From a virus (taxonomy: Duplodnaviria; Caudoviricetes), in IMG/VR virus record IMGVR_UViG_3300047539_000055: a stretch of DNA of 64,000 nt, one strand, 5' to 3'. Positions 1 through 64,000 of the stretch are shown here, piece after piece; the stretch's first letter is position 1, and the number at the start of each line of letters is the position of its first letter. Under the pieces are notes generated by a model that searched no databases, had not been told where the DNA came from, and was given only the letters and a program-made list of their open reading frames with translations. The position numbers were made by a program, and so were the translations under genes.

Positions 1-924
1 GAGGCAGGAATTCCCCTTGGAAAAGTAACCGTATTTGCTGGTCAACCAGCCAGTGGAAAGAGTTTGGTAGTAAGTGGCAATATTATTAAGCACGCGCAAG
101 ATATGGGAATCTATGTCATTCTTGTAGATACTGAAAACGCTTTGGATGAACCGTGGCTCCAGGCTTTCGGTGTTGATACAAGTGAAGACAAATTACTCAA
201 ACTAAGTTTATCCATGATCAATGATGTTGGCAAGTTATTGAGTGATTTTATCAAGAGTTATCGCGAAGATGACCCAGAAACTAGACCAAAAATATTGTTT
301 GTAATTGACAGTCTTGGAATGCTTCTATCACCGTCAGACGTAGCACAATTTGAAAAGGGCGATATGAAGGGTGATATGGGCATCAAACCCAAGCAGTTAA
401 AAGCATTAGTAAAGAATGTCCTCAATCAGTTTGCCGATCTTGATATCGGTTTAGTTGCAACTAATCATACCTATGCAAGCCAAGACCCTTACAGCCCTGA
501 TGATATCGTCAGTGGTGGTTCTGGATTCATTTTCGCGGCCTCAATCGTTGTTGCTATGAAACCATTGAAACTGAAAGAAGATGAAGACGGTGTAAAAGGT
601 ACAAAGGTTTTGGGTATTCGTTCTGGCTGTAAGATTATGAAGACTCGTTATAATCAACCGTTTACCACAACAGAAGTTGTTATACCTTATGATCAAGGTA
701 TGTTACCATATTCAGGATTGTTTGAATTATTTGAAGAACAAGGGTTACTAACCAAGGAAGGAAATAGTTATTGCTATACTGATAATGCTGGTAAGGTTCA
801 TAAAGCATTTCGTAAGAAATATCTCAAAAACGAAGACGGAATACTTGATTTGATTATGAGTGAATATAACACTGAACAAGTCAGACCAAACTTAACAAAT
901 CCTCAACTTTTAGAGGATGAATAA
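1..924 (+). CDS. uvsX: UvsX/RecA-like recombinase (5'-partial, starts before the window)
   Basis: Frame is open from base 1: GIPLGKVTVFAGQPASGKS (Walker A), VDTENALD, VIDSLG (Walker B), TNHTY, VSGGSG. Lies upstream of uvsY as in T4-like phages. Confidence 0.93.
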   Translation, partial: EAGIPLGKVTVFAGQPASGKSLVVSGNIIKHAQDMGIYVILVDTENALDEPWLQAFGVDTSEDKLLKLSLSMINDVGKLLSDFIKSYREDDPETRPKILFVIDSLGMLLSPSDVAQFEKGDMKGDMGIKPKQLKALVKNVLNQFADLDIGLVATNHTYASQDPYSPDDIVSGGSGFIFAASIVVAMKPLKLKEDEDGVKGTKVLGIRSGCKIMKTRYNQPFTTTEVVIPYDQGMLPYSGLFELFEEQGLLTKEGNSYCYTDNAGKVHKAFRKKYLKNEDGILDLIMSEYNTEQVRPNLTNPQLLEDE

Positions 925-1177
925 TATGACCCTGATGCAATTAGAATCACACATCTCAATTCCTGAAATTCATCACAAGATATTACAGAATTATACAGGA
1001 GCATATGCACTTGGGGTCACGCGCCTAAATGCTGAAAGCAACGAAGGAGCGTTTCATCTTCATGTGACTGGTGAAACTCTTGCCGAGTTTCCAGATCAAG
1101 TTGAGATTGATGGGGAGGATGTGCCTGTATTGGTTAACAGAAATTGGACTCCTCCAATTACTCAGGCTCACGATTAG
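917..1177 (+). CDS. hypothetical protein
   Basis: 86-aa ORF overlapping the uvsX end, with GAGG just upstream. Confidence 0.6.
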   Translation: MNNMTLMQLESHISIPEIHHKILQNYTGAYALGVTRLNAESNEGAFHLHVTGETLAEFPDQVEIDGEDVPVLVNRNWTPPITQAHD

Positions 1178-1820
1178 TATCCCCATAACTGAATACTGCA
1201 TAAGGATCAGTTATAACTATTGTTCCGTCTGATCGTTGCATTACATTACTTCTACCCATATCATTTAAAAAACCTTCCATGTACTTACCGACAAGTCGCA
1301 AAGCGTCCACTAATGATGGGTCATTTTTTAGATAATAAGGAACTGGAGCACCAAAGGGATATAATTCTTCTAGTGACCTAGTCGGATATTGAATTATTCT
1401 AAAGAAAGTAGATGTATCAATTCCATTATCGCGTCCGAGTGCGGATAATTTTTCAATCAAATATATGTAAAATTTTCTGCCATTGATATTCATAACTTTC
1501 ATATCGCCAATTTTTGGAAAATGAACATTGTCAAAGTCTTTAATTAAAGTAGCGTAATGTTCAAAACCCTTATCTGGTGATTTATTTATTTTTAATACAA
1601 ATGGTTTTTTATCGTTGGTAAATACTGCACTGAAATGCCCATCATTCAAATAATGCCAACCCAGTTTGCTTAATTTAGCTCGTAATTCCGTATCTTGAGT
1701 TGACATTTCTACAGGGTTTTTTGTTTTGTGAGCTATATTGCGTTGTGGGAAATAATTAAACGCAGCATCCTCAACATCTTTATCAATCATCGGAGTGTCA
1801 TCAAATTCGTATAGTCTCAT
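1158..1820 (-). CDS. T7 gp0.7-like protein kinase, paralog 1 (variant catalytic loop)
   Basis: YLNDGHFSAVF (Gly loop), FVLKI, DKGFEHY, YLIEKL, NDMGRSNVM, ITDPY. Start reassigned to MRLYEF at 1820. Confidence 0.8.
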   Translation of the reverse strand: MRLYEFDDTPMIDKDVEDAAFNYFPQRNIAHKTKNPVEMSTQDTELRAKLSKLGWHYLNDGHFSAVFTNDKKPFVLKINKSPDKGFEHYATLIKDFDNVHFPKIGDMKVMNINGRKFYIYLIEKLSALGRDNGIDTSTFFRIIQYPTRSLEELYPFGAPVPYYLKNDPSLVDALRLVGKYMEGFLNDMGRSNVMQRSDGTIVITDPYAVFSYGDTNREPE

Positions 1821-1824
1821 AATA

Positions 1825-2448
1825 TTACTCAGAATAAGGATCGGTAAGTACAATCGTTCCATCTTTGCGTTTCATAAAATTATCAGCGTGCAAATCCAAC
1901 CAGCCGTTCTCAACATTGTTTCCAATTATTCGTAAGGCTTGTACCAGCTTTGGATTTTCCGCTAAAATATCAGGTATTGGTGAATCATAGTGTTGTCTGA
2001 ATATTTCTTTCAATGATTTTTTTGGGAAATTTAGTATTGATTGAAATGAATCTCGATAATATTCTCGACGATCTTTATTTGAAATTGGATATAGTCTCTC
2101 AATGAGATAAATATAGTAATTAGTTTCACCAAATGTCAAAGTTTTAACAGCGCTAATTTTTGGAAAGTGAGGATTTGGATTACCCTGTAAAACACGGACA
2201 TATCGAGCATATCCTGTATCTTCTCTAAAGGTTAGTTTGACAACATAGTTTTTCTTTGGATTGAAGAATACGGAAGCAAATTTGCCATTGTCTAAAAACT
2301 TCCAACCAAGTTCAGCCATTTTGTGTTCAAACTTTTTATCATATGTATAATCATACGAACTATCTGAACCATATGTATTATCACGATCAGCAAGGTACTC
2401 TGATGCGTAATCACTTAGTTTCGGTTTGTTGAACTCAATAAGTTTCAT
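1825..2448 (-). CDS. T7 gp0.7-like protein kinase, paralog 2
   Basis: FLDNGKFASVF, YVVKL, EDTGYARY, LDLHADNFM, LTDPYS. Start MKLIEF at 2448. Confidence 0.85.
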   Translation of the reverse strand: MKLIEFNKPKLSDYASEYLADRDNTYGSDSSYDYTYDKKFEHKMAELGWKFLDNGKFASVFFNPKKNYVVKLTFREDTGYARYVRVLQGNPNPHFPKISAVKTLTFGETNYYIYLIERLYPISNKDRREYYRDSFQSILNFPKKSLKEIFRQHYDSPIPDILAENPKLVQALRIIGNNVENGWLDLHADNFMKRKDGTIVLTDPYSE

Positions 2449-2450
2449 TT

Positions 2451-3155
2451 TTACCAACCATCGTCATCCCAACCACCGTAATCCTGTTTTTCACTACTCT
2501 CTATAAAAGAATAAGGATCAGTAATTACAGCCGTTCCATCTTTTCGTTGCATTATATTACCAGCGTGCATATCAATTTTAAACTTTGATTTCTTAGCCCA
2601 AGATGCCACAAGCTTAATTGCTGTGACAAATTCATCATTGGAAAGTACTTTCTCAAGAATACTCTGCCAATTTGCTTGTGTATAATTAGATGGTGCCGAT
2701 ATATTCTGAATTGTAAGCGCACCAGCACCACCAATCATTGTTCTTAAAATTTTACTGTATATCTCACCCCAAGGAGCTTCCATTTCAACTAGTTTTTCAA
2801 TGAGATACATTCCGAACGTTTCACCGCCACTTTTCAAAGTTTTCAAATCACTTAAATGCGGAAAATACTTGTTTGGATGTGCCTTGATCAATTTGACATA
2901 CTCTGCATATCCAGGATCAGAAACCATTGCTAATTTTAATACATACGATTTTCTAGGATTACTAAATACATAACTAAAATTTCCGTGACCTAACCTCTGC
3001 CAACCTAACTTGCTGAGTTTGTTAATCAATTCCTCTTCATCTTCACCAAATTCTGAGTCATCAACATATGTCATACTGCCTTTTCGGAGGTAGTTTTTTG
3101 CCACTGTTTCTTCGGACTTACTAATTTTTGGCTCTCTTAATTCAAATATTTTCAT
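2451..3155 (-). CDS. T7 gp0.7-like protein kinase, paralog 3
   Basis: LGHGNFSYVF, YVLKL, DPGYAEY, IDMHAGNIM, ITDPYS. Start MKIFEL at 3155. Confidence 0.87.
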   Translation of the reverse strand: MKIFELREPKISKSEETVAKNYLRKGSMTYVDDSEFGEDEEELINKLSKLGWQRLGHGNFSYVFSNPRKSYVLKLAMVSDPGYAEYVKLIKAHPNKYFPHLSDLKTLKSGGETFGMYLIEKLVEMEAPWGEIYSKILRTMIGGAGALTIQNISAPSNYTQANWQSILEKVLSNDEFVTAIKLVASWAKKSKFKIDMHAGNIMQRKDGTAVITDPYSFIESSEKQDYGGWDDDGW

Positions 3156-3156
3156 A

Positions 3157-3807
3157 TTACTTACCCGTATGTGATAGATTGAATGTATGGAACATTGAAT
3201 ATGGATCGGTGATAACCAAATCTCCATTAGCACGTTGCATAATATTTTCATCGTGTATGTCAATGTTGAAACCGAATTTACGAGAATAAATACGAAGCCA
3301 TTTTAGAGCTTCCATCAACTCATTATTATTCCGAATAAACTCTGGAACACCGTCTGGAAATAATTCAGAAATTGGTTGAGAATAATTAGCAATAATGGTT
3401 TCTAATGCTTCAGACCAATCCCTGCTAGTCCTATAAGAAATGTGTTGCAATTTCTCAATGAGATAAACGTAAAAATTTTGCTCACCAGCTTTTAAAAGTT
3501 TCTTATCACTGATTTGTGGGTAATACTTATTTGGATGCTCATGAATCAAATTTACATATTGTTCGTACCCAGGATCGGGTTGTTTGTTTAACTTTAGAAC
3601 ATAAGATGATTTTTTACTGTTTGCAAAAACTATGCTGAATGCACCAAAACCAATTTCATACCAGCCAAGTGATCTTAGATTATCTTCTAGTATGACACGA
3701 TCATCAAAAAACCGAGATGTATTGTTAACCCAGTCAGATGTGGCTTCCTCTTCTTCTGGAGTTATGTGAGGCACGTCGAGTTCATAGTCAAATTCAAATA
3801 TTTTCAT
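3157..3807 (-). CDS. T7 gp0.7-like protein kinase, paralog 4
   Basis: IGFGAFSIVF, YVLKL, DPGYEQY, IDIHDENIM, ITDPYS. Start MKIFEF. Confidence 0.87.
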   Translation of the reverse strand: MKIFEFDYELDVPHITPEEEEATSDWVNNTSRFFDDRVILEDNLRSLGWYEIGFGAFSIVFANSKKSSYVLKLNKQPDPGYEQYVNLIHEHPNKYYPQISDKKLLKAGEQNFYVYLIEKLQHISYRTSRDWSEALETIIANYSQPISELFPDGVPEFIRNNNELMEALKWLRIYSRKFGFNIDIHDENIMQRANGDLVITDPYSMFHTFNLSHTGK

Positions 3808-4539
3808 TTAGCTTCCTGGAAAATTTGGAGGTCTGCTATTAGTATTTTTTGTAGACTTATCCTTAAAATTGAATGATTGTTGCCCGGAGCGAGAACCATA
3901 CCCATTATAAGCCATCTTTGGAAAAGAATAAGGATCAGTGATTACTAATGCTCCACTCTCTCGTTTCATAATATTACCACTATGGATGTCAATGATATAA
4001 CCATATTTACGAGAATAAACGCGAATCCATTTCAAGGCCGTTATCAACTCTTGATTATCAACAATAATATCTGGAACACCATCTGGAAATATCTCATTTA
4101 TTGGAGTATGGTATTGCCTGATTACTCTTTTTAGATCGCTACTTAGTCCATAGGGGTCTTCGTCTTCTCTATACGGTTTCAATTTTTCAATCAAATATAC
4201 ATAGTATTTGCTATCTTGAATATTTAAAAGTTTCATATCACTTATTTGAGGGAAATACTTATTTGGGTGTTTCAGAATCAAATCAACATATTTTTGATAA
4301 CCAGGGTCGGGTTGAATATTAACCTTCAGAACGTATTTTTTGGATGGATTTACTAAAACCATACTAAAAACGCCACTTCCTAATACTTTCCAACCCAGTT
4401 TTTCGAACTGTTCTTGCATCATATCCTTGTCGGCATAAAGCGCAGGGTAACCAAATTTTCCAATAGCAGTCGAAGCGGCCTTTTCCTCTTCAGGAGTGAT
4501 TGCTTGATCGCGAGGTTTGAACAACTCAAGAATCTTCAT
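3808..4539 (-). CDS. T7 gp0.7-like protein kinase, paralog 5 (first gene of the array)
   Basis: LGSGVFSMVL, YVLKV, DPGYQKY, IDIHSGNIM, ITDPYS. Start MKILEL. Confidence 0.87.
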   Translation of the reverse strand: MKILELFKPRDQAITPEEEKAASTAIGKFGYPALYADKDMMQEQFEKLGWKVLGSGVFSMVLVNPSKKYVLKVNIQPDPGYQKYVDLILKHPNKYFPQISDMKLLNIQDSKYYVYLIEKLKPYREDEDPYGLSSDLKRVIRQYHTPINEIFPDGVPDIIVDNQELITALKWIRVYSRKYGYIIDIHSGNIMKRESGALVITDPYSFPKMAYNGYGSRSGQQSFNFKDKSTKNTNSRPPNFPGS

Positions 4540-4546
4540 TATACAG

Positions 4547-4553
4547 TATTTAT
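4547..4553 (-). promoter_or_regulatory. T4-type late promoter (ATAAATA) for the kinase array
   Basis: ATAAATA 7 nt upstream of the 4539 ATG; the same motif precedes structural genes. Confidence 0.6.
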
Positions 4554-4557
4554 TCTA

Positions 4558-4586
4558 TTGACTTGTTTTGGCTGTTGATCTATAAT
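4558..4586 (+). promoter_or_regulatory. sigma70-type promoter for the uvsY operon
   Basis: TTGACT-N17-TATAAT. Confidence 0.75.
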
Positions 4587-4629
4587 GATTGTATACACCT
4601 AAATAGACGGTAATTATAAGGAAACTAAA

Positions 4630-4863
4630 ATGCAAAAAGATACACCAGAAGTTATTACTGAATGTTGGCAACTTCTCGTGGAGTATATTCCACATCGTGA
4701 TCGCGCCACCGCCGCCGAACATCTTTTCAGCTATCTTGGAAGTGTTTTAAGCAAAGAGGAACAGGAAGCAATTTCCGATCTTGACGGTGCCGATTTGTCC
4801 GACGCATATTTTGCGAATTTGGACGAAGAAAACTCAGACAAATATAGGGAAGAAGACGAATAA
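4630..4863 (+). CDS. hypothetical protein upstream of uvsY
   Basis: AAGGA SD; TAATG coupling to uvsY; acidic tail. Confidence 0.75.
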   Translation: MQKDTPEVITECWQLLVEYIPHRDRATAAEHLFSYLGSVLSKEEQEAISDLDGADLSDAYFANLDEENSDKYREEDE

Positions 4864-5315
4864 TGTGGTATAATCGCATAGTGGCATCCCTTGACGAAAT
4901 ACCTAATTTCATAGATCATTATGAACAAGAACTGGCTCTCGCTAAAAAAGAGATTTATATCAAGGGTAATGTGGAGAAGAATCTCGCAGACCTACCAGGA
5001 ATCACCGAAAACAGATTTAACCAGTTAGAAGAAGTAGAAGCAGTCCTAAACTTTCTAAATCTACGATTACGAAAGATTCGACGCAAGCATTTTCAAATAT
5101 ATTTGGAAGGATATAACAGAGTATTGACTAGCCGAGATGCCGAGAAATATGTGGATGGTGAGGAAGAGGTTGTAGAGTTTGAAATGCTTATCAATGAAGT
5201 GGCTTTATTGCGTAATAAATATCTTGGAATTATGAAAGGTTTGGAATCAAAGAACTTTATGATTGGACACGTAGTAAGGCTTAGAACAGCCGGAATGGAA
5301 GATGTAAGCTTATGA
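4863..5315 (+). CDS. uvsY: UvsY recombination mediator
   Basis: 150-aa helical protein with YLEGYNRVLTSRDAEKYVDGE and LRTAGMED, typical of UvsY of large T4-like phages. Confidence 0.85.
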   Translation: MWYNRIVASLDEIPNFIDHYEQELALAKKEIYIKGNVEKNLADLPGITENRFNQLEEVEAVLNFLNLRLRKIRRKHFQIYLEGYNRVLTSRDAEKYVDGEEEVVEFEMLINEVALLRNKYLGIMKGLESKNFMIGHVVRLRTAGMEDVSL

Positions 5316-6367
5316 TAAAACAATGTCTCTGGTCTGGTGGTTTAGATTCAACATATAATACACAAAATAGCTCTCAGAGGAAAATAATGACAATCAAAAT
5401 GAAAAGCGACGACGATTTGTTGAATGACGCATTAGATAAAGAATCAAGCGGTGCTGACAGTGCGAATCGTGGTCAAACCGCAAAATCTCGCGATCCGTGG
5501 GATGATGAAGAAGAGTCTGGAAGTGAAGGAAGTTTTGAATTCAAACAATGGCAAGTTGGTGCCAATGATATATTTAGACCAGCGGGAACCACTCGTCAGT
5601 CTATTCCTTCAGGAGTTTTTGAATTTGATCGTGACGATAGCGGTTTATATGCCAAGAAAATCAATGTAATTACAGATTCATTGGTTGAACTTCCTGACAA
5701 TGCCAGTGAAAGAGTTGTTAAAGGAATGAAGAAATTTTGGAGTATGGAAGCTCGTTATAGAGAGCATGGACTGTTATACAAAAGAGGAATACTTTTATGG
5801 GGGCCGCCAGGATCGGGCAAAACTGTCACAATTAGTTTGCTTAATAAATACCTCATTGAAAATGGTGGAATTGTTGTAATGTGTAGCCATCCTAAACTTA
5901 CATCAATGGGTTTAGAAGCAATCAGGCGTATTGAACCAACTCGTCGCATCATCTGTATTATGGAAGATATTGACGAAATCATTGAGAAGTATGGCGAACA
6001 CGATTTGCTATCGCTTTTAGACGGTGAAAATCAAGTGGAAAATATTGTCATGTTGGCAACTACCAACTATCCAGACCGTCTTGGTGCGCGTATTGTCAAT
6101 CGTCCTTCTCGTTTTGATGAAAGAATTTTGGTTGATATGCCAGGTTCATCAGCACGTAGAGTGTATCTTAAGAATATCATTGGTGAATGTCCAGAGTTAA
6201 CCAAATGGGTTGATGAAACCGATGGTTTGAGTGTGGCTCATCTTCGTGAATTAACCGCTGCTGTTCGCTGTTTGGATCAGGATTATGATGAGGTTTTGAA
6301 TCGTCTCAAGAAGATGAAGCAGAAGGTCAAGAGTATTGAAGGGAACGAAACAAAGGTGGGATTCTGA
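5312..6367 (+). CDS. AAA+ ATPase (true start probably ~5388-5400)
   Basis: GILLWGPPGSGKT (Walker A), IMEDID (Walker B), ATTNYP, NRPSRFD, C-terminal VGF. Confidence 0.88.
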   Translation: MIKQCLWSGGLDSTYNTQNSSQRKIMTIKMKSDDDLLNDALDKESSGADSANRGQTAKSRDPWDDEEESGSEGSFEFKQWQVGANDIFRPAGTTRQSIPSGVFEFDRDDSGLYAKKINVITDSLVELPDNASERVVKGMKKFWSMEARYREHGLLYKRGILLWGPPGSGKTVTISLLNKYLIENGGIVVMCSHPKLTSMGLEAIRRIEPTRRIICIMEDIDEIIEKYGEHDLLSLLDGENQVENIVMLATTNYPDRLGARIVNRPSRFDERILVDMPGSSARRVYLKNIIGECPELTKWVDETDGLSVAHLRELTAAVRCLDQDYDEVLNRLKKMKQKVKSIEGNETKVGF

Positions 6368-6850
6368 TGAATGAATTTAATAAAGCCTTTTGGAAACGAT
6401 TTGCCAAAGCAAGGATAGGATGGACTGAGAAATTACAGCCATTAGTTGATGCTTCTCTTGTTTGCGAAAAATTAATAATGAAAGACGTTGAATTTAAACC
6501 AATTATTACAAAGGAATTATTAATTCCTTTGTCAAAGGAATTATGATAACTAAAGTAGTAGATTTTGCCAATAGATTTAATGATAAATTCTGGTCAATCG
6601 CGGGGCCAATAATTCTAATGGTTATGACAATATGGTTCTGTTGTTTAATGTTTTATATAACATATAGCATTTTTGAATGGACAGCGCATATTATGAAAGG
6701 ATAATTATGAAAACAATTGATACAGAAGAAAGCGTTAACATTGATTTTGACAAGGAAGAACAAGAACTTGTTGAACTCTCAATGAATGATATTACAATGG
6801 AAGACCAAACGTATTTTGATTCAGAAGATAATGGTAATCAACCATCATAG

Positions 6851-7249
6851 ATGAATAACCTTAACACTGACGATCAATGGAATATGCTGAGTATGGCACT
6901 TTCCTCACGAATAGTAATTGATACTTTGATTGGCTTTTATGACGGTAAAGTAATGTGGACTGCCGCCGAAGAAGGCATTAGAACTATTGAAGAAGTTCGT
7001 GAAATCCTGCGTCATTTGTATGATAGGGACAAGGTTGATCCAACAGTTTTTTGGTCAAGACAATTCACCAGATTTAACAATTATAATCAACAAAAGTTCC
7101 TATTGGAAGTAGCTGAAGAGAAGCGATGGATGACTTGGGAAGATGATTTAGAACAATGGATGACGAATAAAGAGATTCTAATTGATTATTTTTCAGCAGT
7201 GGAAGCTAAAGCCTTGGCTTATTGCCGACATGGTAGAAGTTGTATTTAG
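6851..7249 (+). CDS. hypothetical protein
   Basis: 132-aa ORF at the end of a run of small co-oriented ORFs (6367-6850). Confidence 0.6.
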   Translation: MNNLNTDDQWNMLSMALSSRIVIDTLIGFYDGKVMWTAAEEGIRTIEEVREILRHLYDRDKVDPTVFWSRQFTRFNNYNQQKFLLEVAEEKRWMTWEDDLEQWMTNKEILIDYFSAVEAKALAYCRHGRSCI

Positions 7250-7285
7250 AGAGGGTATTTGTTTGCTGGTGGGATAAATACTACT

Positions 7286-7540
7286 ATGAAATCGCAAACA
7301 AAGTCACTATTGGAAAGTCTTGTGGATTTGCACCCTTCTCAAGATACTTCCCTTATTATTGAGTCTCGCGGATCACATATCATAGCCTCTGCAATCGCAC
7401 TATTAGAAACAATTGAAGAAGAATACGGCCAACAATTAGCAGAAAACCTCGAAAAAAGACTACTCAGTAGTATCCGCAATAAAAACAATGGAAAATTTAC
7501 AAGGGCCACAAAAGCTCTTGGAAAACTAACAAAGAATTAG
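7286..7540 (+). CDS. phage hypothetical protein
   Basis: MKSQTKSLLESL...IESRGSHII; preceded by ATAAATA-N5-ATG. Confidence 0.7.
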   Translation: MKSQTKSLLESLVDLHPSQDTSLIIESRGSHIIASAIALLETIEEEYGQQLAENLEKRLLSSIRNKNNGKFTRATKALGKLTKN

Positions 7541-7548
7541 GAGATATT

Positions 7549-7812
7549 ATGTATAAGAATCATAGATATGGTCTTGGTTTTCAGCCTGGTCAGACATTCA
7601 AATTGAACCCGACTGCAAAGAAGATTTGGCTTGCTTATAGTCTTGGCCCAGCACTCTATGCTTTGCCTCTTAATTCAAAGATTGGAAAGCGATTGTTTCA
7701 GGATATGATTAACAATGTCATTGAAGATAAGGAATTTCATGCCAAGGCTTTTGCAGAATCAACAGCTTTCTGGCCAGATGCTTTGAAAGATGCAATTTTA
7801 GTTGAAAATTAA
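7549..7812 (+). CDS. hypothetical protein
   Basis: GGAG SD; 87 aa. Confidence 0.6.
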   Translation: MYKNHRYGLGFQPGQTFKLNPTAKKIWLAYSLGPALYALPLNSKIGKRLFQDMINNVIEDKEFHAKAFAESTAFWPDALKDAILVEN

Positions 7813-8018
7813 CCCCAAGAATGTTCAACGGGATTACATCTTCTACTTATTTCTTCAAATCCCAAATTGTTCAGAACAGTTTTTAAACATTCAGCAGATG
7901 CTTTGTCTGAAAGCTTTATGGCATTTGGACTGAGATAACTAACCATCTTCAAATACCCACCATTTTCGCAAACACCAACACACATCCTTCCATCGTCCAA
8001 AAGCCAAGCAATTTGCAT
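7809..8018 (-). CDS. hypothetical protein
   Basis: GGAGG SD; lies downstream of kinase paralog 6. Confidence 0.6.
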   Translation of the reverse strand: MQIAWLLDDGRMCVGVCENGGYLKMVSYLSPNAIKLSDKASAECLKTVLNNLGFEEISRRCNPVEHSWG

Positions 8019-8027
8019 TGTGCCTCC

Positions 8028-8717
8028 TTAAGAATAAGGATCGGTTATGACTAGTGTTCCGTTGGCTCTTTGCATCATGTTGTTTTGATGCAAATCCATA
8101 TACTTACTTCCTTGATCATTAGCGATAATGTTCAATGCCAAGACTAAATCTGGATTCTGTTTAAAAATTAGTGGGATTTTTCCATTAAAATATAAAACCA
8201 AAGACTCAATATCCGGTGTGTTAGCGGCACGAAATTGACTTGCCATCGCTGTATCAAATATTTTTTCATATCGTTGTGCGCGTGCCAGTGGGATTTCTTC
8301 TAACTTTTCAATTAGATAAACGCAGTAATTATTCTTGCCTATTTTCATTACCTTCATATCACTGATTTTAGGAAAGAATTTATTTGGATTCTTTTTAATA
8401 ATCGTTGCATATCGTTCATAGCCTTTATCTTCTCGCTTGTTAACCTTCAGAACAAATGATTTTTTGGGGTTGCCATAGATAGAACTAAACACACCCCAAC
8501 CAATTTTTTCCCATCCCATTTTTTCAAGATTGCTTGTCAATGTGTCATCAACATCAGCAATTGCATTCATACGAGCTTCAATATCATTTGTGCTTAAACT
8601 ATTGGGTAATTTAGATGACAATGATTTATTATATGGATGACGCTGTCTGAAGTAATCAAACGCAGTATTGGTTACACGCTTTCCAATCTTTGGTCGGGTT
8701 AATTCATTGATATTCAT
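8028..8717 (-). CDS. T7 gp0.7-like protein kinase, paralog 6
   Basis: IGWGVFSSIY, FVLKV, EDKGYERY, YLIEKL, MDLHQNNMM, ITDPYS. Start MNINEL. Confidence 0.87.
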   Translation of the reverse strand: MNINELTRPKIGKRVTNTAFDYFRQRHPYNKSLSSKLPNSLSTNDIEARMNAIADVDDTLTSNLEKMGWEKIGWGVFSSIYGNPKKSFVLKVNKREDKGYERYATIIKKNPNKFFPKISDMKVMKIGKNNYCVYLIEKLEEIPLARAQRYEKIFDTAMASQFRAANTPDIESLVLYFNGKIPLIFKQNPDLVLALNIIANDQGSKYMDLHQNNMMQRANGTLVITDPYS

Positions 8718-8725
8718 ATCATTTC

Positions 8726-9154
8726 CTAAGAATAAGGATCAATAATAACTATTGTTCCATCTTCTCTCTGCATTATATTAAATCTTCATAAGCACCCATA
8801 ATACTGCCATTAATTTGCCCGCTATTCCCCATGGAATCTTATATAATTTTTCAATCAGATAAACATAATAATTATTCCCATTAAAGCGTAATTTTTTCAT
8901 ATCGCTAATGATTGGAAAATGTTTGTTTGGGTGTCTATGTATGAGTCTGACATATGCCTCATAACCTATATCTGGATCATTTAGTTTTTTCAAAATATAT
9001 GGTTTACTTTTATTTCCATAAACAGAAGCAAACGATCCAAAATCCAATTCAATCCATCCAAGTTTTTCCATATGTTCTTCAAACGCGACTCTACTCAACT
9101 CTCCTTTGAATGAAGAAAATGCCAATTTTTGATTGGTTCTGTAATTTTTGGCAT
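8726..9154 (-). pseudogene. decayed kinase paralog 7 (frameshift plus internal deletion)
   Basis: ATG coupled to the gp15 stop gives MPKITEPIK; after a 1-nt shift it reads LDFGSFASVY...YILK...YLIEKL. It then jumps out of frame to NIMQREDGTIVIIDPYS*, and the DxH catalytic segment is absent. Confidence 0.75.
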
Positions 9155-10578
9155 TATATTATTAGCCTCCAAGAACCGGCATCATATGGCCCTTCATAAC
9201 CTCTCACCCAAACATTGCCATTCCATTGACATTGAAGATTTATAGCATTGTCATAAACAAACGATATATTTCCAATATTATTTTCGGCTGAGAATGTTGT
9301 CACCCAACTGTTTCCAGTATAGGTAATAATATCATTCACATTTGCCGTAGCCGAACTGTTTCCAGAATCGTAAGGCCAAGCCGATCCAATAGACGAAGTA
9401 ATTAAATATGAATCACCGATATTAGCATTGGATAACCCGTATCCTGGCGCTACTTGTTCTGGATTGACAATTGAAATAATAGCTGGCAGTGTATTTGCCG
9501 GCAGTGTTGCGACATTTGCATTGTATAGAAGAATAGTAGGATCGGTTGGATCAACAGTAATTGTTCCAAGGATTTCATTGACACTGTAATCATAAGACAA
9601 TCCAATCTGAGAAACACCCGGTCTAACATTTCCATAGGTTCCAAGCACGGCGGTCCAATCCAATGGACTTCCAAAAAAGAAAGGAGAAGCTGTTAAATTA
9701 GCTGAAAGATTGGCAGAGCTTAGAGTATTTGAAGCGTCCCAAAAAGCAATGGGATTATCGGTATGAGTCACATTCGCAGTTGGCCCTTGTTGTAAGATTC
9801 TGATTTGACCATTGGTTACAAGTAAACCATAATTGTTAAATGTAACAACTTGGCGAGTATTCAACACCAAATCATTCAAATCATTTGTGGCATTGATATC
9901 CATAATAACTTTGAAAATGACACCCATCTTGCTAACTTGTGCAGGAAGAGACATCCATATTGGTGCTTCAAATTGCAGGGTGCATACATCATAGGAACTA
10001 TCACTATTTTGACCAATTGGAATTGATCTATTAGTCCAAGTTACATCCATCAATTCCAAATAACTAAGACTTTCCCAATCCAAATAGTTATCTGTCTTTT
10101 GAATTTCTAATGCTGGATTAAACAAAGGAAGAATTTGCTCAAGAATTTGTGTTTTTTGCTGTGTATTTGATGTAACAATATCAACCTTGATTTCCAATTT
10201 GTAAGGAACTGGCATGAATCGTTTAACAGTATAAGCATTGGCTTGCGCAGGTAAATATGCGCCGACATTCGCATCGTATTGGCGAGTTCTAACAGATAAG
10301 GTATCTTGAAATGTTGGGGTTTGAGTTCTGGGACGATCAAATTTCAAATTTGAGATATAGATACTAAACATTGGAAACGATGCCATCACGTTTTCTGAGT
10401 TCAATCTTAAAATTGTGGCGGCGGAAAATGTGCTATCTCCATAAATTGCAGGAACAGTGCTGTATGCTTGACTGCCATCGGAATTCAAACCATAAGTGAC
10501 AGTAAAACCAGAAAATAAACGAACGATCTGATACATCCACTTACGGAGATTTTCATCGTAAAAATATTGACTTCCCAT
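9154..10578 (-). CDS. gp15: tail sheath stabilizer/terminator gp15-like, with C-terminal extension
   Basis: QYFYDENLRK, MPVPYKLEIKVDI, QILEQILPLFNP are gp15-family motifs. Confidence 0.85.
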   Translation of the reverse strand: MGSQYFYDENLRKWMYQIVRLFSGFTVTYGLNSDGSQAYSTVPAIYGDSTFSAATILRLNSENVMASFPMFSIYISNLKFDRPRTQTPTFQDTLSVRTRQYDANVGAYLPAQANAYTVKRFMPVPYKLEIKVDIVTSNTQQKTQILEQILPLFNPALEIQKTDNYLDWESLSYLELMDVTWTNRSIPIGQNSDSSYDVCTLQFEAPIWMSLPAQVSKMGVIFKVIMDINATNDLNDLVLNTRQVVTFNNYGLLVTNGQIRILQQGPTANVTHTDNPIAFWDASNTLSSANLSANLTASPFFFGSPLDWTAVLGTYGNVRPGVSQIGLSYDYSVNEILGTITVDPTDPTILLYNANVATLPANTLPAIISIVNPEQVAPGYGLSNANIGDSYLITSSIGSAWPYDSGNSSATANVNDIITYTGNSWVTTFSAENNIGNISFVYDNAINLQCQWNGNVWVRGYEGPYDAGSWRLII

Positions 10579-10622
10579 TGTTTTTCCTGTATAATTGAAC
10601 TATATATATTTAGCCAAAAAAG

Positions 10623-10699
10623 ATAAATAGATATGTAGTTCGCGGTGATCAGACCCAACTACTCTAAGGCTTTTAGGAGCATCAGCTATGAATATTTAT
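10623..10699 (+). ncRNA. putative structured cis-regulatory leader of an endonuclease gene (copy A)
   Basis: ATAAATA, then stems GTAGTT/AACTAC, GGT/ACC and GCT/AGC, then ATCAGCT-ATG. A second copy at 63858-63937 shows compensatory changes. Confidence 0.6.
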
Positions 10700-11488
10700 T
10701 CAACTAAATTTTTCCAAGACAATAGATTCTATGTCTATATGTATCTGCGCGAAAAAGACTCAATATATGGCTTAGCAGGAACTCCTTACTATATTGGTAA
10801 GGGAATTGGTAATAGAGCATTTGCTCCACATCATAAAGGAATATCTGTACCAAAAGATAAAAACAGAATTCAATTTATTTGCGAAAACATAAAAGAAATA
10901 GATGCTTTTAATTTAGAAATATATCTTATTTGTTTATATGGTCGTATAGATTTGAAAACTGGATGTCTTCACAATATGACAAATGGCGGCGATGGTAGTT
11001 CTGGCCATATTAAGTCTCAGGAAACAAGACAAAAACTTTCAAAAGCCTTAAAAGGAAAACCATTATCAGAAATTTCAAAATATCATAAATCATTAGCAGC
11101 AAAAGGCAGAAAACTTACCAATAAACAAAAAGCCAGCTTGTTAAAGGCAAATATTGGCTCCAAGCGTACTGACGCGCACAAATTGGCAATAAGTAAATCA
11201 CTCCAAGGAAGAAAATTCTCAACACAACATAAAGAAAATTTAAGATTATCTCAACTGGGAAAGAAAGCATCTGTAGAAAGTAAAAAGAAAATGTCCGATG
11301 CTAAGATTGGTAAACCTGGACATTTACATACTGCTAAAAGTAAGCTACAAATTAGTCTAAAATTACGAGGAAAGAAACGAAAATTATATGAATGTAACGT
11401 GTGCCATAAACAAATTGGCGGAATAACAAATTTAAATCGTCATTTATTCAAACATTCTAATATAATTGACTACTACTTGTGCTCATAA
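10688..11488 (+). CDS. free-standing GIY-YIG-like homing endonuclease with NUMOD3 repeats
   Basis: FYVYMYLR...PYYIGKG, LHNMTNGGDG, basic helical repeats, C-terminal CxxC-H zinc finger. Inserted antisense between gp15 and terminase. Confidence 0.85.
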   Translation: MNIYSTKFFQDNRFYVYMYLREKDSIYGLAGTPYYIGKGIGNRAFAPHHKGISVPKDKNRIQFICENIKEIDAFNLEIYLICLYGRIDLKTGCLHNMTNGGDGSSGHIKSQETRQKLSKALKGKPLSEISKYHKSLAAKGRKLTNKQKASLLKANIGSKRTDAHKLAISKSLQGRKFSTQHKENLRLSQLGKKASVESKKKMSDAKIGKPGHLHTAKSKLQISLKLRGKKRKLYECNVCHKQIGGITNLNRHLFKHSNIIDYYLCS

Positions 11489-13046
11489 GAAAGGGAAGTG
11501 GCATCGTAAAATCATTTGTCTCTCGTACTTCTTCTATAGATGGAATATAATTTTTAAGTGTTTCCATCATACGAATCAAAGTTAATAATGATGTTACTAA
11601 ATCATCAGTTTCTCCTGGTTTAGCTCTATAAGTATTTTCTACACTAACGAAAGTTTTTAATTCACTAATCAATTTCTTACTATATATTTTCATTTTTTGA
11701 GATTCAATTAAACTCTTCAATTTAGCGCAAGCTGTGAGTTTGTTGGTATTGGTGGTGTTGAATCCCTTGCGAAATTTACGAGCCTGACCTAATTTAACTG
11801 TTTCAGTTAGAAAAATACCGGGAATGTTTTCCTCTCCAATGCTCCGAATAGTAACTAAACAAGCCTCGCCAATGGTGTTATTTTCTACACTCCAATAAAC
11901 ATCAGTTGGATTCTCTGTTATACCCACTAAATATTTGGTGATTTCTTTCAGCAAATTCACTTGATTTTCAATACTTGTTTTGTTGTGACACCATTCAGCT
12001 ATTTGCTGACGAGTTGATGCTTCAAATACCTGAATAGCGGCCGGGTCGCCTCCCGTTCCAATAGATGGATCAAGAGCGCAAACATAGATATTTCCCTTAG
12101 TTGGTTTAACATACCAACGAACTTGTCCTTGATGTTCAATGGGTTCCACTCCATCCAATTGATTCAGAATAAATGGATTGATAAGCGTTTCATCAAAGGT
12201 AATAAACTTACAAAGAACTTCACGTTCAAACTGTTCGTCCCCTACTAATTCCCTTTGTTCCGTTGCCCACGCTTCGTCTCTATCTGGGTGTTCGTCCCAT
12301 TTCGCCGTAATCGCGTGGAAGCCGTTGACCCCCAGTTCACCCGAAATAGTATTACCAGACTCGTCTTCAGTCTTGTTAGCGTTGTGCCAGATGTCTGCGA
12401 ATAAATCGTCTGAATTATTGGGAGTGGATGTAACAATGGCTTTACCGCCTGTACTTAGAGTTAGAGAACATGAAGTCCAAAATTCTCGTGCGATTGTTGG
12501 ACGAACTGATGACATTTCATCACTATATAAAATTGAAATTGCCATACCTCGACCAGTTGTTTCAGTTGTTGTTTGTGCTAGGATTCTTGAACCGTTATCA
12601 AAAACCATGCTTTGTTTATTGTATTCTGTAATGCCAGCACGAATAAAATCTGGAACAGATTCATATCCAAAACGAATACGATTCATGATTTCCATAGCAC
12701 CAGTAAACTTGTGTGCGGCGATTAGAATAGTCTGATCGCTGTTGAACATGGCAGACCATAGTAAATAACCGGCGGCTGTTACAGTCTTACCGCATTGTCG
12801 AGGCATCATTGCCACAATACGGTTATAACGATGATATGCGTCGATTAATCTAACTTGATAACCATAAGGCTTATACAATACCTTGCCTTTCTTTGGATGC
12901 TGAACATAAAAGAAATTGGACATGAAATAGTGAGGTCCGGTCAAAGGATCAATACATTTCTTAAATTCCTCAAGTTGTTCAGTCGTAAACGAGGTTTTAC
13001 CGTGCGGTTTTTTGATTAGAGCTGTTTCGCCGTATGATTTACTCAT
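11457..13046 (-). CDS. gp17: terminase large subunit
   Basis: MPRQCGKT (Walker A), LYSDE (Walker B), IVTSTPN, ALDPSIGTGGD, TDDLV nuclease motifs. Confidence 0.95.
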   Translation of the reverse strand: MSKSYGETALIKKPHGKTSFTTEQLEEFKKCIDPLTGPHYFMSNFFYVQHPKKGKVLYKPYGYQVRLIDAYHRYNRIVAMMPRQCGKTVTAAGYLLWSAMFNSDQTILIAAHKFTGAMEIMNRIRFGYESVPDFIRAGITEYNKQSMVFDNGSRILAQTTTETTGRGMAISILYSDEMSSVRPTIAREFWTSCSLTLSTGGKAIVTSTPNNSDDLFADIWHNANKTEDESGNTISGELGVNGFHAITAKWDEHPDRDEAWATEQRELVGDEQFEREVLCKFITFDETLINPFILNQLDGVEPIEHQGQVRWYVKPTKGNIYVCALDPSIGTGGDPAAIQVFEASTRQQIAEWCHNKTSIENQVNLLKEITKYLVGITENPTDVYWSVENNTIGEACLVTIRSIGEENIPGIFLTETVKLGQARKFRKGFNTTNTNKLTACAKLKSLIESQKMKIYSKKLISELKTFVSVENTYRAKPGETDDLVTSLLTLIRMMETLKNYIPSIEEVRETNDFTMPLPFLMSTSSSQLY

Positions 13047-13061
13047 AATTATATTTAGCTA

Positions 13062-13466
13062 TTATTTGTGTGATTTACTATTAACTGGGCTGATTTTGTG
13101 GACTTCTTCCTGTTCTTGTGAATATCTATTAGATAATTTGGCTGGTGTAAACCCACAAAGTTGTGCGGCACGATCAATAATTTTTTGATCCCAGTCCGAA
13201 TATCCTGCTGAAAATGGATGATCTGACACTGGAGATGATTTTGACATTTTTGGTTCATTTGGAAGACTTGCGGCCATAACAAGCGAACGCATGTGTCCAT
13301 AAGGTGTCATCTCTGGATACCATGCGGCGTTTGGCAATGCTGAAGAATGATCAGGGTTTAGTTTTCCTTCACCCTGACCACCAGAATCACTATCAGCAAC
13401 CATCATATCTTCTTTGGATTCTTTTACTGAGAATCTATGTGGACGCATTGGACTGATTTCTCGCAT
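13062..13466 (-). CDS. hypothetical protein in the virion gene region
   Basis: Coupled by TAATG to the upstream ORF; precedes terminase. Confidence 0.7.
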   Translation of the reverse strand: MREISPMRPHRFSVKESKEDMMVADSDSGGQGEGKLNPDHSSALPNAAWYPEMTPYGHMRSLVMAASLPNEPKMSKSSPVSDHPFSAGYSDWDQKIIDRAAQLCGFTPAKLSNRYSQEQEEVHKISPVNSKSHK

Positions 13467-13978
13467 TAAATATTACCATCCTGATTGGTTAGACCGCCAA
13501 TAGGAACGATTTCAAGATTCTTTTCTTTTAAGAATTTGTCAATGAGTTCTACAAAGTCATCACCAGCACCGCCAAATTTTGAATTTAATAGATCACCTAA
13601 TTCTGTTACTGGATCATTTCCATCAACTTCTTGTTCACTACCATCGCCTTCTTTGTCGTTAAAATCCCATTTTGTTTCCGGACCATCTGGCTCACTACCA
13701 TCGCCTTCGTCGTCGTCGTTAAAATCTCCTGGCCCCCAATCCGGACTGCTACCGTCTGTGCCATTATTCGTTGGATCAGCATCATCTTCTCCAACACCAT
13801 TGTTGTCTTCTATCGCTTCATCTCCTGGTTCTTCATCACTAGTATCCCATCTGTTGCCATTATTCGTTGGCTCAGACGCGCCTTCTGGTTCAAAATCGCG
13901 CCAATTATCTGGATTACCGTCTGCTTCCGAAATCATCTGTGAATACTCTCTGAGTAATTCGCCTTCTGTCTTTTTCAT
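13466..13978 (-). CDS. acidic low-complexity protein, putative internal head protein
   Basis: Start reassigned to MKKTEGELLREYSQMISEA (AGGAG SD); D/E/G/N-rich with short internal repeats. Confidence 0.7.
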   Translation of the reverse strand: MKKTEGELLREYSQMISEADGNPDNWRDFEPEGASEPTNNGNRWDTSDEEPGDEAIEDNNGVGEDDADPTNNGTDGSSPDWGPGDFNDDDEGDGSEPDGPETKWDFNDKEGDGSEQEVDGNDPVTELGDLLNSKFGGAGDDFVELIDKFLKEKNLEIVPIGGLTNQDGNI

Positions 13979-13988
13979 TATATCTCCT

Positions 13989-14513
13989 TTAGTCGCAACT
14001 ATCCCATCTGGTGCCAACAAAAATCCATTTTCCATTTTCATTTTGTTTAACCTTCAATCTTGTACCATATCCAGCAGGGTGAAAATGCCTATAATATCTA
14101 TCTGAAGCTTCTGCGGCTTGCTCTTCAAAGTCAAATTCCTTTGACTTGACTTCCATCTGTCCTTCAATTAGAGGATCACCTTGTGCTTCAGCAATAATCT
14201 TGGAATACTCTCTCAGCATTTCCCCTTCAGAAAAAATCTTATCTGTCTTGTCCTGATCATAATATGTTTGGCCCGGTCGTGCAGGAGTTTCATTGGACAA
14301 TCTTACAGCATTACTCCATCCAGCATTGTATCCTTCACTATATTCATCTATTCCATTACTGGAATACTCACTCTTACGACCAAGTTTAAAATCTGACAAG
14401 GCAGAACGATAACCTTCAGACCATGCGGCATGATGACTTCTATAGTCTTCTGGAAATGCTTCGGCAAGAATCGTTTGATATTCTTGTAATAGTTCTGCGG
14501 TTGTCTTTGCCAT
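13989..14513 (-). CDS. putative internal head protein
   Basis: Two copies of the ELL(Q/R)EY..I(L/I)AEA motif; GGAG SD. Confidence 0.7.
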   Translation of the reverse strand: MAKTTAELLQEYQTILAEAFPEDYRSHHAAWSEGYRSALSDFKLGRKSEYSSNGIDEYSEGYNAGWSNAVRLSNETPARPGQTYYDQDKTDKIFSEGEMLREYSKIIAEAQGDPLIEGQMEVKSKEFDFEEQAAEASDRYYRHFHPAGYGTRLKVKQNENGKWIFVGTRWDSCD

Positions 14514-14515
14514 AA

Positions 14516-17500
14516 TTACTCCGTGTCGGCATCAGCAATAATATCTGAATATGATCTTAGTAAAGAACCTTCGGATTCATAGATACCTTTGCCAATATCC
14601 TTTACCTTGCCAACGGCGGCGGAATCACCACCATTAGTTTTTGGTTCATCACTCTTGGTTTCTTTCTGTCCCTCTGGCTTTGGTTCAGCTTCCTTTCCTT
14701 CTTCTGAAGCTTCTTTATCTTTCTTGGCTGGCTTATCATCAGACTTGCCAAAAGACTTCTTTGGCTTATCGTCAGATTTCGTCAGATTTTCTGATTTATC
14801 GTCAGAACCTTTCTTTGGTTCATCGGATTCCTCAGACTCTTCGTGCTTGCCTTTCAAAGAAGTCTTGACTGCTTCAAGCTTATCAGTGAAGCGTTCCAAA
14901 GATTGAGAAATCTTGGTTTTGGCAGATGGTGGCGCACTTAATTTCTTTACCTTCTTGCCAAGCGAATCCACTAAATCTCCGAGTTTCTTTGCCTTTGATT
15001 TGTTTATTGCTTCTAATACATCTTTTGGTTTCATTGTATCCTCTTTAACTTTTTTCTTGGCGGCGTTTTTTGCTTTGATACTGTCACAAGATGTCCAAGT
15101 TTCTTCAAAATGTTGAACCTTATCCCAATCTCCATCATCTACGGCTTTATGATACGCATTTAATGCTTTTTGATTTGGCGCAATATAATCATCGCCCGAC
15201 TCTGTTTTGAATTGTATGCCTTCTTTTACGGCCGGCTTATGTTTTTCACAAGGTTTATCCTTTGTACGCCAAAGACATCCCTTCACCTTGCAATAATCTT
15301 CTGGATGGTCGTTCTTTTTCTTGGCTACTGTTGCTGCGACGCGTTCTTCATTAACATTCCCTTTTTTCGCTTCATCATAATCACTTTTTGCATCTTCAAA
15401 ATCTTCTGTCGCCGCATCTCTTTCTTTAGTACTTGATTTTGGATTTGCAAACACATGATCCATTTCTGCTTCTGCATAGAGCATTGCATCTCTGGCAGAC
15501 GAAAGATAAGTATCGGATTCATTAGTTACTTTTTTCAAGGGAGATAGTTTAGTATTCATAGTAACTACCCCTTTTCCATTACAATGTGAACAAGTTACTT
15601 TTCCTTCCTTTCCAGAGCCGTCACAAAGATTACAAGTCTTCTTTTTTACATCCTCATCAACTTTTTTCTTACCTTTGCCTTCTGGATGATCCTTCTTGTA
15701 GCATGTTGGACATTGATCAATATCACTACCAGTTTTGATTCTCTTGTCGCATGAAACACAGAAGTCTTCTTTCAAAGTAGACTCTTTTACCGCATCATCA
15801 AGTTGCCACGTCAATCCTTTATAAAGAGGACTTATTCCCCATGCATCCTTGACTTCATCAGACGATGGAATAGAACCCTTTTCTGGATTCACAGAGTTCA
15901 ATGCTGGCTTGACTTCACCACTTGCTGTTTTTGCGCTAACCTTCATCGGAAACTTCAACGCTGGTCTAACTTCTCCAGAAGTTGCTGGTCTAACAACGGC
16001 TGGTGGCTCAGTTGCAGGAGGAGTGGCCCATTCATTTACTTTCTTAGGTGCTATAAAATTTTTACATTTGCAGGTGGGTTCACCATTCTTTGACGTATCA
16101 TCACCAAACATACACCCATAACTTCCGTGATTCCACATTGTATGCCCACAAGTATTACATTTTGTCTTTTCCGGAAGCTTTTCTTTACCTTCAGTCGCAA
16201 TGACTTCTTTATCGCCCTTACTTCTAAAAGGTTTGTCTTCTTCCTTCAAAGCCGAAAACTTCTTCTGAAGTTTCTCAGCAATAGCATTGATGCCAGCATC
16301 TTCGTGAAGTTTCTCTTCCTTCTTGTTCTTGGCAACAGTAAGAATATTGTCGCTTCCCTTGACAGGATTAAACATATCATGGGGTTGACTTAAACCATCA
16401 GTATCTTGGATGAGTGCTCTCCATCCGGCAATCTGTTCATTTGGTTCGTTAGACCAGCCGTGTGCTGCTCCATTCAACCCTTCTTTGCGACGTTCTGGTG
16501 TTAATGATTCATTCATTTTAGTTTCCTCTTTTCCACTTAACTTAAGTAATTCATCAATTCCTTCGCGAACACTGTTTGCGCATCTACCACAAATAACTCT
16601 GGATGGTGTGTTGCCATTTTTCGGAGTTTGAATTCCACAATTGTAGCAGCGACCATCGCCTTTATCATGCTTATTATTTTTCTTTTTACTTTCCGAAATG
16701 CTTTTATCATTTAATACTGGCACAATTTGTAATCCATACATCATAAATTTCTGTTTCGCATCCGCAGCAATTTTTTTGGCCTCATTTGCATCATCAAAAA
16801 TTGTCGCCTGAGACTTATCTAAAACTCGCACAAACTCTGGGTTTTCACCGGGATTACGATCATAATTCATTTTTATATAGATACGAACATAATGATCACG
16901 TCTTTGTGCATAATGACCCGTAATGTAATATCCAGATGCTTCTTTTAATACCTTACCATCCTTATTTACCGATTCAAATTCATCTCGGTAATCATCAGCT
17001 TCATTTTGGTTATAAGTTTCAAAATCATCAGGTTCCGAATCCTGACTTGAATCATATGACAAATCAATACCTGCATCATGAGTGTATTTGTAGCAATCCG
17101 CACAGAGTTTTTCATCATCTGCATTGCTATTGATTCCTTCTTCTCTTGGTGCTCCACAATTAGCGCAAACTTTAGTGTCTAAATCATATATATGTCCTTC
17201 ATTCACTTTGCTTTCAGTAAAATCGCCCACTTCAATATCGTTATCAAAATTCTGAATATCTAAATCTTCACGATCATCCATTGGCGCTGGTGCATCATGA
17301 CGAAGTGCTTGAAAACAAGCTGTACACAAACCACGAATAATTGAATTGGCTTCTTCGCCACATTCTTTACAAGTACCTACGCCTTCTAATTCATCGTCAA
17401 CAAGATTGCCAAAATCAGCATCTTCTTCGTTTCCTTCTGTCCAATCTTCATCTTGCAAGTCATTATCAATAGCGTTACCAAACTCGGAATCAACTTTGTT

Positions 17501-19111
17501 TTGTGCGTTCCATTCATCGTCTGAGCCATTGTATTCTGGAACTATATCTTCTATTACAGCACCAGCAGGATTTGGAACTGGAGCGATTTCCGCTTCAACA
17601 GTTTTATCATCCTGTGGCAACATTCCACTCAACTTGAGAATATCTTCAAGTTCGTCGGCTTTCTGATTGTGAGCCGTTACAGTAATACTATTTTCACCCT
17701 GTTCACTGTCATAAGACGTATTAACAGATATTGAATCGCCTTCGCTTATATTTTTCATTGACTCACCTTCTGCTATTTTTTGAATAATTGATGGAATTTG
17801 ATCATCTGATGCTGGAACTAATTTATCTAATGACACATCAATTATTTCACCAGAATATAAATCCTCTGTTTGAATTGTTTGCCAACCAAGTTTCTTAGCA
17901 GCAAAATAACGATGGTTTCCGTCTTCAATATAAAATAATCCATTCTTAGCAACAACTGATATTGGCTTTTTCTGACCAACTAAATTCATTGACTCCCAAA
18001 CCTTTTTCTTCTTGAAAAGCTGATTTTTGATAGTTTCAACATCAGCATCTACTCGTGGTTCTCGCCATTCATTCTTTCCGAAATTTTTACGATTTCGTAA
18101 TTTACCTTTGGTCTTACAAGTACAAGGTTCATTGCCACAACTAATACATTTACCTTTTAATTTTCTTTTTGCTAATTTAGAATACACATCAATGGTTTCT
18201 TCTATGGGCATTACTCTATCCGTTGCTCTACGACGCTGATTTGCGTTATCAATGGATTTATCGTACCACTTTTTATAACAAGGATCACAAAGTTCCAAGC
18301 GAGAAGTAAGAGTTTTTCCACCGCATTGCAAACATTTACCAGCTTCAGATTCTTCAATATGTTCTTGTTCAAGTTGATCATCCACTGTCAAATCATGATC
18401 GTTGATATCTTCATCGCTATATTTTTCACCAGCAATATCATTCTTGAAATGATTTCGTGCTGGTTTCTTATAGTTATCATGTGTTGCTACTTGACCATCG
18501 CCATACTTGCCGGTTGGGCCTTGAGCATCGTTTTCAGAAACAACGGTTTCGTCCATATTTCCTTTTAATCTCTCATCTCTTGCAATTTTTGATTTACATT
18601 GCCATCTTTGACAAGGTTGTTTTCCTGTGCCATCACAGTGACCACAACCTAAAGTTTCTCTCCAACCAATATATATCCAACCATTACCATCACAGTTTGA
18701 GCAATCCATCCCTTCAGGATCACCATAACAAAAAGGGCATTTATAATTATCTGCTCTTTCAACAGACTCCATTGCCTCAACACTTTCCTGAGTAATATAA
18801 TCACCAACCTTTCCAATCTGATGCATAAGAATCAAATGTTCTAAATGATCTTGAGCAAGAAGAGTATCCTTTCTCTTGACCAAGGTAATGATATCTTGAA
18901 TCTTATCCTTCGCCTGTTGGTCAGCTTGCTCAAACGCATTTTCAAGATGTTCAATTGTATCTTCAAAACTGTATCTGATTTGACGCTTGGCGATAAGTAA
19001 TTCTTCTAAAACAGATAAGGGAACATTCTCTGGTGTAAAGCTTGGTGCTGTGCCAGAGAGGTTATTGTTCTTGAAGCCATTGAACACCGAAAGTATTTTA
19101 CCCATATCCAT
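14516..19111 (-). CDS. 1531-aa modular protein with ~11 Cys4/Cys-His zinc modules, a ParB/Srx-like domain and many x-x-E putative cleavage sites
   Basis: CxxC pairs including DnaJ-type CxxCxGxG; PISVV...YIEDGNHRYFAAKKLG; recurrent VNE/VKE/LKE/ISE linkers. Confidence 0.75.
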   Translation of the reverse strand: MDMGKILSVFNGFKNNNLSGTAPSFTPENVPLSVLEELLIAKRQIRYSFEDTIEHLENAFEQADQQAKDKIQDIITLVKRKDTLLAQDHLEHLILMHQIGKVGDYITQESVEAMESVERADNYKCPFCYGDPEGMDCSNCDGNGWIYIGWRETLGCGHCDGTGKQPCQRWQCKSKIARDERLKGNMDETVVSENDAQGPTGKYGDGQVATHDNYKKPARNHFKNDIAGEKYSDEDINDHDLTVDDQLEQEHIEESEAGKCLQCGGKTLTSRLELCDPCYKKWYDKSIDNANQRRRATDRVMPIEETIDVYSKLAKRKLKGKCISCGNEPCTCKTKGKLRNRKNFGKNEWREPRVDADVETIKNQLFKKKKVWESMNLVGQKKPISVVAKNGLFYIEDGNHRYFAAKKLGWQTIQTEDLYSGEIIDVSLDKLVPASDDQIPSIIQKIAEGESMKNISEGDSISVNTSYDSEQGENSITVTAHNQKADELEDILKLSGMLPQDDKTVEAEIAPVPNPAGAVIEDIVPEYNGSDDEWNAQNKVDSEFGNAIDNDLQDEDWTEGNEEDADFGNLVDDELEGVGTCKECGEEANSIIRGLCTACFQALRHDAPAPMDDREDLDIQNFDNDIEVGDFTESKVNEGHIYDLDTKVCANCGAPREEGINSNADDEKLCADCYKYTHDAGIDLSYDSSQDSEPDDFETYNQNEADDYRDEFESVNKDGKVLKEASGYYITGHYAQRRDHYVRIYIKMNYDRNPGENPEFVRVLDKSQATIFDDANEAKKIAADAKQKFMMYGLQIVPVLNDKSISESKKKNNKHDKGDGRCYNCGIQTPKNGNTPSRVICGRCANSVREGIDELLKLSGKEETKMNESLTPERRKEGLNGAAHGWSNEPNEQIAGWRALIQDTDGLSQPHDMFNPVKGSDNILTVAKNKKEEKLHEDAGINAIAEKLQKKFSALKEEDKPFRSKGDKEVIATEGKEKLPEKTKCNTCGHTMWNHGSYGCMFGDDTSKNGEPTCKCKNFIAPKKVNEWATPPATEPPAVVRPATSGEVRPALKFPMKVSAKTASGEVKPALNSVNPEKGSIPSSDEVKDAWGISPLYKGLTWQLDDAVKESTLKEDFCVSCDKRIKTGSDIDQCPTCYKKDHPEGKGKKKVDEDVKKKTCNLCDGSGKEGKVTCSHCNGKGVVTMNTKLSPLKKVTNESDTYLSSARDAMLYAEAEMDHVFANPKSSTKERDAATEDFEDAKSDYDEAKKGNVNEERVAATVAKKKNDHPEDYCKVKGCLWRTKDKPCEKHKPAVKEGIQFKTESGDDYIAPNQKALNAYHKAVDDGDWDKVQHFEETWTSCDSIKAKNAAKKKVKEDTMKPKDVLEAINKSKAKKLGDLVDSLGKKVKKLSAPPSAKTKISQSLERFTDKLEAVKTSLKGKHEESEESDEPKKGSDDKSENLTKSDDKPKKSFGKSDDKPAKKDKEASEEGKEAEPKPEGQKETKSDEPKTNGGDSAAVGKVKDIGKGIYESEGSLLRSYSDIIADADTE

Positions 19112-19121
19112 TTAGAATTCC

Positions 19122-19346
19122 TTAATCTTCTGATTCCAATATGTCTTTAATATTTTTTAATGATGTTAAAATTTCGAAGTCAGCCGAGTATTCACCATGC
19201 CATTCTGAAACAAGTTTTGATAAGTCATCTACTGCTTCAATCGCACTATAGATTCTTGAACGCAAGTTCATGGACTCCACTTTGTCTGGACTTCTACCAC
19301 CAACCCAACCTTCACATATTGTCATTAATTCACGATCTGTTTTCAT
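19122..19346 (-). CDS. hypothetical protein
   Basis: Within the operon; MKTDRELMTICEG. Confidence 0.6.
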   Translation of the reverse strand: MKTDRELMTICEGWVGGRSPDKVESMNLRSRIYSAIEAVDDLSKLVSEWHGEYSADFEILTSLKNIKDILESED

Positions 19347-19348
19347 AA

Positions 19349-19996
19349 TTACCTCGCGAACGATTTCACAACTTGCTTCTTTACTTTTGTGCTACCAACT
19401 GCGGAATCTTTGCCAACCTTGAATTCAGCATCGTTCAAAGTTTTGCCCTTGGTCTTCTTGAATTCAGCAGGAATCAATTGATCCGTGCTTCCAATGGAAT
19501 TCTTGACAAGCTTCTCATTGTAAGTATCGCCAAAGTTTTCGCCACTGATTTCTTCATTATTCTGAACATCATATGGCTTTTCCAATAATGGCTTTTCGCT
19601 TGTATTCTTGGCAGCAGCATCGCCTTCCTTATTCATGCTGTCAGAATGACTTTCTTCTCCATCAGGGAAATACATATCGTTTGGCTTACCAGTCAACACA
19701 GCCACGGTTTCAAAAGCAAAACCAACAGACGCGATTGTATGTCTGATAGTATCCTGAGAAGCCGGATAAGAAACTTCAACATTGAAAACATAGGTTTCTG
19801 GTGACTGTAAACCAGGAAAATCCTTGTCAACTCGCTGAATTGGGAGACTCTTTGGCTTGGTAATTGAAATAAGGTTATACTTTTGCAAAGCATTCTCAAT
19901 TGCTGTCATCATTTCATTATCTGGAAGGAAAGATAACTTGATAATATACTCGTAATTACGAATACTTTCGGCTAAAACGGCGCTAAATTTTTTCAT
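19349..19996 (-). CDS. phage hypothetical protein (head region)
   Basis: MKKFSAVLAES...KSLPIQ...DFP; late motif upstream. Confidence 0.7.
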   Translation of the reverse strand: MKKFSAVLAESIRNYEYIIKLSFLPDNEMMTAIENALQKYNLISITKPKSLPIQRVDKDFPGLQSPETYVFNVEVSYPASQDTIRHTIASVGFAFETVAVLTGKPNDMYFPDGEESHSDSMNKEGDAAAKNTSEKPLLEKPYDVQNNEEISGENFGDTYNEKLVKNSIGSTDQLIPAEFKKTKGKTLNDAEFKVGKDSAVGSTKVKKQVVKSFAR

Positions 19997-20029
19997 ATGG
20001 ATTCCTCTTCTATATTTATGATTATTGAG

Positions 20030-20512
20030 TTATTTTCCCAACAAATGTCGCAGGATTTCGTTACGATCCAGCAATTTACTATCGCCCGGTAATTCTTCTA
20101 ATACTCCTGGTTCTTTTGTTTTATGATCTGCCAATTGTTTCTTGAGTTGCAGAGCAATCATATCCAATTTCTTCTTGATTTTGTTGGTTCTGGCGTTGAG
20201 TGCATGACCCAGCATATTTGCGGCTGCACCAGCAACTTCCCCAGCAAATCGCTGTTCCACAATGAAAGCAAGTTCAATCAAATCCTTATGAGCCTTTATA
20301 CCATAATCGGCAAGGTCATCAAATTCCTTATCAGACGCATCCAAACCACAAACTTGTGGTAATGCACGCTCAATCTTATCTAAATCCTTATATTGGAGTA
20401 GGGACACGGTTTCGGCTACTTCTAACTCAGTGTTTTCTGATTCTGGCTCTACTTCATCAGGGTCTAAATGAGTTAAATTGAATTCTTCTTCTAAATTCTT
20501 ATTGATTATCAT
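20030..20512 (-). CDS. helical phage protein, possibly small terminase subunit
   Basis: Start MIINKNLEEEF overlaps the gp4 stop (ATGA); coiled-coil character. Function is inferred from position only. Confidence 0.55.
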   Translation of the reverse strand: MIINKNLEEEFNLTHLDPDEVEPESENTELEVAETVSLLQYKDLDKIERALPQVCGLDASDKEFDDLADYGIKAHKDLIELAFIVEQRFAGEVAGAAANMLGHALNARTNKIKKKLDMIALQLKKQLADHKTKEPGVLEELPGDSKLLDRNEILRHLLGK

Positions 20513-20940
20513 AATTTTCCTTTGAATAGAATATCCTCTGTTATTAATCGAAACTGTAAACCATTCTTGGCGCAATATGCCAATGCACTTTGCCATTTTG
20601 CGTGATTTTTAATGATCTGTGCATTATTGACTGCACTTTTGGTTTTCTTCTCTCCAGTTTGATTTTTTGGTTTCACTTCAATAATCTCGGCATGTTTCTC
20701 ACCAGCCGCATCTACATAAACCATAAAAAAATCTGGAAAATATCCCTTTTGTTTATTAGTTAGTGGATCGCGGTAAGGGATTCTAATAGACTCACTGGCC
20801 CATTGTAACACACTCGGATGCAGATCAAGAAATATACAGAATGTACGCTCCCAACTACTTCTACAAATAGGATTTCTGCGGCCAACATATTTTTCCTTAT
20901 TTTTAACCATATATAATGATTTTTGAAATTTGTTTGCCAT
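20509..20940 (-). CDS. gp4: head completion nuclease gp4-like (TnsA-like PD-(D/E)xK)
   Basis: KYVG, CRSSWERTF, WASE, YFPDF, IEVKP, NHAKW, FRLITE. Confidence 0.9.
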   Translation of the reverse strand: MANKFQKSLYMVKNKEKYVGRRNPICRSSWERTFCIFLDLHPSVLQWASESIRIPYRDPLTNKQKGYFPDFFMVYVDAAGEKHAEIIEVKPKNQTGEKKTKSAVNNAQIIKNHAKWQSALAYCAKNGLQFRLITEDILFKGKL

Positions 20941-21248
20941 TATGCTGCTATCTCCCGTAAAACAAAATTTGGTGTTGTTAGATTTGGCGCAACACCAAGC
21001 AATGCATTTCTTGGACGAACATTATTCAATTGTGCGGCCAAATAAATGGCTTGTGCAGCAGTATTTCCTTTACTTTCTAGCAATTGTAAAAAGCTATAAA
21101 CACTAATCCCTAAATTTTGTGCAATGAGAAAGTAAGCTTGCTCCAATTCAGAAACAACTGTTGGATTAGAAGATTGCGTTTCTGCATAGGCACGAGCATA
21201 GTCAAAAGAGTTTCTTTCCGCGCCAAGTAACATTGAAGTTGTTGACAT
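20940..21248 (-). CDS. hypothetical protein
   Basis: Start MSTTS at 21248; coupled to gp4. Confidence 0.65.
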   Translation of the reverse strand: MSTTSMLLGAERNSFDYARAYAETQSSNPTVVSELEQAYFLIAQNLGISVYSFLQLLESKGNTAAQAIYLAAQLNNVRPRNALLGVAPNLTTPNFVLREIAA

Positions 21249-21249
21249 A

Positions 21250-22398
21250 TTATGCTCCGAGGACTTCTGGAGGTTGACCACTGGTACCATAACCATCTAC
21301 CACGGTTGGAACTGCCATTTGTAATGTGTTTCCACCAGTCAATGCTAATCCAACAGCTTGTGCAGTGGCAATGCTTTGAGTTAGAACTGTAGCTGTTGTG
21401 GCCTGACCAGTATTGACGCCCTTTTGAACCAATTGATTAGCAAGTTCAAATGAATTGGCAAGCACAGAACCAAGTTGATTATTGCCCCCTGGAGTTGTAT
21501 CGGTTAATGGACTTGGTTCTGTATCAAAGAATCGTTGTAATACAGCATCCCAACTTGCAATTTCATTATCGTTAACAATACCAGCATTATACAAAACAGT
21601 TTCATATTCGATACTCATTTTATTTTGCATAAATTCAGAATTTGCTAAATCAACAGTATCGTGTGCAAATGAAGTAATAACCGGATTTACCAATACATAT
21701 TCACTATATTGTGGCCCCACATTTGGATCAGTTGTACGATTGAATTGATAGATACGAATGCTGCGAAAAAATGGATTGGTGCGATTTAGTGGAGAACCAA
21801 GCGCATTAACGGTGTCCAAACCATAATTCACACCCCAATTAGTTGAAGTGCTATATAAAGTTTCAACATCACTAGTGCTTGGTGACCATTGATTTGGAAT
21901 GGAAATGCCTTGTAATTGTGTAGCTTGAAAATTCACATATCGAGGGTCTTGAATCATATATTGATAATAAGCATACCAAAATCCACGAATAGCATCAACA
22001 GTATCATCCCAAAAAGTGAGTTCAATTGGATCATAATTAATTTTTGTTGTGATTAAACTTGGACGATTGTATTGATTTTTCGTTTCAACTTTAAATTTGA
22101 AATCTGGTAACTTTGCTGTTCGTGCCAATATACCCAAAATTGGCAAATTACTAGGAAGCCAGTTAATACTCAAATTTGATACTGCGGAACCTAACGCGGC
22201 GGTTACTGCGGTAACAGCGGCCGGATCCATTTCAAAGAAAATATGAAACCAATTTTTGCTTTTTGGTAGAAAGCTGGAATTATTTGGTCGAAAAATCTTA
22301 GAAGCGTGTTGATAATCACGTAAAGTCGTAAAATGGTTATTCGACTGACGCTGTAAAGCGTTGAATCCTGTCGCGAGTATTGAACTTAGAGTTCCCAT
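21250..22398 (-). CDS. tail-tube-fold baseplate protein (gp54/gp48-like)
   Basis: NQYNR...INYDPIELTFWDD, LVNPVITSFAHD, MSIEYE resemble tube-family motifs. Confidence 0.7.
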   Translation of the reverse strand: MGTLSSILATGFNALQRQSNNHFTTLRDYQHASKIFRPNNSSFLPKSKNWFHIFFEMDPAAVTAVTAALGSAVSNLSINWLPSNLPILGILARTAKLPDFKFKVETKNQYNRPSLITTKINYDPIELTFWDDTVDAIRGFWYAYYQYMIQDPRYVNFQATQLQGISIPNQWSPSTSDVETLYSTSTNWGVNYGLDTVNALGSPLNRTNPFFRSIRIYQFNRTTDPNVGPQYSEYVLVNPVITSFAHDTVDLANSEFMQNKMSIEYETVLYNAGIVNDNEIASWDAVLQRFFDTEPSPLTDTTPGGNNQLGSVLANSFELANQLVQKGVNTGQATTATVLTQSIATAQAVGLALTGGNTLQMAVPTVVDGYGTSGQPPEVLGA

Positions 22399-22416
22399 AG
22401 TTATATTTATACAAAT

Positions 22417-23649
22417 TTAGGAACGTTGCAGAGCAGCGATTTTTACTTTTTCGCTGGGGTTTTTGAGATGAGAAAGTGCACCCCCGTTCCGTTTTACCGC
22501 AGCAAGTTGCATTTTTTCGCTGGGGTTTTTGATGAATTTAATTGCATATCCGTCTTGTTTTACCGCAGCAAGTTGTACTTCTTCGCTGGGGTTTTTGATA
22601 TATTGAATTGCATATCCGTCTTGTTTTACCGCAGCAAGTTGTACTTCTTCGCTGGGGTTTTTGATGAATTGAATTGCATTTCCGTAGTCATTTACCGCAG
22701 TGAGTTGCGATTTTTCGCTAGGGTTTTGAATATATTGAATTGCATATCCGTTTTGTTTTACCGCAGCAAGTTGCACTTCTTCGCTGGGGTTTTTGATGAA
22801 TTGAATTGCCCATACATATACATTCTGTTTTACCGCAGCAAGTTGTATTTCTTCGCTGGGGTTTTTGATAAGGGGCAAATACAAGTTCTTAATGGCAATC
22901 GGTTCAAATATTTGATACAAAATTGGGTACTTGTTTGCCAATTCTTGTGGATTAATTTGGGTATCTTGAGCATTCATAAACTGACCTGAGCCAAAGTGAA
23001 ACTGATATTTTTCGTTTGTTCCCTTGGTGATTATTATATAAAGAGGGTCATTTGGTTTATTGTACTGAGAAAACATATTATTTTTGGTAGTAGCAGCAGT
23101 ACACCACTTGGTACCTTTTCCAAAGAAGCAACTTGCTTGTTCCGTTTTTGGTATTAGGACTTTGATTTGATTGTCGTTATATAATAGTTTTGCTTGATTT
23201 TTGCTGTAAAATGTCTGTTCTTCTGTATTTGCCTGTTCTTTATTGGAGACGACTTGTTTTGGTTGGTAGGTATCAACTATTGATTCCAAAGACGAAAGCC
23301 CCCTCACCTGGTTGATGTCTCTTACTTGCAACGGAGGAGTTAGATTTGGTTTTCTCAACAAAGCTTTGAATTTTTCAATTTCTGGAATTGCTCTACTAGC
23401 AATATCTTCGTATCTCTGAATGCCCCCGTTAAATTTTGGATTATCGGAGTTTGCATAGTTCATGACTAACCAGAAAGTAAACTCTTTGTTTGGGGTTTGG
23501 TCAAGATTGGATATTTGCTGTATGATTTCCTGTGATGTTTTGTTTTTTGGAGCAGTTGTATCTGTCTTGCTTTTAGCTACTAACTTATTGGCAAAGTCAT
23601 TGAGCAGTCTTTGTTCATTATATTCGTTGAGTATTTCTGCGCATTTCAT
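22417..23649 (-). CDS. protein with a KWCTA N-terminal domain and ~7 tandem 22-aa helical repeats (DUF4116-like)
   Basis: Start MKCAEILNE; ASCFFGKGTKWCTAA; IKNPSEEVQLAAVKQDGYAIQY repeats. Confidence 0.75.
   Translation of the reverse strand: MKCAEILNEYNEQRLLNDFANKLVAKSKTDTTAPKNKTSQEIIQQISNLDQTPNKEFTFWLVMNYANSDNPKFNGGIQRYEDIASRAIPEIEKFKALLRKPNLTPPLQVRDINQVRGLSSLESIVDTYQPKQVVSNKEQANTEEQTFYSKNQAKLLYNDNQIKVLIPKTEQASCFFGKGTKWCTAATTKNNMFSQYNKPNDPLYIIITKGTNEKYQFHFGSGQFMNAQDTQINPQELANKYPILYQIFEPIAIKNLYLPLIKNPSEEIQLAAVKQNVYVWAIQFIKNPSEEVQLAAVKQNGYAIQYIQNPSEKSQLTAVNDYGNAIQFIKNPSEEVQLAAVKQDGYAIQYIKNPSEEVQLAAVKQDGYAIKFIKNPSEKMQLAAVKRNGGALSHLKNPSEKVKIAALQRS
22430..22870 (-). repeat. 66-bp coding tandem repeat
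   Basis: Repeated tcgctggggtttttgat...ttttaccgcagcaagttg units. Confidence 0.85.
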
Positions 23650-23662
23650 AGTTATATTTATC

Positions 23663-23698
23663 CAAAAAGAAAACCCGCCGAACATAGTTAGGCGGGTT
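23663..23698 (-). terminator. intrinsic terminator after the tail tube gene
   Basis: AACCCGCC/GGCGGGTT hairpin followed by a T-run on the minus strand. Confidence 0.75.
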
Positions 23699-23717
23699 AA
23701 AGTAGTTCAATACTTTA

Positions 23718-24329
23718 TTAAATCGCGAGAACACCTAGTGTACGAGGAACTGGTGAACCAACTCCATAGGCTGTCTGAATTGCGTTATCAAATAGGATAT
23801 TCAAGGTGATTTGAACGGGGTCCGAAGTCTTATAATCCAAAGAATCATAATCTGCGCTGCTAATATAGCAACCAACCAAGTCCCAAGTTTCAGTAATTGT
23901 TGGCTCACTGATACCATTACCACCATCCAACATCTGGCAAAGCATTTCAAATTTATAATCGGATGCGGAAGCAGCAGATGCTTGGTTCAAAAAGTCAAAC
24001 TGACGCTGAACTTGCTGTCCAACCAAAGTTTGAATCTGTGACTCAACATCATCACGAATCTTAACTGTAATTGCTTCCCATGTTGGCTTGCCAGCATAGT
24101 GAACTTTGGAGTTATAAACATCAATAACCTGTTCATCAAACTTCACTGATGGACGTTTGAAATCTACAACTTGCTTTGTTAATTCTGTAGTGTCGGTAGA
24201 AACACCAAACCCAATAAACAGAATACGAAATCTGTACTTGAGTTTGGGCATTATTAGCCCCTGACCGCTGGCCGAATTGCCAATATCACTAAGTGGAACG
24301 GTAAAATTAAGCAACGATGCTGTACTCAC
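23718..24329 (-). CDS. gp19: tail tube protein
   Basis: MPKLKYRFR, YNSKVHYAGKPTWEAI, ETWDLVGCY, FDNA; downstream of the sheath gene. Confidence 0.92.
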   Translation of the reverse strand: MSTASLLNFTVPLSDIGNSASGQGLIMPKLKYRFRILFIGFGVSTDTTELTKQVVDFKRPSVKFDEQVIDVYNSKVHYAGKPTWEAITVKIRDDVESQIQTLVGQQVQRQFDFLNQASAASASDYKFEMLCQMLDGGNGISEPTITETWDLVGCYISSADYDSLDYKTSDPVQITLNILFDNAIQTAYGVGSPVPRTLGVLAI

Positions 24330-24363
24330 GATGTATCTCCCGTATAAATTATACTGATTATAT

Positions 24364-25374
24364 TTATACTTTTTTCAAATTTTCTAAAATCATACTTTTA
24401 ATCTTAAATGAGTTTTCTAACCAGTCATCTTCCCAAAAGGAAAGCAACTTGATATCATTATTAAGACACATTTGATATTTGTATTTATCCTTTTTCCAAA
24501 TTTCTGAAACCGCTATTTTCCCACGGTTTGAGCGAACCATATCAGTTGGTTTATACAATTTTGGATTTCCATGCCAGTAATTTCCTTGAATCTCAATGGC
24601 CACTTTATATTCTGGTAAATAGAAATCTAATTCCTTTGGCTTTATTTGTTTCATATCATTTTGCTTAAATTCTATATTATTTTCTTTTAACCAATTTGCT
24701 AATTCAACCTCATAACAAGAACGAACTCTTGAAATGATATTCAATCCTAACTTACGATGATAAACAACAATTGTACTTTTACTAACATTTAATTTATCAG
24801 CCATTTTTCGAGTTCCTAAATTTAATAACATTTCAGAAAATTTTTCTTTATTGTTTAATGTTTCACGAGCAAGTTCAGTAAAATGTACTTGTTTTTCGTG
24901 TATAACACCATAATCAGAGATACAATTTTGTTGTCGAGTATTAATTTGTTTTTTCATTATATCTTTATTACCATTAGCACTTATCGAACCATATCGCATT
25001 AAACAAGTTTGTTTTGTTTGTTCTTGAATGGTTGATAATCCTTGTATTCCTAGAACTCCATACTTATTCAACATTGTCTTATTTCTATTGTCAATAGTAC
25101 ACTGACATGATACTTTACAATTGAATTGAGAACCCTTTCTACTTTTTTTGAATTTTTGTTTTAATCCGTATGGACAAATTAACTTAAATCCATTGTGTAA
25201 TAACAACCAAACTTTTGCTGACAGCGATTCTGTTTCGTTAGGATAATTCTTTTCAAATTTAACTTTAATAAATGAAACTAATTCTCTGTCTCGTTTAATC
25301 GCGTCAATTGCTCTATAATGGCCAATTTCTTGAATTCTTAATACTTCGGCAATAGCAGTTTCTTCTGTATACAT
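24364..25374 (-). CDS. free-standing endonuclease (Vsr/DUF559-like PD-(D/E)xK C-terminus)
   Basis: KYGV repeats, HTH-like segment, ELDFYLPEYKVAIEIQGNYWH, FWEDDW. Inserted between sheath and tube genes. Confidence 0.8.
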   Translation of the reverse strand: MYTEETAIAEVLRIQEIGHYRAIDAIKRDRELVSFIKVKFEKNYPNETESLSAKVWLLLHNGFKLICPYGLKQKFKKSRKGSQFNCKVSCQCTIDNRNKTMLNKYGVLGIQGLSTIQEQTKQTCLMRYGSISANGNKDIMKKQINTRQQNCISDYGVIHEKQVHFTELARETLNNKEKFSEMLLNLGTRKMADKLNVSKSTIVVYHRKLGLNIISRVRSCYEVELANWLKENNIEFKQNDMKQIKPKELDFYLPEYKVAIEIQGNYWHGNPKLYKPTDMVRSNRGKIAVSEIWKKDKYKYQMCLNNDIKLLSFWEDDWLENSFKIKSMILENLKKV

Positions 25375-25420
25375 AATGGTAACATCCTCTTTACTAACTC
25401 TATTTAGCCTGATACAAAAG

Positions 25421-25449
25421 AAAAAGGCTGGGATTATCCCAGCCTTTTT
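25421..25449. terminator. bidirectional intrinsic terminator after the sheath gene
   Basis: AAAAAGGCTGGGA-TTA-TCCCAGCCTTTTT perfect hairpin. Confidence 0.8.
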
Positions 25450-25466
25450 AAGTTATTTTGGTTTAA

Positions 25467-28400
25467 TTATCCGGCGGTTACGCTACTTGTTGTGATAACG
25501 CCCTGTCCAACCAAGGTTAATGGAATATAAATGAATTCCACAGCGGTTGTTGGAGCAATAGCAACATCGACATAAAGTTCATTTGCGTCAATGGTTGCTG
25601 GTGTATTGTTTGTCAAATCGCATACAATTGCGTAATCAGTGATTCCACGAAGTGCTTGAAGACCCTTGAGGAATTCTCCAATCTGGTATGAAATTCCGGA
25701 ACGAGTAATGGAATCGTTTTGTTCAAATACATACTGTCCACCAATCGTGTTAAGTGCGCCACGAAGATAGATAACCAAACGAGCCACGTTGATACGGCTG
25801 AGTTCTGTATCCTGACCGCTACGAGTCTTCTGTCCGTAAATCTGAATACCACTAGCTTGGAAATTGCTAATTGGGTTCACATATGCAGGATAGAGAACAT
25901 CGCGCAAGGCTTTGGAAATACTGTTAGTGATGTAATCGCCAGTCTGACCATCAACATAACCAAGAGAGCTAACGTTTGTTACTACGCCTCTACGTGGTCC
26001 TGCTGGTGCAAACCAAGGATATGAAACTGCATCACTTTGAATGATGGTTGGTAATGCCATATAAGCGGCTGGAACAACAATTTCATTACCACTAAGATCG
26101 GTGGTTAGACCGGCAGGGTAATAAACTGCTGCGTAATCGTAAAAGGTTACCAAACCATCAACTCCATCAGTCGTTGCTTGATTGAGATTGTTGGCCCAAG
26201 TATTCAAAGCATTTGCATTGGCTTGTAGTGTCAATGGACTGTCGGAAACAATAAATGCTGTTTCACCGCGAGCTTCATTGAGAGAAACAAGCGTTGGCAG
26301 AACCTCTGGATATCCTGGAACTGTCATTAGATTGAAATTGTAAAATTCATCTTGAATCTGCGTGCTATTTTCAACAGCAGAGATAAGAGCCTTTACAACC
26401 ACGTTGCGTTGTGCTGCACTTCCTTGATATGCAACTCCGCTTTCATTGTTTCCACTTAGGGTTACCCAAGTATCGGCAAAAGGAACAGCGTCAGTCACAG
26501 TAAAGTGATTAGCATTGAACTGCTTCACATTCATTCCGCTTCTGCGGGTGTTGAAGAGAAGAGTTCCACGAGGAGACAAAGCATAAATTGGTGCATCGGT
26601 ATCCAAAGCAACTGGAGTGATGGTTACCAATGTGCTGATTGGTGTAAGAACACCCAAACCTGGATCAACATTACCATAAGCAGACCAACGAGCGTCAGCA
26701 AAAATGATACCATTGCTGCTGGTATGATCGGCATTATTGATTTGTGTCCAAACATTGCCAGTGCTAAAGCGATAGATGTTTGGAAGTGTATCCAAATCTG
26801 AAGTATTGAGCCATAGATCGCCATAAGCAAGTGCATTACCATTGTTTTGAGTCAATGGTGCAGATGCGGCGGCAATTGGCCCACTTGCATCAGTCAATGT
26901 TAGATTGAATCCACGAGCATCAGCCGAAACTGTCTTATAACTTGCCCACGCGCTACCAGTATTGATCAAAATATCGGCAACGGTTGGATCATCATAATAC
27001 CAGATTGTCTGATCTGCTGGATCAGCGGTTGGTGCAACACCACCAACGACATAAGTTGGTGCTACCCAATTGCTCTGCTTACCAACTGTGAATCCAAGGG
27101 AAGCAAGAGGAGTATGTGTTCCATCATATAGATAGAATGTTGCTCCATCAGAGTTTTCAATGTAAACTTGGTTAGTTGCATTGATTCCAGAAGAAATTCC
27201 TGGGATTGATGCGCTGTTTACTGCGGCAACCAAATTGCTTGGAAGTGTACCAACAGTTGTAATTGTAACATTACCCAAGAACGTGTTGTTTCCTTCTTCT
27301 GCACTATTGATGTAGAAAATAGAATTGGCAGTAAGGGTGGTAACTGCGCTATTGGCTGTTCCCGTTGCAACAACTGGCCCAACAACACGCTCCAAAAGAA
27401 CCGAAGCTGCGTTAGAACCGAATGCGCCATCTTCCAAATACAATGTTCCTGCTGGAATATTGATACCGCCGCCAACTGGATCAAGTTGATTGTTGATAAC
27501 TGCATCATTGAGTGCAACAATTACAGCATCAACAGACCAAGAATCACTGGTTGAATTGAACTCACGAACAACAATGTTTGCACCCTCTTGCTGTGGAGTT
27601 GTGTTGAACCATACTGAATCTGTTGGTTCTGGTGTGGCATCAGTTGGAAGCCATTGAGGAACGTCTGTAAATGGACTTGCCTGATATGCTGGTGCAAAAT
27701 AAGTTGCAGCCTTGATACCGACATTTCCAAGAACCGAAACATCGCCGCCAACAACTACATTGCCGTTTCCACCGTTTCCAGAATCATCAACAAAAATGGC
27801 GAGACGGCCGGAAATTGCGGCTGCATTTACGCCTGTGATATCTGCTGCGTTGATTCCGCTTACAATAGCAGACAAGTTGTTTGCTGTGAAGCCAACGTTA
27901 GAACCGTTCAAAATGATATTGCCAGTTACCGTTGGACTAGTGTTTGCTCCAATAACAGTAGCAACAGTATCTTGCCATGCCAAAGAACCAACAAGCACCC
28001 AAGTTCCAAGATAATTCTGATACCAAACTGGATTGCTTGCGGCAGTTGTAACTACAGCATAATCACCTGGCTTTCCGATTGAAGAAAGTGGCTGGCAGTT
28101 TGAACCAAGGAATGCAGTCAACGGACTAATATTTCCAGTGGTCTGGTTTACGCTGGTAATAACGAATAACTTACCGTTTCCAGATGCATTTGCTGGAATA
28201 ATTGGAGAGAATGAAAGAGATGCTGCATCCCACTCAAACAAACCCCAATCTGTTGCCGAAGTATCAAGCCATAGAGTATTGTTTGGTGGTAATCCAACAG
28301 GAGCGGTGAGTGAGCCAGAAAGTGCGGCCAAATCAACTGGCGCTCTCATAATATAGGCGGCATCGCTTACACCAAGAGCAGAGTAGGCAGTGATTAGACC

Positions 28401-28673
28401 ATATTCATTTTGTTCGCTGGCATTGACAGGAGTTCCCTGCACTGTTTCAAAAATTGGTGCGCCGAAATCATTGATTAGGCTACGCTGACTTGTTTCCAAA
28501 ATCATTGTTCCAGCGGTGTTTGCTGTTGTGTATTGTGCAAGGGTACTGCTTTGGTTTACTTTGTTTTCTGCTGTTGCCAACAGAATGAATGGAACTGTAC
28601 CAGTTGGTGCGCTTGTAAACTGGGTTTCATCAACCACAGTTACTTGGACGCCAGGCGAGATTAATGTACTCAT
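25467..28673 (-). CDS. gp18: tail sheath protein (1068 aa, with insertion domains)
   Basis: MSTLISPGVQVTVVDET, PWFAPAGPRRG, YGQKT, RINVARL, EFIYIP. Confidence 0.95.
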   Translation of the reverse strand: MSTLISPGVQVTVVDETQFTSAPTGTVPFILLATAENKVNQSSTLAQYTTANTAGTMILETSQRSLINDFGAPIFETVQGTPVNASEQNEYGLITAYSALGVSDAAYIMRAPVDLAALSGSLTAPVGLPPNNTLWLDTSATDWGLFEWDAASLSFSPIIPANASGNGKLFVITSVNQTTGNISPLTAFLGSNCQPLSSIGKPGDYAVVTTAASNPVWYQNYLGTWVLVGSLAWQDTVATVIGANTSPTVTGNIILNGSNVGFTANNLSAIVSGINAADITGVNAAAISGRLAIFVDDSGNGGNGNVVVGGDVSVLGNVGIKAATYFAPAYQASPFTDVPQWLPTDATPEPTDSVWFNTTPQQEGANIVVREFNSTSDSWSVDAVIVALNDAVINNQLDPVGGGINIPAGTLYLEDGAFGSNAASVLLERVVGPVVATGTANSAVTTLTANSIFYINSAEEGNNTFLGNVTITTVGTLPSNLVAAVNSASIPGISSGINATNQVYIENSDGATFYLYDGTHTPLASLGFTVGKQSNWVAPTYVVGGVAPTADPADQTIWYYDDPTVADILINTGSAWASYKTVSADARGFNLTLTDASGPIAAASAPLTQNNGNALAYGDLWLNTSDLDTLPNIYRFSTGNVWTQINNADHTSSNGIIFADARWSAYGNVDPGLGVLTPISTLVTITPVALDTDAPIYALSPRGTLLFNTRRSGMNVKQFNANHFTVTDAVPFADTWVTLSGNNESGVAYQGSAAQRNVVVKALISAVENSTQIQDEFYNFNLMTVPGYPEVLPTLVSLNEARGETAFIVSDSPLTLQANANALNTWANNLNQATTDGVDGLVTFYDYAAVYYPAGLTTDLSGNEIVVPAAYMALPTIIQSDAVSYPWFAPAGPRRGVVTNVSSLGYVDGQTGDYITNSISKALRDVLYPAYVNPISNFQASGIQIYGQKTRSGQDTELSRINVARLVIYLRGALNTIGGQYVFEQNDSITRSGISYQIGEFLKGLQALRGITDYAIVCDLTNNTPATIDANELYVDVAIAPTTAVEFIYIPLTLVGQGVITTSSVTAG

Positions 28674-28783
28674 GGCTTCTCCTCTCTAGTGCTACTATCA
28701 AATTGTCTATGCTACCGTATGACAATATTTATCATACAACATCAAAACAACCTGTTTTAGCGAGGCATTGTCAAAAGTATATT

Positions 28784-29473
28784 TTACACAAACAAAGCAT
28801 CTATGAACTTTATCTTTTCTTGCCGAAGAAGGTTATCCAACTTCAAATATAATTCTTCCAAAGTTCCATTGTTTTCAATTTCAAAATCCATTTTTTCGTT
28901 TACCCATCCCCACTCACTAATATGAACATCTGGATATTTTGAATCCATTGAATTTTCAAAGCCGCTGGATTCATCACCATTTTCATCAAAGGAAATGTCG
29001 CCAGTAAGCAAAGTGTTTTTAGCGGTAGCATACCATTCTGGCAATTCACCACGACGAATATTGATTAAAATACCCTCTTGTTGGCGTATAAGTTTCATTT
29101 CATTTGCAAAACGGCAATCATCAATAACAACATCCGAGTTATTATTTACCAATTTGTTTTCAAGAGAGGCAATCCAAATATCTGGATGAAAGTTATTACG
29201 ACAAACCTCTGTTCCCCATTGCTGTAAAACCCATCTTGGTGTAAGTCCACGAATTTGAAGTTTTTCACTCCACCATGGATCAACAGTTTCCCGCCATTCC
29301 CTGCTTTCTGGAGTTAACCCTTGTAATAGTTCAAATGACCAACCAAACACTGCTGAAACAGCTTGCTTAAGAGAATCCGCAAAACTGAGTCGTTGAAAAT
29401 TATATTTTTGTTGAAGATATTCAGATGCGGCATTTTTCCCGCTGCCTATAAAACCACAAACACCAATAATCAT
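28784..29473 (-). CDS. gp1: deoxynucleoside monophosphate kinase
   Basis: IIGVCGFIGSGKN, SFADSLK, TPRWVLQQWGTE, DDCRFANE, HISE. Confidence 0.92.
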   Translation of the reverse strand: MIIGVCGFIGSGKNAASEYLQQKYNFQRLSFADSLKQAVSAVFGWSFELLQGLTPESREWRETVDPWWSEKLQIRGLTPRWVLQQWGTEVCRNNFHPDIWIASLENKLVNNNSDVVIDDCRFANEMKLIRQQEGILINIRRGELPEWYATAKNTLLTGDISFDENGDESSGFENSMDSKYPDVHISEWGWVNEKMDFEIENNGTLEELYLKLDNLLRQEKIKFIDALFV

Positions 29474-29559
29474 AAAGTCCTTTGGATATTTCTAATATGC
29501 TATGAGTATACTATGATAGGAATAAAAATACAAGCTAATATATCAAGGAATCCATTCTT

Positions 29560-30330
29560 TTAGCCAATGATCAATGAAAGTGGTTGTTCACCAAATCTAA
29601 AATTACCAATATCTTCGTGAAGCTTATCTATACCAAGCTGTGCTTCTGCTTTCAATTGTGCGCCATTCAATGTAGTTCCGCCGCCGGGTCCAGGAATTGT
29701 TCCAAATTTTTCACGAGCTTGTCCAAGTTGCCATTTACATAAACATAATACATATTCTTTGATGAAGGTAAGACTACGATAGTCAGTAAGCAATTGAACC
29801 AAAGGACGCATATTATATGTTTGGAGGAGCAAAGTTTCATTAGTACCGTAAGGACGGCGAATCAAAGTCAATTTTTTGGTAATTGAGTTGAAATTAAAGT
29901 CGATCTGCCCTCCAAACATACGGTCAACTTGGAATTCATAATCTTTGAACAATTCATAATTTAGAACACCACCAGCACGACCACTGTTCAAAATGTAAAC
30001 ATTCAAATAACCTTGGCTAAATGGATCAATTTGAGTTCCGGCATTACCAAGATCACCAAGACTTCTACGCCAAATCTGACGAACATATTGAACTTCTTCT
30101 GGCATCGTATAAATCTGAACGTCACGTTGCGTAGTAAGAAACGCAAATGACTCCTCAACTGCCGCAGAACTTCTGGTTTGAAATACTTCCACCGCCCGAA
30201 TTAAGGCGTTTTCATAATGGGCGGGTTCCAATTCAACTTTTGTCATTAAATCACCAAGCATTAGTTTACAGAAATCAAAAACTCCAGTTTTAAGTTTTGC
30301 CAAATCCACTATATTTCTCTCTTCGGCCAT
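29560..30330 (-). CDS. gp13: neck protein gp13-like
   Basis: LMLGD..KVELEPAHY, LGQAREKF..IPGPGGGTTLNG, terminal IIG. Confidence 0.85.
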   Translation of the reverse strand: MAEERNIVDLAKLKTGVFDFCKLMLGDLMTKVELEPAHYENALIRAVEVFQTRSSAAVEESFAFLTTQRDVQIYTMPEEVQYVRQIWRRSLGDLGNAGTQIDPFSQGYLNVYILNSGRAGGVLNYELFKDYEFQVDRMFGGQIDFNFNSITKKLTLIRRPYGTNETLLLQTYNMRPLVQLLTDYRSLTFIKEYVLCLCKWQLGQAREKFGTIPGPGGGTTLNGAQLKAEAQLGIDKLHEDIGNFRFGEQPLSLIIG

Positions 30331-30356
30331 AAAATTCTCCGTAATTTCAATAGTAT

Positions 30357-31307
30357 TTATTTCTTTTTACGATTTCGCAAAATTCCCATACCTAACATAA
30401 AACCAAGATCAATACAAAATTGAAGTTCTTCTTTATTAATATATTTTATCATTTGACCATTGTTAATACATATTTTGCCAATATGTGCCAATGAATTTTT
30501 ATATTTACTCTCCTCCGATGATATAATTCCTGTTTTAGCTAACCCCATTTTTTTGCGAGTTTCTTCAGAACGAGTAATACCAGTCAGGGTGTCTGATATC
30601 TTCTTTTTAATTTCTTCCTTCATTGGCCCTAATCCTTTACCTTTACGACCTTTTGATAAATTTTTTCGTGCTTCTACTGATACTATTTTACCCATATTTT
30701 TATCGGCAATTTTTTGTTTCGTCACAGCATCCATTGGAAATCTACCCTGTTTATATCCCCTCACAATATATGATTCTAATGAATATTTTTCGATTCGTTT
30801 TTGTTCTAAACCATTATTAACCCATATTCTATTCTTAAATCTATTTGATTGATCTTTTTTAGACTGTTCACTTTGAGATAATCCTCTTTTTATAAATCCT
30901 TTGGATTCATATTCTGGCCAGTCTTGTAAAGATATCTTTTTTTGAATTTTATCTTTGATAACCGATATTTTCCCTGTAATACCAACCGTTGAAAAATTTT
31001 TGCCACCGTTATGTTGATTATACCAATTTGGATTATTAGCTGCGTTCATTCGTAAAAGAAATTTATTTTCGTGTTCTCGACAAGCTTCAGTAGAATTGAA
31101 AATTCGTGCCACTCTAAATTCAAAAATATTGACACCCTCAGTTTTTATCAAATGTTTAATAATTTTACTTCCTGAAAAATAAGAAGTCCAAAGATGTTCT
31201 GGTTTACATCCTTTAGATGTTTTACACCCATAATATTTCATTTTGGTTATCTTATGTCTAAGAAAATAAGTAAATGGTGTTCTATCTCCCGCTAAAAATG
31301 ACGACAT
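30357..31307 (-). CDS. Seg-like (GIY-YIG variant) homing endonuclease with NUMOD3 repeats
   Basis: TPFTYFL..KYYG, YFSGSK, WYNQHNG, IWVNNG and SEETRKKM repeats. Inserted between gp13 and gp14. Confidence 0.8.
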   Translation of the reverse strand: MSSFLAGDRTPFTYFLRHKITKMKYYGCKTSKGCKPEHLWTSYFSGSKIIKHLIKTEGVNIFEFRVARIFNSTEACREHENKFLLRMNAANNPNWYNQHNGGKNFSTVGITGKISVIKDKIQKKISLQDWPEYESKGFIKRGLSQSEQSKKDQSNRFKNRIWVNNGLEQKRIEKYSLESYIVRGYKQGRFPMDAVTKQKIADKNMGKIVSVEARKNLSKGRKGKGLGPMKEEIKKKISDTLTGITRSEETRKKMGLAKTGIISSEESKYKNSLAHIGKICINNGQMIKYINKEELQFCIDLGFMLGMGILRNRKKK

Positions 31308-31412
31308 ATAAATTTCTCCCATTAGTATATACCTATTTATCTTATTAGGTGGTAAAATTTGTGACTATTACAAAATATTTTAATACCACTAAATATGATA
31401 GAGGCAACGAAA

Positions 31413-32561
31413 ATGGGCAGGATTTCGCTTTGGGAAAATGAAAAGCTGGGAATGGATTTCAAGTGGTTTGATGCCCATGTGCTTGAGCAATTCACATATG
31501 GTGGCCTAGATGCATACATCCATAAATATTTGGGAGCCGCCAACCCAAACGTGACAAATGATGCCACTCAACCAATTTACCCAAATCTATCAGCACAAAA
31601 CATTCAAGATTTACTTTTTCAGGAAAATCGTGATAGAATCTATGACAAAGATATCTATAGACTACGCTGCCATTTCAATGTGCAAGATTTGGATTTGGAT
31701 TTAAGTCAGTTTGGTTTGATGATTGCCAGCGGAACCCTATATATTACATTCCATATGCTGAATATGGTTGAAACTTTTGGACGCAAGCTAATGTCTGGAG
31801 ATGTTCTGGAACTTCCAAATTTGAAGGAATTCTATAGCCTAGATGAAACTGTTCCAATTGCATTGAAGAGATATTATGTGGTACAGGAAGGAACTAGACC
31901 TGCCGGTGGATTTTCTCCAACTTGGTGGCCTCATCTTTGGAGAGTAAAATGCACTCCTCTTGTTGATACTCAGGAATTTGCAGGTATTCTCAATCAAATT
32001 GTTATGGGAGTAAACGGATCGCCCGTACTGATCAATGGCAATACAACTACCTATGGAAATCTTTCCAGTTCAGGTATTGATTATGCAGTTATGAATAATG
32101 CCATTGTTACTCAGGCAGAATTTGAAGTTCCAAAAAGCGGATACAATACGGATGCTCTATGGACACCCCTATTTGTTAATGGAAATCCAAAGCAAGGCCC
32201 GTTACCAGCAAATGCAAGTCCACAACAAAAATTTACAGGATACTTAGTCAGTGATGGTGAAGCAGTTGATGGTTATGCGGTTACAACGGCAACAGAATTT
32301 CCACCTTCACCATCAAGTGGTCAATATGTTTTACGACAGGATTACTTTCCAGCAAGATTGTATCGTTGGAGCGGAACAGCTTGGCAGTATGTAAGTACAA
32401 GCCAGCGCACTCCACTTACACCTGGCAGTGGTCAAACCTTACGAGATACATTCGTAAATCAGCTAGGAACTTTTATAAACAGTTCCGGAAATGTTGAGCC
32501 AATTATTCAGAATATTTCAACTTTGTTGCGGTCGGATGAAGGCGGAAATTCCAATAGTTAA
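31413..32561 (+). CDS. gp14: neck protein gp14-like with C-terminal extension
   Basis: IHKYLG, IQDLLFQENRDR, DLSQFGL, GDVLELP, WWPHLWRVKC. Confidence 0.8.
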   Translation: MGRISLWENEKLGMDFKWFDAHVLEQFTYGGLDAYIHKYLGAANPNVTNDATQPIYPNLSAQNIQDLLFQENRDRIYDKDIYRLRCHFNVQDLDLDLSQFGLMIASGTLYITFHMLNMVETFGRKLMSGDVLELPNLKEFYSLDETVPIALKRYYVVQEGTRPAGGFSPTWWPHLWRVKCTPLVDTQEFAGILNQIVMGVNGSPVLINGNTTTYGNLSSSGIDYAVMNNAIVTQAEFEVPKSGYNTDALWTPLFVNGNPKQGPLPANASPQQKFTGYLVSDGEAVDGYAVTTATEFPPSPSSGQYVLRQDYFPARLYRWSGTAWQYVSTSQRTPLTPGSGQTLRDTFVNQLGTFINSSGNVEPIIQNISTLLRSDEGGNSNS

Positions 32562-33110
32562 TTAGCGCATACGAGCAAATTTCTTAACACTAAGACCACT
32601 TAATGCTTTTTGAATCATTGATGCTTGTCGTATGCAATCGGCCAAAGAATCATGTGTGGCCGATGCCGATTCAATTGGAATCAAATCAAGCAAGGTTCTA
32701 CTGTCACGAATTGTATGATACGCCCACGGAAGACCTTTTCCATGTTCTTCAAATAAACTATTCAAAATTGGAATATCAAAAGTTGGACCTTGAATCCAAA
32801 TTCTATCTTTGAGCCAGCAAAATTTTGTTATTTGGTTAATTGCTTCAATAACTGAAATACGCCCTTCTTCACCAAAAACCTTTTTCTGAATGAGTGGATT
32901 TTGTTTGGACCACCAATTAACAGTGTCATCATTAATATCACGAGTTGGTTGTTCATCTAAATTCAGCAATATATCCAAAGTTGAATTATTTGAAAAATTG
33001 GTTGTGATTTCCATCGGATCAAATTCAATTGCAGATACGCTTAAAACCAATGCGTTTGGTTTTAAACTTAATGTTTCAATATCTAATACGATATCAGAGA
33101 ATGTTTTCAT
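32562..33110 (-). CDS. DEDDh 3'-5' exonuclease
   Basis: LDIETL, WIQGPTFDIPIL, RDSRT, HDSLAD. Confidence 0.88.
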   Translation of the reverse strand: MKTFSDIVLDIETLSLKPNALVLSVSAIEFDPMEITTNFSNNSTLDILLNLDEQPTRDINDDTVNWWSKQNPLIQKKVFGEEGRISVIEAINQITKFCWLKDRIWIQGPTFDIPILNSLFEEHGKGLPWAYHTIRDSRTLLDLIPIESASATHDSLADCIRQASMIQKALSGLSVKKFARMR

Positions 33111-33116
33111 ACTTCT

Positions 33117-33144
33117 ATTATAGCGAATACACAGGAAAAGTCAA
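33117..33144 (-). promoter_or_regulatory. sigma70-type promoter
   Basis: TTGACT-N16-TATAAT upstream of the exonuclease. Confidence 0.55.
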
Positions 33145-33152
33145 ATAGAAAT

Positions 33153-33407
33153 TTAGTTTTCTAATCTCCATAAAACATATTCTTCTTGAGTTATAACACG
33201 ATACATTGACCAAGTTATCATTGGCCAAGGCCAAGTGGTATTACTAGAAGCGTTCCTACAAAAAGTAGGTTCGTGTTCGTTTTCGTTTTGTTCCCACGAT
33301 AACAAGCCAACAGAAATATTGCCTTCTAAACTACGAAAAAGAAGTGGCTGGCCGTTTGGCAATTTTTTAATACTGCTGTTTGTAATTCTCTTTCCTTGAA
33401 ATTTCAT
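33153..33407 (-). CDS. LWxLEN-tail small protein, type B
   Basis: MKFQGK...EEYVLWRLEN. Confidence 0.7.
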   Translation of the reverse strand: MKFQGKRITNSSIKKLPNGQPLLFRSLEGNISVGLLSWEQNENEHEPTFCRNASSNTTWPWPMITWSMYRVITQEEYVLWRLEN

Positions 33408-33643
33408 CAGTTCTCCAACTTCCACAACATGGCTTGTTCATCGCTCATAACTTGAATTTCTTGCGAATCGTATTGTCGTTGTCTTCCATAATTATATGTA
33501 TCCTTATAACTTATTACTTGAATCTGCCTTTGCGGAGAATCACGAAAAATATAGGTAACAACTGAAACATACGGTACGCAACCTTCCACAAATATTGTTA
33601 CGGGCGCACCGATATAAATTTCTTTTCCGTTTCTGTCTGTCAT
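33407..33643 (-). CDS. LWxLEN-tail small protein, type A (KOW/SH3-like)
   Basis: MTDRNGKEIYIGAPV...SDEQAMLWKLEN. Confidence 0.7.
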   Translation of the reverse strand: MTDRNGKEIYIGAPVTIFVEGCVPYVSVVTYIFRDSPQRQIQVISYKDTYNYGRQRQYDSQEIQVMSDEQAMLWKLEN

Positions 33644-33876
33644 TAGTTTTCCAACTTCCAAAGGACATATTCTTTTTTAGATACAATGCGATAAGAATGC
33701 CAAGTCATCATTTCCCAATTTCTTTTATCTTCTAATTTAAAAATTGGCCAATTTTCACCAACCCAATGTAATGAACCGACAAATATTTTACCTGCCGATC
33801 CTTTAAAATAAAGTAACTGACCTTCACGAAGAGTTTTGACACGATCCTCAGTTAGTGGTTTACCTCTAAATTTCAT
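33643..33876 (-). CDS. LWxLEN-tail small protein, type B
   Basis: MKFRGK...KEYVLWKLEN. Confidence 0.7.
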   Translation of the reverse strand: MKFRGKPLTEDRVKTLREGQLLYFKGSAGKIFVGSLHWVGENWPIFKLEDKRNWEMMTWHSYRIVSKKEYVLWKLEN

Positions 33877-34154
33877 TATGCGTTCTCCAGCATCCACAAC
33901 ATTGCTACTTCATCACTTACTTTTTGAACATCTTGAAGTTTACGGACGATTACAAATGGGCCTCCGCTTGAGGGCACTGAAATTGATACAACTTTAATAT
34001 TATTCCACCTTGTTTCATTTTTTAAAATTTTACCCATTCCACTTTGTAAACCAAGGGGTTTGTAACGAACTACATCATCAGCCCTTATCTCAAGCCAACC
34101 CACAATTTTAACAACATCACCGATTTCTAATTGCGTTCCATTCCTGTCTGTCAT
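33876..34154 (-). CDS. LWxLEN-tail small protein, type A (KOW/SH3-like)
   Basis: MTDRNGTQLEIGDVV...SDEVAMLWMLENA. Confidence 0.7.
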   Translation of the reverse strand: MTDRNGTQLEIGDVVKIVGWLEIRADDVVRYKPLGLQSGMGKILKNETRWNNIKVVSISVPSSGGPFVIVRKLQDVQKVSDEVAMLWMLENA

Positions 34155-34163
34155 AAGTTTTCC

Positions 34164-34496
34164 TTACTTAGCACTCGCCAGATTCAGTTTCGGCTTCATG
34201 GTTTTGATCAATTCAACTTCGCGGGAATGAGCAGTCGCCTTACCACGGACGGTTTCAATAATGTCCAATTCAACTGTTTCAATTCCATACTTGCGAAGTG
34301 CCACATACAACGGCCAAGTTTTTGATTCGTTACGAGCGCGTTCAAGGTGCTTTTTGAAACGCAAACGAAGACTCTTGAGAACAGTGGTCTGAGTCTTTGC
34401 GGTAATGCCGATGTACTCCATATTCTTTACAGTGATACAGTAAATGATATGGGTACGATCATTCCGTTTCTTTCGCTTTGTCTCTTTTTCAACCAT
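34164..34496 (-). CDS. small GIY-YIG nuclease-domain protein
   Basis: HIIYCI...EYIGIT, RFKKH, LYVALRKYG, EVELI, PKLN. Confidence 0.8.
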   Translation of the reverse strand: MVEKETKRKKRNDRTHIIYCITVKNMEYIGITAKTQTTVLKSLRLRFKKHLERARNESKTWPLYVALRKYGIETVELDIIETVRGKATAHSREVELIKTMKPKLNLASAK

Positions 34497-34501
34497 GACT
34501 A

Positions 34502-34530
34502 ATTATATCAAACCAGTAGGGCATTGTCAA
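34502..34530 (-). promoter_or_regulatory. sigma70-type promoter
   Basis: TTGACA-N17-TATAAT on the minus strand, with TG upstream of the -10 box. Confidence 0.8.
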
Positions 34531-34694
34531 CCAAAATTTTTGATTATTCGGACGCTCAGAATGGCGTTTTTAGAGGTTTTTGGCATCGAATGGGGTGATT
34601 ACACCACCCGACCCCTTATAACGCCAAATAGGGCAAAATTCGGAAATTTTGCCCTTTAGAATCAACACTTTAGAAACGCGGTTTTATGGGTCTA

Positions 34695-34723
34695 TTGACA
34701 ATCTGCCGGAAATTTGTTATACT
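34695..34723 (+). promoter_or_regulatory. sigma70-type early promoter
   Basis: TTGACA-N17-TATACT. Confidence 0.75.
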
Positions 34724-34729
34724 TATCCG

Positions 34730-34900
34730 ATGAACAATACCCAAGATGTATTTGAAGTACGAATTATTTCAGTAATCGCCCAACTGCAAGGTATTTTAAC
34801 AGAATACGCTGAAAACAAACGAGTTAGAGAAGGAACTGCCTGTCAAGATGAAGTGAACCGCGTCATCGCACAATTCCCTGCCAAAATGATTGACTTTTAA
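34730..34900 (+). CDS. small early hypothetical protein
   Basis: MNNTQDVF... starts just after the promoter. Confidence 0.55.
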   Translation: MNNTQDVFEVRIISVIAQLQGILTEYAENKRVREGTACQDEVNRVIAQFPAKMIDF

Positions 34901-34918
34901 CCCAAAGTTTGATATACT
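34890..34918 (+). promoter_or_regulatory. sigma70-type early promoter
   Basis: TTGACT-N17-TATACT. Confidence 0.7.
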
Positions 34919-34941
34919 ATATGTAGTTAAGAAAGGGAAAT

Positions 34942-35127
34942 ATGAGAAAAAGAGTCAACTACGAATTGTGGTATCAGCATCCAGGTGGCAATTGGGATCT
35001 TTACGGCGAATGCGACGATGAACACAACACATTGCGAAGCATAAAGGCAATGAAATCAAGGGTTTCTAAGTACATTCGTCATATCAAGATTGTCAAAGTT
35101 ACGACTTCCTATGAAGATGTAAGGTGA
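34942..35127 (+). CDS. early hypothetical protein
   Basis: Purine-rich SD; follows the promoter. Confidence 0.6.
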   Translation: MRKRVNYELWYQHPGGNWDLYGECDDEHNTLRSIKAMKSRVSKYIRHIKIVKVTTSYEDVR

Positions 35128-35684
35128 ACAAAAGAAAGGAACATCTTATGAGAAACGAATTGGACACGAAATTGCTCGGTATGGAAATTTGTCATGCCCA
35201 TTCTAAGGCATCCAACGAAAATGTTAGTCTTGCTTGTCGTGGCGATTATGATGCTGAATATATGAACACTGCGCTTGCTGTTGAAAAACTTTTTCTAAAA
35301 CGGGGATGGACTGCTCCACTTCCAAAGCCAGAAAAGATAAACTATTACGAAGAAAATAAGCCAGAAAATGGCTGTGCCAAATGTCATTGTCCAAAATATG
35401 CCCATCACGGTAAAAGTGTTGGCTGTGAAGGTTGTATTAATCATAATGGCTATCTGTGTTGCGATGGCGAATATGAGCCTATCGTAAAGCCTGATTTTTC
35501 AAACACTTCCGACGATAACTGGTATCCTGCCTCTGATGGCACTGAAGAACCATTTATTTCCCGTTCTGGCAAGCGCTTACTCTATTGTTATCAACCATCT
35601 ACACGCAATCACGCCTATCTTGATGTAGATTGCGATATCATTTTGACCGATGAAGAGTCTCGACAGTATCTTCAAACCTATTGA
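35124..35684 (+). CDS. early hypothetical protein with a Cys/His cluster
   Basis: CAKCHCPKYAHH...CEGC; C-terminal PASDGTEEPF...LLYCYQP...HAYLD module. Confidence 0.65.
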   Translation: MNKRKEHLMRNELDTKLLGMEICHAHSKASNENVSLACRGDYDAEYMNTALAVEKLFLKRGWTAPLPKPEKINYYEENKPENGCAKCHCPKYAHHGKSVGCEGCINHNGYLCCDGEYEPIVKPDFSNTSDDNWYPASDGTEEPFISRSGKRLLYCYQPSTRNHAYLDVDCDIILTDEESRQYLQTY

Positions 35685-35700
35685 TTTGAAAGGAGTTGTA

Positions 35701-35877
35701 ATGAACGAAGCAGTTCGTATTCTTGGCAGTGTATCAATGTATCTTGGCGCAAGATTACTATTAGAGCGCTTGGGATATGTTGATTTTGAAGCAGTTAACG
35801 ATGCTCACCGAATTGTTCTTGCTGCGTCGAATGTTGTAATCGCGGAAAATTATCTTTCCGCATTAGTGTCAAAGTAA
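35701..35877 (+). CDS. early hypothetical protein
   Basis: GGAG SD before MNEAVR. Confidence 0.55.
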   Translation: MNEAVRILGSVSMYLGARLLLERLGYVDFEAVNDAHRIVLAASNVVIAENYLSALVSK

Positions 35878-35880
35878 TAC

Positions 35881-35909
35881 TTGACACGCAAACCAAACTT
35901 TGGTATAAT
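35881..35909 (+). promoter_or_regulatory. sigma70-type early promoter
   Basis: TTGACA-N17-TATAAT, perfect consensus. Confidence 0.8.
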
Positions 35910-35928
35910 CATTGTAGTGGAGGAAACG

Positions 35929-36123
35929 ATGGAACGCAGACATGGTGGACCAGAAGACAGAGGCGCGGCAGATGCATATTATGGCCGTCCCTTTGCTCCG
36001 CATTATTTTGTTGGCGGTTCGTACACATCTGAACGCATTAGTCAGTCATATATGACTCCCGAAGAAATTGCGGAATACAAAACTGGCTACGATGAGCAGG
36101 ACAATTTTAAGGATTACGAATAA
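35929..36123 (+). CDS. phage protein with RHGGPxDRGxADxYY motif
   Basis: GGAGG SD; the motif is common in large phages (recalled). Confidence 0.7.
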   Translation: MERRHGGPEDRGAADAYYGRPFAPHYFVGGSYTSERISQSYMTPEEIAEYKTGYDEQDNFKDYE

Positions 36124-36455
36124 TGAGAAAATCTATAACAGAATTGAAAACTTCCGACACTTACAAGGAAATTTTTTCGGAGTTATGCGCAGAATTGACG
36201 CTGAACAAAACCGTTACTACGATGGTTCCCGTAAAAGATATTCTGGAAGTTTACCGCCATCTTTTGTTAGAGTTTGTTGAATCCGAAGGGTGGACAGTTA
36301 GTGAATGGTATTGCCAAGGCGATACTACCGCCGCACATTGGGGCTGGCTTCCGACTGGCCCAATTCCAAATTTTGTTGGTATTCGCGAACTGGGTCAAGA
36401 ACTCGGTAAGGCATTCATCAATTTTGGAAAAAAGGAAGAAAAGGATTCAGAATGA
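36123..36455 (+). CDS. early hypothetical protein
   Basis: TAATG coupling. Confidence 0.6.
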   Translation: MRKSITELKTSDTYKEIFSELCAELTLNKTVTTMVPVKDILEVYRHLLLEFVESEGWTVSEWYCQGDTTAAHWGWLPTGPIPNFVGIRELGQELGKAFINFGKKEEKDSE

Positions 36456-36627
36456 AACTCGTAATTCGTAAAACCCACACAGACACTTTTTTGTTTGGTA
36501 ACAAAACATTCACGCTTGCAAAAGATTATGCGCGAATTTTTGAATCTGTTGCAGAGGCAGAAAATCACATTGAGCAATGGCTCAATCCAGCAAGTGTATT
36601 AGTTGAAAATTTTGAAGAGGAATAATT

Positions 36628-36828
36628 ATGGCTTGGGATTTTGACGATGAAGAAGTAGACAGATCAGGCGAACACGCAGACGATAATGGAGAATATTGTG
36701 ACTGCGAGAGTCAAGAATGTGGGAAAGATGGCTCGTGTCCAGAATGTGGGTCTGATGATTCAGATTTAGTGTGCGGTGATCATGGTTGCCGTTGTAAGAA
36801 ATGTAACGCAACATTTTGTTGCCCGTAA
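36628..36828 (+). CDS. small acidic Cys-rich protein
   Basis: GAGG SD; CDC, CPEC, CRCKKC, CCP. Confidence 0.6.
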   Translation: MAWDFDDEEVDRSGEHADDNGEYCDCESQECGKDGSCPECGSDDSDLVCGDHGCRCKKCNATFCCP

Positions 36829-36857
36829 CCTAACAATTTAACTCAGGAAGGAAAAAA

Positions 36858-37154
36858 ATGAAACCATCATACGTAAAAATGTATAGCATGACCTTGGATC
36901 ACATTGGAGAAGCAATGAAAGATGTGTCATTTGCCGATTCTGCCAAGTACACCAAAGAGCAAGTTGGCGAAGTTGTTGCGCCGTTTTTGATTGAAAACGG
37001 ATGGACTGAAGAAGAATTTAGAGAAGCCAGTCGCGAGACGCGCAATTTGCGTGATGTGAGTAAGGAAGGTCGCAAGAAGCGCAAAGCAGAACGAAATAAG
37101 TTGAAGAAATTGCTTATTGAAACGGGCATCGAAGCACCTTCGTGGCTTAAGTAA
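36858..37154 (+). CDS. early hypothetical protein
   Basis: AGGA SD; basic C-terminus. Confidence 0.6.
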   Translation: MKPSYVKMYSMTLDHIGEAMKDVSFADSAKYTKEQVGEVVAPFLIENGWTEEEFREASRETRNLRDVSKEGRKKRKAERNKLKKLLIETGIEAPSWLK

Positions 37155-37451
37155 ATGAAACCATCAAAAATAGTCTGTAATCCTTTTGTTGGACAATGTG
37201 TGTATGAGCCATATTCTCCTCAAAAGGTTGGTATTATTCGCTCTGTGCGATCAACCAAAATGAATAACATTCCTATGTTTCTCGTTTCTGTGGAATGGGT
37301 GACTTCAAAAGGAGTAAGAACAATTCAGAAAAATCTTGGTAGCACACGGTTTAATGATTTAGATTATTTAATTGCCGATCATCAAAAGAAACTCAAAACT
37401 CATTTAGCTTCAAAAAAGCGTCTTCAATCAATTTTGAAAGGAACAAAATGA
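37155..37451 (+). CDS. early hypothetical protein
   Basis: Adjacent to the previous ORF in the operon. Confidence 0.6.
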   Translation: MKPSKIVCNPFVGQCVYEPYSPQKVGIIRSVRSTKMNNIPMFLVSVEWVTSKGVRTIQKNLGSTRFNDLDYLIADHQKKLKTHLASKKRLQSILKGTK

Positions 37452-37897
37452 ACTCGTTTACTCGCACTTCAATTTCAGCACTTCGCACTGACCTTGAGAA
37501 CGCAATCAAGCAAGTTGCCGACAAGCACAACCTTATCATTGGTTTTGTTGGCGGGGCGCGTTTCTCTCCCACCGAAGTAAATTTTTCCAAACTCAGGGCC
37601 ATTCCAAAGGCTCCCCCAACTTTACAGACTTCGTGGCGTAATCCCGTCGCGGGTAATGCTGTGACTAAGGGTACTGATCCTTACGACACGCTGGAAAGTC
37701 GCGAGTATACAAGCCTTGGGTATACTTTTGGATTATCTAAAGATTGGCTTGGCAAAAAGTTTCGCACTGCAACGGGGGTATATACTCTCATTGGACTCAA
37801 GGCATCTCGCCCCAAGTATCCCGTTATTGGTGTTTCAGTTCGTGGAACTCGTTACAAGTTTACCGTCGCTGGCGTGAAGCAAGGAATTATTCTATGA
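37448..37897 (+). CDS. phage hypothetical protein
   Basis: YTLIGLKASRPKYPVIG...GTRYK motif. Confidence 0.65.
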   Translation: MNSFTRTSISALRTDLENAIKQVADKHNLIIGFVGGARFSPTEVNFSKLRAIPKAPPTLQTSWRNPVAGNAVTKGTDPYDTLESREYTSLGYTFGLSKDWLGKKFRTATGVYTLIGLKASRPKYPVIGVSVRGTRYKFTVAGVKQGIIL

Positions 37898-37933
37898 TTC
37901 TATTATCATTTACTGTTCTAACCATAGCAATAA

Positions 37934-37986
37934 TTTAAGATCAATTGTCGAAAGGCGTGGGGGTTCAAGTCCCTCTACCCGCACCA
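37934..37986 (+). pseudogene. 3' half of a tRNA-Leu(TAA)-like gene, possible att remnant
   Basis: TTTAAGA anticodon loop, long variable arm GTC-GAAA-GGC, T-arm GGGGG-TTCAAGT-CCCTC, acceptor TACCCGC-A-CCA. No D-arm or 5' acceptor strand upstream. Confidence 0.8.
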
Positions 37987-38008
37987 ACTTCTTAGAAAAG
38001 AGTTTAGC

Positions 38009-38434
38009 ATGAAATATGTAGTCTATCTCGTAGCAGGACTGCTAGCAACGGCATTCGCTCAAGCACAAGCGGGACCGAAACCGCCTAGTGATAAGATCGA
38101 GTGGACGCTACTAGCAGCCGATGCAAGTTCACGTGCCTTGGATGTATACAGTACCCATGAAATGTTGCTTAAAGGTGGGCATGAAGAGATTCTACCCAAC
38201 TTTCTTGTGAAGAATACCGCAGTAATGGCGACCTATTCAGCCGGGACTGTAGCACTTGATTACTTTGTGACGCGGAGACTTGAGCAACATCACCACAGGA
38301 AGTTGGCGAGACTGATTACAGCAATTGATCTAGGGCAAGACTTGCCGTTTGCTGTACACAATCTCTTCCTTGAGAAAGAAACGCACTTGCCTTTACTCCC
38401 GGTTCATGGTACACTACCACCAGTAATTAGGTAA
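38009..38434 (+). CDS. signal-peptide-bearing protein, probably host-derived
   Basis: Hydrophobic N-terminus ending AQA; visibly higher GC than its flanks. Confidence 0.7.
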   Translation: MKYVVYLVAGLLATAFAQAQAGPKPPSDKIEWTLLAADASSRALDVYSTHEMLLKGGHEEILPNFLVKNTAVMATYSAGTVALDYFVTRRLEQHHHRKLARLITAIDLGQDLPFAVHNLFLEKETHLPLLPVHGTLPPVIR

Positions 38435-38454
38435 TCAGGTAATGAAAGGTTGCT

Positions 38455-38655
38455 ATGCAACATCTAACAATGGATGAAATCAAGAGATTAGTCGAAGCTA
38501 TACCGAATGCCCGTCAAAAACTAATGATATTGGTGGGGTTTGAGCATGGTTTGCGTGTCTCAGAATTGATAAATCTCACCAAAGAAGACATACGGGATGG
38601 CTACGTAAGTGTTCAGAGATTGAAGGGTTCTCTTAAAACTATTCAGCCGGTTTGA
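38455..38655 (+). pseudogene. truncated tyrosine recombinase/integrase
   Basis: HLTMDEIKRL...HGLRVSELINL...RLKG (box I Arg and catalytic Lys); lacks HxxR and the catalytic Tyr. Confidence 0.8.
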
Positions 38656-38793
38656 ACGGTTTCCTTGGGGAGTTTATTAATTCCAAAGGAAGTGAAACAA
38701 GCTTGGCAGCGTACAACGATAGCGGTAAGTCTTTCAAGCAGATTGCCGACATTATCGAATCGAAGCCAGAGGGTCTTTTCGTAGCTTAACAAA

Positions 38794-38824
38794 AGAGGGG
38801 CATGAAAATGCCCCTTGACTTTTT
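38794..38824 (+). terminator. intrinsic terminator
   Basis: AGGGGCAT-GAAA-ATGCCCCT hairpin followed by a T-run. Confidence 0.65.
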
Positions 38825-38839
38825 CCTCCGGAAGGTAAA

Positions 38840-39064
38840 TGACGAAGAGACGGCTCGATTCGTTCATTGACGCGGTTGACGGTAAGCGTCTGACTTATGC
38901 GAGGTTGATCCAATGAAGCCTCCAAAGATACTCGACAAGATCGTCGATGTTGTTCTCAAATACCGGCCAGAAGCGAAGCAAAAACCACCCCGTCAACGGA
39001 AGATTTCCACAAAGAGGCTAAGTGATGCGGAATCAAAGAAACGGGAGTCAAGTACGTAAATCCC
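38840..39064 (+). mobile_element. 3' remnant of an IS1595-family-like element
   Basis: ...RLDSFIDAVDGKRLTYARLIQ* resembles IS1595 transposase C-termini. It is followed by a short passenger ORF (MKPPKILDKIVDVVLKYRP) and a terminal GGGAGTCAAGTACGTAAATCCC. Confidence 0.55.
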
Positions 39065-39223
39065 ATCCAAAGGCTATAGAAAAGGCAATGCTGGCGGCGG
39101 CTGGATCGGTTGAATTGACTATGATCGTTGACATTTTACAAAAGCAAACTAAAAAGATAAAGGAGTTGAACAAATGAATCGTACAGTTTGATTTGAGCTT
39201 CTCGCAAACCAAAATAAACAATT

Positions 39224-39249
39224 ACAGCACCCATTTGGGTGCTGTTTTT
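39224..39249 (+). terminator. intrinsic terminator
   Basis: ACAGCACCC-ATTT-GGGTGCTGT followed by TTTT. Confidence 0.75.
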
Positions 39250-39348
39250 GTTGCTAAATACTACTGAAAGATAATACTAATCGACTATAAACAGTGGGCA
39301 TTGTCGATATACCGTTTCAAAGTATTATTGTTCTCTAAAGGAGCAATA

Positions 39349-40128
39349 ATGCAAAATATCCCTTACACTTATCTAATTGGTTGGCCTATTCATAATAAAT
39401 GGTATTATGGTGTTCGCTATGCCAAGAAATGTAATCCATCCGATCTGTGGATAACCTATAAAACATCAAGTAAATATGTTACAGAATTCGTCAATAAATT
39501 TGGCGACCCTCCAATCAAACAAATCAGAAAAATTTTTACTTCAATTTTATCTGCTCGTTTATGGGAAGAAAAAGTCTTACATAGAATGAATGTTGTAAAA
39601 GATGAACGATGGTTGAATCGCAACGATGTAATATCAATTGATCCTTTGTGTGTTCCACGAGGAGATAATCATTGGACTCATCAAGAAAATTATGATGCTT
39701 CAATTCATTTGTTTGGATCGCCAGAATTTGTCAAATCAATGCGAGAAAAAGTTTCTGGCAGTAATCATTACACTCATAAACCAAATTATGACAATAGCAA
39801 TCATCCAATGAAACGTCCAGAAATAATTGAAAAGATTAGACCAAAAATTTCTGGAAGCAATCATTACACTCATAAACCAAATTATGATAATAGTAATCAT
39901 CAAGCAAAAAGACCCGAATCTATTGAACGATTTCGATGTAACAATCCATCTTATAATCCAGATGTTATTGCGAAACGAAAATTAAAATATGGTGTTGGCT
40001 ATAAATTTCCAAAAATTATCTGTGAATATTGTCATAAGGAAATATCCAAAAATCAATATCCAAAATGGCACGGAAATAAATGTAAATTATTTTTGATAAA
40101 GACACAAATTTCCGAATCTCAAGTATAA
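39349..40128 (+). CDS. Seg-like (GIY-YIG variant) homing endonuclease
   Basis: PYTYLIGW..KWYYGVRYA, YKTSSKYV, WLNRN; repeats SGSNHYTHKPNYDNSNH; C-terminal CEYC...WHGNKC. Confidence 0.8.
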   Translation: MQNIPYTYLIGWPIHNKWYYGVRYAKKCNPSDLWITYKTSSKYVTEFVNKFGDPPIKQIRKIFTSILSARLWEEKVLHRMNVVKDERWLNRNDVISIDPLCVPRGDNHWTHQENYDASIHLFGSPEFVKSMREKVSGSNHYTHKPNYDNSNHPMKRPEIIEKIRPKISGSNHYTHKPNYDNSNHQAKRPESIERFRCNNPSYNPDVIAKRKLKYGVGYKFPKIICEYCHKEISKNQYPKWHGNKCKLFLIKTQISESQV

Positions 40129-40208
40129 ATACAAATGTACTACCAATCCAACAGGCTTGTAATATGTAGTTTGTGCCCTCAGTCTGTGGGCAGTTTCAAG
40201 GAGATAAA

Positions 40209-41117
40209 ATGACTTACAAAAAACACCTCGTCGTGGCCATTCGTGCCAATAACAAAATCCTCAGAGAAGAAAATGAAACTGTTCAGATTCCGTTTGGTTC
40301 TGAATATCAAGTTGTTCTTCGTAATCTTAACACAGTAAAAGCACAAGTTCAAGTAGAAATTGACGGAGAAGATGCGTCAGGATGGCTTGTTCTTCAACCA
40401 AATAGCAAAGTTGAATTAGAAAGATTTATTAAAAATAACAACTTATCAAGCGGTAATCGTTTTCGTTTTATAGAAAGAAGCGCCAACATTGAAAACCACC
40501 GTGGTATAGGAATTGAAGACGGAATAGTAAAAATAACGTATAAATTCGAAAAGAAATATACTTATCTCCCACCTTATACCATTATTGCCCCACCAGTCAC
40601 AGTAATTCACGAACACCACTATCCTAACCCATATGTAAATCCAAATCCTTGGCTTGGTGGGGTAATTGATGCTGGTTACACTGGTTGGCAGTCTGACAAC
40701 AATTGGTATACTACAAATACTACACAAGCTACTTCACAAACAATAACCACCAGTGGATCATTACAAAGTCAAGGAACGTCAGGCACAATTTTTGCAATGA
40801 ATTGTTCTGTTGCGTCACAACAACAACCAGCTACAAAATCAGGAGTGTTACGATCAGTATCTTCAACTGTTACTGAAAATACGGCAGGGATCACGGTGCC
40901 TGGTAGTGAAAGCACCCAACGATTCTATCCAACATATGATTTTGCTTGTGACGATCCAGAAGTAATTATTCTGAAATTGGTTGGAGCATTCAAAAATGTC
41001 AAGGTTACTCAACCAATCACCGTGGATTATAAGCCAACCTGTGTTACTTGTGGCAGGGTCAATCGCGCAAATAATAAATTTTGTTCTGAATGTGGCACGG
41101 CATTGCGAATCATATAA
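40209..41117 (+). CDS. phage protein with beta-rich N-terminal domain and C-terminal double zinc ribbon
   Basis: LVVAIRANNKILRE..IPFGSEY..LERF, GITVPGSES.Q.F, CVTCG...FCSECG; AGGAG SD. Confidence 0.75.
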   Translation: MTYKKHLVVAIRANNKILREENETVQIPFGSEYQVVLRNLNTVKAQVQVEIDGEDASGWLVLQPNSKVELERFIKNNNLSSGNRFRFIERSANIENHRGIGIEDGIVKITYKFEKKYTYLPPYTIIAPPVTVIHEHHYPNPYVNPNPWLGGVIDAGYTGWQSDNNWYTTNTTQATSQTITTSGSLQSQGTSGTIFAMNCSVASQQQPATKSGVLRSVSSTVTENTAGITVPGSESTQRFYPTYDFACDDPEVIILKLVGAFKNVKVTQPITVDYKPTCVTCGRVNRANNKFCSECGTALRII

Positions 41118-41137
41118 ACTAAAATCAAAACAAAGAA

Positions 41138-41168
41138 ATGGGAATTCAAAAAGAATTCCCATTTTTTT
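41138..41168 (+). terminator. intrinsic terminator
   Basis: ATGGGAATTC/GAATTCCCAT hairpin followed by a T-run. Confidence 0.75.
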
Positions 41169-41204
41169 GTTGTATCTTTTTGTCATTTGTTCTATAATTA
41201 AACT

Positions 41205-41978
41205 ATGCGTAAGAAATGTGAACACGGAAGACTAAAATTTAATTGTAAAGAATGTAACAGTTCTGCGTTTTGTGAACATAACCGATTAAAAAGTCGATGT
41301 AAAGAGTGTGATGGAAGTCAGATATGTGAACACGAAAAGCGAAGAGAATATTGTAAGGATTGTGGTGGTTCTGGTATATGCGAACACGGAAGACGAAAAT
41401 CTCGATGTATAAAGTGTGGTGGTTCTGGTATATGTGAACATAACAAAGAAAAAAGTAGATGTAAAATTTGTGGTGGTTCTCAAATATGCGAACACGGACG
41501 ATTAAAACGCACTTGTAAAGAATGCGGTGGTTCTGGTATATGTGAACACGAAACTCGAAAAAGTAGATGTAAAATTTGTGATGGTTCCGAACTATGTGAA
41601 CACGGAAAACAAAAAGACACTTGTAAAGAATGTGGTAGTTCTGCATTTTGTGAACATACTAGACGAAAAAATACCTGTAAAGAATGTGGTACTTATAAAA
41701 GATTATTTCTAAAAGGAAGTTTTACAACCGAACAAGTTAAAGAAATGGGAAAGATAAAAGTTTGTCAATTTCCAAATTGTCTTGTCCAATCAAATGGTAA
41801 ATCCCTTTACTCAGATCATTGTCATGATGGACAAAAGTGTAATCCGAATAATTACAGGGGAGAAATTTGCTATGGGCATAATATGTTATTAGGTTGGCTT
41901 GATATATTTCCTGAAGAAGCAAGTACTAACGCGATAGAATATATGAAACGAAGACCGTTTAAGGAAGGAAAATTATGA
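41205..41978 (+). CDS. endonuclease VII-like protein with nine 18-aa CEH..C..C repeats
   Basis: CEHxRxKSRCKxCGGSxI x9; C-terminal DHCH...RGEICYGHNMLLG. Confidence 0.75.
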   Translation: MRKKCEHGRLKFNCKECNSSAFCEHNRLKSRCKECDGSQICEHEKRREYCKDCGGSGICEHGRRKSRCIKCGGSGICEHNKEKSRCKICGGSQICEHGRLKRTCKECGGSGICEHETRKSRCKICDGSELCEHGKQKDTCKECGSSAFCEHTRRKNTCKECGTYKRLFLKGSFTTEQVKEMGKIKVCQFPNCLVQSNGKSLYSDHCHDGQKCNPNNYRGEICYGHNMLLGWLDIFPEEASTNAIEYMKRRPFKEGKL

Positions 41979-42877
41979 GAATCCACATCATAGGAGCAGG
42001 GGGGATGCTTGGACACCAAGTGTATCACCATTTTAAAGCAAAAGGTCACAATATTGTAGCAACTGATCTTAACGCTCACGAAAATTGGTTATCATATCAG
42101 GATGTACGTGATTATTGGGAATTATCACGACACGTCAAAGATTTTAAACCAGATGTAATTATGAATCTGGCGGCGATCACCGACTTAGAGCATTGTGAAA
42201 TAAATCCAGATGTGGCCGTTGCTACAAATGCAATTGGCTCTGCGCACTGTGCAACTCTGGCCGCGAATTTGAACGCAGTATACCTTTACATCAGCACAGC
42301 CGGAATCTTTGATGGCAGTCAAGATACATTCAGCGATTGGGATATTCCCAATCCACTTGGGGTTTATGCCAAGTCTAAATATATGGGTGAGCAATTTGCT
42401 CAAATAGTTCCCAAGCATATTGTTCTAAGATGCGGTTGGCAGATGGGAAGTTGTGAACACGACAAGAAATTCATTGGCAAAATAATGAAACAACTAAAAG
42501 CTGGAGCAACAGAACTCAATGTTGTTTATGACAAACTCGGAAGTCCAACATACACAGTAGATTTCACAAAACAAATTGAAACTATGATTGATGCAAATGC
42601 TTATGGTGTTTGGAATGCTGTATGTGATGGTGATGCAAGTCGTTATGAAGTTGCCGAAGAACTTCTTAAATTATTAGGTTTATTTGACAGTATCAAAATC
42701 AATATTGTCAGTTCTAATTTTTTCAAAAAAGAATATTTTGCACCGCGCCCTGCCAGTGAAAAGTTGACCACTGAAAAACTCACAAGCGCTGGTCTAAAGG
42801 TAATGAGACATTGGAAAGTTTGTCTCAAAGAGTATGTTCAATCAAATCCAGAATTTTTTACTATAAGGAAGAAATAA
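41975..42877 (+). CDS. rmlD: dTDP-4-dehydrorhamnose reductase-like SDR
   Basis: IGAGGMLG, NLAAIT, YIST, YAKSK (YxxxK), GSPTY, APRP. Confidence 0.85.
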   Translation: MRIHIIGAGGMLGHQVYHHFKAKGHNIVATDLNAHENWLSYQDVRDYWELSRHVKDFKPDVIMNLAAITDLEHCEINPDVAVATNAIGSAHCATLAANLNAVYLYISTAGIFDGSQDTFSDWDIPNPLGVYAKSKYMGEQFAQIVPKHIVLRCGWQMGSCEHDKKFIGKIMKQLKAGATELNVVYDKLGSPTYTVDFTKQIETMIDANAYGVWNAVCDGDASRYEVAEELLKLLGLFDSIKINIVSSNFFKKEYFAPRPASEKLTTEKLTSAGLKVMRHWKVCLKEYVQSNPEFFTIRKK

Positions 42878-45063
42878 TGAATTCTACGAATGACTGCATT
42901 TTAGGTGTTTTGTCAGGAACAAAATACGCCCGTAAATATGAAGGTATTGAATCCTATTTGGTTTCCATAGAAAGAAGTGGTTTCAAAGGACGAAAGGTAA
43001 TGATCGTTTGGAACATTCATCCAATCGCCCGAAGATTATTGCTAAAATATGGTTTTGAAATTATTGATGTTCCTAATCAAACAGAAGCATTTTTCATAGC
43101 AAGAATTCATGTTGTCATAGATTATCTAAAAGAACACTATCAAGAGTTCCGCTATATTTTTTGGTTGGATATCAAGGATTTGATTTTACAATCAGACCCA
43201 AGTATTTGGATGGAAAAACATATCGGAACCAATGATATAGTCGCGGCCAATGAGTGTGTAACTATTGAACAAGAAGAGACAAATCAACTATGGGCCAAGG
43301 ATGTTCTTGGAATGTCTCGTTATCTTGAAATCAAAGATGAAGAAGTTATCAATGGCGGTACTTGGGCTGGAAAAGCTGAACCAATAATGAATGTGTTTCA
43401 GCAAGTTTATCAAATCGTCAAAGACTACAAAGGTTCTTATCCTCCTTGTCAAGTTGCCATCAATTATGTTTTGCGTCAACCACAATTTAAAAAATCATTG
43501 TATATTCCACGATGGTCAGAAGGTTTCGCAGCTTGCTTACATCCAATGTGGTCTTGGTCGGCCAGAGCAAAATGTAAACCAGTATTACGAGATAAACCAC
43601 CAATCCTTGATTTGAAAACCGGATTGCTATATCCAGGTCAAGCACACAATCCAAAAAATAAAAGGATTATACTTAACCGATGGAATACGACAATTGTTGA
43701 CGGCGATTTTGATCCAGTGAATAGTTGTGAACTTCTGGAATCAAAAACTGATGTAAAACCATTTGCCATTGTTCACGGATTTGATCGTGATTGGCATATT
43801 CGCGAACTTGTTGAAGCAAAATATGTTATTGAAGAGCCAAAAAATAACACGGTATCAATTTTTACACCAACGCACAACTCAGAATTTTTGCCAGAAGTTT
43901 ATAAATCTCTTCAAGCACAAACAGACCCAGATTGGGAATGGATCATTATCTACAATCACAATGGTAAACCAATTGAGTTCAATGATCCGCGTGTAAAAAG
44001 TCATGTAGCCTATAATGTTCCAGAATGGGTTGGCCCATTGAAAGCAATTGCGTGTTCTAAAGCATCTGGTTCAATTCTTTTAGAATTGGATCATGACGAT
44101 TTGCTCACGCCTACGGCAGTTGAAGATGTGAAGAAGGCATTTGAAGACCCCGAAGTTGGTTTTGTGTATTCAAATACAATTCACTGCGATGCAAATTATC
44201 AAAAAATTGAACGCTTTAGTCCATACTATGGCTGGAAATACAGAGAAATAGAATTCAACGGTCATATTTTGGATGAACATATTTCTTTTGAACCGTCTCC
44301 AGAATGCATCTCTCGTATTTGGTTCGCCCCAAATCATCTTCGTGCATTCCGTCTTTCAGAATATGAAAAAGTTGGCGGATACAATACTGAAATGCGTATC
44401 CTTGATGATCTTGATCTGATGTGCAAAATGTATTGCAACACCAAGTTCAAACATATTGATAAGGGTTTGTATGTTTATCGTGTTCACGGTCAAAATTCTT
44501 GGTTGCGTTTCAATAAAGAAATTCAAGAAAATGTCTACCGAATCTATGACCAATACATTGATCAATTAGTGGAACACTGGAGCAGAATGAATAATCTGCG
44601 ATTGATTGAAGTTGGCGGAAGAATGGCCGGAAAAGATGGCTATGAAACCGTTGATTTGAAAGACGCAAATATCATTGCTGATTTAGATGGAAGATGGCCA
44701 TTTGAAGATAGTTCTGTTGGTGTGATTCGTTCATTTGATGTGTTTGAACACTTGAAAAGTAATTTGCATACTATGAAAGAAGTTCATCGTGTCCTTGCAC
44801 CAGGTGGTTGGCTAATGTGTCAAGTACCATCTACGGATGGTCGTGGCGCTTTTTCTGATCCAACTCATGTTTCATTTTGGAATATTTCTTCATTTGCTTA
44901 TTATACAAACGCCAACAAAGCAAAATATATTGATACGCCAGTTCGCTTCCAGGCTCCAAGATTATATGACACTGATAAAAACAATGAAGATATAATTTGG
45001 ACGTGCGCTCATTTGATTTGTCTCAAAGATGGATACAGACCATGTGGAGCGTTGGATATTTAA
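42877..45063 (+). CDS. glycosyltransferase - GT2 - SAM methyltransferase fusion
   Basis: N-terminal GT-A-like domain (LDIKD, INGG); central GT2 (SIFTPTHN, ELDHDD, DDLDL, YRVH); C-terminal MTase (DVFEHL, RVLAPGG, DPTH). Confidence 0.85.
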   Translation: MNSTNDCILGVLSGTKYARKYEGIESYLVSIERSGFKGRKVMIVWNIHPIARRLLLKYGFEIIDVPNQTEAFFIARIHVVIDYLKEHYQEFRYIFWLDIKDLILQSDPSIWMEKHIGTNDIVAANECVTIEQEETNQLWAKDVLGMSRYLEIKDEEVINGGTWAGKAEPIMNVFQQVYQIVKDYKGSYPPCQVAINYVLRQPQFKKSLYIPRWSEGFAACLHPMWSWSARAKCKPVLRDKPPILDLKTGLLYPGQAHNPKNKRIILNRWNTTIVDGDFDPVNSCELLESKTDVKPFAIVHGFDRDWHIRELVEAKYVIEEPKNNTVSIFTPTHNSEFLPEVYKSLQAQTDPDWEWIIIYNHNGKPIEFNDPRVKSHVAYNVPEWVGPLKAIACSKASGSILLELDHDDLLTPTAVEDVKKAFEDPEVGFVYSNTIHCDANYQKIERFSPYYGWKYREIEFNGHILDEHISFEPSPECISRIWFAPNHLRAFRLSEYEKVGGYNTEMRILDDLDLMCKMYCNTKFKHIDKGLYVYRVHGQNSWLRFNKEIQENVYRIYDQYIDQLVEHWSRMNNLRLIEVGGRMAGKDGYETVDLKDANIIADLDGRWPFEDSSVGVIRSFDVFEHLKSNLHTMKEVHRVLAPGGWLMCQVPSTDGRGAFSDPTHVSFWNISSFAYYTNANKAKYIDTPVRFQAPRLYDTDKNNEDIIWTCAHLICLKDGYRPCGALDI

Positions 45064-45116
45064 ATCCTTATAGTCAAAATATGTTTATGGCGTCAGCATG
45101 ACAACTGGAACGGAGC

Positions 45117-45797
45117 CTAGTTCACTATAGTTACATTGCTGACTTCATCACCGGTCTGGCTAGCTTGAGGAGAGATAGCAAACCCGCCGTAGTTGCCGAG
45201 GTACGGAGAAGTGGCGTCTACATAAGGTCCGTTCCCATTGCAGAGGGTTCCGTTCTGGTAGAGAGTGAGTGTCGCGCTTGTTCCAGCCACCTTTGTGGAG
45301 ACAGCTTTATAAACCCCACCTGCTACTGTGTTTGAGAGACAATTTGCGTACATCTCAAACGTGCAACTTCCAGCGGTGCATTTGGCAACTTCAACATTGG
45401 CGGTCGCGGTTCCGTTCCATATAAATAGATACCCATTCGCCAAGCTATCCATATCCAATAATGCGTAGATGTTTAGTCCGTCAATAGCAGTCAGAGTAAA
45501 CTGAACATACGAGTTGAGACTCGCTGCACATAAAGTTTCTATCGCCGCGCCACCGCGATACGCCGCATTGCCTACAAGCTTCCCGGAGTCTTGAACGAGA
45601 GTGCCGCCGCCGACTGCAAACACTGGGATGTTAGTCCACGAGGCTGAGTTCAGTGCCGTTCCCAGAGTGCCTGAGAATGGATCAGTGAACGGAGCGCAAG
45701 CGGTTGAGTGTTTGAAATTATGATTACCAACAGAGAATTGACCAGCAAGTAATACAGGAAATAGAAGTAATGACAGTAATGTAAAAATCTTTTTCAT
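45117..45797 (-). CDS. signal-peptide-bearing beta-rich protein
   Basis: MKKIFTLLSLLLFPVLLAG; paired Cys; higher GC. Confidence 0.65.
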   Translation of the reverse strand: MKKIFTLLSLLLFPVLLAGQFSVGNHNFKHSTACAPFTDPFSGTLGTALNSASWTNIPVFAVGGGTLVQDSGKLVGNAAYRGGAAIETLCAASLNSYVQFTLTAIDGLNIYALLDMDSLANGYLFIWNGTATANVEVAKCTAGSCTFEMYANCLSNTVAGGVYKAVSTKVAGTSATLTLYQNGTLCNGNGPYVDATSPYLGNYGGFAISPQASQTGDEVSNVTIVN

Positions 45798-45815
45798 TAT
45801 ACGACCCTTATTGGC

Positions 45816-47273
45816 TTATTCAAATACGCCATTGATCATTACTGTTCCTATGAAAACTTCTGAGCCAGTAGCAGTTCCTAAAGGTACGCATAGAATGATG
45901 TGAACATAATTACCTGCTTCGCACATCAAAGGATATGGAAATTGAACGTCAAGATCGGCTGGTACATAACCAATCACTGCACCCAGTGCAAAATATTGCT
46001 GTCCAAGATCAACAACACGAGGAGCTTTGGCGTTAGCAGCTTCAGCACCGGTCAATACGTTAGTTGAACTACCGACACCAATTGCCCATTGTAGAACTGT
46101 TGGAGTTGTAGCAACAACAGCACCACTATTCATAGTAGAAATATGAATACCACGAATGTAAAGTGTTTTTCCTGGTACGTTGGCAACAGCAGCCGGAACT
46201 TGGAATGCAAATAATGGAAAATCTGTTATGGCTGTACCAACAGCAGTAAAGTTGAATCTTCCGCCCAATTTTGGATAATTTGGTGTGGATACTGACAGTG
46301 CAGTATTTACAGCAGCGGTGCTGTTTGTATGATTTGCTGTTGTACCAAAAGCGCCTGTTCCTGATTGTCCTTGAATTGAACTTCCACCAAGACCAGCAAG
46401 AGTCATTTCATAAGAACGATTGACGTTCAAATCTGGTTGCCAGGCGGAACACGAGAAAATACCCAATTGAACGGCTGATGTAGGAGAAAGAGAAGTACTG
46501 TTATATACACGGAAAGTGATTGGCAAATCTTGTGTTATAACTGGAAGACCAGCACCAGTAGGTGTTGCAATAATGGCTTGAAGAATATTGTTGAGCCAAA
46601 ATTCAACATAGGCACGACCAACAACAATTCTAAATTTATATGTTACGTTTGCTGTTGGTGGTGTAAGAGCAGCACTAACTGTTTCTGAACCGTTGAAGTT
46701 CACAACACAAAGGAAGTTACCTGCTATGTTCCAACGAAAGAAAACACCGTCTGTTGGTGCGGCTGTAGTTGCTGCAAAACCCAATCCAATTTCCACGCAA
46801 GAGTTAGGAATAATATTTGAAGATGCTTGATATGCGGCAACTGCTTCAAATATTGTACAAAAGCCAGAATAAATTGGAAATGTTCTCCATGTTTTTATAA
46901 CGGCGGTTGCAGAAGTGGCTGTGGATGAACCAGAATTAAGAGTTTGTTTACCGCTTGCTTGAGCCTGTGTAAATGTGGTTAGAGCAGTATTCCATAAAGC
47001 GGTATTGGTTGCTGTACCGTTGAATACTTCATTGAATAGCAAGTTATCCATACCAACTTGAAGACGACGAAATTCTTGAGCGTTCAATGAGCGATTAAGT
47101 GCAGTACCAGTGATAAGGCCAGCATCAGACTCTACAACGAGTCTTTCTCCACCGCCAATATTGGTAGGAACGCTGTTTGCGTCTTGTGTTTTTGGAGTAA
47201 TAGTGAGTTGACGATTTAGAGTGTCAACTTCTGCTCCGTTACCCGAGGTAAATCCTTGTAATGCTAGTGCCAT
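45816..47273 (-). CDS. putative virion fibre/decoration protein, paralog A
   Basis: T/A/G-rich beta protein aligning end to end with 47304-48776. Confidence 0.7.
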   Translation of the reverse strand: MALALQGFTSGNGAEVDTLNRQLTITPKTQDANSVPTNIGGGERLVVESDAGLITGTALNRSLNAQEFRRLQVGMDNLLFNEVFNGTATNTALWNTALTTFTQAQASGKQTLNSGSSTATSATAVIKTWRTFPIYSGFCTIFEAVAAYQASSNIIPNSCVEIGLGFAATTAAPTDGVFFRWNIAGNFLCVVNFNGSETVSAALTPPTANVTYKFRIVVGRAYVEFWLNNILQAIIATPTGAGLPVITQDLPITFRVYNSTSLSPTSAVQLGIFSCSAWQPDLNVNRSYEMTLAGLGGSSIQGQSGTGAFGTTANHTNSTAAVNTALSVSTPNYPKLGGRFNFTAVGTAITDFPLFAFQVPAAVANVPGKTLYIRGIHISTMNSGAVVATTPTVLQWAIGVGSSTNVLTGAEAANAKAPRVVDLGQQYFALGAVIGYVPADLDVQFPYPLMCEAGNYVHIILCVPLGTATGSEVFIGTVMINGVFE

Positions 47274-47303
47274 GATAATCTCCCGATATCTTATTTATGA
47301 TAT

Positions 47304-48776
47304 TTATTCGTAAACCCCATCAATAATTACTGTTCCTTGAAAATCTTGGTTCACTGTTGTTGCTCCCACTGGTATACACACCCCAACATGAACATAATTA
47401 CCTGCTTCACACATTAAAGGGTATGAAAATTGAACGTCAAGATCGGAAGGAGCGTAGCCAATAGGCGAACTTATTGGGAAATATTGCATTCCCAAATCAA
47501 GAATTCTTGGTGCTTTAGTCGCTGCACCTTCGGCTTGTGCTAATGTAACAGCAGAACTACCAACCCCAATAAACCATTGTAGAACTGATGGTGTAACAGC
47601 ACTAACAGCAACAGCAGATGCTTGGTTACCAACCATTGTGGAAATGTGAATCCCACGAATATAAATAGTTTTACCTGGTACGTTTACGGCAGCAAGGCCG
47701 GCACCAACTTGAAAAGCAAAAACAATATAATCAACCGCAGCGGCAGCAATTGAAGCGAACAAAAATCTTCCACCCAATTTTGCATATTCAGCAGTGGTGT
47801 TAGATAATCCTGACGCTACTGCGGCTGTACTATTTGTATGATTTGCTGTTGTACCAAAAGCGCCTGTTCCTGATTGTCCTTGAATTGAACTTCCACCAAT
47901 ACCAGCAAGAGCTATTTCATAAGAACGATAATTATCAAAATCAGGCACATAATAATTTACAGAGAAAATTGCTAATTGAACTGCTGATACTGGTGGTGTT
48001 GCTGTATTATATACGCGGAAAGTGATTGGCAAATCTTGTGTTGTAATTGGCAAACCTTGTGCCGCTGGTGGAATAATAGTGGCTTGTAAAATATTATCAA
48101 TCCAGAATTCAACTGTCTCAACACCAGAAACAATACGATATAAGTGAACAGAGTTTACTGTTGGTGGGGTTATGTTATTTGAATAAGTTTCGGAACCATT
48201 ATTATTTTGAACGCAAAAGAAGTTACCGCCAGACCATCTAAAAAATAAACCATCTGTTGGAGTTACTGTATTTGTTGCGGTATATCCAATTCCAAGTTCA
48301 GCTACAGCATTGTTTATATTACCGGCGGCTTGATACGATGCAACAAATTCAACTGCTGAAGAAAAACCAGAATACACTGGAAAGGTACGATAACTTTTGA
48401 CAACATCATATGTATTAGCAGCCACAGATGATCCGGAATTTAGAGTTAATTTTCCAACACCTTCGGTTTGGGTCATTGTTGAAAGAACGGAATTCCAGTT
48501 TGCTGTGTTGACAGCGGCTCCATTGAATACATCGTGAAATATTATGGTACTCTGAGCAGCTTGTAATTTACGAAATTCTTGAGAATTTAATTCTTGATTT
48601 AGAACTGATCCAGTTATACCACCAGCATCTATTTCAACAACTGCGCGTTCTCCACCACCAATATTAGTTGGAACACTATTTGCATCTTGTGTTCGTGGCG
48701 TAACAGTCAAGGTACGCTGGATTATATCAACTTCGGATCGGTTTTGTGTTATTGCGCCAATCTGGTTCAGTGCCAT
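47304..48776 (-). CDS. putative virion fibre/decoration protein, paralog B
   Basis: Shares TQDANSVPTNIGGGER, TQDLPITFRVYN and PLMCEAGNYVH with paralog A. Confidence 0.7.
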   Translation of the reverse strand: MALNQIGAITQNRSEVDIIQRTLTVTPRTQDANSVPTNIGGGERAVVEIDAGGITGSVLNQELNSQEFRKLQAAQSTIIFHDVFNGAAVNTANWNSVLSTMTQTEGVGKLTLNSGSSVAANTYDVVKSYRTFPVYSGFSSAVEFVASYQAAGNINNAVAELGIGYTATNTVTPTDGLFFRWSGGNFFCVQNNNGSETYSNNITPPTVNSVHLYRIVSGVETVEFWIDNILQATIIPPAAQGLPITTQDLPITFRVYNTATPPVSAVQLAIFSVNYYVPDFDNYRSYEIALAGIGGSSIQGQSGTGAFGTTANHTNSTAAVASGLSNTTAEYAKLGGRFLFASIAAAAVDYIVFAFQVGAGLAAVNVPGKTIYIRGIHISTMVGNQASAVAVSAVTPSVLQWFIGVGSSAVTLAQAEGAATKAPRILDLGMQYFPISSPIGYAPSDLDVQFSYPLMCEAGNYVHVGVCIPVGATTVNQDFQGTVIIDGVYE

Positions 48777-48782
48777 ATTTAA

Positions 48783-49262
48783 TTACTCCCACAACCAATT
48801 AACAGTAAATATTCCAGTTACAAAAAAATCTGTTGATGCTGTTATAGTAAATCCTGTTCCCGGTACTATAGTATTACCCACAAGAGACATATCAGATAGT
48901 GAGTATTCATCTGGAGAATGATTAGTGAGATTGCCATTAGCGGCATCAAGCCAAACCATAACATTTGATGTGGATAAAATACCAGTTTGCCCTGTTACTA
49001 TTGTTTTTAGATAATTACATCCTGGTATTGCTCCAAAATTCAGCGCAACTGAACCAGTAGCCCCTATACTTCCTGTTGCACCTTGTGGCCCAGTTGGTCC
49101 GGCTGCCACATAAGGAAGCGAAGCCCATAAAGTAACGCCATCACCAAATTTGAAATTATGTGTATTACTTTCCAATCCGCATTCACCCGCCAGCAACAAT
49201 GGATTATTAGCTGTCCAATTGGCGGCGGTATCATAACGAAACTGAAAAAGGGCATTTATCAT
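48783..49262 (-). CDS. fibre protein with Mtd_N-like (hyaluronidase N-terminal) domain and short collagen stretch
   Basis: RYDTAANWTANNPLLLAGECGLE...FKFGDG...W.SLPY then GPTGPQGATG. Confidence 0.8.
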   Translation of the reverse strand: MINALFQFRYDTAANWTANNPLLLAGECGLESNTHNFKFGDGVTLWASLPYVAAGPTGPQGATGSIGATGSVALNFGAIPGCNYLKTIVTGQTGILSTSNVMVWLDAANGNLTNHSPDEYSLSDMSLVGNTIVPGTGFTITASTDFFVTGIFTVNWLWE

Positions 49263-49264
49263 TT

Positions 49265-49885
49265 TTAATTCCTTAACTTATTTTGTGCTTGTCTTCGCGC
49301 CTCTGTCCAAGGAATTCCTTTTCTAGCACGACTCATATTTTCTAATGTTTTTAGTGATGCTTTTTTACCTTTGTTATTACTAGGTTTACCAAGTTTAGCT
49401 AAAGAACATTTTAATTTTTGTTCTTCGGACATAGCAACGCCTCTATTATGAGCAGGTTTTCCAAAATTTGGATTGTTTTCTCCCGAATTTGCTTTTGATA
49501 TCTTTTTGCCTACTTCGGGATTTCTTTTAATACCTAATCCGTATGTATTACCCATTGCTGTCAAACTCATTTTTTGTTTGGATTCTTCACTATATGTTTT
49601 GTTGAAGCCACCCCTTTTTAGGTTATATCCATTTGGAAACATTGTATTGTTTTCCACAATATATTGGTCTTCTAATAAATTTAATTGTTCAATGTTGTCG
49701 GTTTCTGCTAAAATTTCAACATTAAAATTTTCTTCTCCATATTTTCGAATAGCATTATGTAAAGCAAAACCAGATTTTTTATTCCTTCTTGCCAAAGATA
49801 GATGAACATTCCATCTTGTTGTTATTGGATTAATAGTTTGTCCAATATAGCATTTATTGTTCACCAAATTTTTAATTAGATACAC
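49265..49885 (-). CDS. GIY-YIG homing endonuclease with NUMOD3 repeats
   Basis: YLIKNLVNNKCYIGQT, AIRKYG, GYNL..GG, SEESKQKMS, GENNPNFGK. Confidence 0.88.
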   Translation of the reverse strand: MYLIKNLVNNKCYIGQTINPITTRWNVHLSLARRNKKSGFALHNAIRKYGEENFNVEILAETDNIEQLNLLEDQYIVENNTMFPNGYNLKRGGFNKTYSEESKQKMSLTAMGNTYGLGIKRNPEVGKKISKANSGENNPNFGKPAHNRGVAMSEEQKLKCSLAKLGKPSNNKGKKASLKTLENMSRARKGIPWTEARRQAQNKLRN

Positions 49886-49916
49886 ACATTACAATATATC
49901 TCCTATTGTATTTATC

Positions 49917-50165
49917 TTAGATAGATGCTCCCATTACGAGTCGTAATACATACGCGGCTGGAAGTGTAGAAGAACTTCCACCAGAATACGCAGTTAAACT
50001 ACTACCTGGCGCACCTTGATTGCCTTGCGTTCCAGCACCTTGATTTCCTTGGTAACCTTGATTACCCTGCGGTCCACCAGTATTACCTTGGTTTCCTTGA
50101 GAACCAACGATTCCTTGGTTGCCTTGTGGTCCCAAACCGCCTCGAATTATAGCATTTAGTGCCAT
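49917..50165 (-). CDS. mini collagen-like (Gly-X-Gln) protein
   Basis: GPQGNQG...GNQGYQGNQG; AAGGA SD. Confidence 0.7.
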   Translation of the reverse strand: MALNAIIRGGLGPQGNQGIVGSQGNQGNTGGPQGNQGYQGNQGAGTQGNQGAPGSSLTAYSGGSSSTLPAAYVLRLVMGASI

Positions 50166-50196
50166 TTTTATCCTTATTACTATTTACTTCAAATAT

Positions 50197-51213
50197 TTAA
50201 CTCACATAAGAATATGATCCGCCAGAAGCCGGGGTTGTGATCGAGATTGTAAAATTGTACAATTCTCCTAAACCATACCTATCAACGCACCAAACCGCAA
50301 AGGCATATTTACCAAGTACGGTGGGTGTACCACTGATAACTCCAGTTGATGAATTCAATGAAAGTCCAGTTGGGAGAGCGCCAGAAGCAACCCAAAGTGA
50401 TACAGTTAATTCGGCTGCACCACTAGTAGTAATTGTCTGAGAATAAGGCGTCCCAAGAATCCCATCTGGAATTGTTAATGGAATCATTTGCACTCCAAGC
50501 ACTGAAGATTTCAATGGTGGAGATGTTATATAAGTAATCCCATAAGATGCGCTAGAAATCTGAGGAGACGCTATTATACTGGCTGATGGGTTACCACTTC
50601 TTAATTCTACTCCTGTTGATGCCCAAGCTCTTGATGTTGAAACTTGAAGACTACAATCCATTGTACCAACAGGCTGCTGACCGTTACCATTATCAACCAA
50701 GGCTGTTGATGCTGTTGTCAAAGCTGGAATAACATATTGTGTAATCGTTCCATCTTGAACCGTAAAAGTATCTCCAGAATGAGTTGCAGATGCTAAACTT
50801 CCAACAACCCAATTTCCATAGTCTTGTGTTAGTATACCCACACCAACAAAAAAACTTGTTCCTGTTTTTGGGGTTCCTGCATTACCAAACGAACTTACAC
50901 CTATATATAATTCATAAGCTGCCGAGGCAAGAGTCGATCCACTGAAAGTAATTGTAATCGTTCGACTGGCAGTTGCCGCTGTAATAGGACAAGTCCAAGT
51001 TTCTGAACGAACAGCAGAGCCATTAGTTATCCCAGATTTAAAAGAATATGTATTCGCACTTCCATCGCTGATGCCTGTAACTGTCGCGGAACTAGCAATC
51101 GAAACGGAGATAACGATACTCTCCCCATTTGTCAGCGTTCCCGCTGTAAATGCGAGAGTAGTAGCCGCCGATGATAAGCTTGCAGTTGCTCCTGTGTCAC
51201 GCGAAATTGCCAT
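50197..51213 (-). CDS. virion protein with C-terminal putative Ig domain
   Basis: GTPYSQTI...GALPTGLSLNSSTGVISGTPT (He_PIG-type). Confidence 0.78.
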   Translation of the reverse strand: MAISRDTGATASLSSAATTLAFTAGTLTNGESIVISVSIASSATVTGISDGSANTYSFKSGITNGSAVRSETWTCPITAATASRTITITFSGSTLASAAYELYIGVSSFGNAGTPKTGTSFFVGVGILTQDYGNWVVGSLASATHSGDTFTVQDGTITQYVIPALTTASTALVDNGNGQQPVGTMDCSLQVSTSRAWASTGVELRSGNPSASIIASPQISSASYGITYITSPPLKSSVLGVQMIPLTIPDGILGTPYSQTITTSGAAELTVSLWVASGALPTGLSLNSSTGVISGTPTVLGKYAFAVWCVDRYGLGELYNFTISITTPASGGSYSYVS

Positions 51214-51221
51214 TTATCCTC

Positions 51222-52364
51222 TTAATCGTAACGCATACATAAGTAATTTATTATTGGCCCGTAACCGATACAACCCATACTACCTGCTTTCGTCATGATA
51301 TAGGTGTGACTATTTCCGTACACTGTAGCGGAAAAAATCATACCTTCTTGTCCATTATAAGATGGGATCATTCCAATATTCGTTTGTGGATAGTCATATG
51401 CGCCAATAAATGGTGCAGCTAATTCAAAAGGAATCATATTATTAAATAATGTATTTGGGTAAACTCCGGCATTCACTATCCTTACACCTAAACCACCTTG
51501 ACCGTTGTCAGGAGGAAGTGTACTTTGTGCCGGAGGGACGCCAACACCAAAAACAAGGGAGTGCTGACTGCTTGATTGATAGCTAGTAGTACTAGAAGTG
51601 TCTCCGACTGTAATCAACGTCACATAGGAACCAGTGTATACACCAGAAGAATTAACACTTCTTTCAATAGAAAATAACTGAGTGCAATAATTTGTTTCGA
51701 GTCTCCAAAGCATTACTGCGATTCTACTTGAACTTGCTGTGAATCGACATTCCCAAGGAATACTCGTACTATATGGGTTAGGATTAACCATGGGTATTAA
51801 AAAAGGCCCCATCACAGTACCAGTTAAATTTCCTCCTCCGTCCGATCCTGTTCCAATACTGATTTGAATTGTAGGGGCATTAGACTGACCACTAAAATTT
51901 CCATACTCCATTTTCGCATAAAAGTTAGTTAACGAATCATTTGGTTGCCAAATGGAATTATAAAAAAGGCTGGTTCCTGGTACTGTTGATGCCTCAGTAA
52001 CAACCCCTGATGAACCTGATTCAGCCAACGGTGTTCCATTTTGGTTAGTGATAGTAAATGTTCCACCACCAAGAGCAGTAATAACAAAAGTCCCACTGTT
52101 GATTGAATGGGTCATTGCCGTAATAGTCAATGCTTGACCTATTTGTAAAGCCACTCCTGTTAATGAATTATAAGTATATGTTGCTGACGATCCTGAAATT
52201 CCGGCTACAGCAGTGATGTTCATACCACTACGCATCCATTGACCGGTATCTGTACTCTGAATCCAAGTGTTTGTTGCGAACCATTTATCAATGGCAGACG
52301 CCCATTGAAAGTAGTTAGCATACGTGGATTGATCGCAAATAAGTTGTAATGTTTGAACTGCCAT
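51222..52364 (-). CDS. putative virion structural protein
   Basis: S/T/G/N-rich beta protein in the fibre operon; GAGG SD. Confidence 0.65.
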   Translation of the reverse strand: MAVQTLQLICDQSTYANYFQWASAIDKWFATNTWIQSTDTGQWMRSGMNITAVAGISGSSATYTYNSLTGVALQIGQALTITAMTHSINSGTFVITALGGGTFTITNQNGTPLAESGSSGVVTEASTVPGTSLFYNSIWQPNDSLTNFYAKMEYGNFSGQSNAPTIQISIGTGSDGGGNLTGTVMGPFLIPMVNPNPYSTSIPWECRFTASSSRIAVMLWRLETNYCTQLFSIERSVNSSGVYTGSYVTLITVGDTSSTTSYQSSSQHSLVFGVGVPPAQSTLPPDNGQGGLGVRIVNAGVYPNTLFNNMIPFELAAPFIGAYDYPQTNIGMIPSYNGQEGMIFSATVYGNSHTYIMTKAGSMGCIGYGPIINYLCMRYD

Positions 52365-52376
52365 ATTAGACCTCGT

Positions 52377-55300
52377 TTAATTCTTCGTACATTGAATCTG
52401 TATATTAATAGATGTAAAGGTTGAAATAGAGGATAAATTGAACGCCAATTGTCCCCATTGTGTTAAAATTGGACTCCATGTAGAAATTGCTGATGTTCCT
52501 CCAGACGCACTTTGTGCTGAAGAAATTACTATTGGAGCCGACGCACTTATTATATTTGCTGATGTTGGAATAGGTGGAGCAGCCGGTGGAGTGCTTCCGG
52601 CAATAAACCATACATCTATACTTGCCGACCCTGTGGCATTTCCAGTAATCGTCCAACTATTTATCGTACAATTATATGGTACTTCAATATACCGAATAAT
52701 TGGTGCTGTTGGAGTGGTCGCGCCACCGTCGAAAGTTGCACCAAACATAACAAGCGAGGTTATACTAGTTCCTTGATTACCTTGATTGCCTTGAGGTCCA
52801 ATACCAGGATTAGCTGATGATGGAACTGTGCTTGGTCTAAATGGAAATACAATTCCAGTGGTTGTTGATAATGTAAACAGCAAAGGATTACTATATGAAG
52901 TAATATTTGTTGGTTCAGTATTTACTAACAATCCTGGAGTTGCATCTGATACAAAATAATAATTTCCGGCAGTCAATCCAGATAGCCCACTAATATATCC
53001 AAAATGATAGAGCGTAAAATTATTGCTATCAATGACAACAACCACGCCAACACCGAGTTCATTAGCATTGCTGGAAAGTGCTAAACTCCATACGGTTCCT
53101 GTGTAATAAACTGCTTGACCTGTGCTAAATCCGTGACTTGTTTGATTTATTGTTTCAACAATAGACGGAGCATTTGGTATATCTTTCGCGACCAAATTTC
53201 TAAATGTAGGCGTAGCACTTGATCCAGATTGTGGACCAGCATAAACAGTGTTGGCCGATTGTGATCCTGCGGCATAACCTGTTCCCTGATTGCCTTGGTT
53301 GCCTTGGAATCCCTGAGAACCTTGGTTTCCCTGATTGCCTTGGAAACCTTGGAATCCCTGATTGCCTTGGTTGCCTTGGAAACCTTGGAAGCCTTGGTTG
53401 CCCTGATTGCCTTGATAACCTTGGAATCCCTGGTTGCCCTGATTGCCTTGGAATCCCTGCGAACCTTGATTGCCTTGGTTGCCTTGGAATCCCTGCGAAC
53501 CTTGATTGCCCTGATTGCCTTGGAATCCCTGCGAACCTTGGTTGCCTTGAAAACCTTGGAATCCCTGCGAACCTTGATTGCCTTGGTTGCCCTGAAATCC
53601 TTGGAATCCTTGATTGCCTTGATTGCCTTGGAATCCCTGCGAACCTTGATTGCCCTGATTGCCTTGGAATCCCTGATTGCCTTGGAATCCCTGATTGCCT
53701 TGGTTGCCCTGAAATCCTTGGAAGCCCTGATTGAAAACCCTGGATTGCCTTGGTTGCCCTGAAGTTCCTTGGAAACCTTGGTTGCCCTGATTGCCTTGAT
53801 TGCCTTGATATCCTTGTATTCCAGATTGATTTCCTTGATTGCCTTGGTTGCCTTGGAATCCCTGCGTGCCTTGGAAAGCCTTGGTTGCCTTGGTTACCTT
53901 GTGTTCCCTGAAAACCTTGGAAGCCCTGATTTCCTTGGTTACCTTGCGCACCGATTGGAACACCATTTATAAGATATAAACCAGAAGTGTTTACATTTCC
54001 ATTTACATCTAATGGATATCCCGGTGTTATCGTTCCGATACCAACATTTCCAGTTGTTGATATTCTCATTTTTTCTGTTGGGTGTTGGGATGGGTCTGTT
54101 CCATCGACGCTAGCAGTAAGAAAGGCAAGAGCACCCAAATATTCGACTGCCGGGTCCGTTCGCACCTGAAGTCCACCAAAATTACCACCACCACCAATAT
54201 AACTTTGACCTGCAAACATAGCCAGCGCAGTATTTGCAGAATTTGTATTCGTATAACCAGCAATAGTTCCACTTACAGCTAAAGGAAATACTTGAGCAAA
54301 TGCAATTGCAGATTCCGCGCCAATCTGTACCAATCCTGTGAATTTGTTAGTCGTAGCCGTGAATTTGCTAGCTGTTGCTGAAATTATCTGATTGCTTCCG
54401 TTTAGGTCATTATAAGGGGAAGTAGGAGGAGATAGTGGTGTTAGTCCTTCATAAACAGTATTGGAATATGATGCTGCATCAAAGTAAAAATAATTTACAG
54501 TTCCCGATGAAGCATCATAAAAATTCTCTCCGATGAAACTTACACCAATAGTGCTTGCAAGTTTGATTGTTATCGGATAAGCATAGGTTTCAAAGGAATC
54601 ACCACTGAATATTCCACCAGTGATAACTGAATATCCTGGCATAAATTCAATTGCGGCATGTGTAGTATCTGCTGCTCCGCACAAATTAGCCCAGAAATTA
54701 TCTCGGCAAACAACTGCATTGGCATAAGTCTGTAAACGCAAACCACAACGAATACGATTGAAATGATTGCGCTCCACTGTTGATACATAACCTTGAAAAG
54801 AAGATTGTGAAGTTCCGTCCAGCAATCCCGAAGTATTATTGCCTCCCAACACAATAGCATCTTGAATTGAAGTTGTTCCTCCAGTGTCCATATTTCCAAG
54901 GAATGAGTTATCGTGAATATAAGAAATTGTATTAGTTGTTTGAAAGAATGGAACATCAGCAGATTGTCCTGTCAAACCATTTGTAAATGAAAGATGATCA
55001 ATTTCAATAAAACCATTTCCGCGTGTATCAATAAAAGCAACTGCACTTCCTATATCTGCGATAAGACAATCTAATTCAATAATGGAACTTCCATAAGGAC
55101 CATCTGAAGATACTGCGGCGGAATTGGCACTCATAGCAGAACCAGTCAAACGAAGTGATGGTTGAGATGGAAGACTGCCCGAATTATTCGGAATTATGAA
55201 ACAAGAATTGAATTTGTATGAAGTTACACTTGGTGGGAAGTATATTGTTCCCCCGCCATTTGCATACCAAATAGCCAGTAATGCTGTAAAATTAGTAACA

Positions 55301-58300
55301 TTCGTGGACGCAGAATTTGAAGGTAATACTCCATACGCTTGTGCATTATAATCTTGACTATAACCTTGATTGCCTTGATTACCTTGATTACCTTGGTTGC
55401 CTTGGAAGCCTTGAGTTCCTTGATATCCTTGTATTCCAGATTGATTGCCTTGGTTACCTTGGAATCCTTGCGTTCCTTGGAAGCCCTGATTACCTTGGTT
55501 GCCCTGAAATCCTTGGAATCCTTGGTTGCCCTGATTGCCTTGGAATCCCTGCGAACCTTGATTGCCCTGATTGCCTTGGTTGCCTTGAAATCCTTGGAAT
55601 CCCTGATTTCCTTGGTTGCCCTGAAATCCTTGGAATCCCTGATTGCCTTGAAAACCTTGGAAGCCTTGGTTACCTTGGTTGCCCTGATTGCCTTGATAAC
55701 CTTGGAATCCCTGGTTGCCCTGATTGCCTTGGAATCCCTGCGAACCTTGGTTGCCTTGATTGCCTTGGTTGCCTTGGAATCCCTGCGTGCCTTGGAAACC
55801 TTGGTTGCCCTGAAATCCTTGGAATCCCTGATTGCCTTGGTTGCCTTGGAAACCTTGGAATCCCTGATTGCCTTGATTACCTTGGAAACCTTGGAATCCT
55901 TGGTTGCCTTGGAATCCCTGCGTGCCTTGGAAACCTTGATTGCCTTGGAAACCCTGCGAACCTTGGTTTCCCTGATTGCCTTGGAAACCTTGGAAGCCTT
56001 GGTTACCCTGATTGCCTTGGAATCCCTGCGAACCTTGGTTGCCTTGGTTGCCTTGGAAACCTTGGAAGCCCTGATTTCCTTGGTTGCCCTGAAATCCTTG
56101 GAATCCCTGATTGCCTTGGTTGCCCTGAAATCCTTGGAATCCCTGCGAACCTTGATTGCCCTGATTACCTTGAGTTCCTTGGAAACCTTGGAATCCTTGG
56201 TTGCCTTGATTGCCTTGCGTTCCTTGAAAGCCTTGGAATCCCTGATTGCCTTGATTGCCTTGGAATCCCTGTGTGCCCTGGAATCCCTGATTGCCTTGGT
56301 TGCCCTGAAATCCTTGGAAGCCTTGGAAACCTTGGTTGCCCTGATTGCCTTGAGTTCCCTGAAAACCTTGGAATCCTTGATTGCCTTGATTGCCTTGAAA
56401 ACCTTGCGTGCCTTGGAATCCCTGATTTCCTTGATTGCCTTGTGTTCCTTGGAATCCTTGGAAACCTTGATTGCCCTGATTGCCCTGATTGCCTTGAGTT
56501 CCCTGAAAACCTTGGAAACCTTGGTTGCCCTGATTGCCTTGAAAACCTTGCGTTCCTTGGAATCCTTGATTTCCTTGATTGCCCTGTGTTCCTTGGAAGC
56601 CTTGGAATCCTTGATTGCCTTGGTTGCCTTGAGTTCCCTGTAAAGAAAAACCAAGAGCAATATTAACGCCATTTGCAAATATTGCGCCCGACAGTGGCGT
56701 AACAGTTAAATCGTAATAGTTAGTGTTCTGTGTTGATGCTGTAACCTGACAAGTCACAAAATCAGCAGCATTGTTTTCTTGAACAATATCAATTATTGTA
56801 CCGACAGCAAGCAATGCCTCGATAGCAGTTACGTTAACTGTATTTCTATCTTGTCGAGTAACATATAAATGAGTAATTGAACCAAAAGTGGCGTTGTTAA
56901 AATTCAATTGTCCATTATTAGACGCCGGAGTTCCTGTTGCTGTACTGAAAGTAAACAGAACAGACACACCACCGGTTACTCCTTGGTTGCCTTGCGTTCC
57001 TTGGAAGCCTTGGAATCCTTGGTTGCCTTGATTACCTTGAGTTCCCTGAAATCCTTGGAATCCCTGATTTCCTTGGTTACCTTGAGTTCCCTGAAAACCT
57101 TGGAATCCCTGATTTCCTTGGTTGCCCTGTGTTCCTTGGAAACCTTGGAATCCTTGGTTGCCTTGATTACCTTGAGTTCCCTGAAATCCTTGGTTGCCTT
57201 GATTACCTTGAGTTCCCTGAAAACCTTGGAATCCCTGATTTCCTTGGTTACCTTGAGTTCCCTGAATCCCTGATTTCCTTGGTTACCTTGGAATCCTTGG
57301 TTGCCTTGATTACCTTGAGTTCCCTGAAAACCTTGGAATCCCTGATTTCCTTGGTTGCCCTGTGAGTTCCTTGGAAAACCTTGGAATCCTTGGTTGCCTT
57401 GATTACCTTGAGTTCCCTGAAAACCTTGGAATCCCTGATTTCCTTGGTTACCTTGAGTTCCCTGAAAACCTTGGAATCCTTGATTTCCTTGGTTACCTTG
57501 AGTTCCCTGAAAACCTTGGAATCCTTGGTTGCCTTGATTACCTTGAGTTCCCTGAAATCCTTGGAATCCCTGATTGCCTTGATTACCTTGAGTTCCCTGA
57601 AAACCTTGGAATCCCTGATTTCCTTGGTTGCCCTGTGTTCCTTGGAAGCCTTGGTTGCCTTGAAAACCTTGGAATCCTTGGTTGCCTTGATTACCTTGAG
57701 TTCCCTGAAAACCTTGGAATCCTTGGTTGCCTTGATTACCTTGAGTTCCCTGAAAACCTTGGAATCCTTGATTGCCTTGATTTCCTTGATTACCTTGAGT
57801 TCCCTGAAAACCTTGGAATCCCTGATTTCCTTGGTTGCCCTGTGTTCCTTGGAAACCTTGGAATCCTTGGTTGCCTTGATTACCTTGAGTTCCCTGAAAA
57901 CCTTGGAATCCCTGATTTCCTTGATTACCTTGAGTTCCCTGAAAACCTTGGAATCCCTGATTTCCTTGGTTACCTTGAGTTCCCTGAAAACCTTGGAATC
58001 CTTGGTTGCCTTGATTACCTTGAGTTCCCTGAAAACCTTGGAATCCTTGGTTGCCTTGATTGCCTTGAGTTCCCTGAAAACCTTGGAATCCCTGATTTCC
58101 TTGGTTACCTTGAGTTCCCTGAAATCCTTGGTTGCCCTGTGTTCCTTGCCTTGATTACCTTGAGTTCCCTGAAAACCTTGGAATCCCTGATTTCCTTGGT
58201 TACCTTGAGTTCCCTGAAAACCTTGGAATCCTTGGTTGCCTTGATTACCTTGAGTTCCCTGAAAACCTTGGAATCCCTGATTTCCTTGGTTGCCTTGAGT

Positions 58301-59818
58301 TCCTTGAAAACCTTGGAATCCTTGGTTGCCTTGATTACCTTGAAATCCTTGGAATTGATTTCCTTGGTTACCTTGAGTTCCCTGAAAACCTTGGAATCCT
58401 TGGTTGCCTTGATTACCTTGAGTTCCCTGAAATCCTTGGAATCCCTGATTTCCTTGGTTACCTTGAGTTCCCTGAAAACCTTGGAATCCCTGATTTCCTT
58501 GGTTGCCCTGTGTTCCTTGGAAACCTTGGAATCCTTGGTTGCCTTGATTACCTTGAGTTCCCTGAAAACCTTGGAATCCTTGGTTGCCTTGATTACCTTG
58601 AGTTCCCTGAAAACCTTGGAATCCCTGATTTCCTTGGTTACCTTGAGTTCCCTGAAAACCTTGGAATCCCTGATTTCCTTGGTTACCTTGAGTTCCCTGA
58701 AAACCTTGGAATCCCTGATTTCCTTGGTTACCTTGAGTTCCCTGAAAACCTTGGAATCCTTGGTTGCCTTGATTACCTTGAGTTCCCTGAAAACCTTGGA
58801 ATCCTTGGTTGCCTTGATTACCTTGAGTTCCCTGAAATCCTTGGAATCCCTGATTTCCTTGGTTACCTTGAGTTCCCTGAAAACCTTGGAATCCCTGATT
58901 TCCTTGGTTGCCCTGTGTTCCTTGGAAACCTTGGAATCCTTGGTTGCCTTGATTACCTTGAGTTCCCTGAAAACCTTGGAATCCCTGATTTCCTTGGTTG
59001 CCCTGTGTTCCTTGGAAACCTTGGAATCCTTGGTTGCCTTGATTACCTTGATAACCTTGAATACCCGATTGATTGCCTTGAAAACCTTGGAATCCCTGAT
59101 TGCCTTGGTTGCCTTGAAAACCTTGCGTTCCTTGGAAGCCTTGATTTCCTTGATTGCCTTGGAATCCCTGCATACCTTGGAATCCCTGATTTCCTTGATT
59201 GCCTTGAGTTCCCTGAAAACCTTGGAAGCCTTGGTTGCCTTGAGTTCCTTGAAAGCCTTGGTCACCTTGATTTCCTTGCGAACCAACATCACCTTGGAAT
59301 CCCTGATCGCCTTGGTTGCCTTGAAAACCAGCACCTTGATTACCTTGAGCGCCATCATTTCCTTGATTTCCTTGCGAACCTACATCACCTTGAAATCCCT
59401 GATCGCCTTGATTGCCATCATTTCCTTGAAATCCTTGGTCACCCTGATTGCCTTGGAAACCAGCGCCTTGAACACCTTGATTTCCTTGGGTTCCATTTGT
59501 ACCATCATTTCCTTGATTGCCTTGAACACCAGTGGCTCCTTGATTGCCTTGTGTTCCAGCACCAATTGATCCTTGATTTCCTTGTGGCCCTTGTGGTCCA
59601 CCATAAGCACCTTGATTTCCTTGATTTCCTTGTGGTCCTTGTCCCCCACCGCCTCCACTACTTACAACTATTCCGCCAGGAGTTTCTCCATCAGATAAAC
59701 GCAATACAGGAGTATATTGATCATAAAAAAGTCTACCCTGTTCACCAATAAACACATTGGCGTTAGCTCCAGCAATCCTGCTGGACATAATTTTTTGCAT
59801 ATATAACGGACTCGACAT
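52377..59818 (-). CDS. giant collagen-like fibre protein (~2480 aa if one gene), split by several indels into ORFs 57248-59818, 53200-56967 and 52377-53966
   Basis: Gly-X-Gln repeats continue across frames, and GTQGNQGVTGGVSVLF shows that the 56967 start is internal. Globular inserts include a beta-helix-like domain (GGGTIYFP) and GNVGIGT. Indels near 58140, 57250-57375 and 53730-53880. Confidence 0.7.
53285..59645 (-). repeat. 9-bp-unit coding repeats (GNQ/GFQ/GTQ/GSQ) in three blocks: ~53285-53950, ~55360-56640, ~56980-59645
   Basis: ccttgattg/ccttggaat/ccctgaaaa units; 45-bp higher-order unit GNQGNQGFQGFQGTQ. Confidence 0.95.
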
Positions 59819-59824
59819 TATGTA

Positions 59825-60169
59825 TTACTCTTCTGGAAAATCATCATCCAAGACAACGGCTAATCCTGCGTTCTTTTTCAAAAGTTCTAATTCTTCTTCA
59901 TCAGTGGGTTCAGCTTGCGCATTACAAGTACATTCTCCTTCGCAATCACAAGTTTTATCATAAACAGAATCAACACCAGATAATTTCTTTAATAATTCAA
60001 TCTTTTGTTGTAATGGTGGAACCATAACTTCAGTTTCATCCGATTTTATTGCAACATGGTCAACAAAATTATCTTCATTTCCACCAATATCATTTTTAGT
60101 TTTATCGGGGGATTCTTGTGCCATATCAATCAAATCGGCAAGTTTTCTTAAAAAAACAGCAGCATCCAT
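59825..60169 (-). CDS. phage hypothetical protein
   Basis: MDAAVFLRKLADLID...MVPPLQQKIELLKK; GGAG SD and ATAAATA upstream. Confidence 0.75.
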   Translation of the reverse strand: MDAAVFLRKLADLIDMAQESPDKTKNDIGGNEDNFVDHVAIKSDETEVMVPPLQQKIELLKKLSGVDSVYDKTCDCEGECTCNAQAEPTDEEELELLKKNAGLAVVLDDDFPEE

Positions 60170-60262
60170 AAAATTCTCCACTCATTCTTATTATTTATCG
60201 TAATAAAGGTTTTATCTTGCTTCTTTAGTGAAGGTAATGTATAATTTAAATAGGGATTGGAA

Positions 60263-61225
60263 ATGAAACTTACTACTGAAAAATATATAGAAAAAGCAAA
60301 AGCCAGTCACAATGATACTTTTGACTATAGTGAAACTGTATATTTTGGTAGCCGAGACAAACTAAAAGTTATTTGTAAAATTCACGGTCTATTTGAACAA
60401 TTTGCAAATAATCATTTGAGAGGGGCGGGGTGTCCTCAGTGTGCGTTAGTAAATAGGACTAAAAAATTATGTACCTTCATTGAAGAAGCAAATTTGATTT
60501 ATAACGGCAAATTTTCGTATAAAAACTTTGTTTATAACGGAGCGCACAAAAAAGGAATAATTATATGTAAAATACATGGAATATTTAAACAAATACCAGC
60601 ATGGCATTTACAAGGGTTTGGCTGTCCAAAATGTAATCGAAATAGAAGATCAAAGAATGATCTTAAAACCACAGACCATTTTATTGCTAAATCCAAATTA
60701 CGACACGGCAATACTTATGAATATGATTGCTCTGAATATAAAGGAACTGATATAAAGGTAAAAATTAAATGTAAGATACACGGAATATTTGAACAATATC
60801 CAACTAATCATTATTTTGGATATGGATGTCCTATCTGTAAATCCTCTCATGGAGAAATAGCAATTCAAAAATTTTTAGAACAAAAAGCTATTTTTTATAA
60901 AAATGGATACATACTTCCAACTTGCAAATACAAAAAGGCATTACCATTTGATTTTGCAATATTTAACGGAAATAAATTACAGTTTCTAATAGAGTATCAA
61001 GGAAGACAACATTATTTGGCATCATCATTTGGAAGTAAAACATCTTCGCCAGAGCAAATGTTTGAAATTGTACAAATGAGAGATAAAATCAAAAAAGAAT
61101 ATTGTGTAGCTCAAAAAATTCCGTTATTGATAATTCCATATTGGAACAAAAACATCATAGAAAATATCATTGATGATTTTATAAAAAGGACAAATGAAAC
61201 ATACAAAATTACAAATCAAGGATGA
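60263..61225 (+). CDS. free-standing endonuclease with three zinc-ribbon repeats and a PD-(D/E)xK domain
   Basis: (I/K)CKIHG.F.Q....H..G.GCP.C x3; SHGE, LPFDF, IEYQGRQHY. TTGCTT-N17-TATAAT promoter upstream. Confidence 0.82.
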   Translation: MKLTTEKYIEKAKASHNDTFDYSETVYFGSRDKLKVICKIHGLFEQFANNHLRGAGCPQCALVNRTKKLCTFIEEANLIYNGKFSYKNFVYNGAHKKGIIICKIHGIFKQIPAWHLQGFGCPKCNRNRRSKNDLKTTDHFIAKSKLRHGNTYEYDCSEYKGTDIKVKIKCKIHGIFEQYPTNHYFGYGCPICKSSHGEIAIQKFLEQKAIFYKNGYILPTCKYKKALPFDFAIFNGNKLQFLIEYQGRQHYLASSFGSKTSSPEQMFEIVQMRDKIKKEYCVAQKIPLLIIPYWNKNIIENIIDDFIKRTNETYKITNQG

Positions 61226-62645
61226 AGTGAATTGCCAATTTTTTGGTCTTCCTGCTGAAATCCGACGAGTTTTATACGATAAAAGTAAAATTTTTAACCC
61301 CGCAAATAGATTCATCCCTAGTGTGCGCTTGGGCAGGTGGTCAGGATGTATGTATTACTTCACGATGGCGGGGTCAACTTATATCAATCTGCTTGAACCA
61401 ATTATTGAATATTTGGCTACACAAGATTATGAAGTGGAAATACAAGACCTTCGCACATATAATAGAGATTTTGAGTTTGAACCGATTGATAATAACTATT
61501 TGTCAAATTATGTTTGGCCGGAAAAACACGCGATGGCTGGTCAACCAATCATTCTTCGTGATCATCAAACCGAAGCTGTCAATATATTTTTCAACGAACA
61601 ACAAGCCATCAGTTGTTTACCAACAGCCAGTGGAAAAAGCTTAATTACGGCGGTTTTATCAAAGAAAATTGAAAAATATGGTCGTAGCATAGTTATTGTG
61701 CCAAGCAAAGATTTGATTACACAAACCGAAGATTATTATCATATTTTAGGATTGGATGTAGGGGTATACTATGGTGATAGAAAAGACTTTTTCAAAACAC
61801 ATACTATTTGCACCTGGCAAAGTCTTGAAAAATTACGACAATCACCAATAATGGTAGGAAATGATGAAGTTACATTCACTGATTTTATAGATGGAGTTGT
61901 AGCATTTATTTGTGACGAAGTTCACGGCGCTCGTGCTGAAAAATTAAGTAGTTTACTCACTGGTGAAATGGGAAAAATTCCTATTCGTTGGGGTATAAGC
62001 GGAACAATTCCAAAAGAACCACACGAAATAGTCAATCTTGTAATTGGTATTGGTGAAGTTGTTCATACTTTGGAAACATCCAGTTTGCAAGAGTTAGGTA
62101 TTCTCAGTCAATGTGATGTAAAGATTATTCAAATGGTTGATACACGAGAATTTACAAACTATCCAGCAGAATATTCTTATCTAGTTGGAGACGAAGACAG
62201 ATTGGTGTATGTTGCCAATCTCATTACTTCGCTTACTGGTAATGTTTTAGTGTTGATTGGAAGAAAAGAAACTGGCAAAGTTTTACAAAGTATGATTCCT
62301 GGTAGTGTATTTTTATCGGGAGCAACAAAATCTAAAGATCGGCGTGAACATTATGATGAGGTTGCGATTAGTAATAGCAAAGTCATTATTGCAACATCGG
62401 GAATCGCGGCTGTTGGAATTGATATTCCTCGATTGAACCATCTGATAATTTTTGAAGCTGGAAAGAGTTTTGTTCGTACTATTCAAAGCGTGGGTAGAGC
62501 ATTGCGTACAGCATTTGATAAGAATCACGCAACCATTTGGGATATTTGCAGTACTTGTAGATTCTCTAAAAGACATTTAACCAACAGAAAAAAATTTTAC
62601 AACGACCAAAAATTTCCATTTAATATTCAAAAAGTGCTTTACTAA
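61194..62645 (+). CDS. uvsW: UvsW-like SF2 DNA helicase
   Basis: LRDHQ, PTASGKS, TWQS, DEVH, SGT, GIDIP, QSVGRALR. Confidence 0.92.
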   Translation: MKHTKLQIKDEVNCQFFGLPAEIRRVLYDKSKIFNPANRFIPSVRLGRWSGCMYYFTMAGSTYINLLEPIIEYLATQDYEVEIQDLRTYNRDFEFEPIDNNYLSNYVWPEKHAMAGQPIILRDHQTEAVNIFFNEQQAISCLPTASGKSLITAVLSKKIEKYGRSIVIVPSKDLITQTEDYYHILGLDVGVYYGDRKDFFKTHTICTWQSLEKLRQSPIMVGNDEVTFTDFIDGVVAFICDEVHGARAEKLSSLLTGEMGKIPIRWGISGTIPKEPHEIVNLVIGIGEVVHTLETSSLQELGILSQCDVKIIQMVDTREFTNYPAEYSYLVGDEDRLVYVANLITSLTGNVLVLIGRKETGKVLQSMIPGSVFLSGATKSKDRREHYDEVAISNSKVIIATSGIAAVGIDIPRLNHLIIFEAGKSFVRTIQSVGRALRTAFDKNHATIWDICSTCRFSKRHLTNRKKFYNDQKFPFNIQKVLY

Positions 62646-62650
62646 ATAGA

Positions 62651-62679
62651 TTGACTATATTTGTCAAAAGGGTTATACT
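62651..62679 (+). promoter_or_regulatory. sigma70-type promoter
   Basis: TTGACT-N17-TATACT. Confidence 0.7.
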
Positions 62680-62685
62680 TATATT

Positions 62686-63207
62686 ATGCTTATCCTAAAC
62701 GAAACAAATACTCCTGTAGATTTAAATCTCATACCAAATCAGTGTGATATTTATTTTTGGGTGTTTGACAATTCGGCGGGAGCCAAAGATTATTTTTGCG
62801 TTCCACTTATTATGCTAGAAAGTTTTTATGCCCCAACAATCAAATTACGATTAACCAGCAACACAACACGAAAAAATCCAAAACAGTATTTTATTAATGT
62901 TCCTGCTGATTATCAAATTTTGATTGGAGAGGCATCCACTGGAAATCTTGAAATCAATCCAGTCACAAGTTTAAGTGGACGAGGATTCAATGCTTTCACA
63001 ACAAATCCACTATCAAGTTTCATGGCCGAATACTTTCAAGTGGATGTTGAAGATGTACTTCCATCCATAAAATGGTTTTTACCAAAAATGAAAACTGGTC
63101 AAATTTTATGTATTCCATTTGAAAATATTCCCAAACCAAAATGTATTTACTTGGTTCGTGATATGCCAAAGTCCTTAGAAATAATTCAAAATACGAATGC
63201 GTGGTAA
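62686..63207 (+). CDS. phage hypothetical protein downstream of uvsW
   Basis: DYFCVPLIMLESF, RGFNAF..NPLS, KWFLPKMK. Confidence 0.75.
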   Translation: MLILNETNTPVDLNLIPNQCDIYFWVFDNSAGAKDYFCVPLIMLESFYAPTIKLRLTSNTTRKNPKQYFINVPADYQILIGEASTGNLEINPVTSLSGRGFNAFTTNPLSSFMAEYFQVDVEDVLPSIKWFLPKMKTGQILCIPFENIPKPKCIYLVRDMPKSLEIIQNTNAW

Positions 63208-63244
63208 ATGATCCGTTAGCTATTCTTGTAGCCACCATTTTGAC

Positions 63245-63869
63245 TTACAAAATTTTCTTTTTAAATTCTGTTTTTGGAGAATAATGATGACCTTTGTTGG
63301 ATTTTGAAATTTTATCTTTTGTTTCTTGAGATAATTTTTTACCAATTTTTGGATTATTTTGAAATCTAAATTTTTGAGCGTCGGACATTTTCTTTTTAAC
63401 TTCATCTGATCTACGGCCATGACCACCTTTATTTCCCAATGCATTTTGATTACCTTTTTTAGATTCGGCCATTTTTTGTCTAGTAATCTCTGACATATTT
63501 TGTCTTGTTATTGACATTTGTTTTCGAGATTCATCCGAATGTTTATATCCACTCACACCGTCACCGCCACTAGTTCTATTACGAAGGTTTCCAGTTTTTA
63601 TGTCAATACGACCATATAGATGAATAAGTAATATCTCAAGTTGAAGGGCATCTGCTTCATTCATATTTTTTAGATAAAATTTGGATTTGGTTTTTATCTT
63701 TTGGAACTGCGATTCCTTTTGGATGTTGTTTTTCAAATGCACGACGATTTTTTCCTTTACCAATATAATAAGGAGTTCCAATATCTCCATATTTTGATTT
63801 CTTAAAACGTAGATATTGATACACATAAAAAATTTTTTCTTGAGAAAATATGGCAGAATAAATATTCAT
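63245..63869 (-). pseudogene. GIY-YIG-like/NUMOD3 endonuclease, paralog of 10688-11488, with a 1-nt frameshift
   Basis: MNIYS...FYVYQYLR...PYYIGKG in one frame and NMNEADAL...YGRID...NRTSGGDG in another. Removing one A from the A6 run near 63670 restores the ORF, so this may be a sequencing error. Confidence 0.75.
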
Positions 63870-63937
63870 AGCTGATTGCCTCCTTGGGCATTAGAGCAGT
63901 TGGATGTTTCTGCATCGCGAACTGCATATGTATTTAT
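63858..63937 (-). ncRNA. putative structured leader of an endonuclease gene (copy B)
   Basis: ATAAATA, then stems GCAGTT/AACTGC, GATG/CATC and TGCC/GGCA, then ATCAGCT-ATG. Confidence 0.6.
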
Positions 63938-64000
63938 CGTTGACATAGCAAAAATAAGAGAGTAATATACAGATATGGGAACAAAATCTAAACGCGATTA

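Follow-up and report, generated by a model that had tools for sequence, protein, structure and literature searches.

The locus described here raises the question of why a phage should carry a row of protein-kinase genes between two recombination genes, when their products are made and where they act. The window, meaning the whole stretch of 64,000 nucleotides that was analysed (IMG/VR record IMGVR_UViG_3300047539_000055, Caudoviricetes), contains a tandem array of genes related to gene 0.7 of T7. T7 uses this small protein kinase (gp0.7, T7K) to disarm host defences; here such kinases appear multiplied behind a late-type promoter in an uncultured giant T4-like phage.

Organization of the kinase loci

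The array consists of five head-to-tail minus-strand genes (1158-4539) encoding paralogs of 207-243 aa, with 0, 1, 2 and 4 nt separating each stop codon from the next ATG in the order K1 to K5 (Table 1). These ORF coordinates agree with the initial annotation, which had placed five antisense head-to-tail paralogs with gaps of 0-4 nt between uvsX and uvsY. The array is encoded on the same strand as the structural genes, opposite to the replication genes that flank it. UvsX shares 60 % identity with its RecA-like counterparts in Vibrio phage 2.275.O and CBB, and UvsY, encoded at 4863-5315 (+), belongs to PHROG 231.

The other paralogs are 33-50 % identical to K1 (alignment A1). K1, for which the AF2 model reached a pLDDT of 86, ends in a basic, low-complexity C-terminal tail of 37 aa (pI 9.1). 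Judging by the support of the K1+K2 clade (99/96), K2 is a recent duplicate of K1. K3 has an orthologue, L003_3679, with 58 % identity and a clade support of 100/99.

A second kinase locus was found immediately downstream of, and co-oriented with, a gp15-like tail gene. Its copies, at 8028-9125, had been left out of the claim of a five-member array and noted separately. The intact copy K6 groups with L006_412/L007_4676 (support 96/95), and the same order of gp15-like gene and kinase is found in L006 and L007. In the seventh copy the C-lobe and the catalytic loop have been deleted; an N-lobe ORF (8778-9125) is left, together with an out-of-frame remnant encoding NIMQREDGTIVIIDPYS at 8779-8727. 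The window holds six intact kinase genes and one decayed.

Table 1. Kinase genes, promoter elements and neighbouring genes in the window
Feature	Coordinates	Strand	Description
uvsX (RecA-like recombinase)	1..924	+	context; 5' end cut by window
K5	1158..1820	-	220 aa kinase; PHROG 15752 match
K4	1825..2448	-	207 aa kinase, deep-branching paralog; PHROG 15752 match
K3	2451..3155	-	234 aa kinase, acidic GW-rich tail; PHROG 15752 match
K2	3157..3807	-	216 aa kinase; PHROG 15752 match
K1	3808..4539	-	first array gene, 243 aa; PHROG 15752 E 7e-15
ATAAATA late-type promoter element (putative)	4547..4553	-	7 nt upstream of K1 ATG
sigma70-like promoter TTGACT-17-TATAAT	4558..4586	+	divergent, faces orf77-uvsY
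orf77 + uvsY	4630..5315	+	context; far side of array from uvsX
K6, sixth intact kinase	8028..8717	-	229 aa; HMM E 6e-60 and alignment
decayed seventh copy	8727..9125	-	N-lobe ORF and out-of-frame remnant
gp15-like tail sheath stabiliser or tail-sheath-family gene	9154..10578	-	PHROG 11196 E 4e-75; PHROG 227 E 9e-22

The survey of copy number in related jumbo phages, which had been proposed as a check, gave two to seven kinases antisense between uvsX and uvsY in related uncultured phages, and orf77 and uvsY partner the array in all related loci. In cultured relatives uvsY follows uvsX directly, with nothing between them. According to the clade analysis the paralogs had separated into their lineages before these phages diverged, and the lineages have been maintained since.

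Kinase family and catalytic residues

The T7 gp0.7-type identity proposed in the initial annotation was confirmed by profile and structure comparisons. PHROG 15752 matched all five array kinases (E 9e-12 to 6e-16). With hhalign the family profile (A3) was matched to T7 gp0.7 across the Gly loop, the Lys, DMHSGN and DPV-S (97.6 %, E 2.6e-12), and the top Foldseek matches in BFVD were T7-like phage kinases (E 1e-10). A Pfam profile search of the array kinases gave no match; a weak match to PF27024 (Phage_T7_kinase) is recorded on relatives. The comparison with small-molecule kinases, also suggested earlier, placed protein kinases first: the best PDB structure matches were protein kinases and not APH or choline kinases, and the top-ranked Foldseek matches, like the 31 best VIA matches, were all protein kinases or pseudokinases, with one APH(2'') chain at rank 32 (Z 6.3, versus a best Z of 7.8). 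No sequence match of the kinases to any solved chain was found. Solved kinases are only moderately similar in structure (best Z 7.8, TM about 0.3), so that the substrate class is predicted from family membership.

The invariant positions in alignment A1 are G49, G56, F58, K72 (VLK), D78-x-G, LIE118-x-L, D184, N189, R193 and T-D202-P-Y. Ten residues are invariant across 130 family members and all ten are kept in the six intact window copies; K72 is present in every one of the 130. LGxGxFS and V-L-K72 do not vary among the window copies and line up with LGNGHFS and VIKV in T7K. Within the D-x-H-x-x-N loop, D184 and N189 are invariant and the His is found in K1-K4 and K6. The variant loop noticed in the initial annotation is that of K5 (1158-1820), which reads D-M-G-R-S-N (G for H) and leaves the ten family-invariant residues intact. 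T-D202-P203-Y-S, found in K1-K4 and K6, aligns to ITDPVSF of T7K, where the DPV motif is followed by the autoinhibitory Ser S216 (PMC13645617); K5 has Ala in place of the Ser after DPY. Since none of the six intact copies has lost the ATP-binding lysine, the Asp and Asn of the catalytic loop or the 'DFG-like' Asp of DP(Y), all six are predicted to be active.

The window kinases stop 1-37 residues past DPY-S and their alignment to T7K ends at residue 217 of 359, i.e. the C-terminal shut-off (SO) DNA-binding domain is absent by this alignment, as had been supposed. A small helical C-lobe (helices 132-179) is retained in the AF2 model. The variation was correctly assigned to the N-terminal and C-lobe helical segments, in which identity is 20 % versus 50-57 % in the core. 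On sequence grounds, the genes of the locus make up a multigene family of minimal T7 gp0.7 (T7K)-type kinases without the shut-off domain, with kinase activity and protein substrates predicted.

T7 gp0.7 has the same Gly loop, VxK lysine, D-x-H-x-x-N, DP(V/Y) and following Ser. It is, however, present in a single copy, compared with 5-7 per locus here (2-7 in related phages), and it is an early, Shine-Dalgarno-led gene, whereas the array appears to have a late-type promoter and a near-leaderless start; hhalign did not align it to the N-terminal motif and helical extension of the array kinases. SO-less T7K homologues, each in a single copy, have been described in the jumbo phages Munch and Escherichia phage G17 (Nature 2026, PMC13645617). 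Salmonella phage Munch belongs broadly to the same group of phages (its UvsX is 53 % identical), and its kinase of about 213 aa, like those of the array, is short, stands alone and lacks the SO domain. In contrast to the array kinases it occurs as one copy, 25 % identical to K1, in a long run of small Shine-Dalgarno-led genes outside the uvsX-uvsY and tail-operon loci, and it begins with MTKQEIF instead of M-x-[IL]-x-E-[LF].

Transcription signals of the array

The initial annotation had placed the array behind a late-type motif rather than a sigma70 promoter, and this was borne out by enrichment of the motif in the window, by its footprint in relatives and by the literature on CBB. No Shine-Dalgarno sequence precedes K1. 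When sense ATAAATA motifs at <=60 nt of gene starts were counted in the window and compared with shuffled sequences and the antisense orientation, 11 were found; the shuffles gave 2.4 +/- 1.6 and the antisense orientation 2. The motif stands ahead of 9 of the 42 minus-strand genes versus 1 of the 33 plus-strand genes, and it precedes the genes for tail tube, sheath, adaptor and a virion protein. The late motif published for CBB and GAP32, both with a gp55-like factor, is likewise ATAAATA.

In five diverged loci (L003, two sites in L004, L006/L007 and L011) the motif is located 5-7 nt ahead of the ATG of the first kinase gene, and it is placed likewise before a five-kinase polyprotein gene in the unrelated locus L015. 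(A/T/C)TAAATA at this fixed spacing is the sole kinase-side element that the five diverged loci have in common. The kinase genes of T7-like phages, which are early, have Shine-Dalgarno leaders and no motif of the ATAAATA type. The early-type signal in the shared 90-nt intergenic region points only away from the array, and no sigma70-like site facing the array was found there.

The second kinase locus, directly behind a tail gene, also speaks for late control. Late expression of the array, as predicted from these signals, is well supported, and it is highly probable that the array encodes active T7K-type kinases under late control. The five genes would form one operon transcribed from a T4-type (gp55-like) late promoter, ATAAATA. 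The mRNA may be leaderless or nearly so, because the element is so close to the first ATG, and the downstream genes would then be translated by coupling.

Proposed delivery and function of the kinases

Phosphorylation by T7K reaches a broad range of host proteins, and the enzyme disarms defence systems (PMC13645617). The likeliest job of the window kinases would likewise be to phosphorylate host proteins, among them defence systems, with each paralog directed to different targets; the choice of substrate or partner could lie with the parts that vary, namely the C-terminal tails and the helices of the N-terminal extension and the C-lobe. An anti-defence role is considered rather probable.

The site of action is bound up with the N-terminus. 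All six intact copies and most of the 128 family representatives start with M-x-[I/L]-x-E-[L/F], and among the 75 genes of the window only the six kinases have [I/L]-x-E at residues 3-5. The start fits the T4 prohead-protease site, as gp21 cleaves after L/I-x-E and short N-terminal targeting peptides are used in T4 (PMC9026906). T4 propeptides have 7-65 residues (PMC9026906), and the putative kinase propeptide of five residues is shorter than any of them. As a pattern, [I/L]-x-E carries little information. A Peptidase_S77 prohead protease is encoded by the cultured relatives CBB, Munch and Vibrio phage 2.275.O; none of this gp21 type was found in the window or in the fragments of close relatives.

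Some relatives are polyproteins, namely P0032 (5 kinase domains), P0084, P0129 and P0085 (three kinases of T7K type fused to the anti-CBASS enzyme Acb1). In P0032, P0084 and P0129 the motif is repeated ahead of every domain and is better conserved than the domain bodies (57-68 % versus 33-41 %); P0085 begins with it, and it recurs within the non-kinase N-terminal part. Portability of the motif to other cargo is barely shown, since it is nearly confined to kinases in the compared loci.

The late promoter and the N-terminal tag suggest that the kinases are loaded into the particle and injected, and the [I/L]-x-E motif, the polyprotein forms and the second locus in a tail operon provide circumstantial support for packaging. 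As the kinases appear to be late-made and their N-terminus fits the gp21 site, the likeliest delivery would be prohead loading, then clipping, and entry of the kinases with the injected DNA, which would let them act as the next infection begins. Packaging and injection are nevertheless proposed tentatively, at somewhat less than an even chance, and the same reserve attaches to the whole chain from a late T7K-type kinase set through capsid loading to injection.

Such delivery has a counterpart in Alt and IPI-III of T4, which are late-made, diversified, host-directed or anti-defence proteins sharing only a short gp21-cut N-terminal peptide, the capsid targeting sequence. The array kinases resemble them in [I/L]-x-E at residues 3-5 and in the predicted late promoter; the T4 proteins are an ADP-ribosyltransferase or inhibitors, as opposed to kinases with a putative propeptide of 5 residues. 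For the minimal kinase domains in polyvalent proteins of phages, packaging and injection have been predicted, and T7K was named as the precedent (Iyer, Burroughs, Anand, de Souza, Aravind 2017; PMC5512222). Polyvalent proteins carry several effector domains per polypeptide, whereas the window kinases are separate ORFs with stop codons; the polyprotein relatives (3-5 kinase domains, one with Acb1) do have this multidomain feature, unlike the window. The published polyvalent kinase clade has lost the whole C-terminal subdomain and has signature residues of its own (PMC5512222), to which, judged from the descriptions, the invariants of the window kinases show no obvious match, and here the small C-lobe is kept.

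The late-made kinases could also act, unpackaged, inside the producing cell, where they would disarm abortive-infection sensors of capsid, portal or terminase, or regulate proteins before lysis, with the N-terminal motif as an element of the fold. Many defence sensors recognise late structural proteins, and the promoter evidence serves this explanation equally well, as does the near-exclusive occurrence of the motif in kinases. The motif may be a structural part of the kinase, because residues 1-10 are partly ordered in the AF2 model from a deep alignment (pLDDT 65, helical turn at 3-5). The kinases of T7, KP32 and W2B, early and not packaged, similarly have an acidic and then a hydrophobic residue at positions 5-6, which hints at an ancestral N-terminal helix. 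Nevertheless, the motif precedes non-kinase modules in P0085 and outconserves the kinase bodies in the other polyproteins, and the late-made host-modifying enzymes known from T4-like phages, e.g. Alt and the internal proteins, are packaged. Moreover, a promiscuous T7K-type kinase made late would also strike the phage's own assembly proteins, and T7 shuts off its kinase ahead of the late genes (PMC13645617). Action confined to the producing cell is considered somewhat less probable than injection, and a serious competitor to it.

ATAAATA could also be one of several promoters, and the kinases would then be made also or mainly early or in the middle period, in a T7K-like role. Several promoters per gene are common in T4, a non-canonical middle promoter is found in CBB-type phages, and other promoter types may have escaped the scan. 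The single kinase copy of Munch, lying within a run of apparently early small genes, counts against the late reading as well. Dual or early expression is nonetheless improbable, given that the near-perfect sigma70-like site faces the other way, that only (A/T/C)TAAATA at fixed spacing is conserved on the kinase side of five diverged loci, and that the array shares its strand with structural genes, opposite to its replication neighbours.

It is very improbable that the products are small-molecule or antibiotic (APH/choline-kinase-like) phosphotransferases or decaying pseudokinase duplicates, as the APH(2'') match, the Z scores all below 8, the visibly decayed copy and the altered loop of K5 might imply, for protein kinases or pseudokinases lead the structure matches, the sequence homology is to T7K, an experimentally proven protein kinase, the ten invariant residues are intact in six copies and the paralog lineages were kept through phage divergence.

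The second locus, the conserved synteny, the old lineages, the promoter footprint and the conservation of the N-terminal motif are added here to the initial claim. In the literature, no paper was found on kinase arrays, their late control or the N-terminal tag. The view of the initial annotation that such an arrangement was undescribed nevertheless has to be qualified: SO-less jumbo-phage homologues (PMC13645617) and packaged kinase domains, predicted in 2017 (PMC5512222), were already on record. The nearest cultured tandem example found is Rhizobium phage RHph_I1_18 (171 kb), in which EVB91_001 and EVB91_002 are adjacent family kinases (E 1e-19 and 4e-23); there are only two copies, in a different genomic context, without M-x-[IL]-x-E-[LF] N-termini and without TAAATA directly upstream. 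Besides the Acb1 fusion in P0085, Gad2 is encoded near the L015 kinase gene, and both link these kinases to anti-defence.

Kinase array and family assignment

Five minus-strand ORFs, numbered K1 to K5 in the order of transcription, lie back to back over positions 1158-4539, with 0, 1, 2 and 4 nt separating successive stop and ATG codons. K2-K5 are 33-50% identical to K1, and a Gly loop, the V-L-K lysine, D-x-G-Y, LIE-x-L, D-x-H-x-x-N and T-D-P-Y are common to the array, K5 alone having the catalytic loop D-M-G-R-S-N and an Ala in place of the Ser after DPY. The flanking genes are both on the plus strand: uvsX on one side, a conserved 77-codon ORF (orf77) followed by uvsY on the other. ORF analysis and alignment confirmed in every detail the five tandem antisense paralogs, the spacing, the motif list and the variant loop in one copy, as described in the initial annotation. 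A megablast search of window positions 1-6400 against the phage collection gave no matches.

All five products matched PHROG 15752, comprising protein kinases of the phage T7 gp0.7 type (E about 1e-12 to 1e-16), and a 130-member family alignment was matched to T7 gp0.7 itself (T7K) with a probability of 97.6% and E 2.6e-12, so the proposed gp0.7-type assignment holds. The aligned region spans the Gly loop, the lysine, FDMHSGNIM and ITDPVSF and ends at T7K residue 217, before the C-terminal shut-off domain. Ten residues are invariant in the 130 members (G49, K72, D78, E118, L120, D184, N189, R193, D202 and P203), and all ten are kept in the six intact copies of the window. The Ser after DP(V/Y), which in T7K is an inhibitory autophosphorylation site (PMC13645617), is kept in every window copy except K5. 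In a 50%-identity library, 4423 representatives match the family at E < 1e-3, and 164 of them at E < 1e-30. A Pfam scan of K1-K5 gave nothing above threshold, and a profile search of the sequences of solved structures returned only designed helical proteins at E ~0.1.

The AF2 model obtained with a deep alignment (pLDDT 86) shows the two lobes of a kinase fold, the C-lobe being small and helical. Its top viral structure matches were kinases of T7-like phages (E 1e-10 to 1e-11), and among solved structures the top ranks were filled by eukaryotic-like protein kinases with middling scores (Foldseek E ~5e-5, TM ~0.3; best VIA Z 7.8). Small-molecule kinases, the alternative considered for these proteins, were not the best structural matches: one aminoglycoside kinase appeared, at rank 32.

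Coordinates of kinase genes, late motifs and other features (window positions unless a locus is named)
Feature	Position	Strand	Remarks
K1	3808-4539	-	ORF, 243 aa
K1 tail	3808-3921		37 residues, basic, Ser/Gly/Asn-rich
K2	3157-3807	-	ORF, 216 aa
K3	2451-3155	-	ORF, 234 aa
K3 tail	2451-2507		acidic, two GW pairs (…GGWDDDGW)
K4	1825-2448	-	ORF, 207 aa
K5	1158-1820	-	ORF, 220 aa
ATAAATA before K1	4547-4553	-	late-type element
Sigma70-type promoter	from 4558	+	TTGACT-17-TATAAT, toward orf77-uvsY
Spacer with CTAAATA	4558-4629	+	~25 nt before orf77 ATG
AAA ATPase gene after uvsY	5312-6367		351 aa
K6	8028-8717		intact sixth copy, profile match; co-oriented with gp15-like tail gene
Decayed seventh copy	8778-9125		N-lobe ORF just upstream of K6; C-lobe and catalytic loop deleted
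Virion structural protein gene	7286-7540	+	late motif 7274-7280: ATAAATA, 5 nt, ATG
Tail tube gene	21250-22398	-	late motif 22404-22411: TATAAATA, 5 nt, ATG
Homing-endonuclease-like gene	10688-11488	+
Homing-endonuclease-like gene	24364-25374	-
Homing-endonuclease-like gene	30357-31322	-	late ATAAATA upstream
Homing-endonuclease-like gene	49265-49885	-	late ATAAATA upstream
Homing-endonuclease-like gene	63245-63826	-
Four tightly packed small ORFs	33153-34154	-	77-92 aa
Five-kinase gene	L015:193-3258		1021 aa, one frame; CTAAATA-N7-ATG; 56-kb contig
P0085	L018:3254-8563		1769 aa, table 11; three family kinase domains and C-terminal Acb1 anti-CBASS (PF23474, E 3e-23)

Promoter of the array

The array had been proposed to stand behind a late-type promoter instead of a sigma70 one, and this was upheld by enrichment of the motif in the window, by its footprint in relatives and by the 90-nt spacer before K1, in which no sigma70-like site directed toward the array was found. 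In the window, 11 gene starts have a sense-oriented ATAAATA in the 60 nt ahead of them, against 2.4 ± 1.6 in composition-matched shuffles (maximum 8 in 2000) and 2 in the antisense orientation; the motif precedes 9 of 42 genes on the minus strand and 1 of 33 on the plus strand. Genes with the motif upstream code for, among others, the tail tube, the tail sheath, a head-tail adaptor, a structural protein of the virion and several homing endonucleases. The same consensus before structural genes of CBB and GAP32 was likened to the T4 late promoter in the CBB paper, which also noted a gp55-like factor. The kinases of T7-like phages have classical Shine-Dalgarno leaders without a motif of the ATAAATA type.

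In the relatives, (A/T/C)TAAATA is found 5-7 nt before the ATG of the first kinase of each array (loci L003, L004 with two sites, L006/L007 and L011), in intergenic DNA that has otherwise diverged, and an unrelated gene for a five-kinase polyprotein (L015) has the same motif and spacing. This footprint is the strongest evidence for the predicted lateness. Transcription of the array late in infection, into an mRNA that would be leaderless or have a two-base leader, is well supported by these sequence comparisons.

TGTATAAT, which overlaps the start of K1, was considered as a sigma70 extended -10, but this reading was discarded: the TG is misplaced by one base, a transcript from this site would begin within the K1 ORF and the hexamer is not kept in L003, L004b or L011. 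A near-consensus sigma70-type promoter does occur in the same spacer, directed toward orf77-uvsY, and the CTAAATA before orf77 is conserved in L003 and L007, so uvsY may have an early as well as a late promoter.

The tail tube and virion structural protein genes lack a Shine-Dalgarno sequence, and with their motif so near the ATG their late mRNAs would have no leader; motif and start codon are arranged likewise in the first kinase gene. This phage may generally make its late transcripts leaderless. Genes of homing-endonuclease type (GIY-YIG, HNH or NUMOD3) number at least five in the window, at least two of them behind a late ATAAATA. The small ORFs at 33153-34154 share a C-terminal ending of the (A/V)(M)LW(K/M)LEN type, encoded by their 3'-end DNA, and form a family of tagged mini-proteins.

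Copies in relatives and divergence of paralogs

Two additional kinase copies, K6 and a decayed seventh one, were found with a five-copy profile run over all six frames of the window. They lie directly downstream of a gp15-like tail gene in the same orientation, and an out-of-frame remnant of the decayed copy still codes for NIMQREDGTIVIIDPYS. The window phage is distantly related to the T4-like jumbo phages of the Rak2/CBB/GAP32 group, its UvsX sharing ~60% identity with the UvsX proteins of Vibrio phage 2.275.O and CBB. In the cultured phages CBB, Vibrio phage 2.275.O and Munch, uvsY directly follows uvsX, and searches with the five-copy profile and PHROG 15752 found no family member in the first two. 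Homologues of T7K without the shut-off domain have been reported in the jumbo phages Munch and G17 (PMC13645617); Munch, unlike the window phage, has one kinase copy, 25% identical to K1, within a run of small genes.

At the same site, antisense between uvsX and orf77-uvsY, seven tandem kinases are present in L003, whose UvsX is 81% identical to that of the window, and two each in L006/L007, L011 and L004; L006/L007 have two further kinases behind gp15. Metagenome contigs of 1.4-3 kb consist of end-to-end kinases, 2-4 copies each. Because of these copies in relatives and short contigs, tandem arrays are the rule in this kinase subfamily; copy number varies at both loci, which are themselves conserved points of insertion.

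In the maximum-likelihood tree the window paralogs were interleaved with those of other phages: K3 grouped with L003_3679 (support 100/99), K6 with a copy common to L006 and L007 (96/95) and K1 with K2 as a recent pair (99/96), K4 and K5 being deep-branching. Since the tree interleaves them in this manner, several paralog lineages predate the divergence of these phages and have been retained. Copies are still being gained by duplication (K1/K2) and lost (the decayed copy), a pattern not of recent amplification but of birth-and-death evolution in a multigene family that is maintained. No pair of paralogs or orthologues exceeds 58% identity, which means that synonymous sites are saturated. Judged from sequence, these genes represent a real, conserved and expanding family of T7K-type kinases, predicted to be catalytically intact and late-controlled, in a clade of uncultured jumbo phages.

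Variation between paralogs was said to be concentrated in the N-terminal and C-lobe helical segments, and mean pairwise identities of the six intact copies agree: 20% in both the N-terminal helical extension (residues 7-44) and the C-lobe segment (121-180), against 50% in the N-lobe and 57% from the catalytic loop to DPY-S. The first six residues are 56% identical. The C-terminal tails are unrelated to each other, K4 and K6 being essentially without one, and the pI ranges from 5.1 to 9.5. Such variable parts around a constant catalytic core fit different substrates or partners, and the paralog-specific tails of K1 and K3 may be targeting peptides; in T7K, substrate preference is directed by a C-terminal DNA-binding domain.

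T7K has been shown to be a broad, promiscuous anti-defence weapon active in the first minutes of infection (PMC13645617). The multiplication and diversification seen here favour specificity or a division of labour over promiscuity. New relative to T7K are also the late control in a conserved locus and an N-terminal signal that also delimits polyprotein modules; no description of tandem arrays, late control, packaging or an N-terminal tag of T7-type kinases was found in the literature searched. Packaged or not, the paralogs offer a natural panel for studying how minimal kinases choose substrates.

Two further observations concern the flanking genes. The alignment of uvsX in L011 (6270-8640, minus strand) is split into residues 3-174 and 169-290, ~1.5 kb apart; an intron or an inserted homing endonuclease probably interrupts the gene. 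The AAA ATPase gene following uvsY corresponds to a single 677-aa ORF in L006 and L007 (L007:6618-8651, minus strand), on which the two halves of its window counterpart map ~1 kb from each other; the extra stretch, apparently inserted in frame, is a candidate intein.

N-terminal motif and the question of packaging

All six intact copies start with M-x-[I/L]-x-E-[L/F], as does the large majority of 128 family representatives, no two of which reach 50% identity, and [I/L]-x-E at residues 3-5 was found in no other of the 75 window genes. The T4 prohead protease gp21 cleaves after L/I-x-E, N-terminal propeptides of 7-65 residues are removed from T4 virion proteins, and a ten-residue N-terminal targeting sequence brings diverse proteins into the T4 head (PMC9026906). 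The motif ([I/L]-N-E-L-x-G-Y-K...) also precedes every kinase domain in the polyproteins P0032, which has five such domains and reads through under table 11, and the similar P0084 and P0129; it is 57-68% conserved between modules, the kinase bodies 33-41%. In P0085, L-x-E-L stands at the protein's own start, at residue 158 in the non-kinase N-terminal part and ahead of each kinase. When the non-kinase parts of fused relatives and the non-kinase proteins sharing the motif were scanned against PHROG and Pfam, only Acb1 was informative. Packaged kinase domains have been predicted in phage polyvalent proteins, with T7K named as precedent (PMC5512222), but the defining features of that kinase clade could not be matched to the window family.

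These findings strengthen the earlier idea of virion delivery while leaving it unproven, and we would put packaging of the kinases at somewhat under an even chance. A propeptide of five residues would be without precedent, the motif is low in information and nearly restricted to kinases within the compared loci, and residues 1-10 are moderately confident with a helical turn in the deep-alignment model. Kinases of T7-like phages, early and non-packaged, likewise have an acidic-then-hydrophobic pair at positions 5-6. A gp21-type Peptidase_S77 is encoded by cultured relatives, but tblastn found no prohead protease gene in the window or the compared loci. Late control would also suit a purely intracellular role, such as countering defence sensors triggered by structural proteins; this is somewhat less likely than packaging, and if correct would represent an unexplored late-phase use of phosphorylation. 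Early or middle expression that went unrecognised is improbable beside the (A/T/C)TAAATA footprint.

The packaging hypothesis may tentatively be extended to the whole T7K-type subfamily, with its thousands of members in uncultured phages, as virion-delivered effectors. The kinases would be produced from a leaderless late promoter, directed to the prohead by the five-residue M-x-[I/L]-x-E signal and cut there; they are encoded as tandem arrays or protease-separable polyproteins, sometimes joined to other anti-defence enzymes such as Acb1, and the pre-made, diversified set would be injected to disarm host defences ahead of any phage gene expression. If true, these would be the first injected protein kinases in phages and the signal a new, very short one for capsid targeting. 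Phosphorylation would then join ADP-ribosylation (Alt) as a pre-loaded chemistry of host takeover, and the tag could serve to load cargo into the heads of large phages.

The 531-aa product of the gene after P0085 starts with MKLVELF, and a Gad2 (anti-Gabija) gene lies ~3 kb from the five-kinase gene of L015. In the cultured Rhizobium phage RHph_I1_18 (171 kb; L033:41-1866), EVB91_001, in its C-terminal half, and the adjacent EVB91_002 both contain kinase domains of the family, and this phage could be a tractable model for tandem phage kinases.
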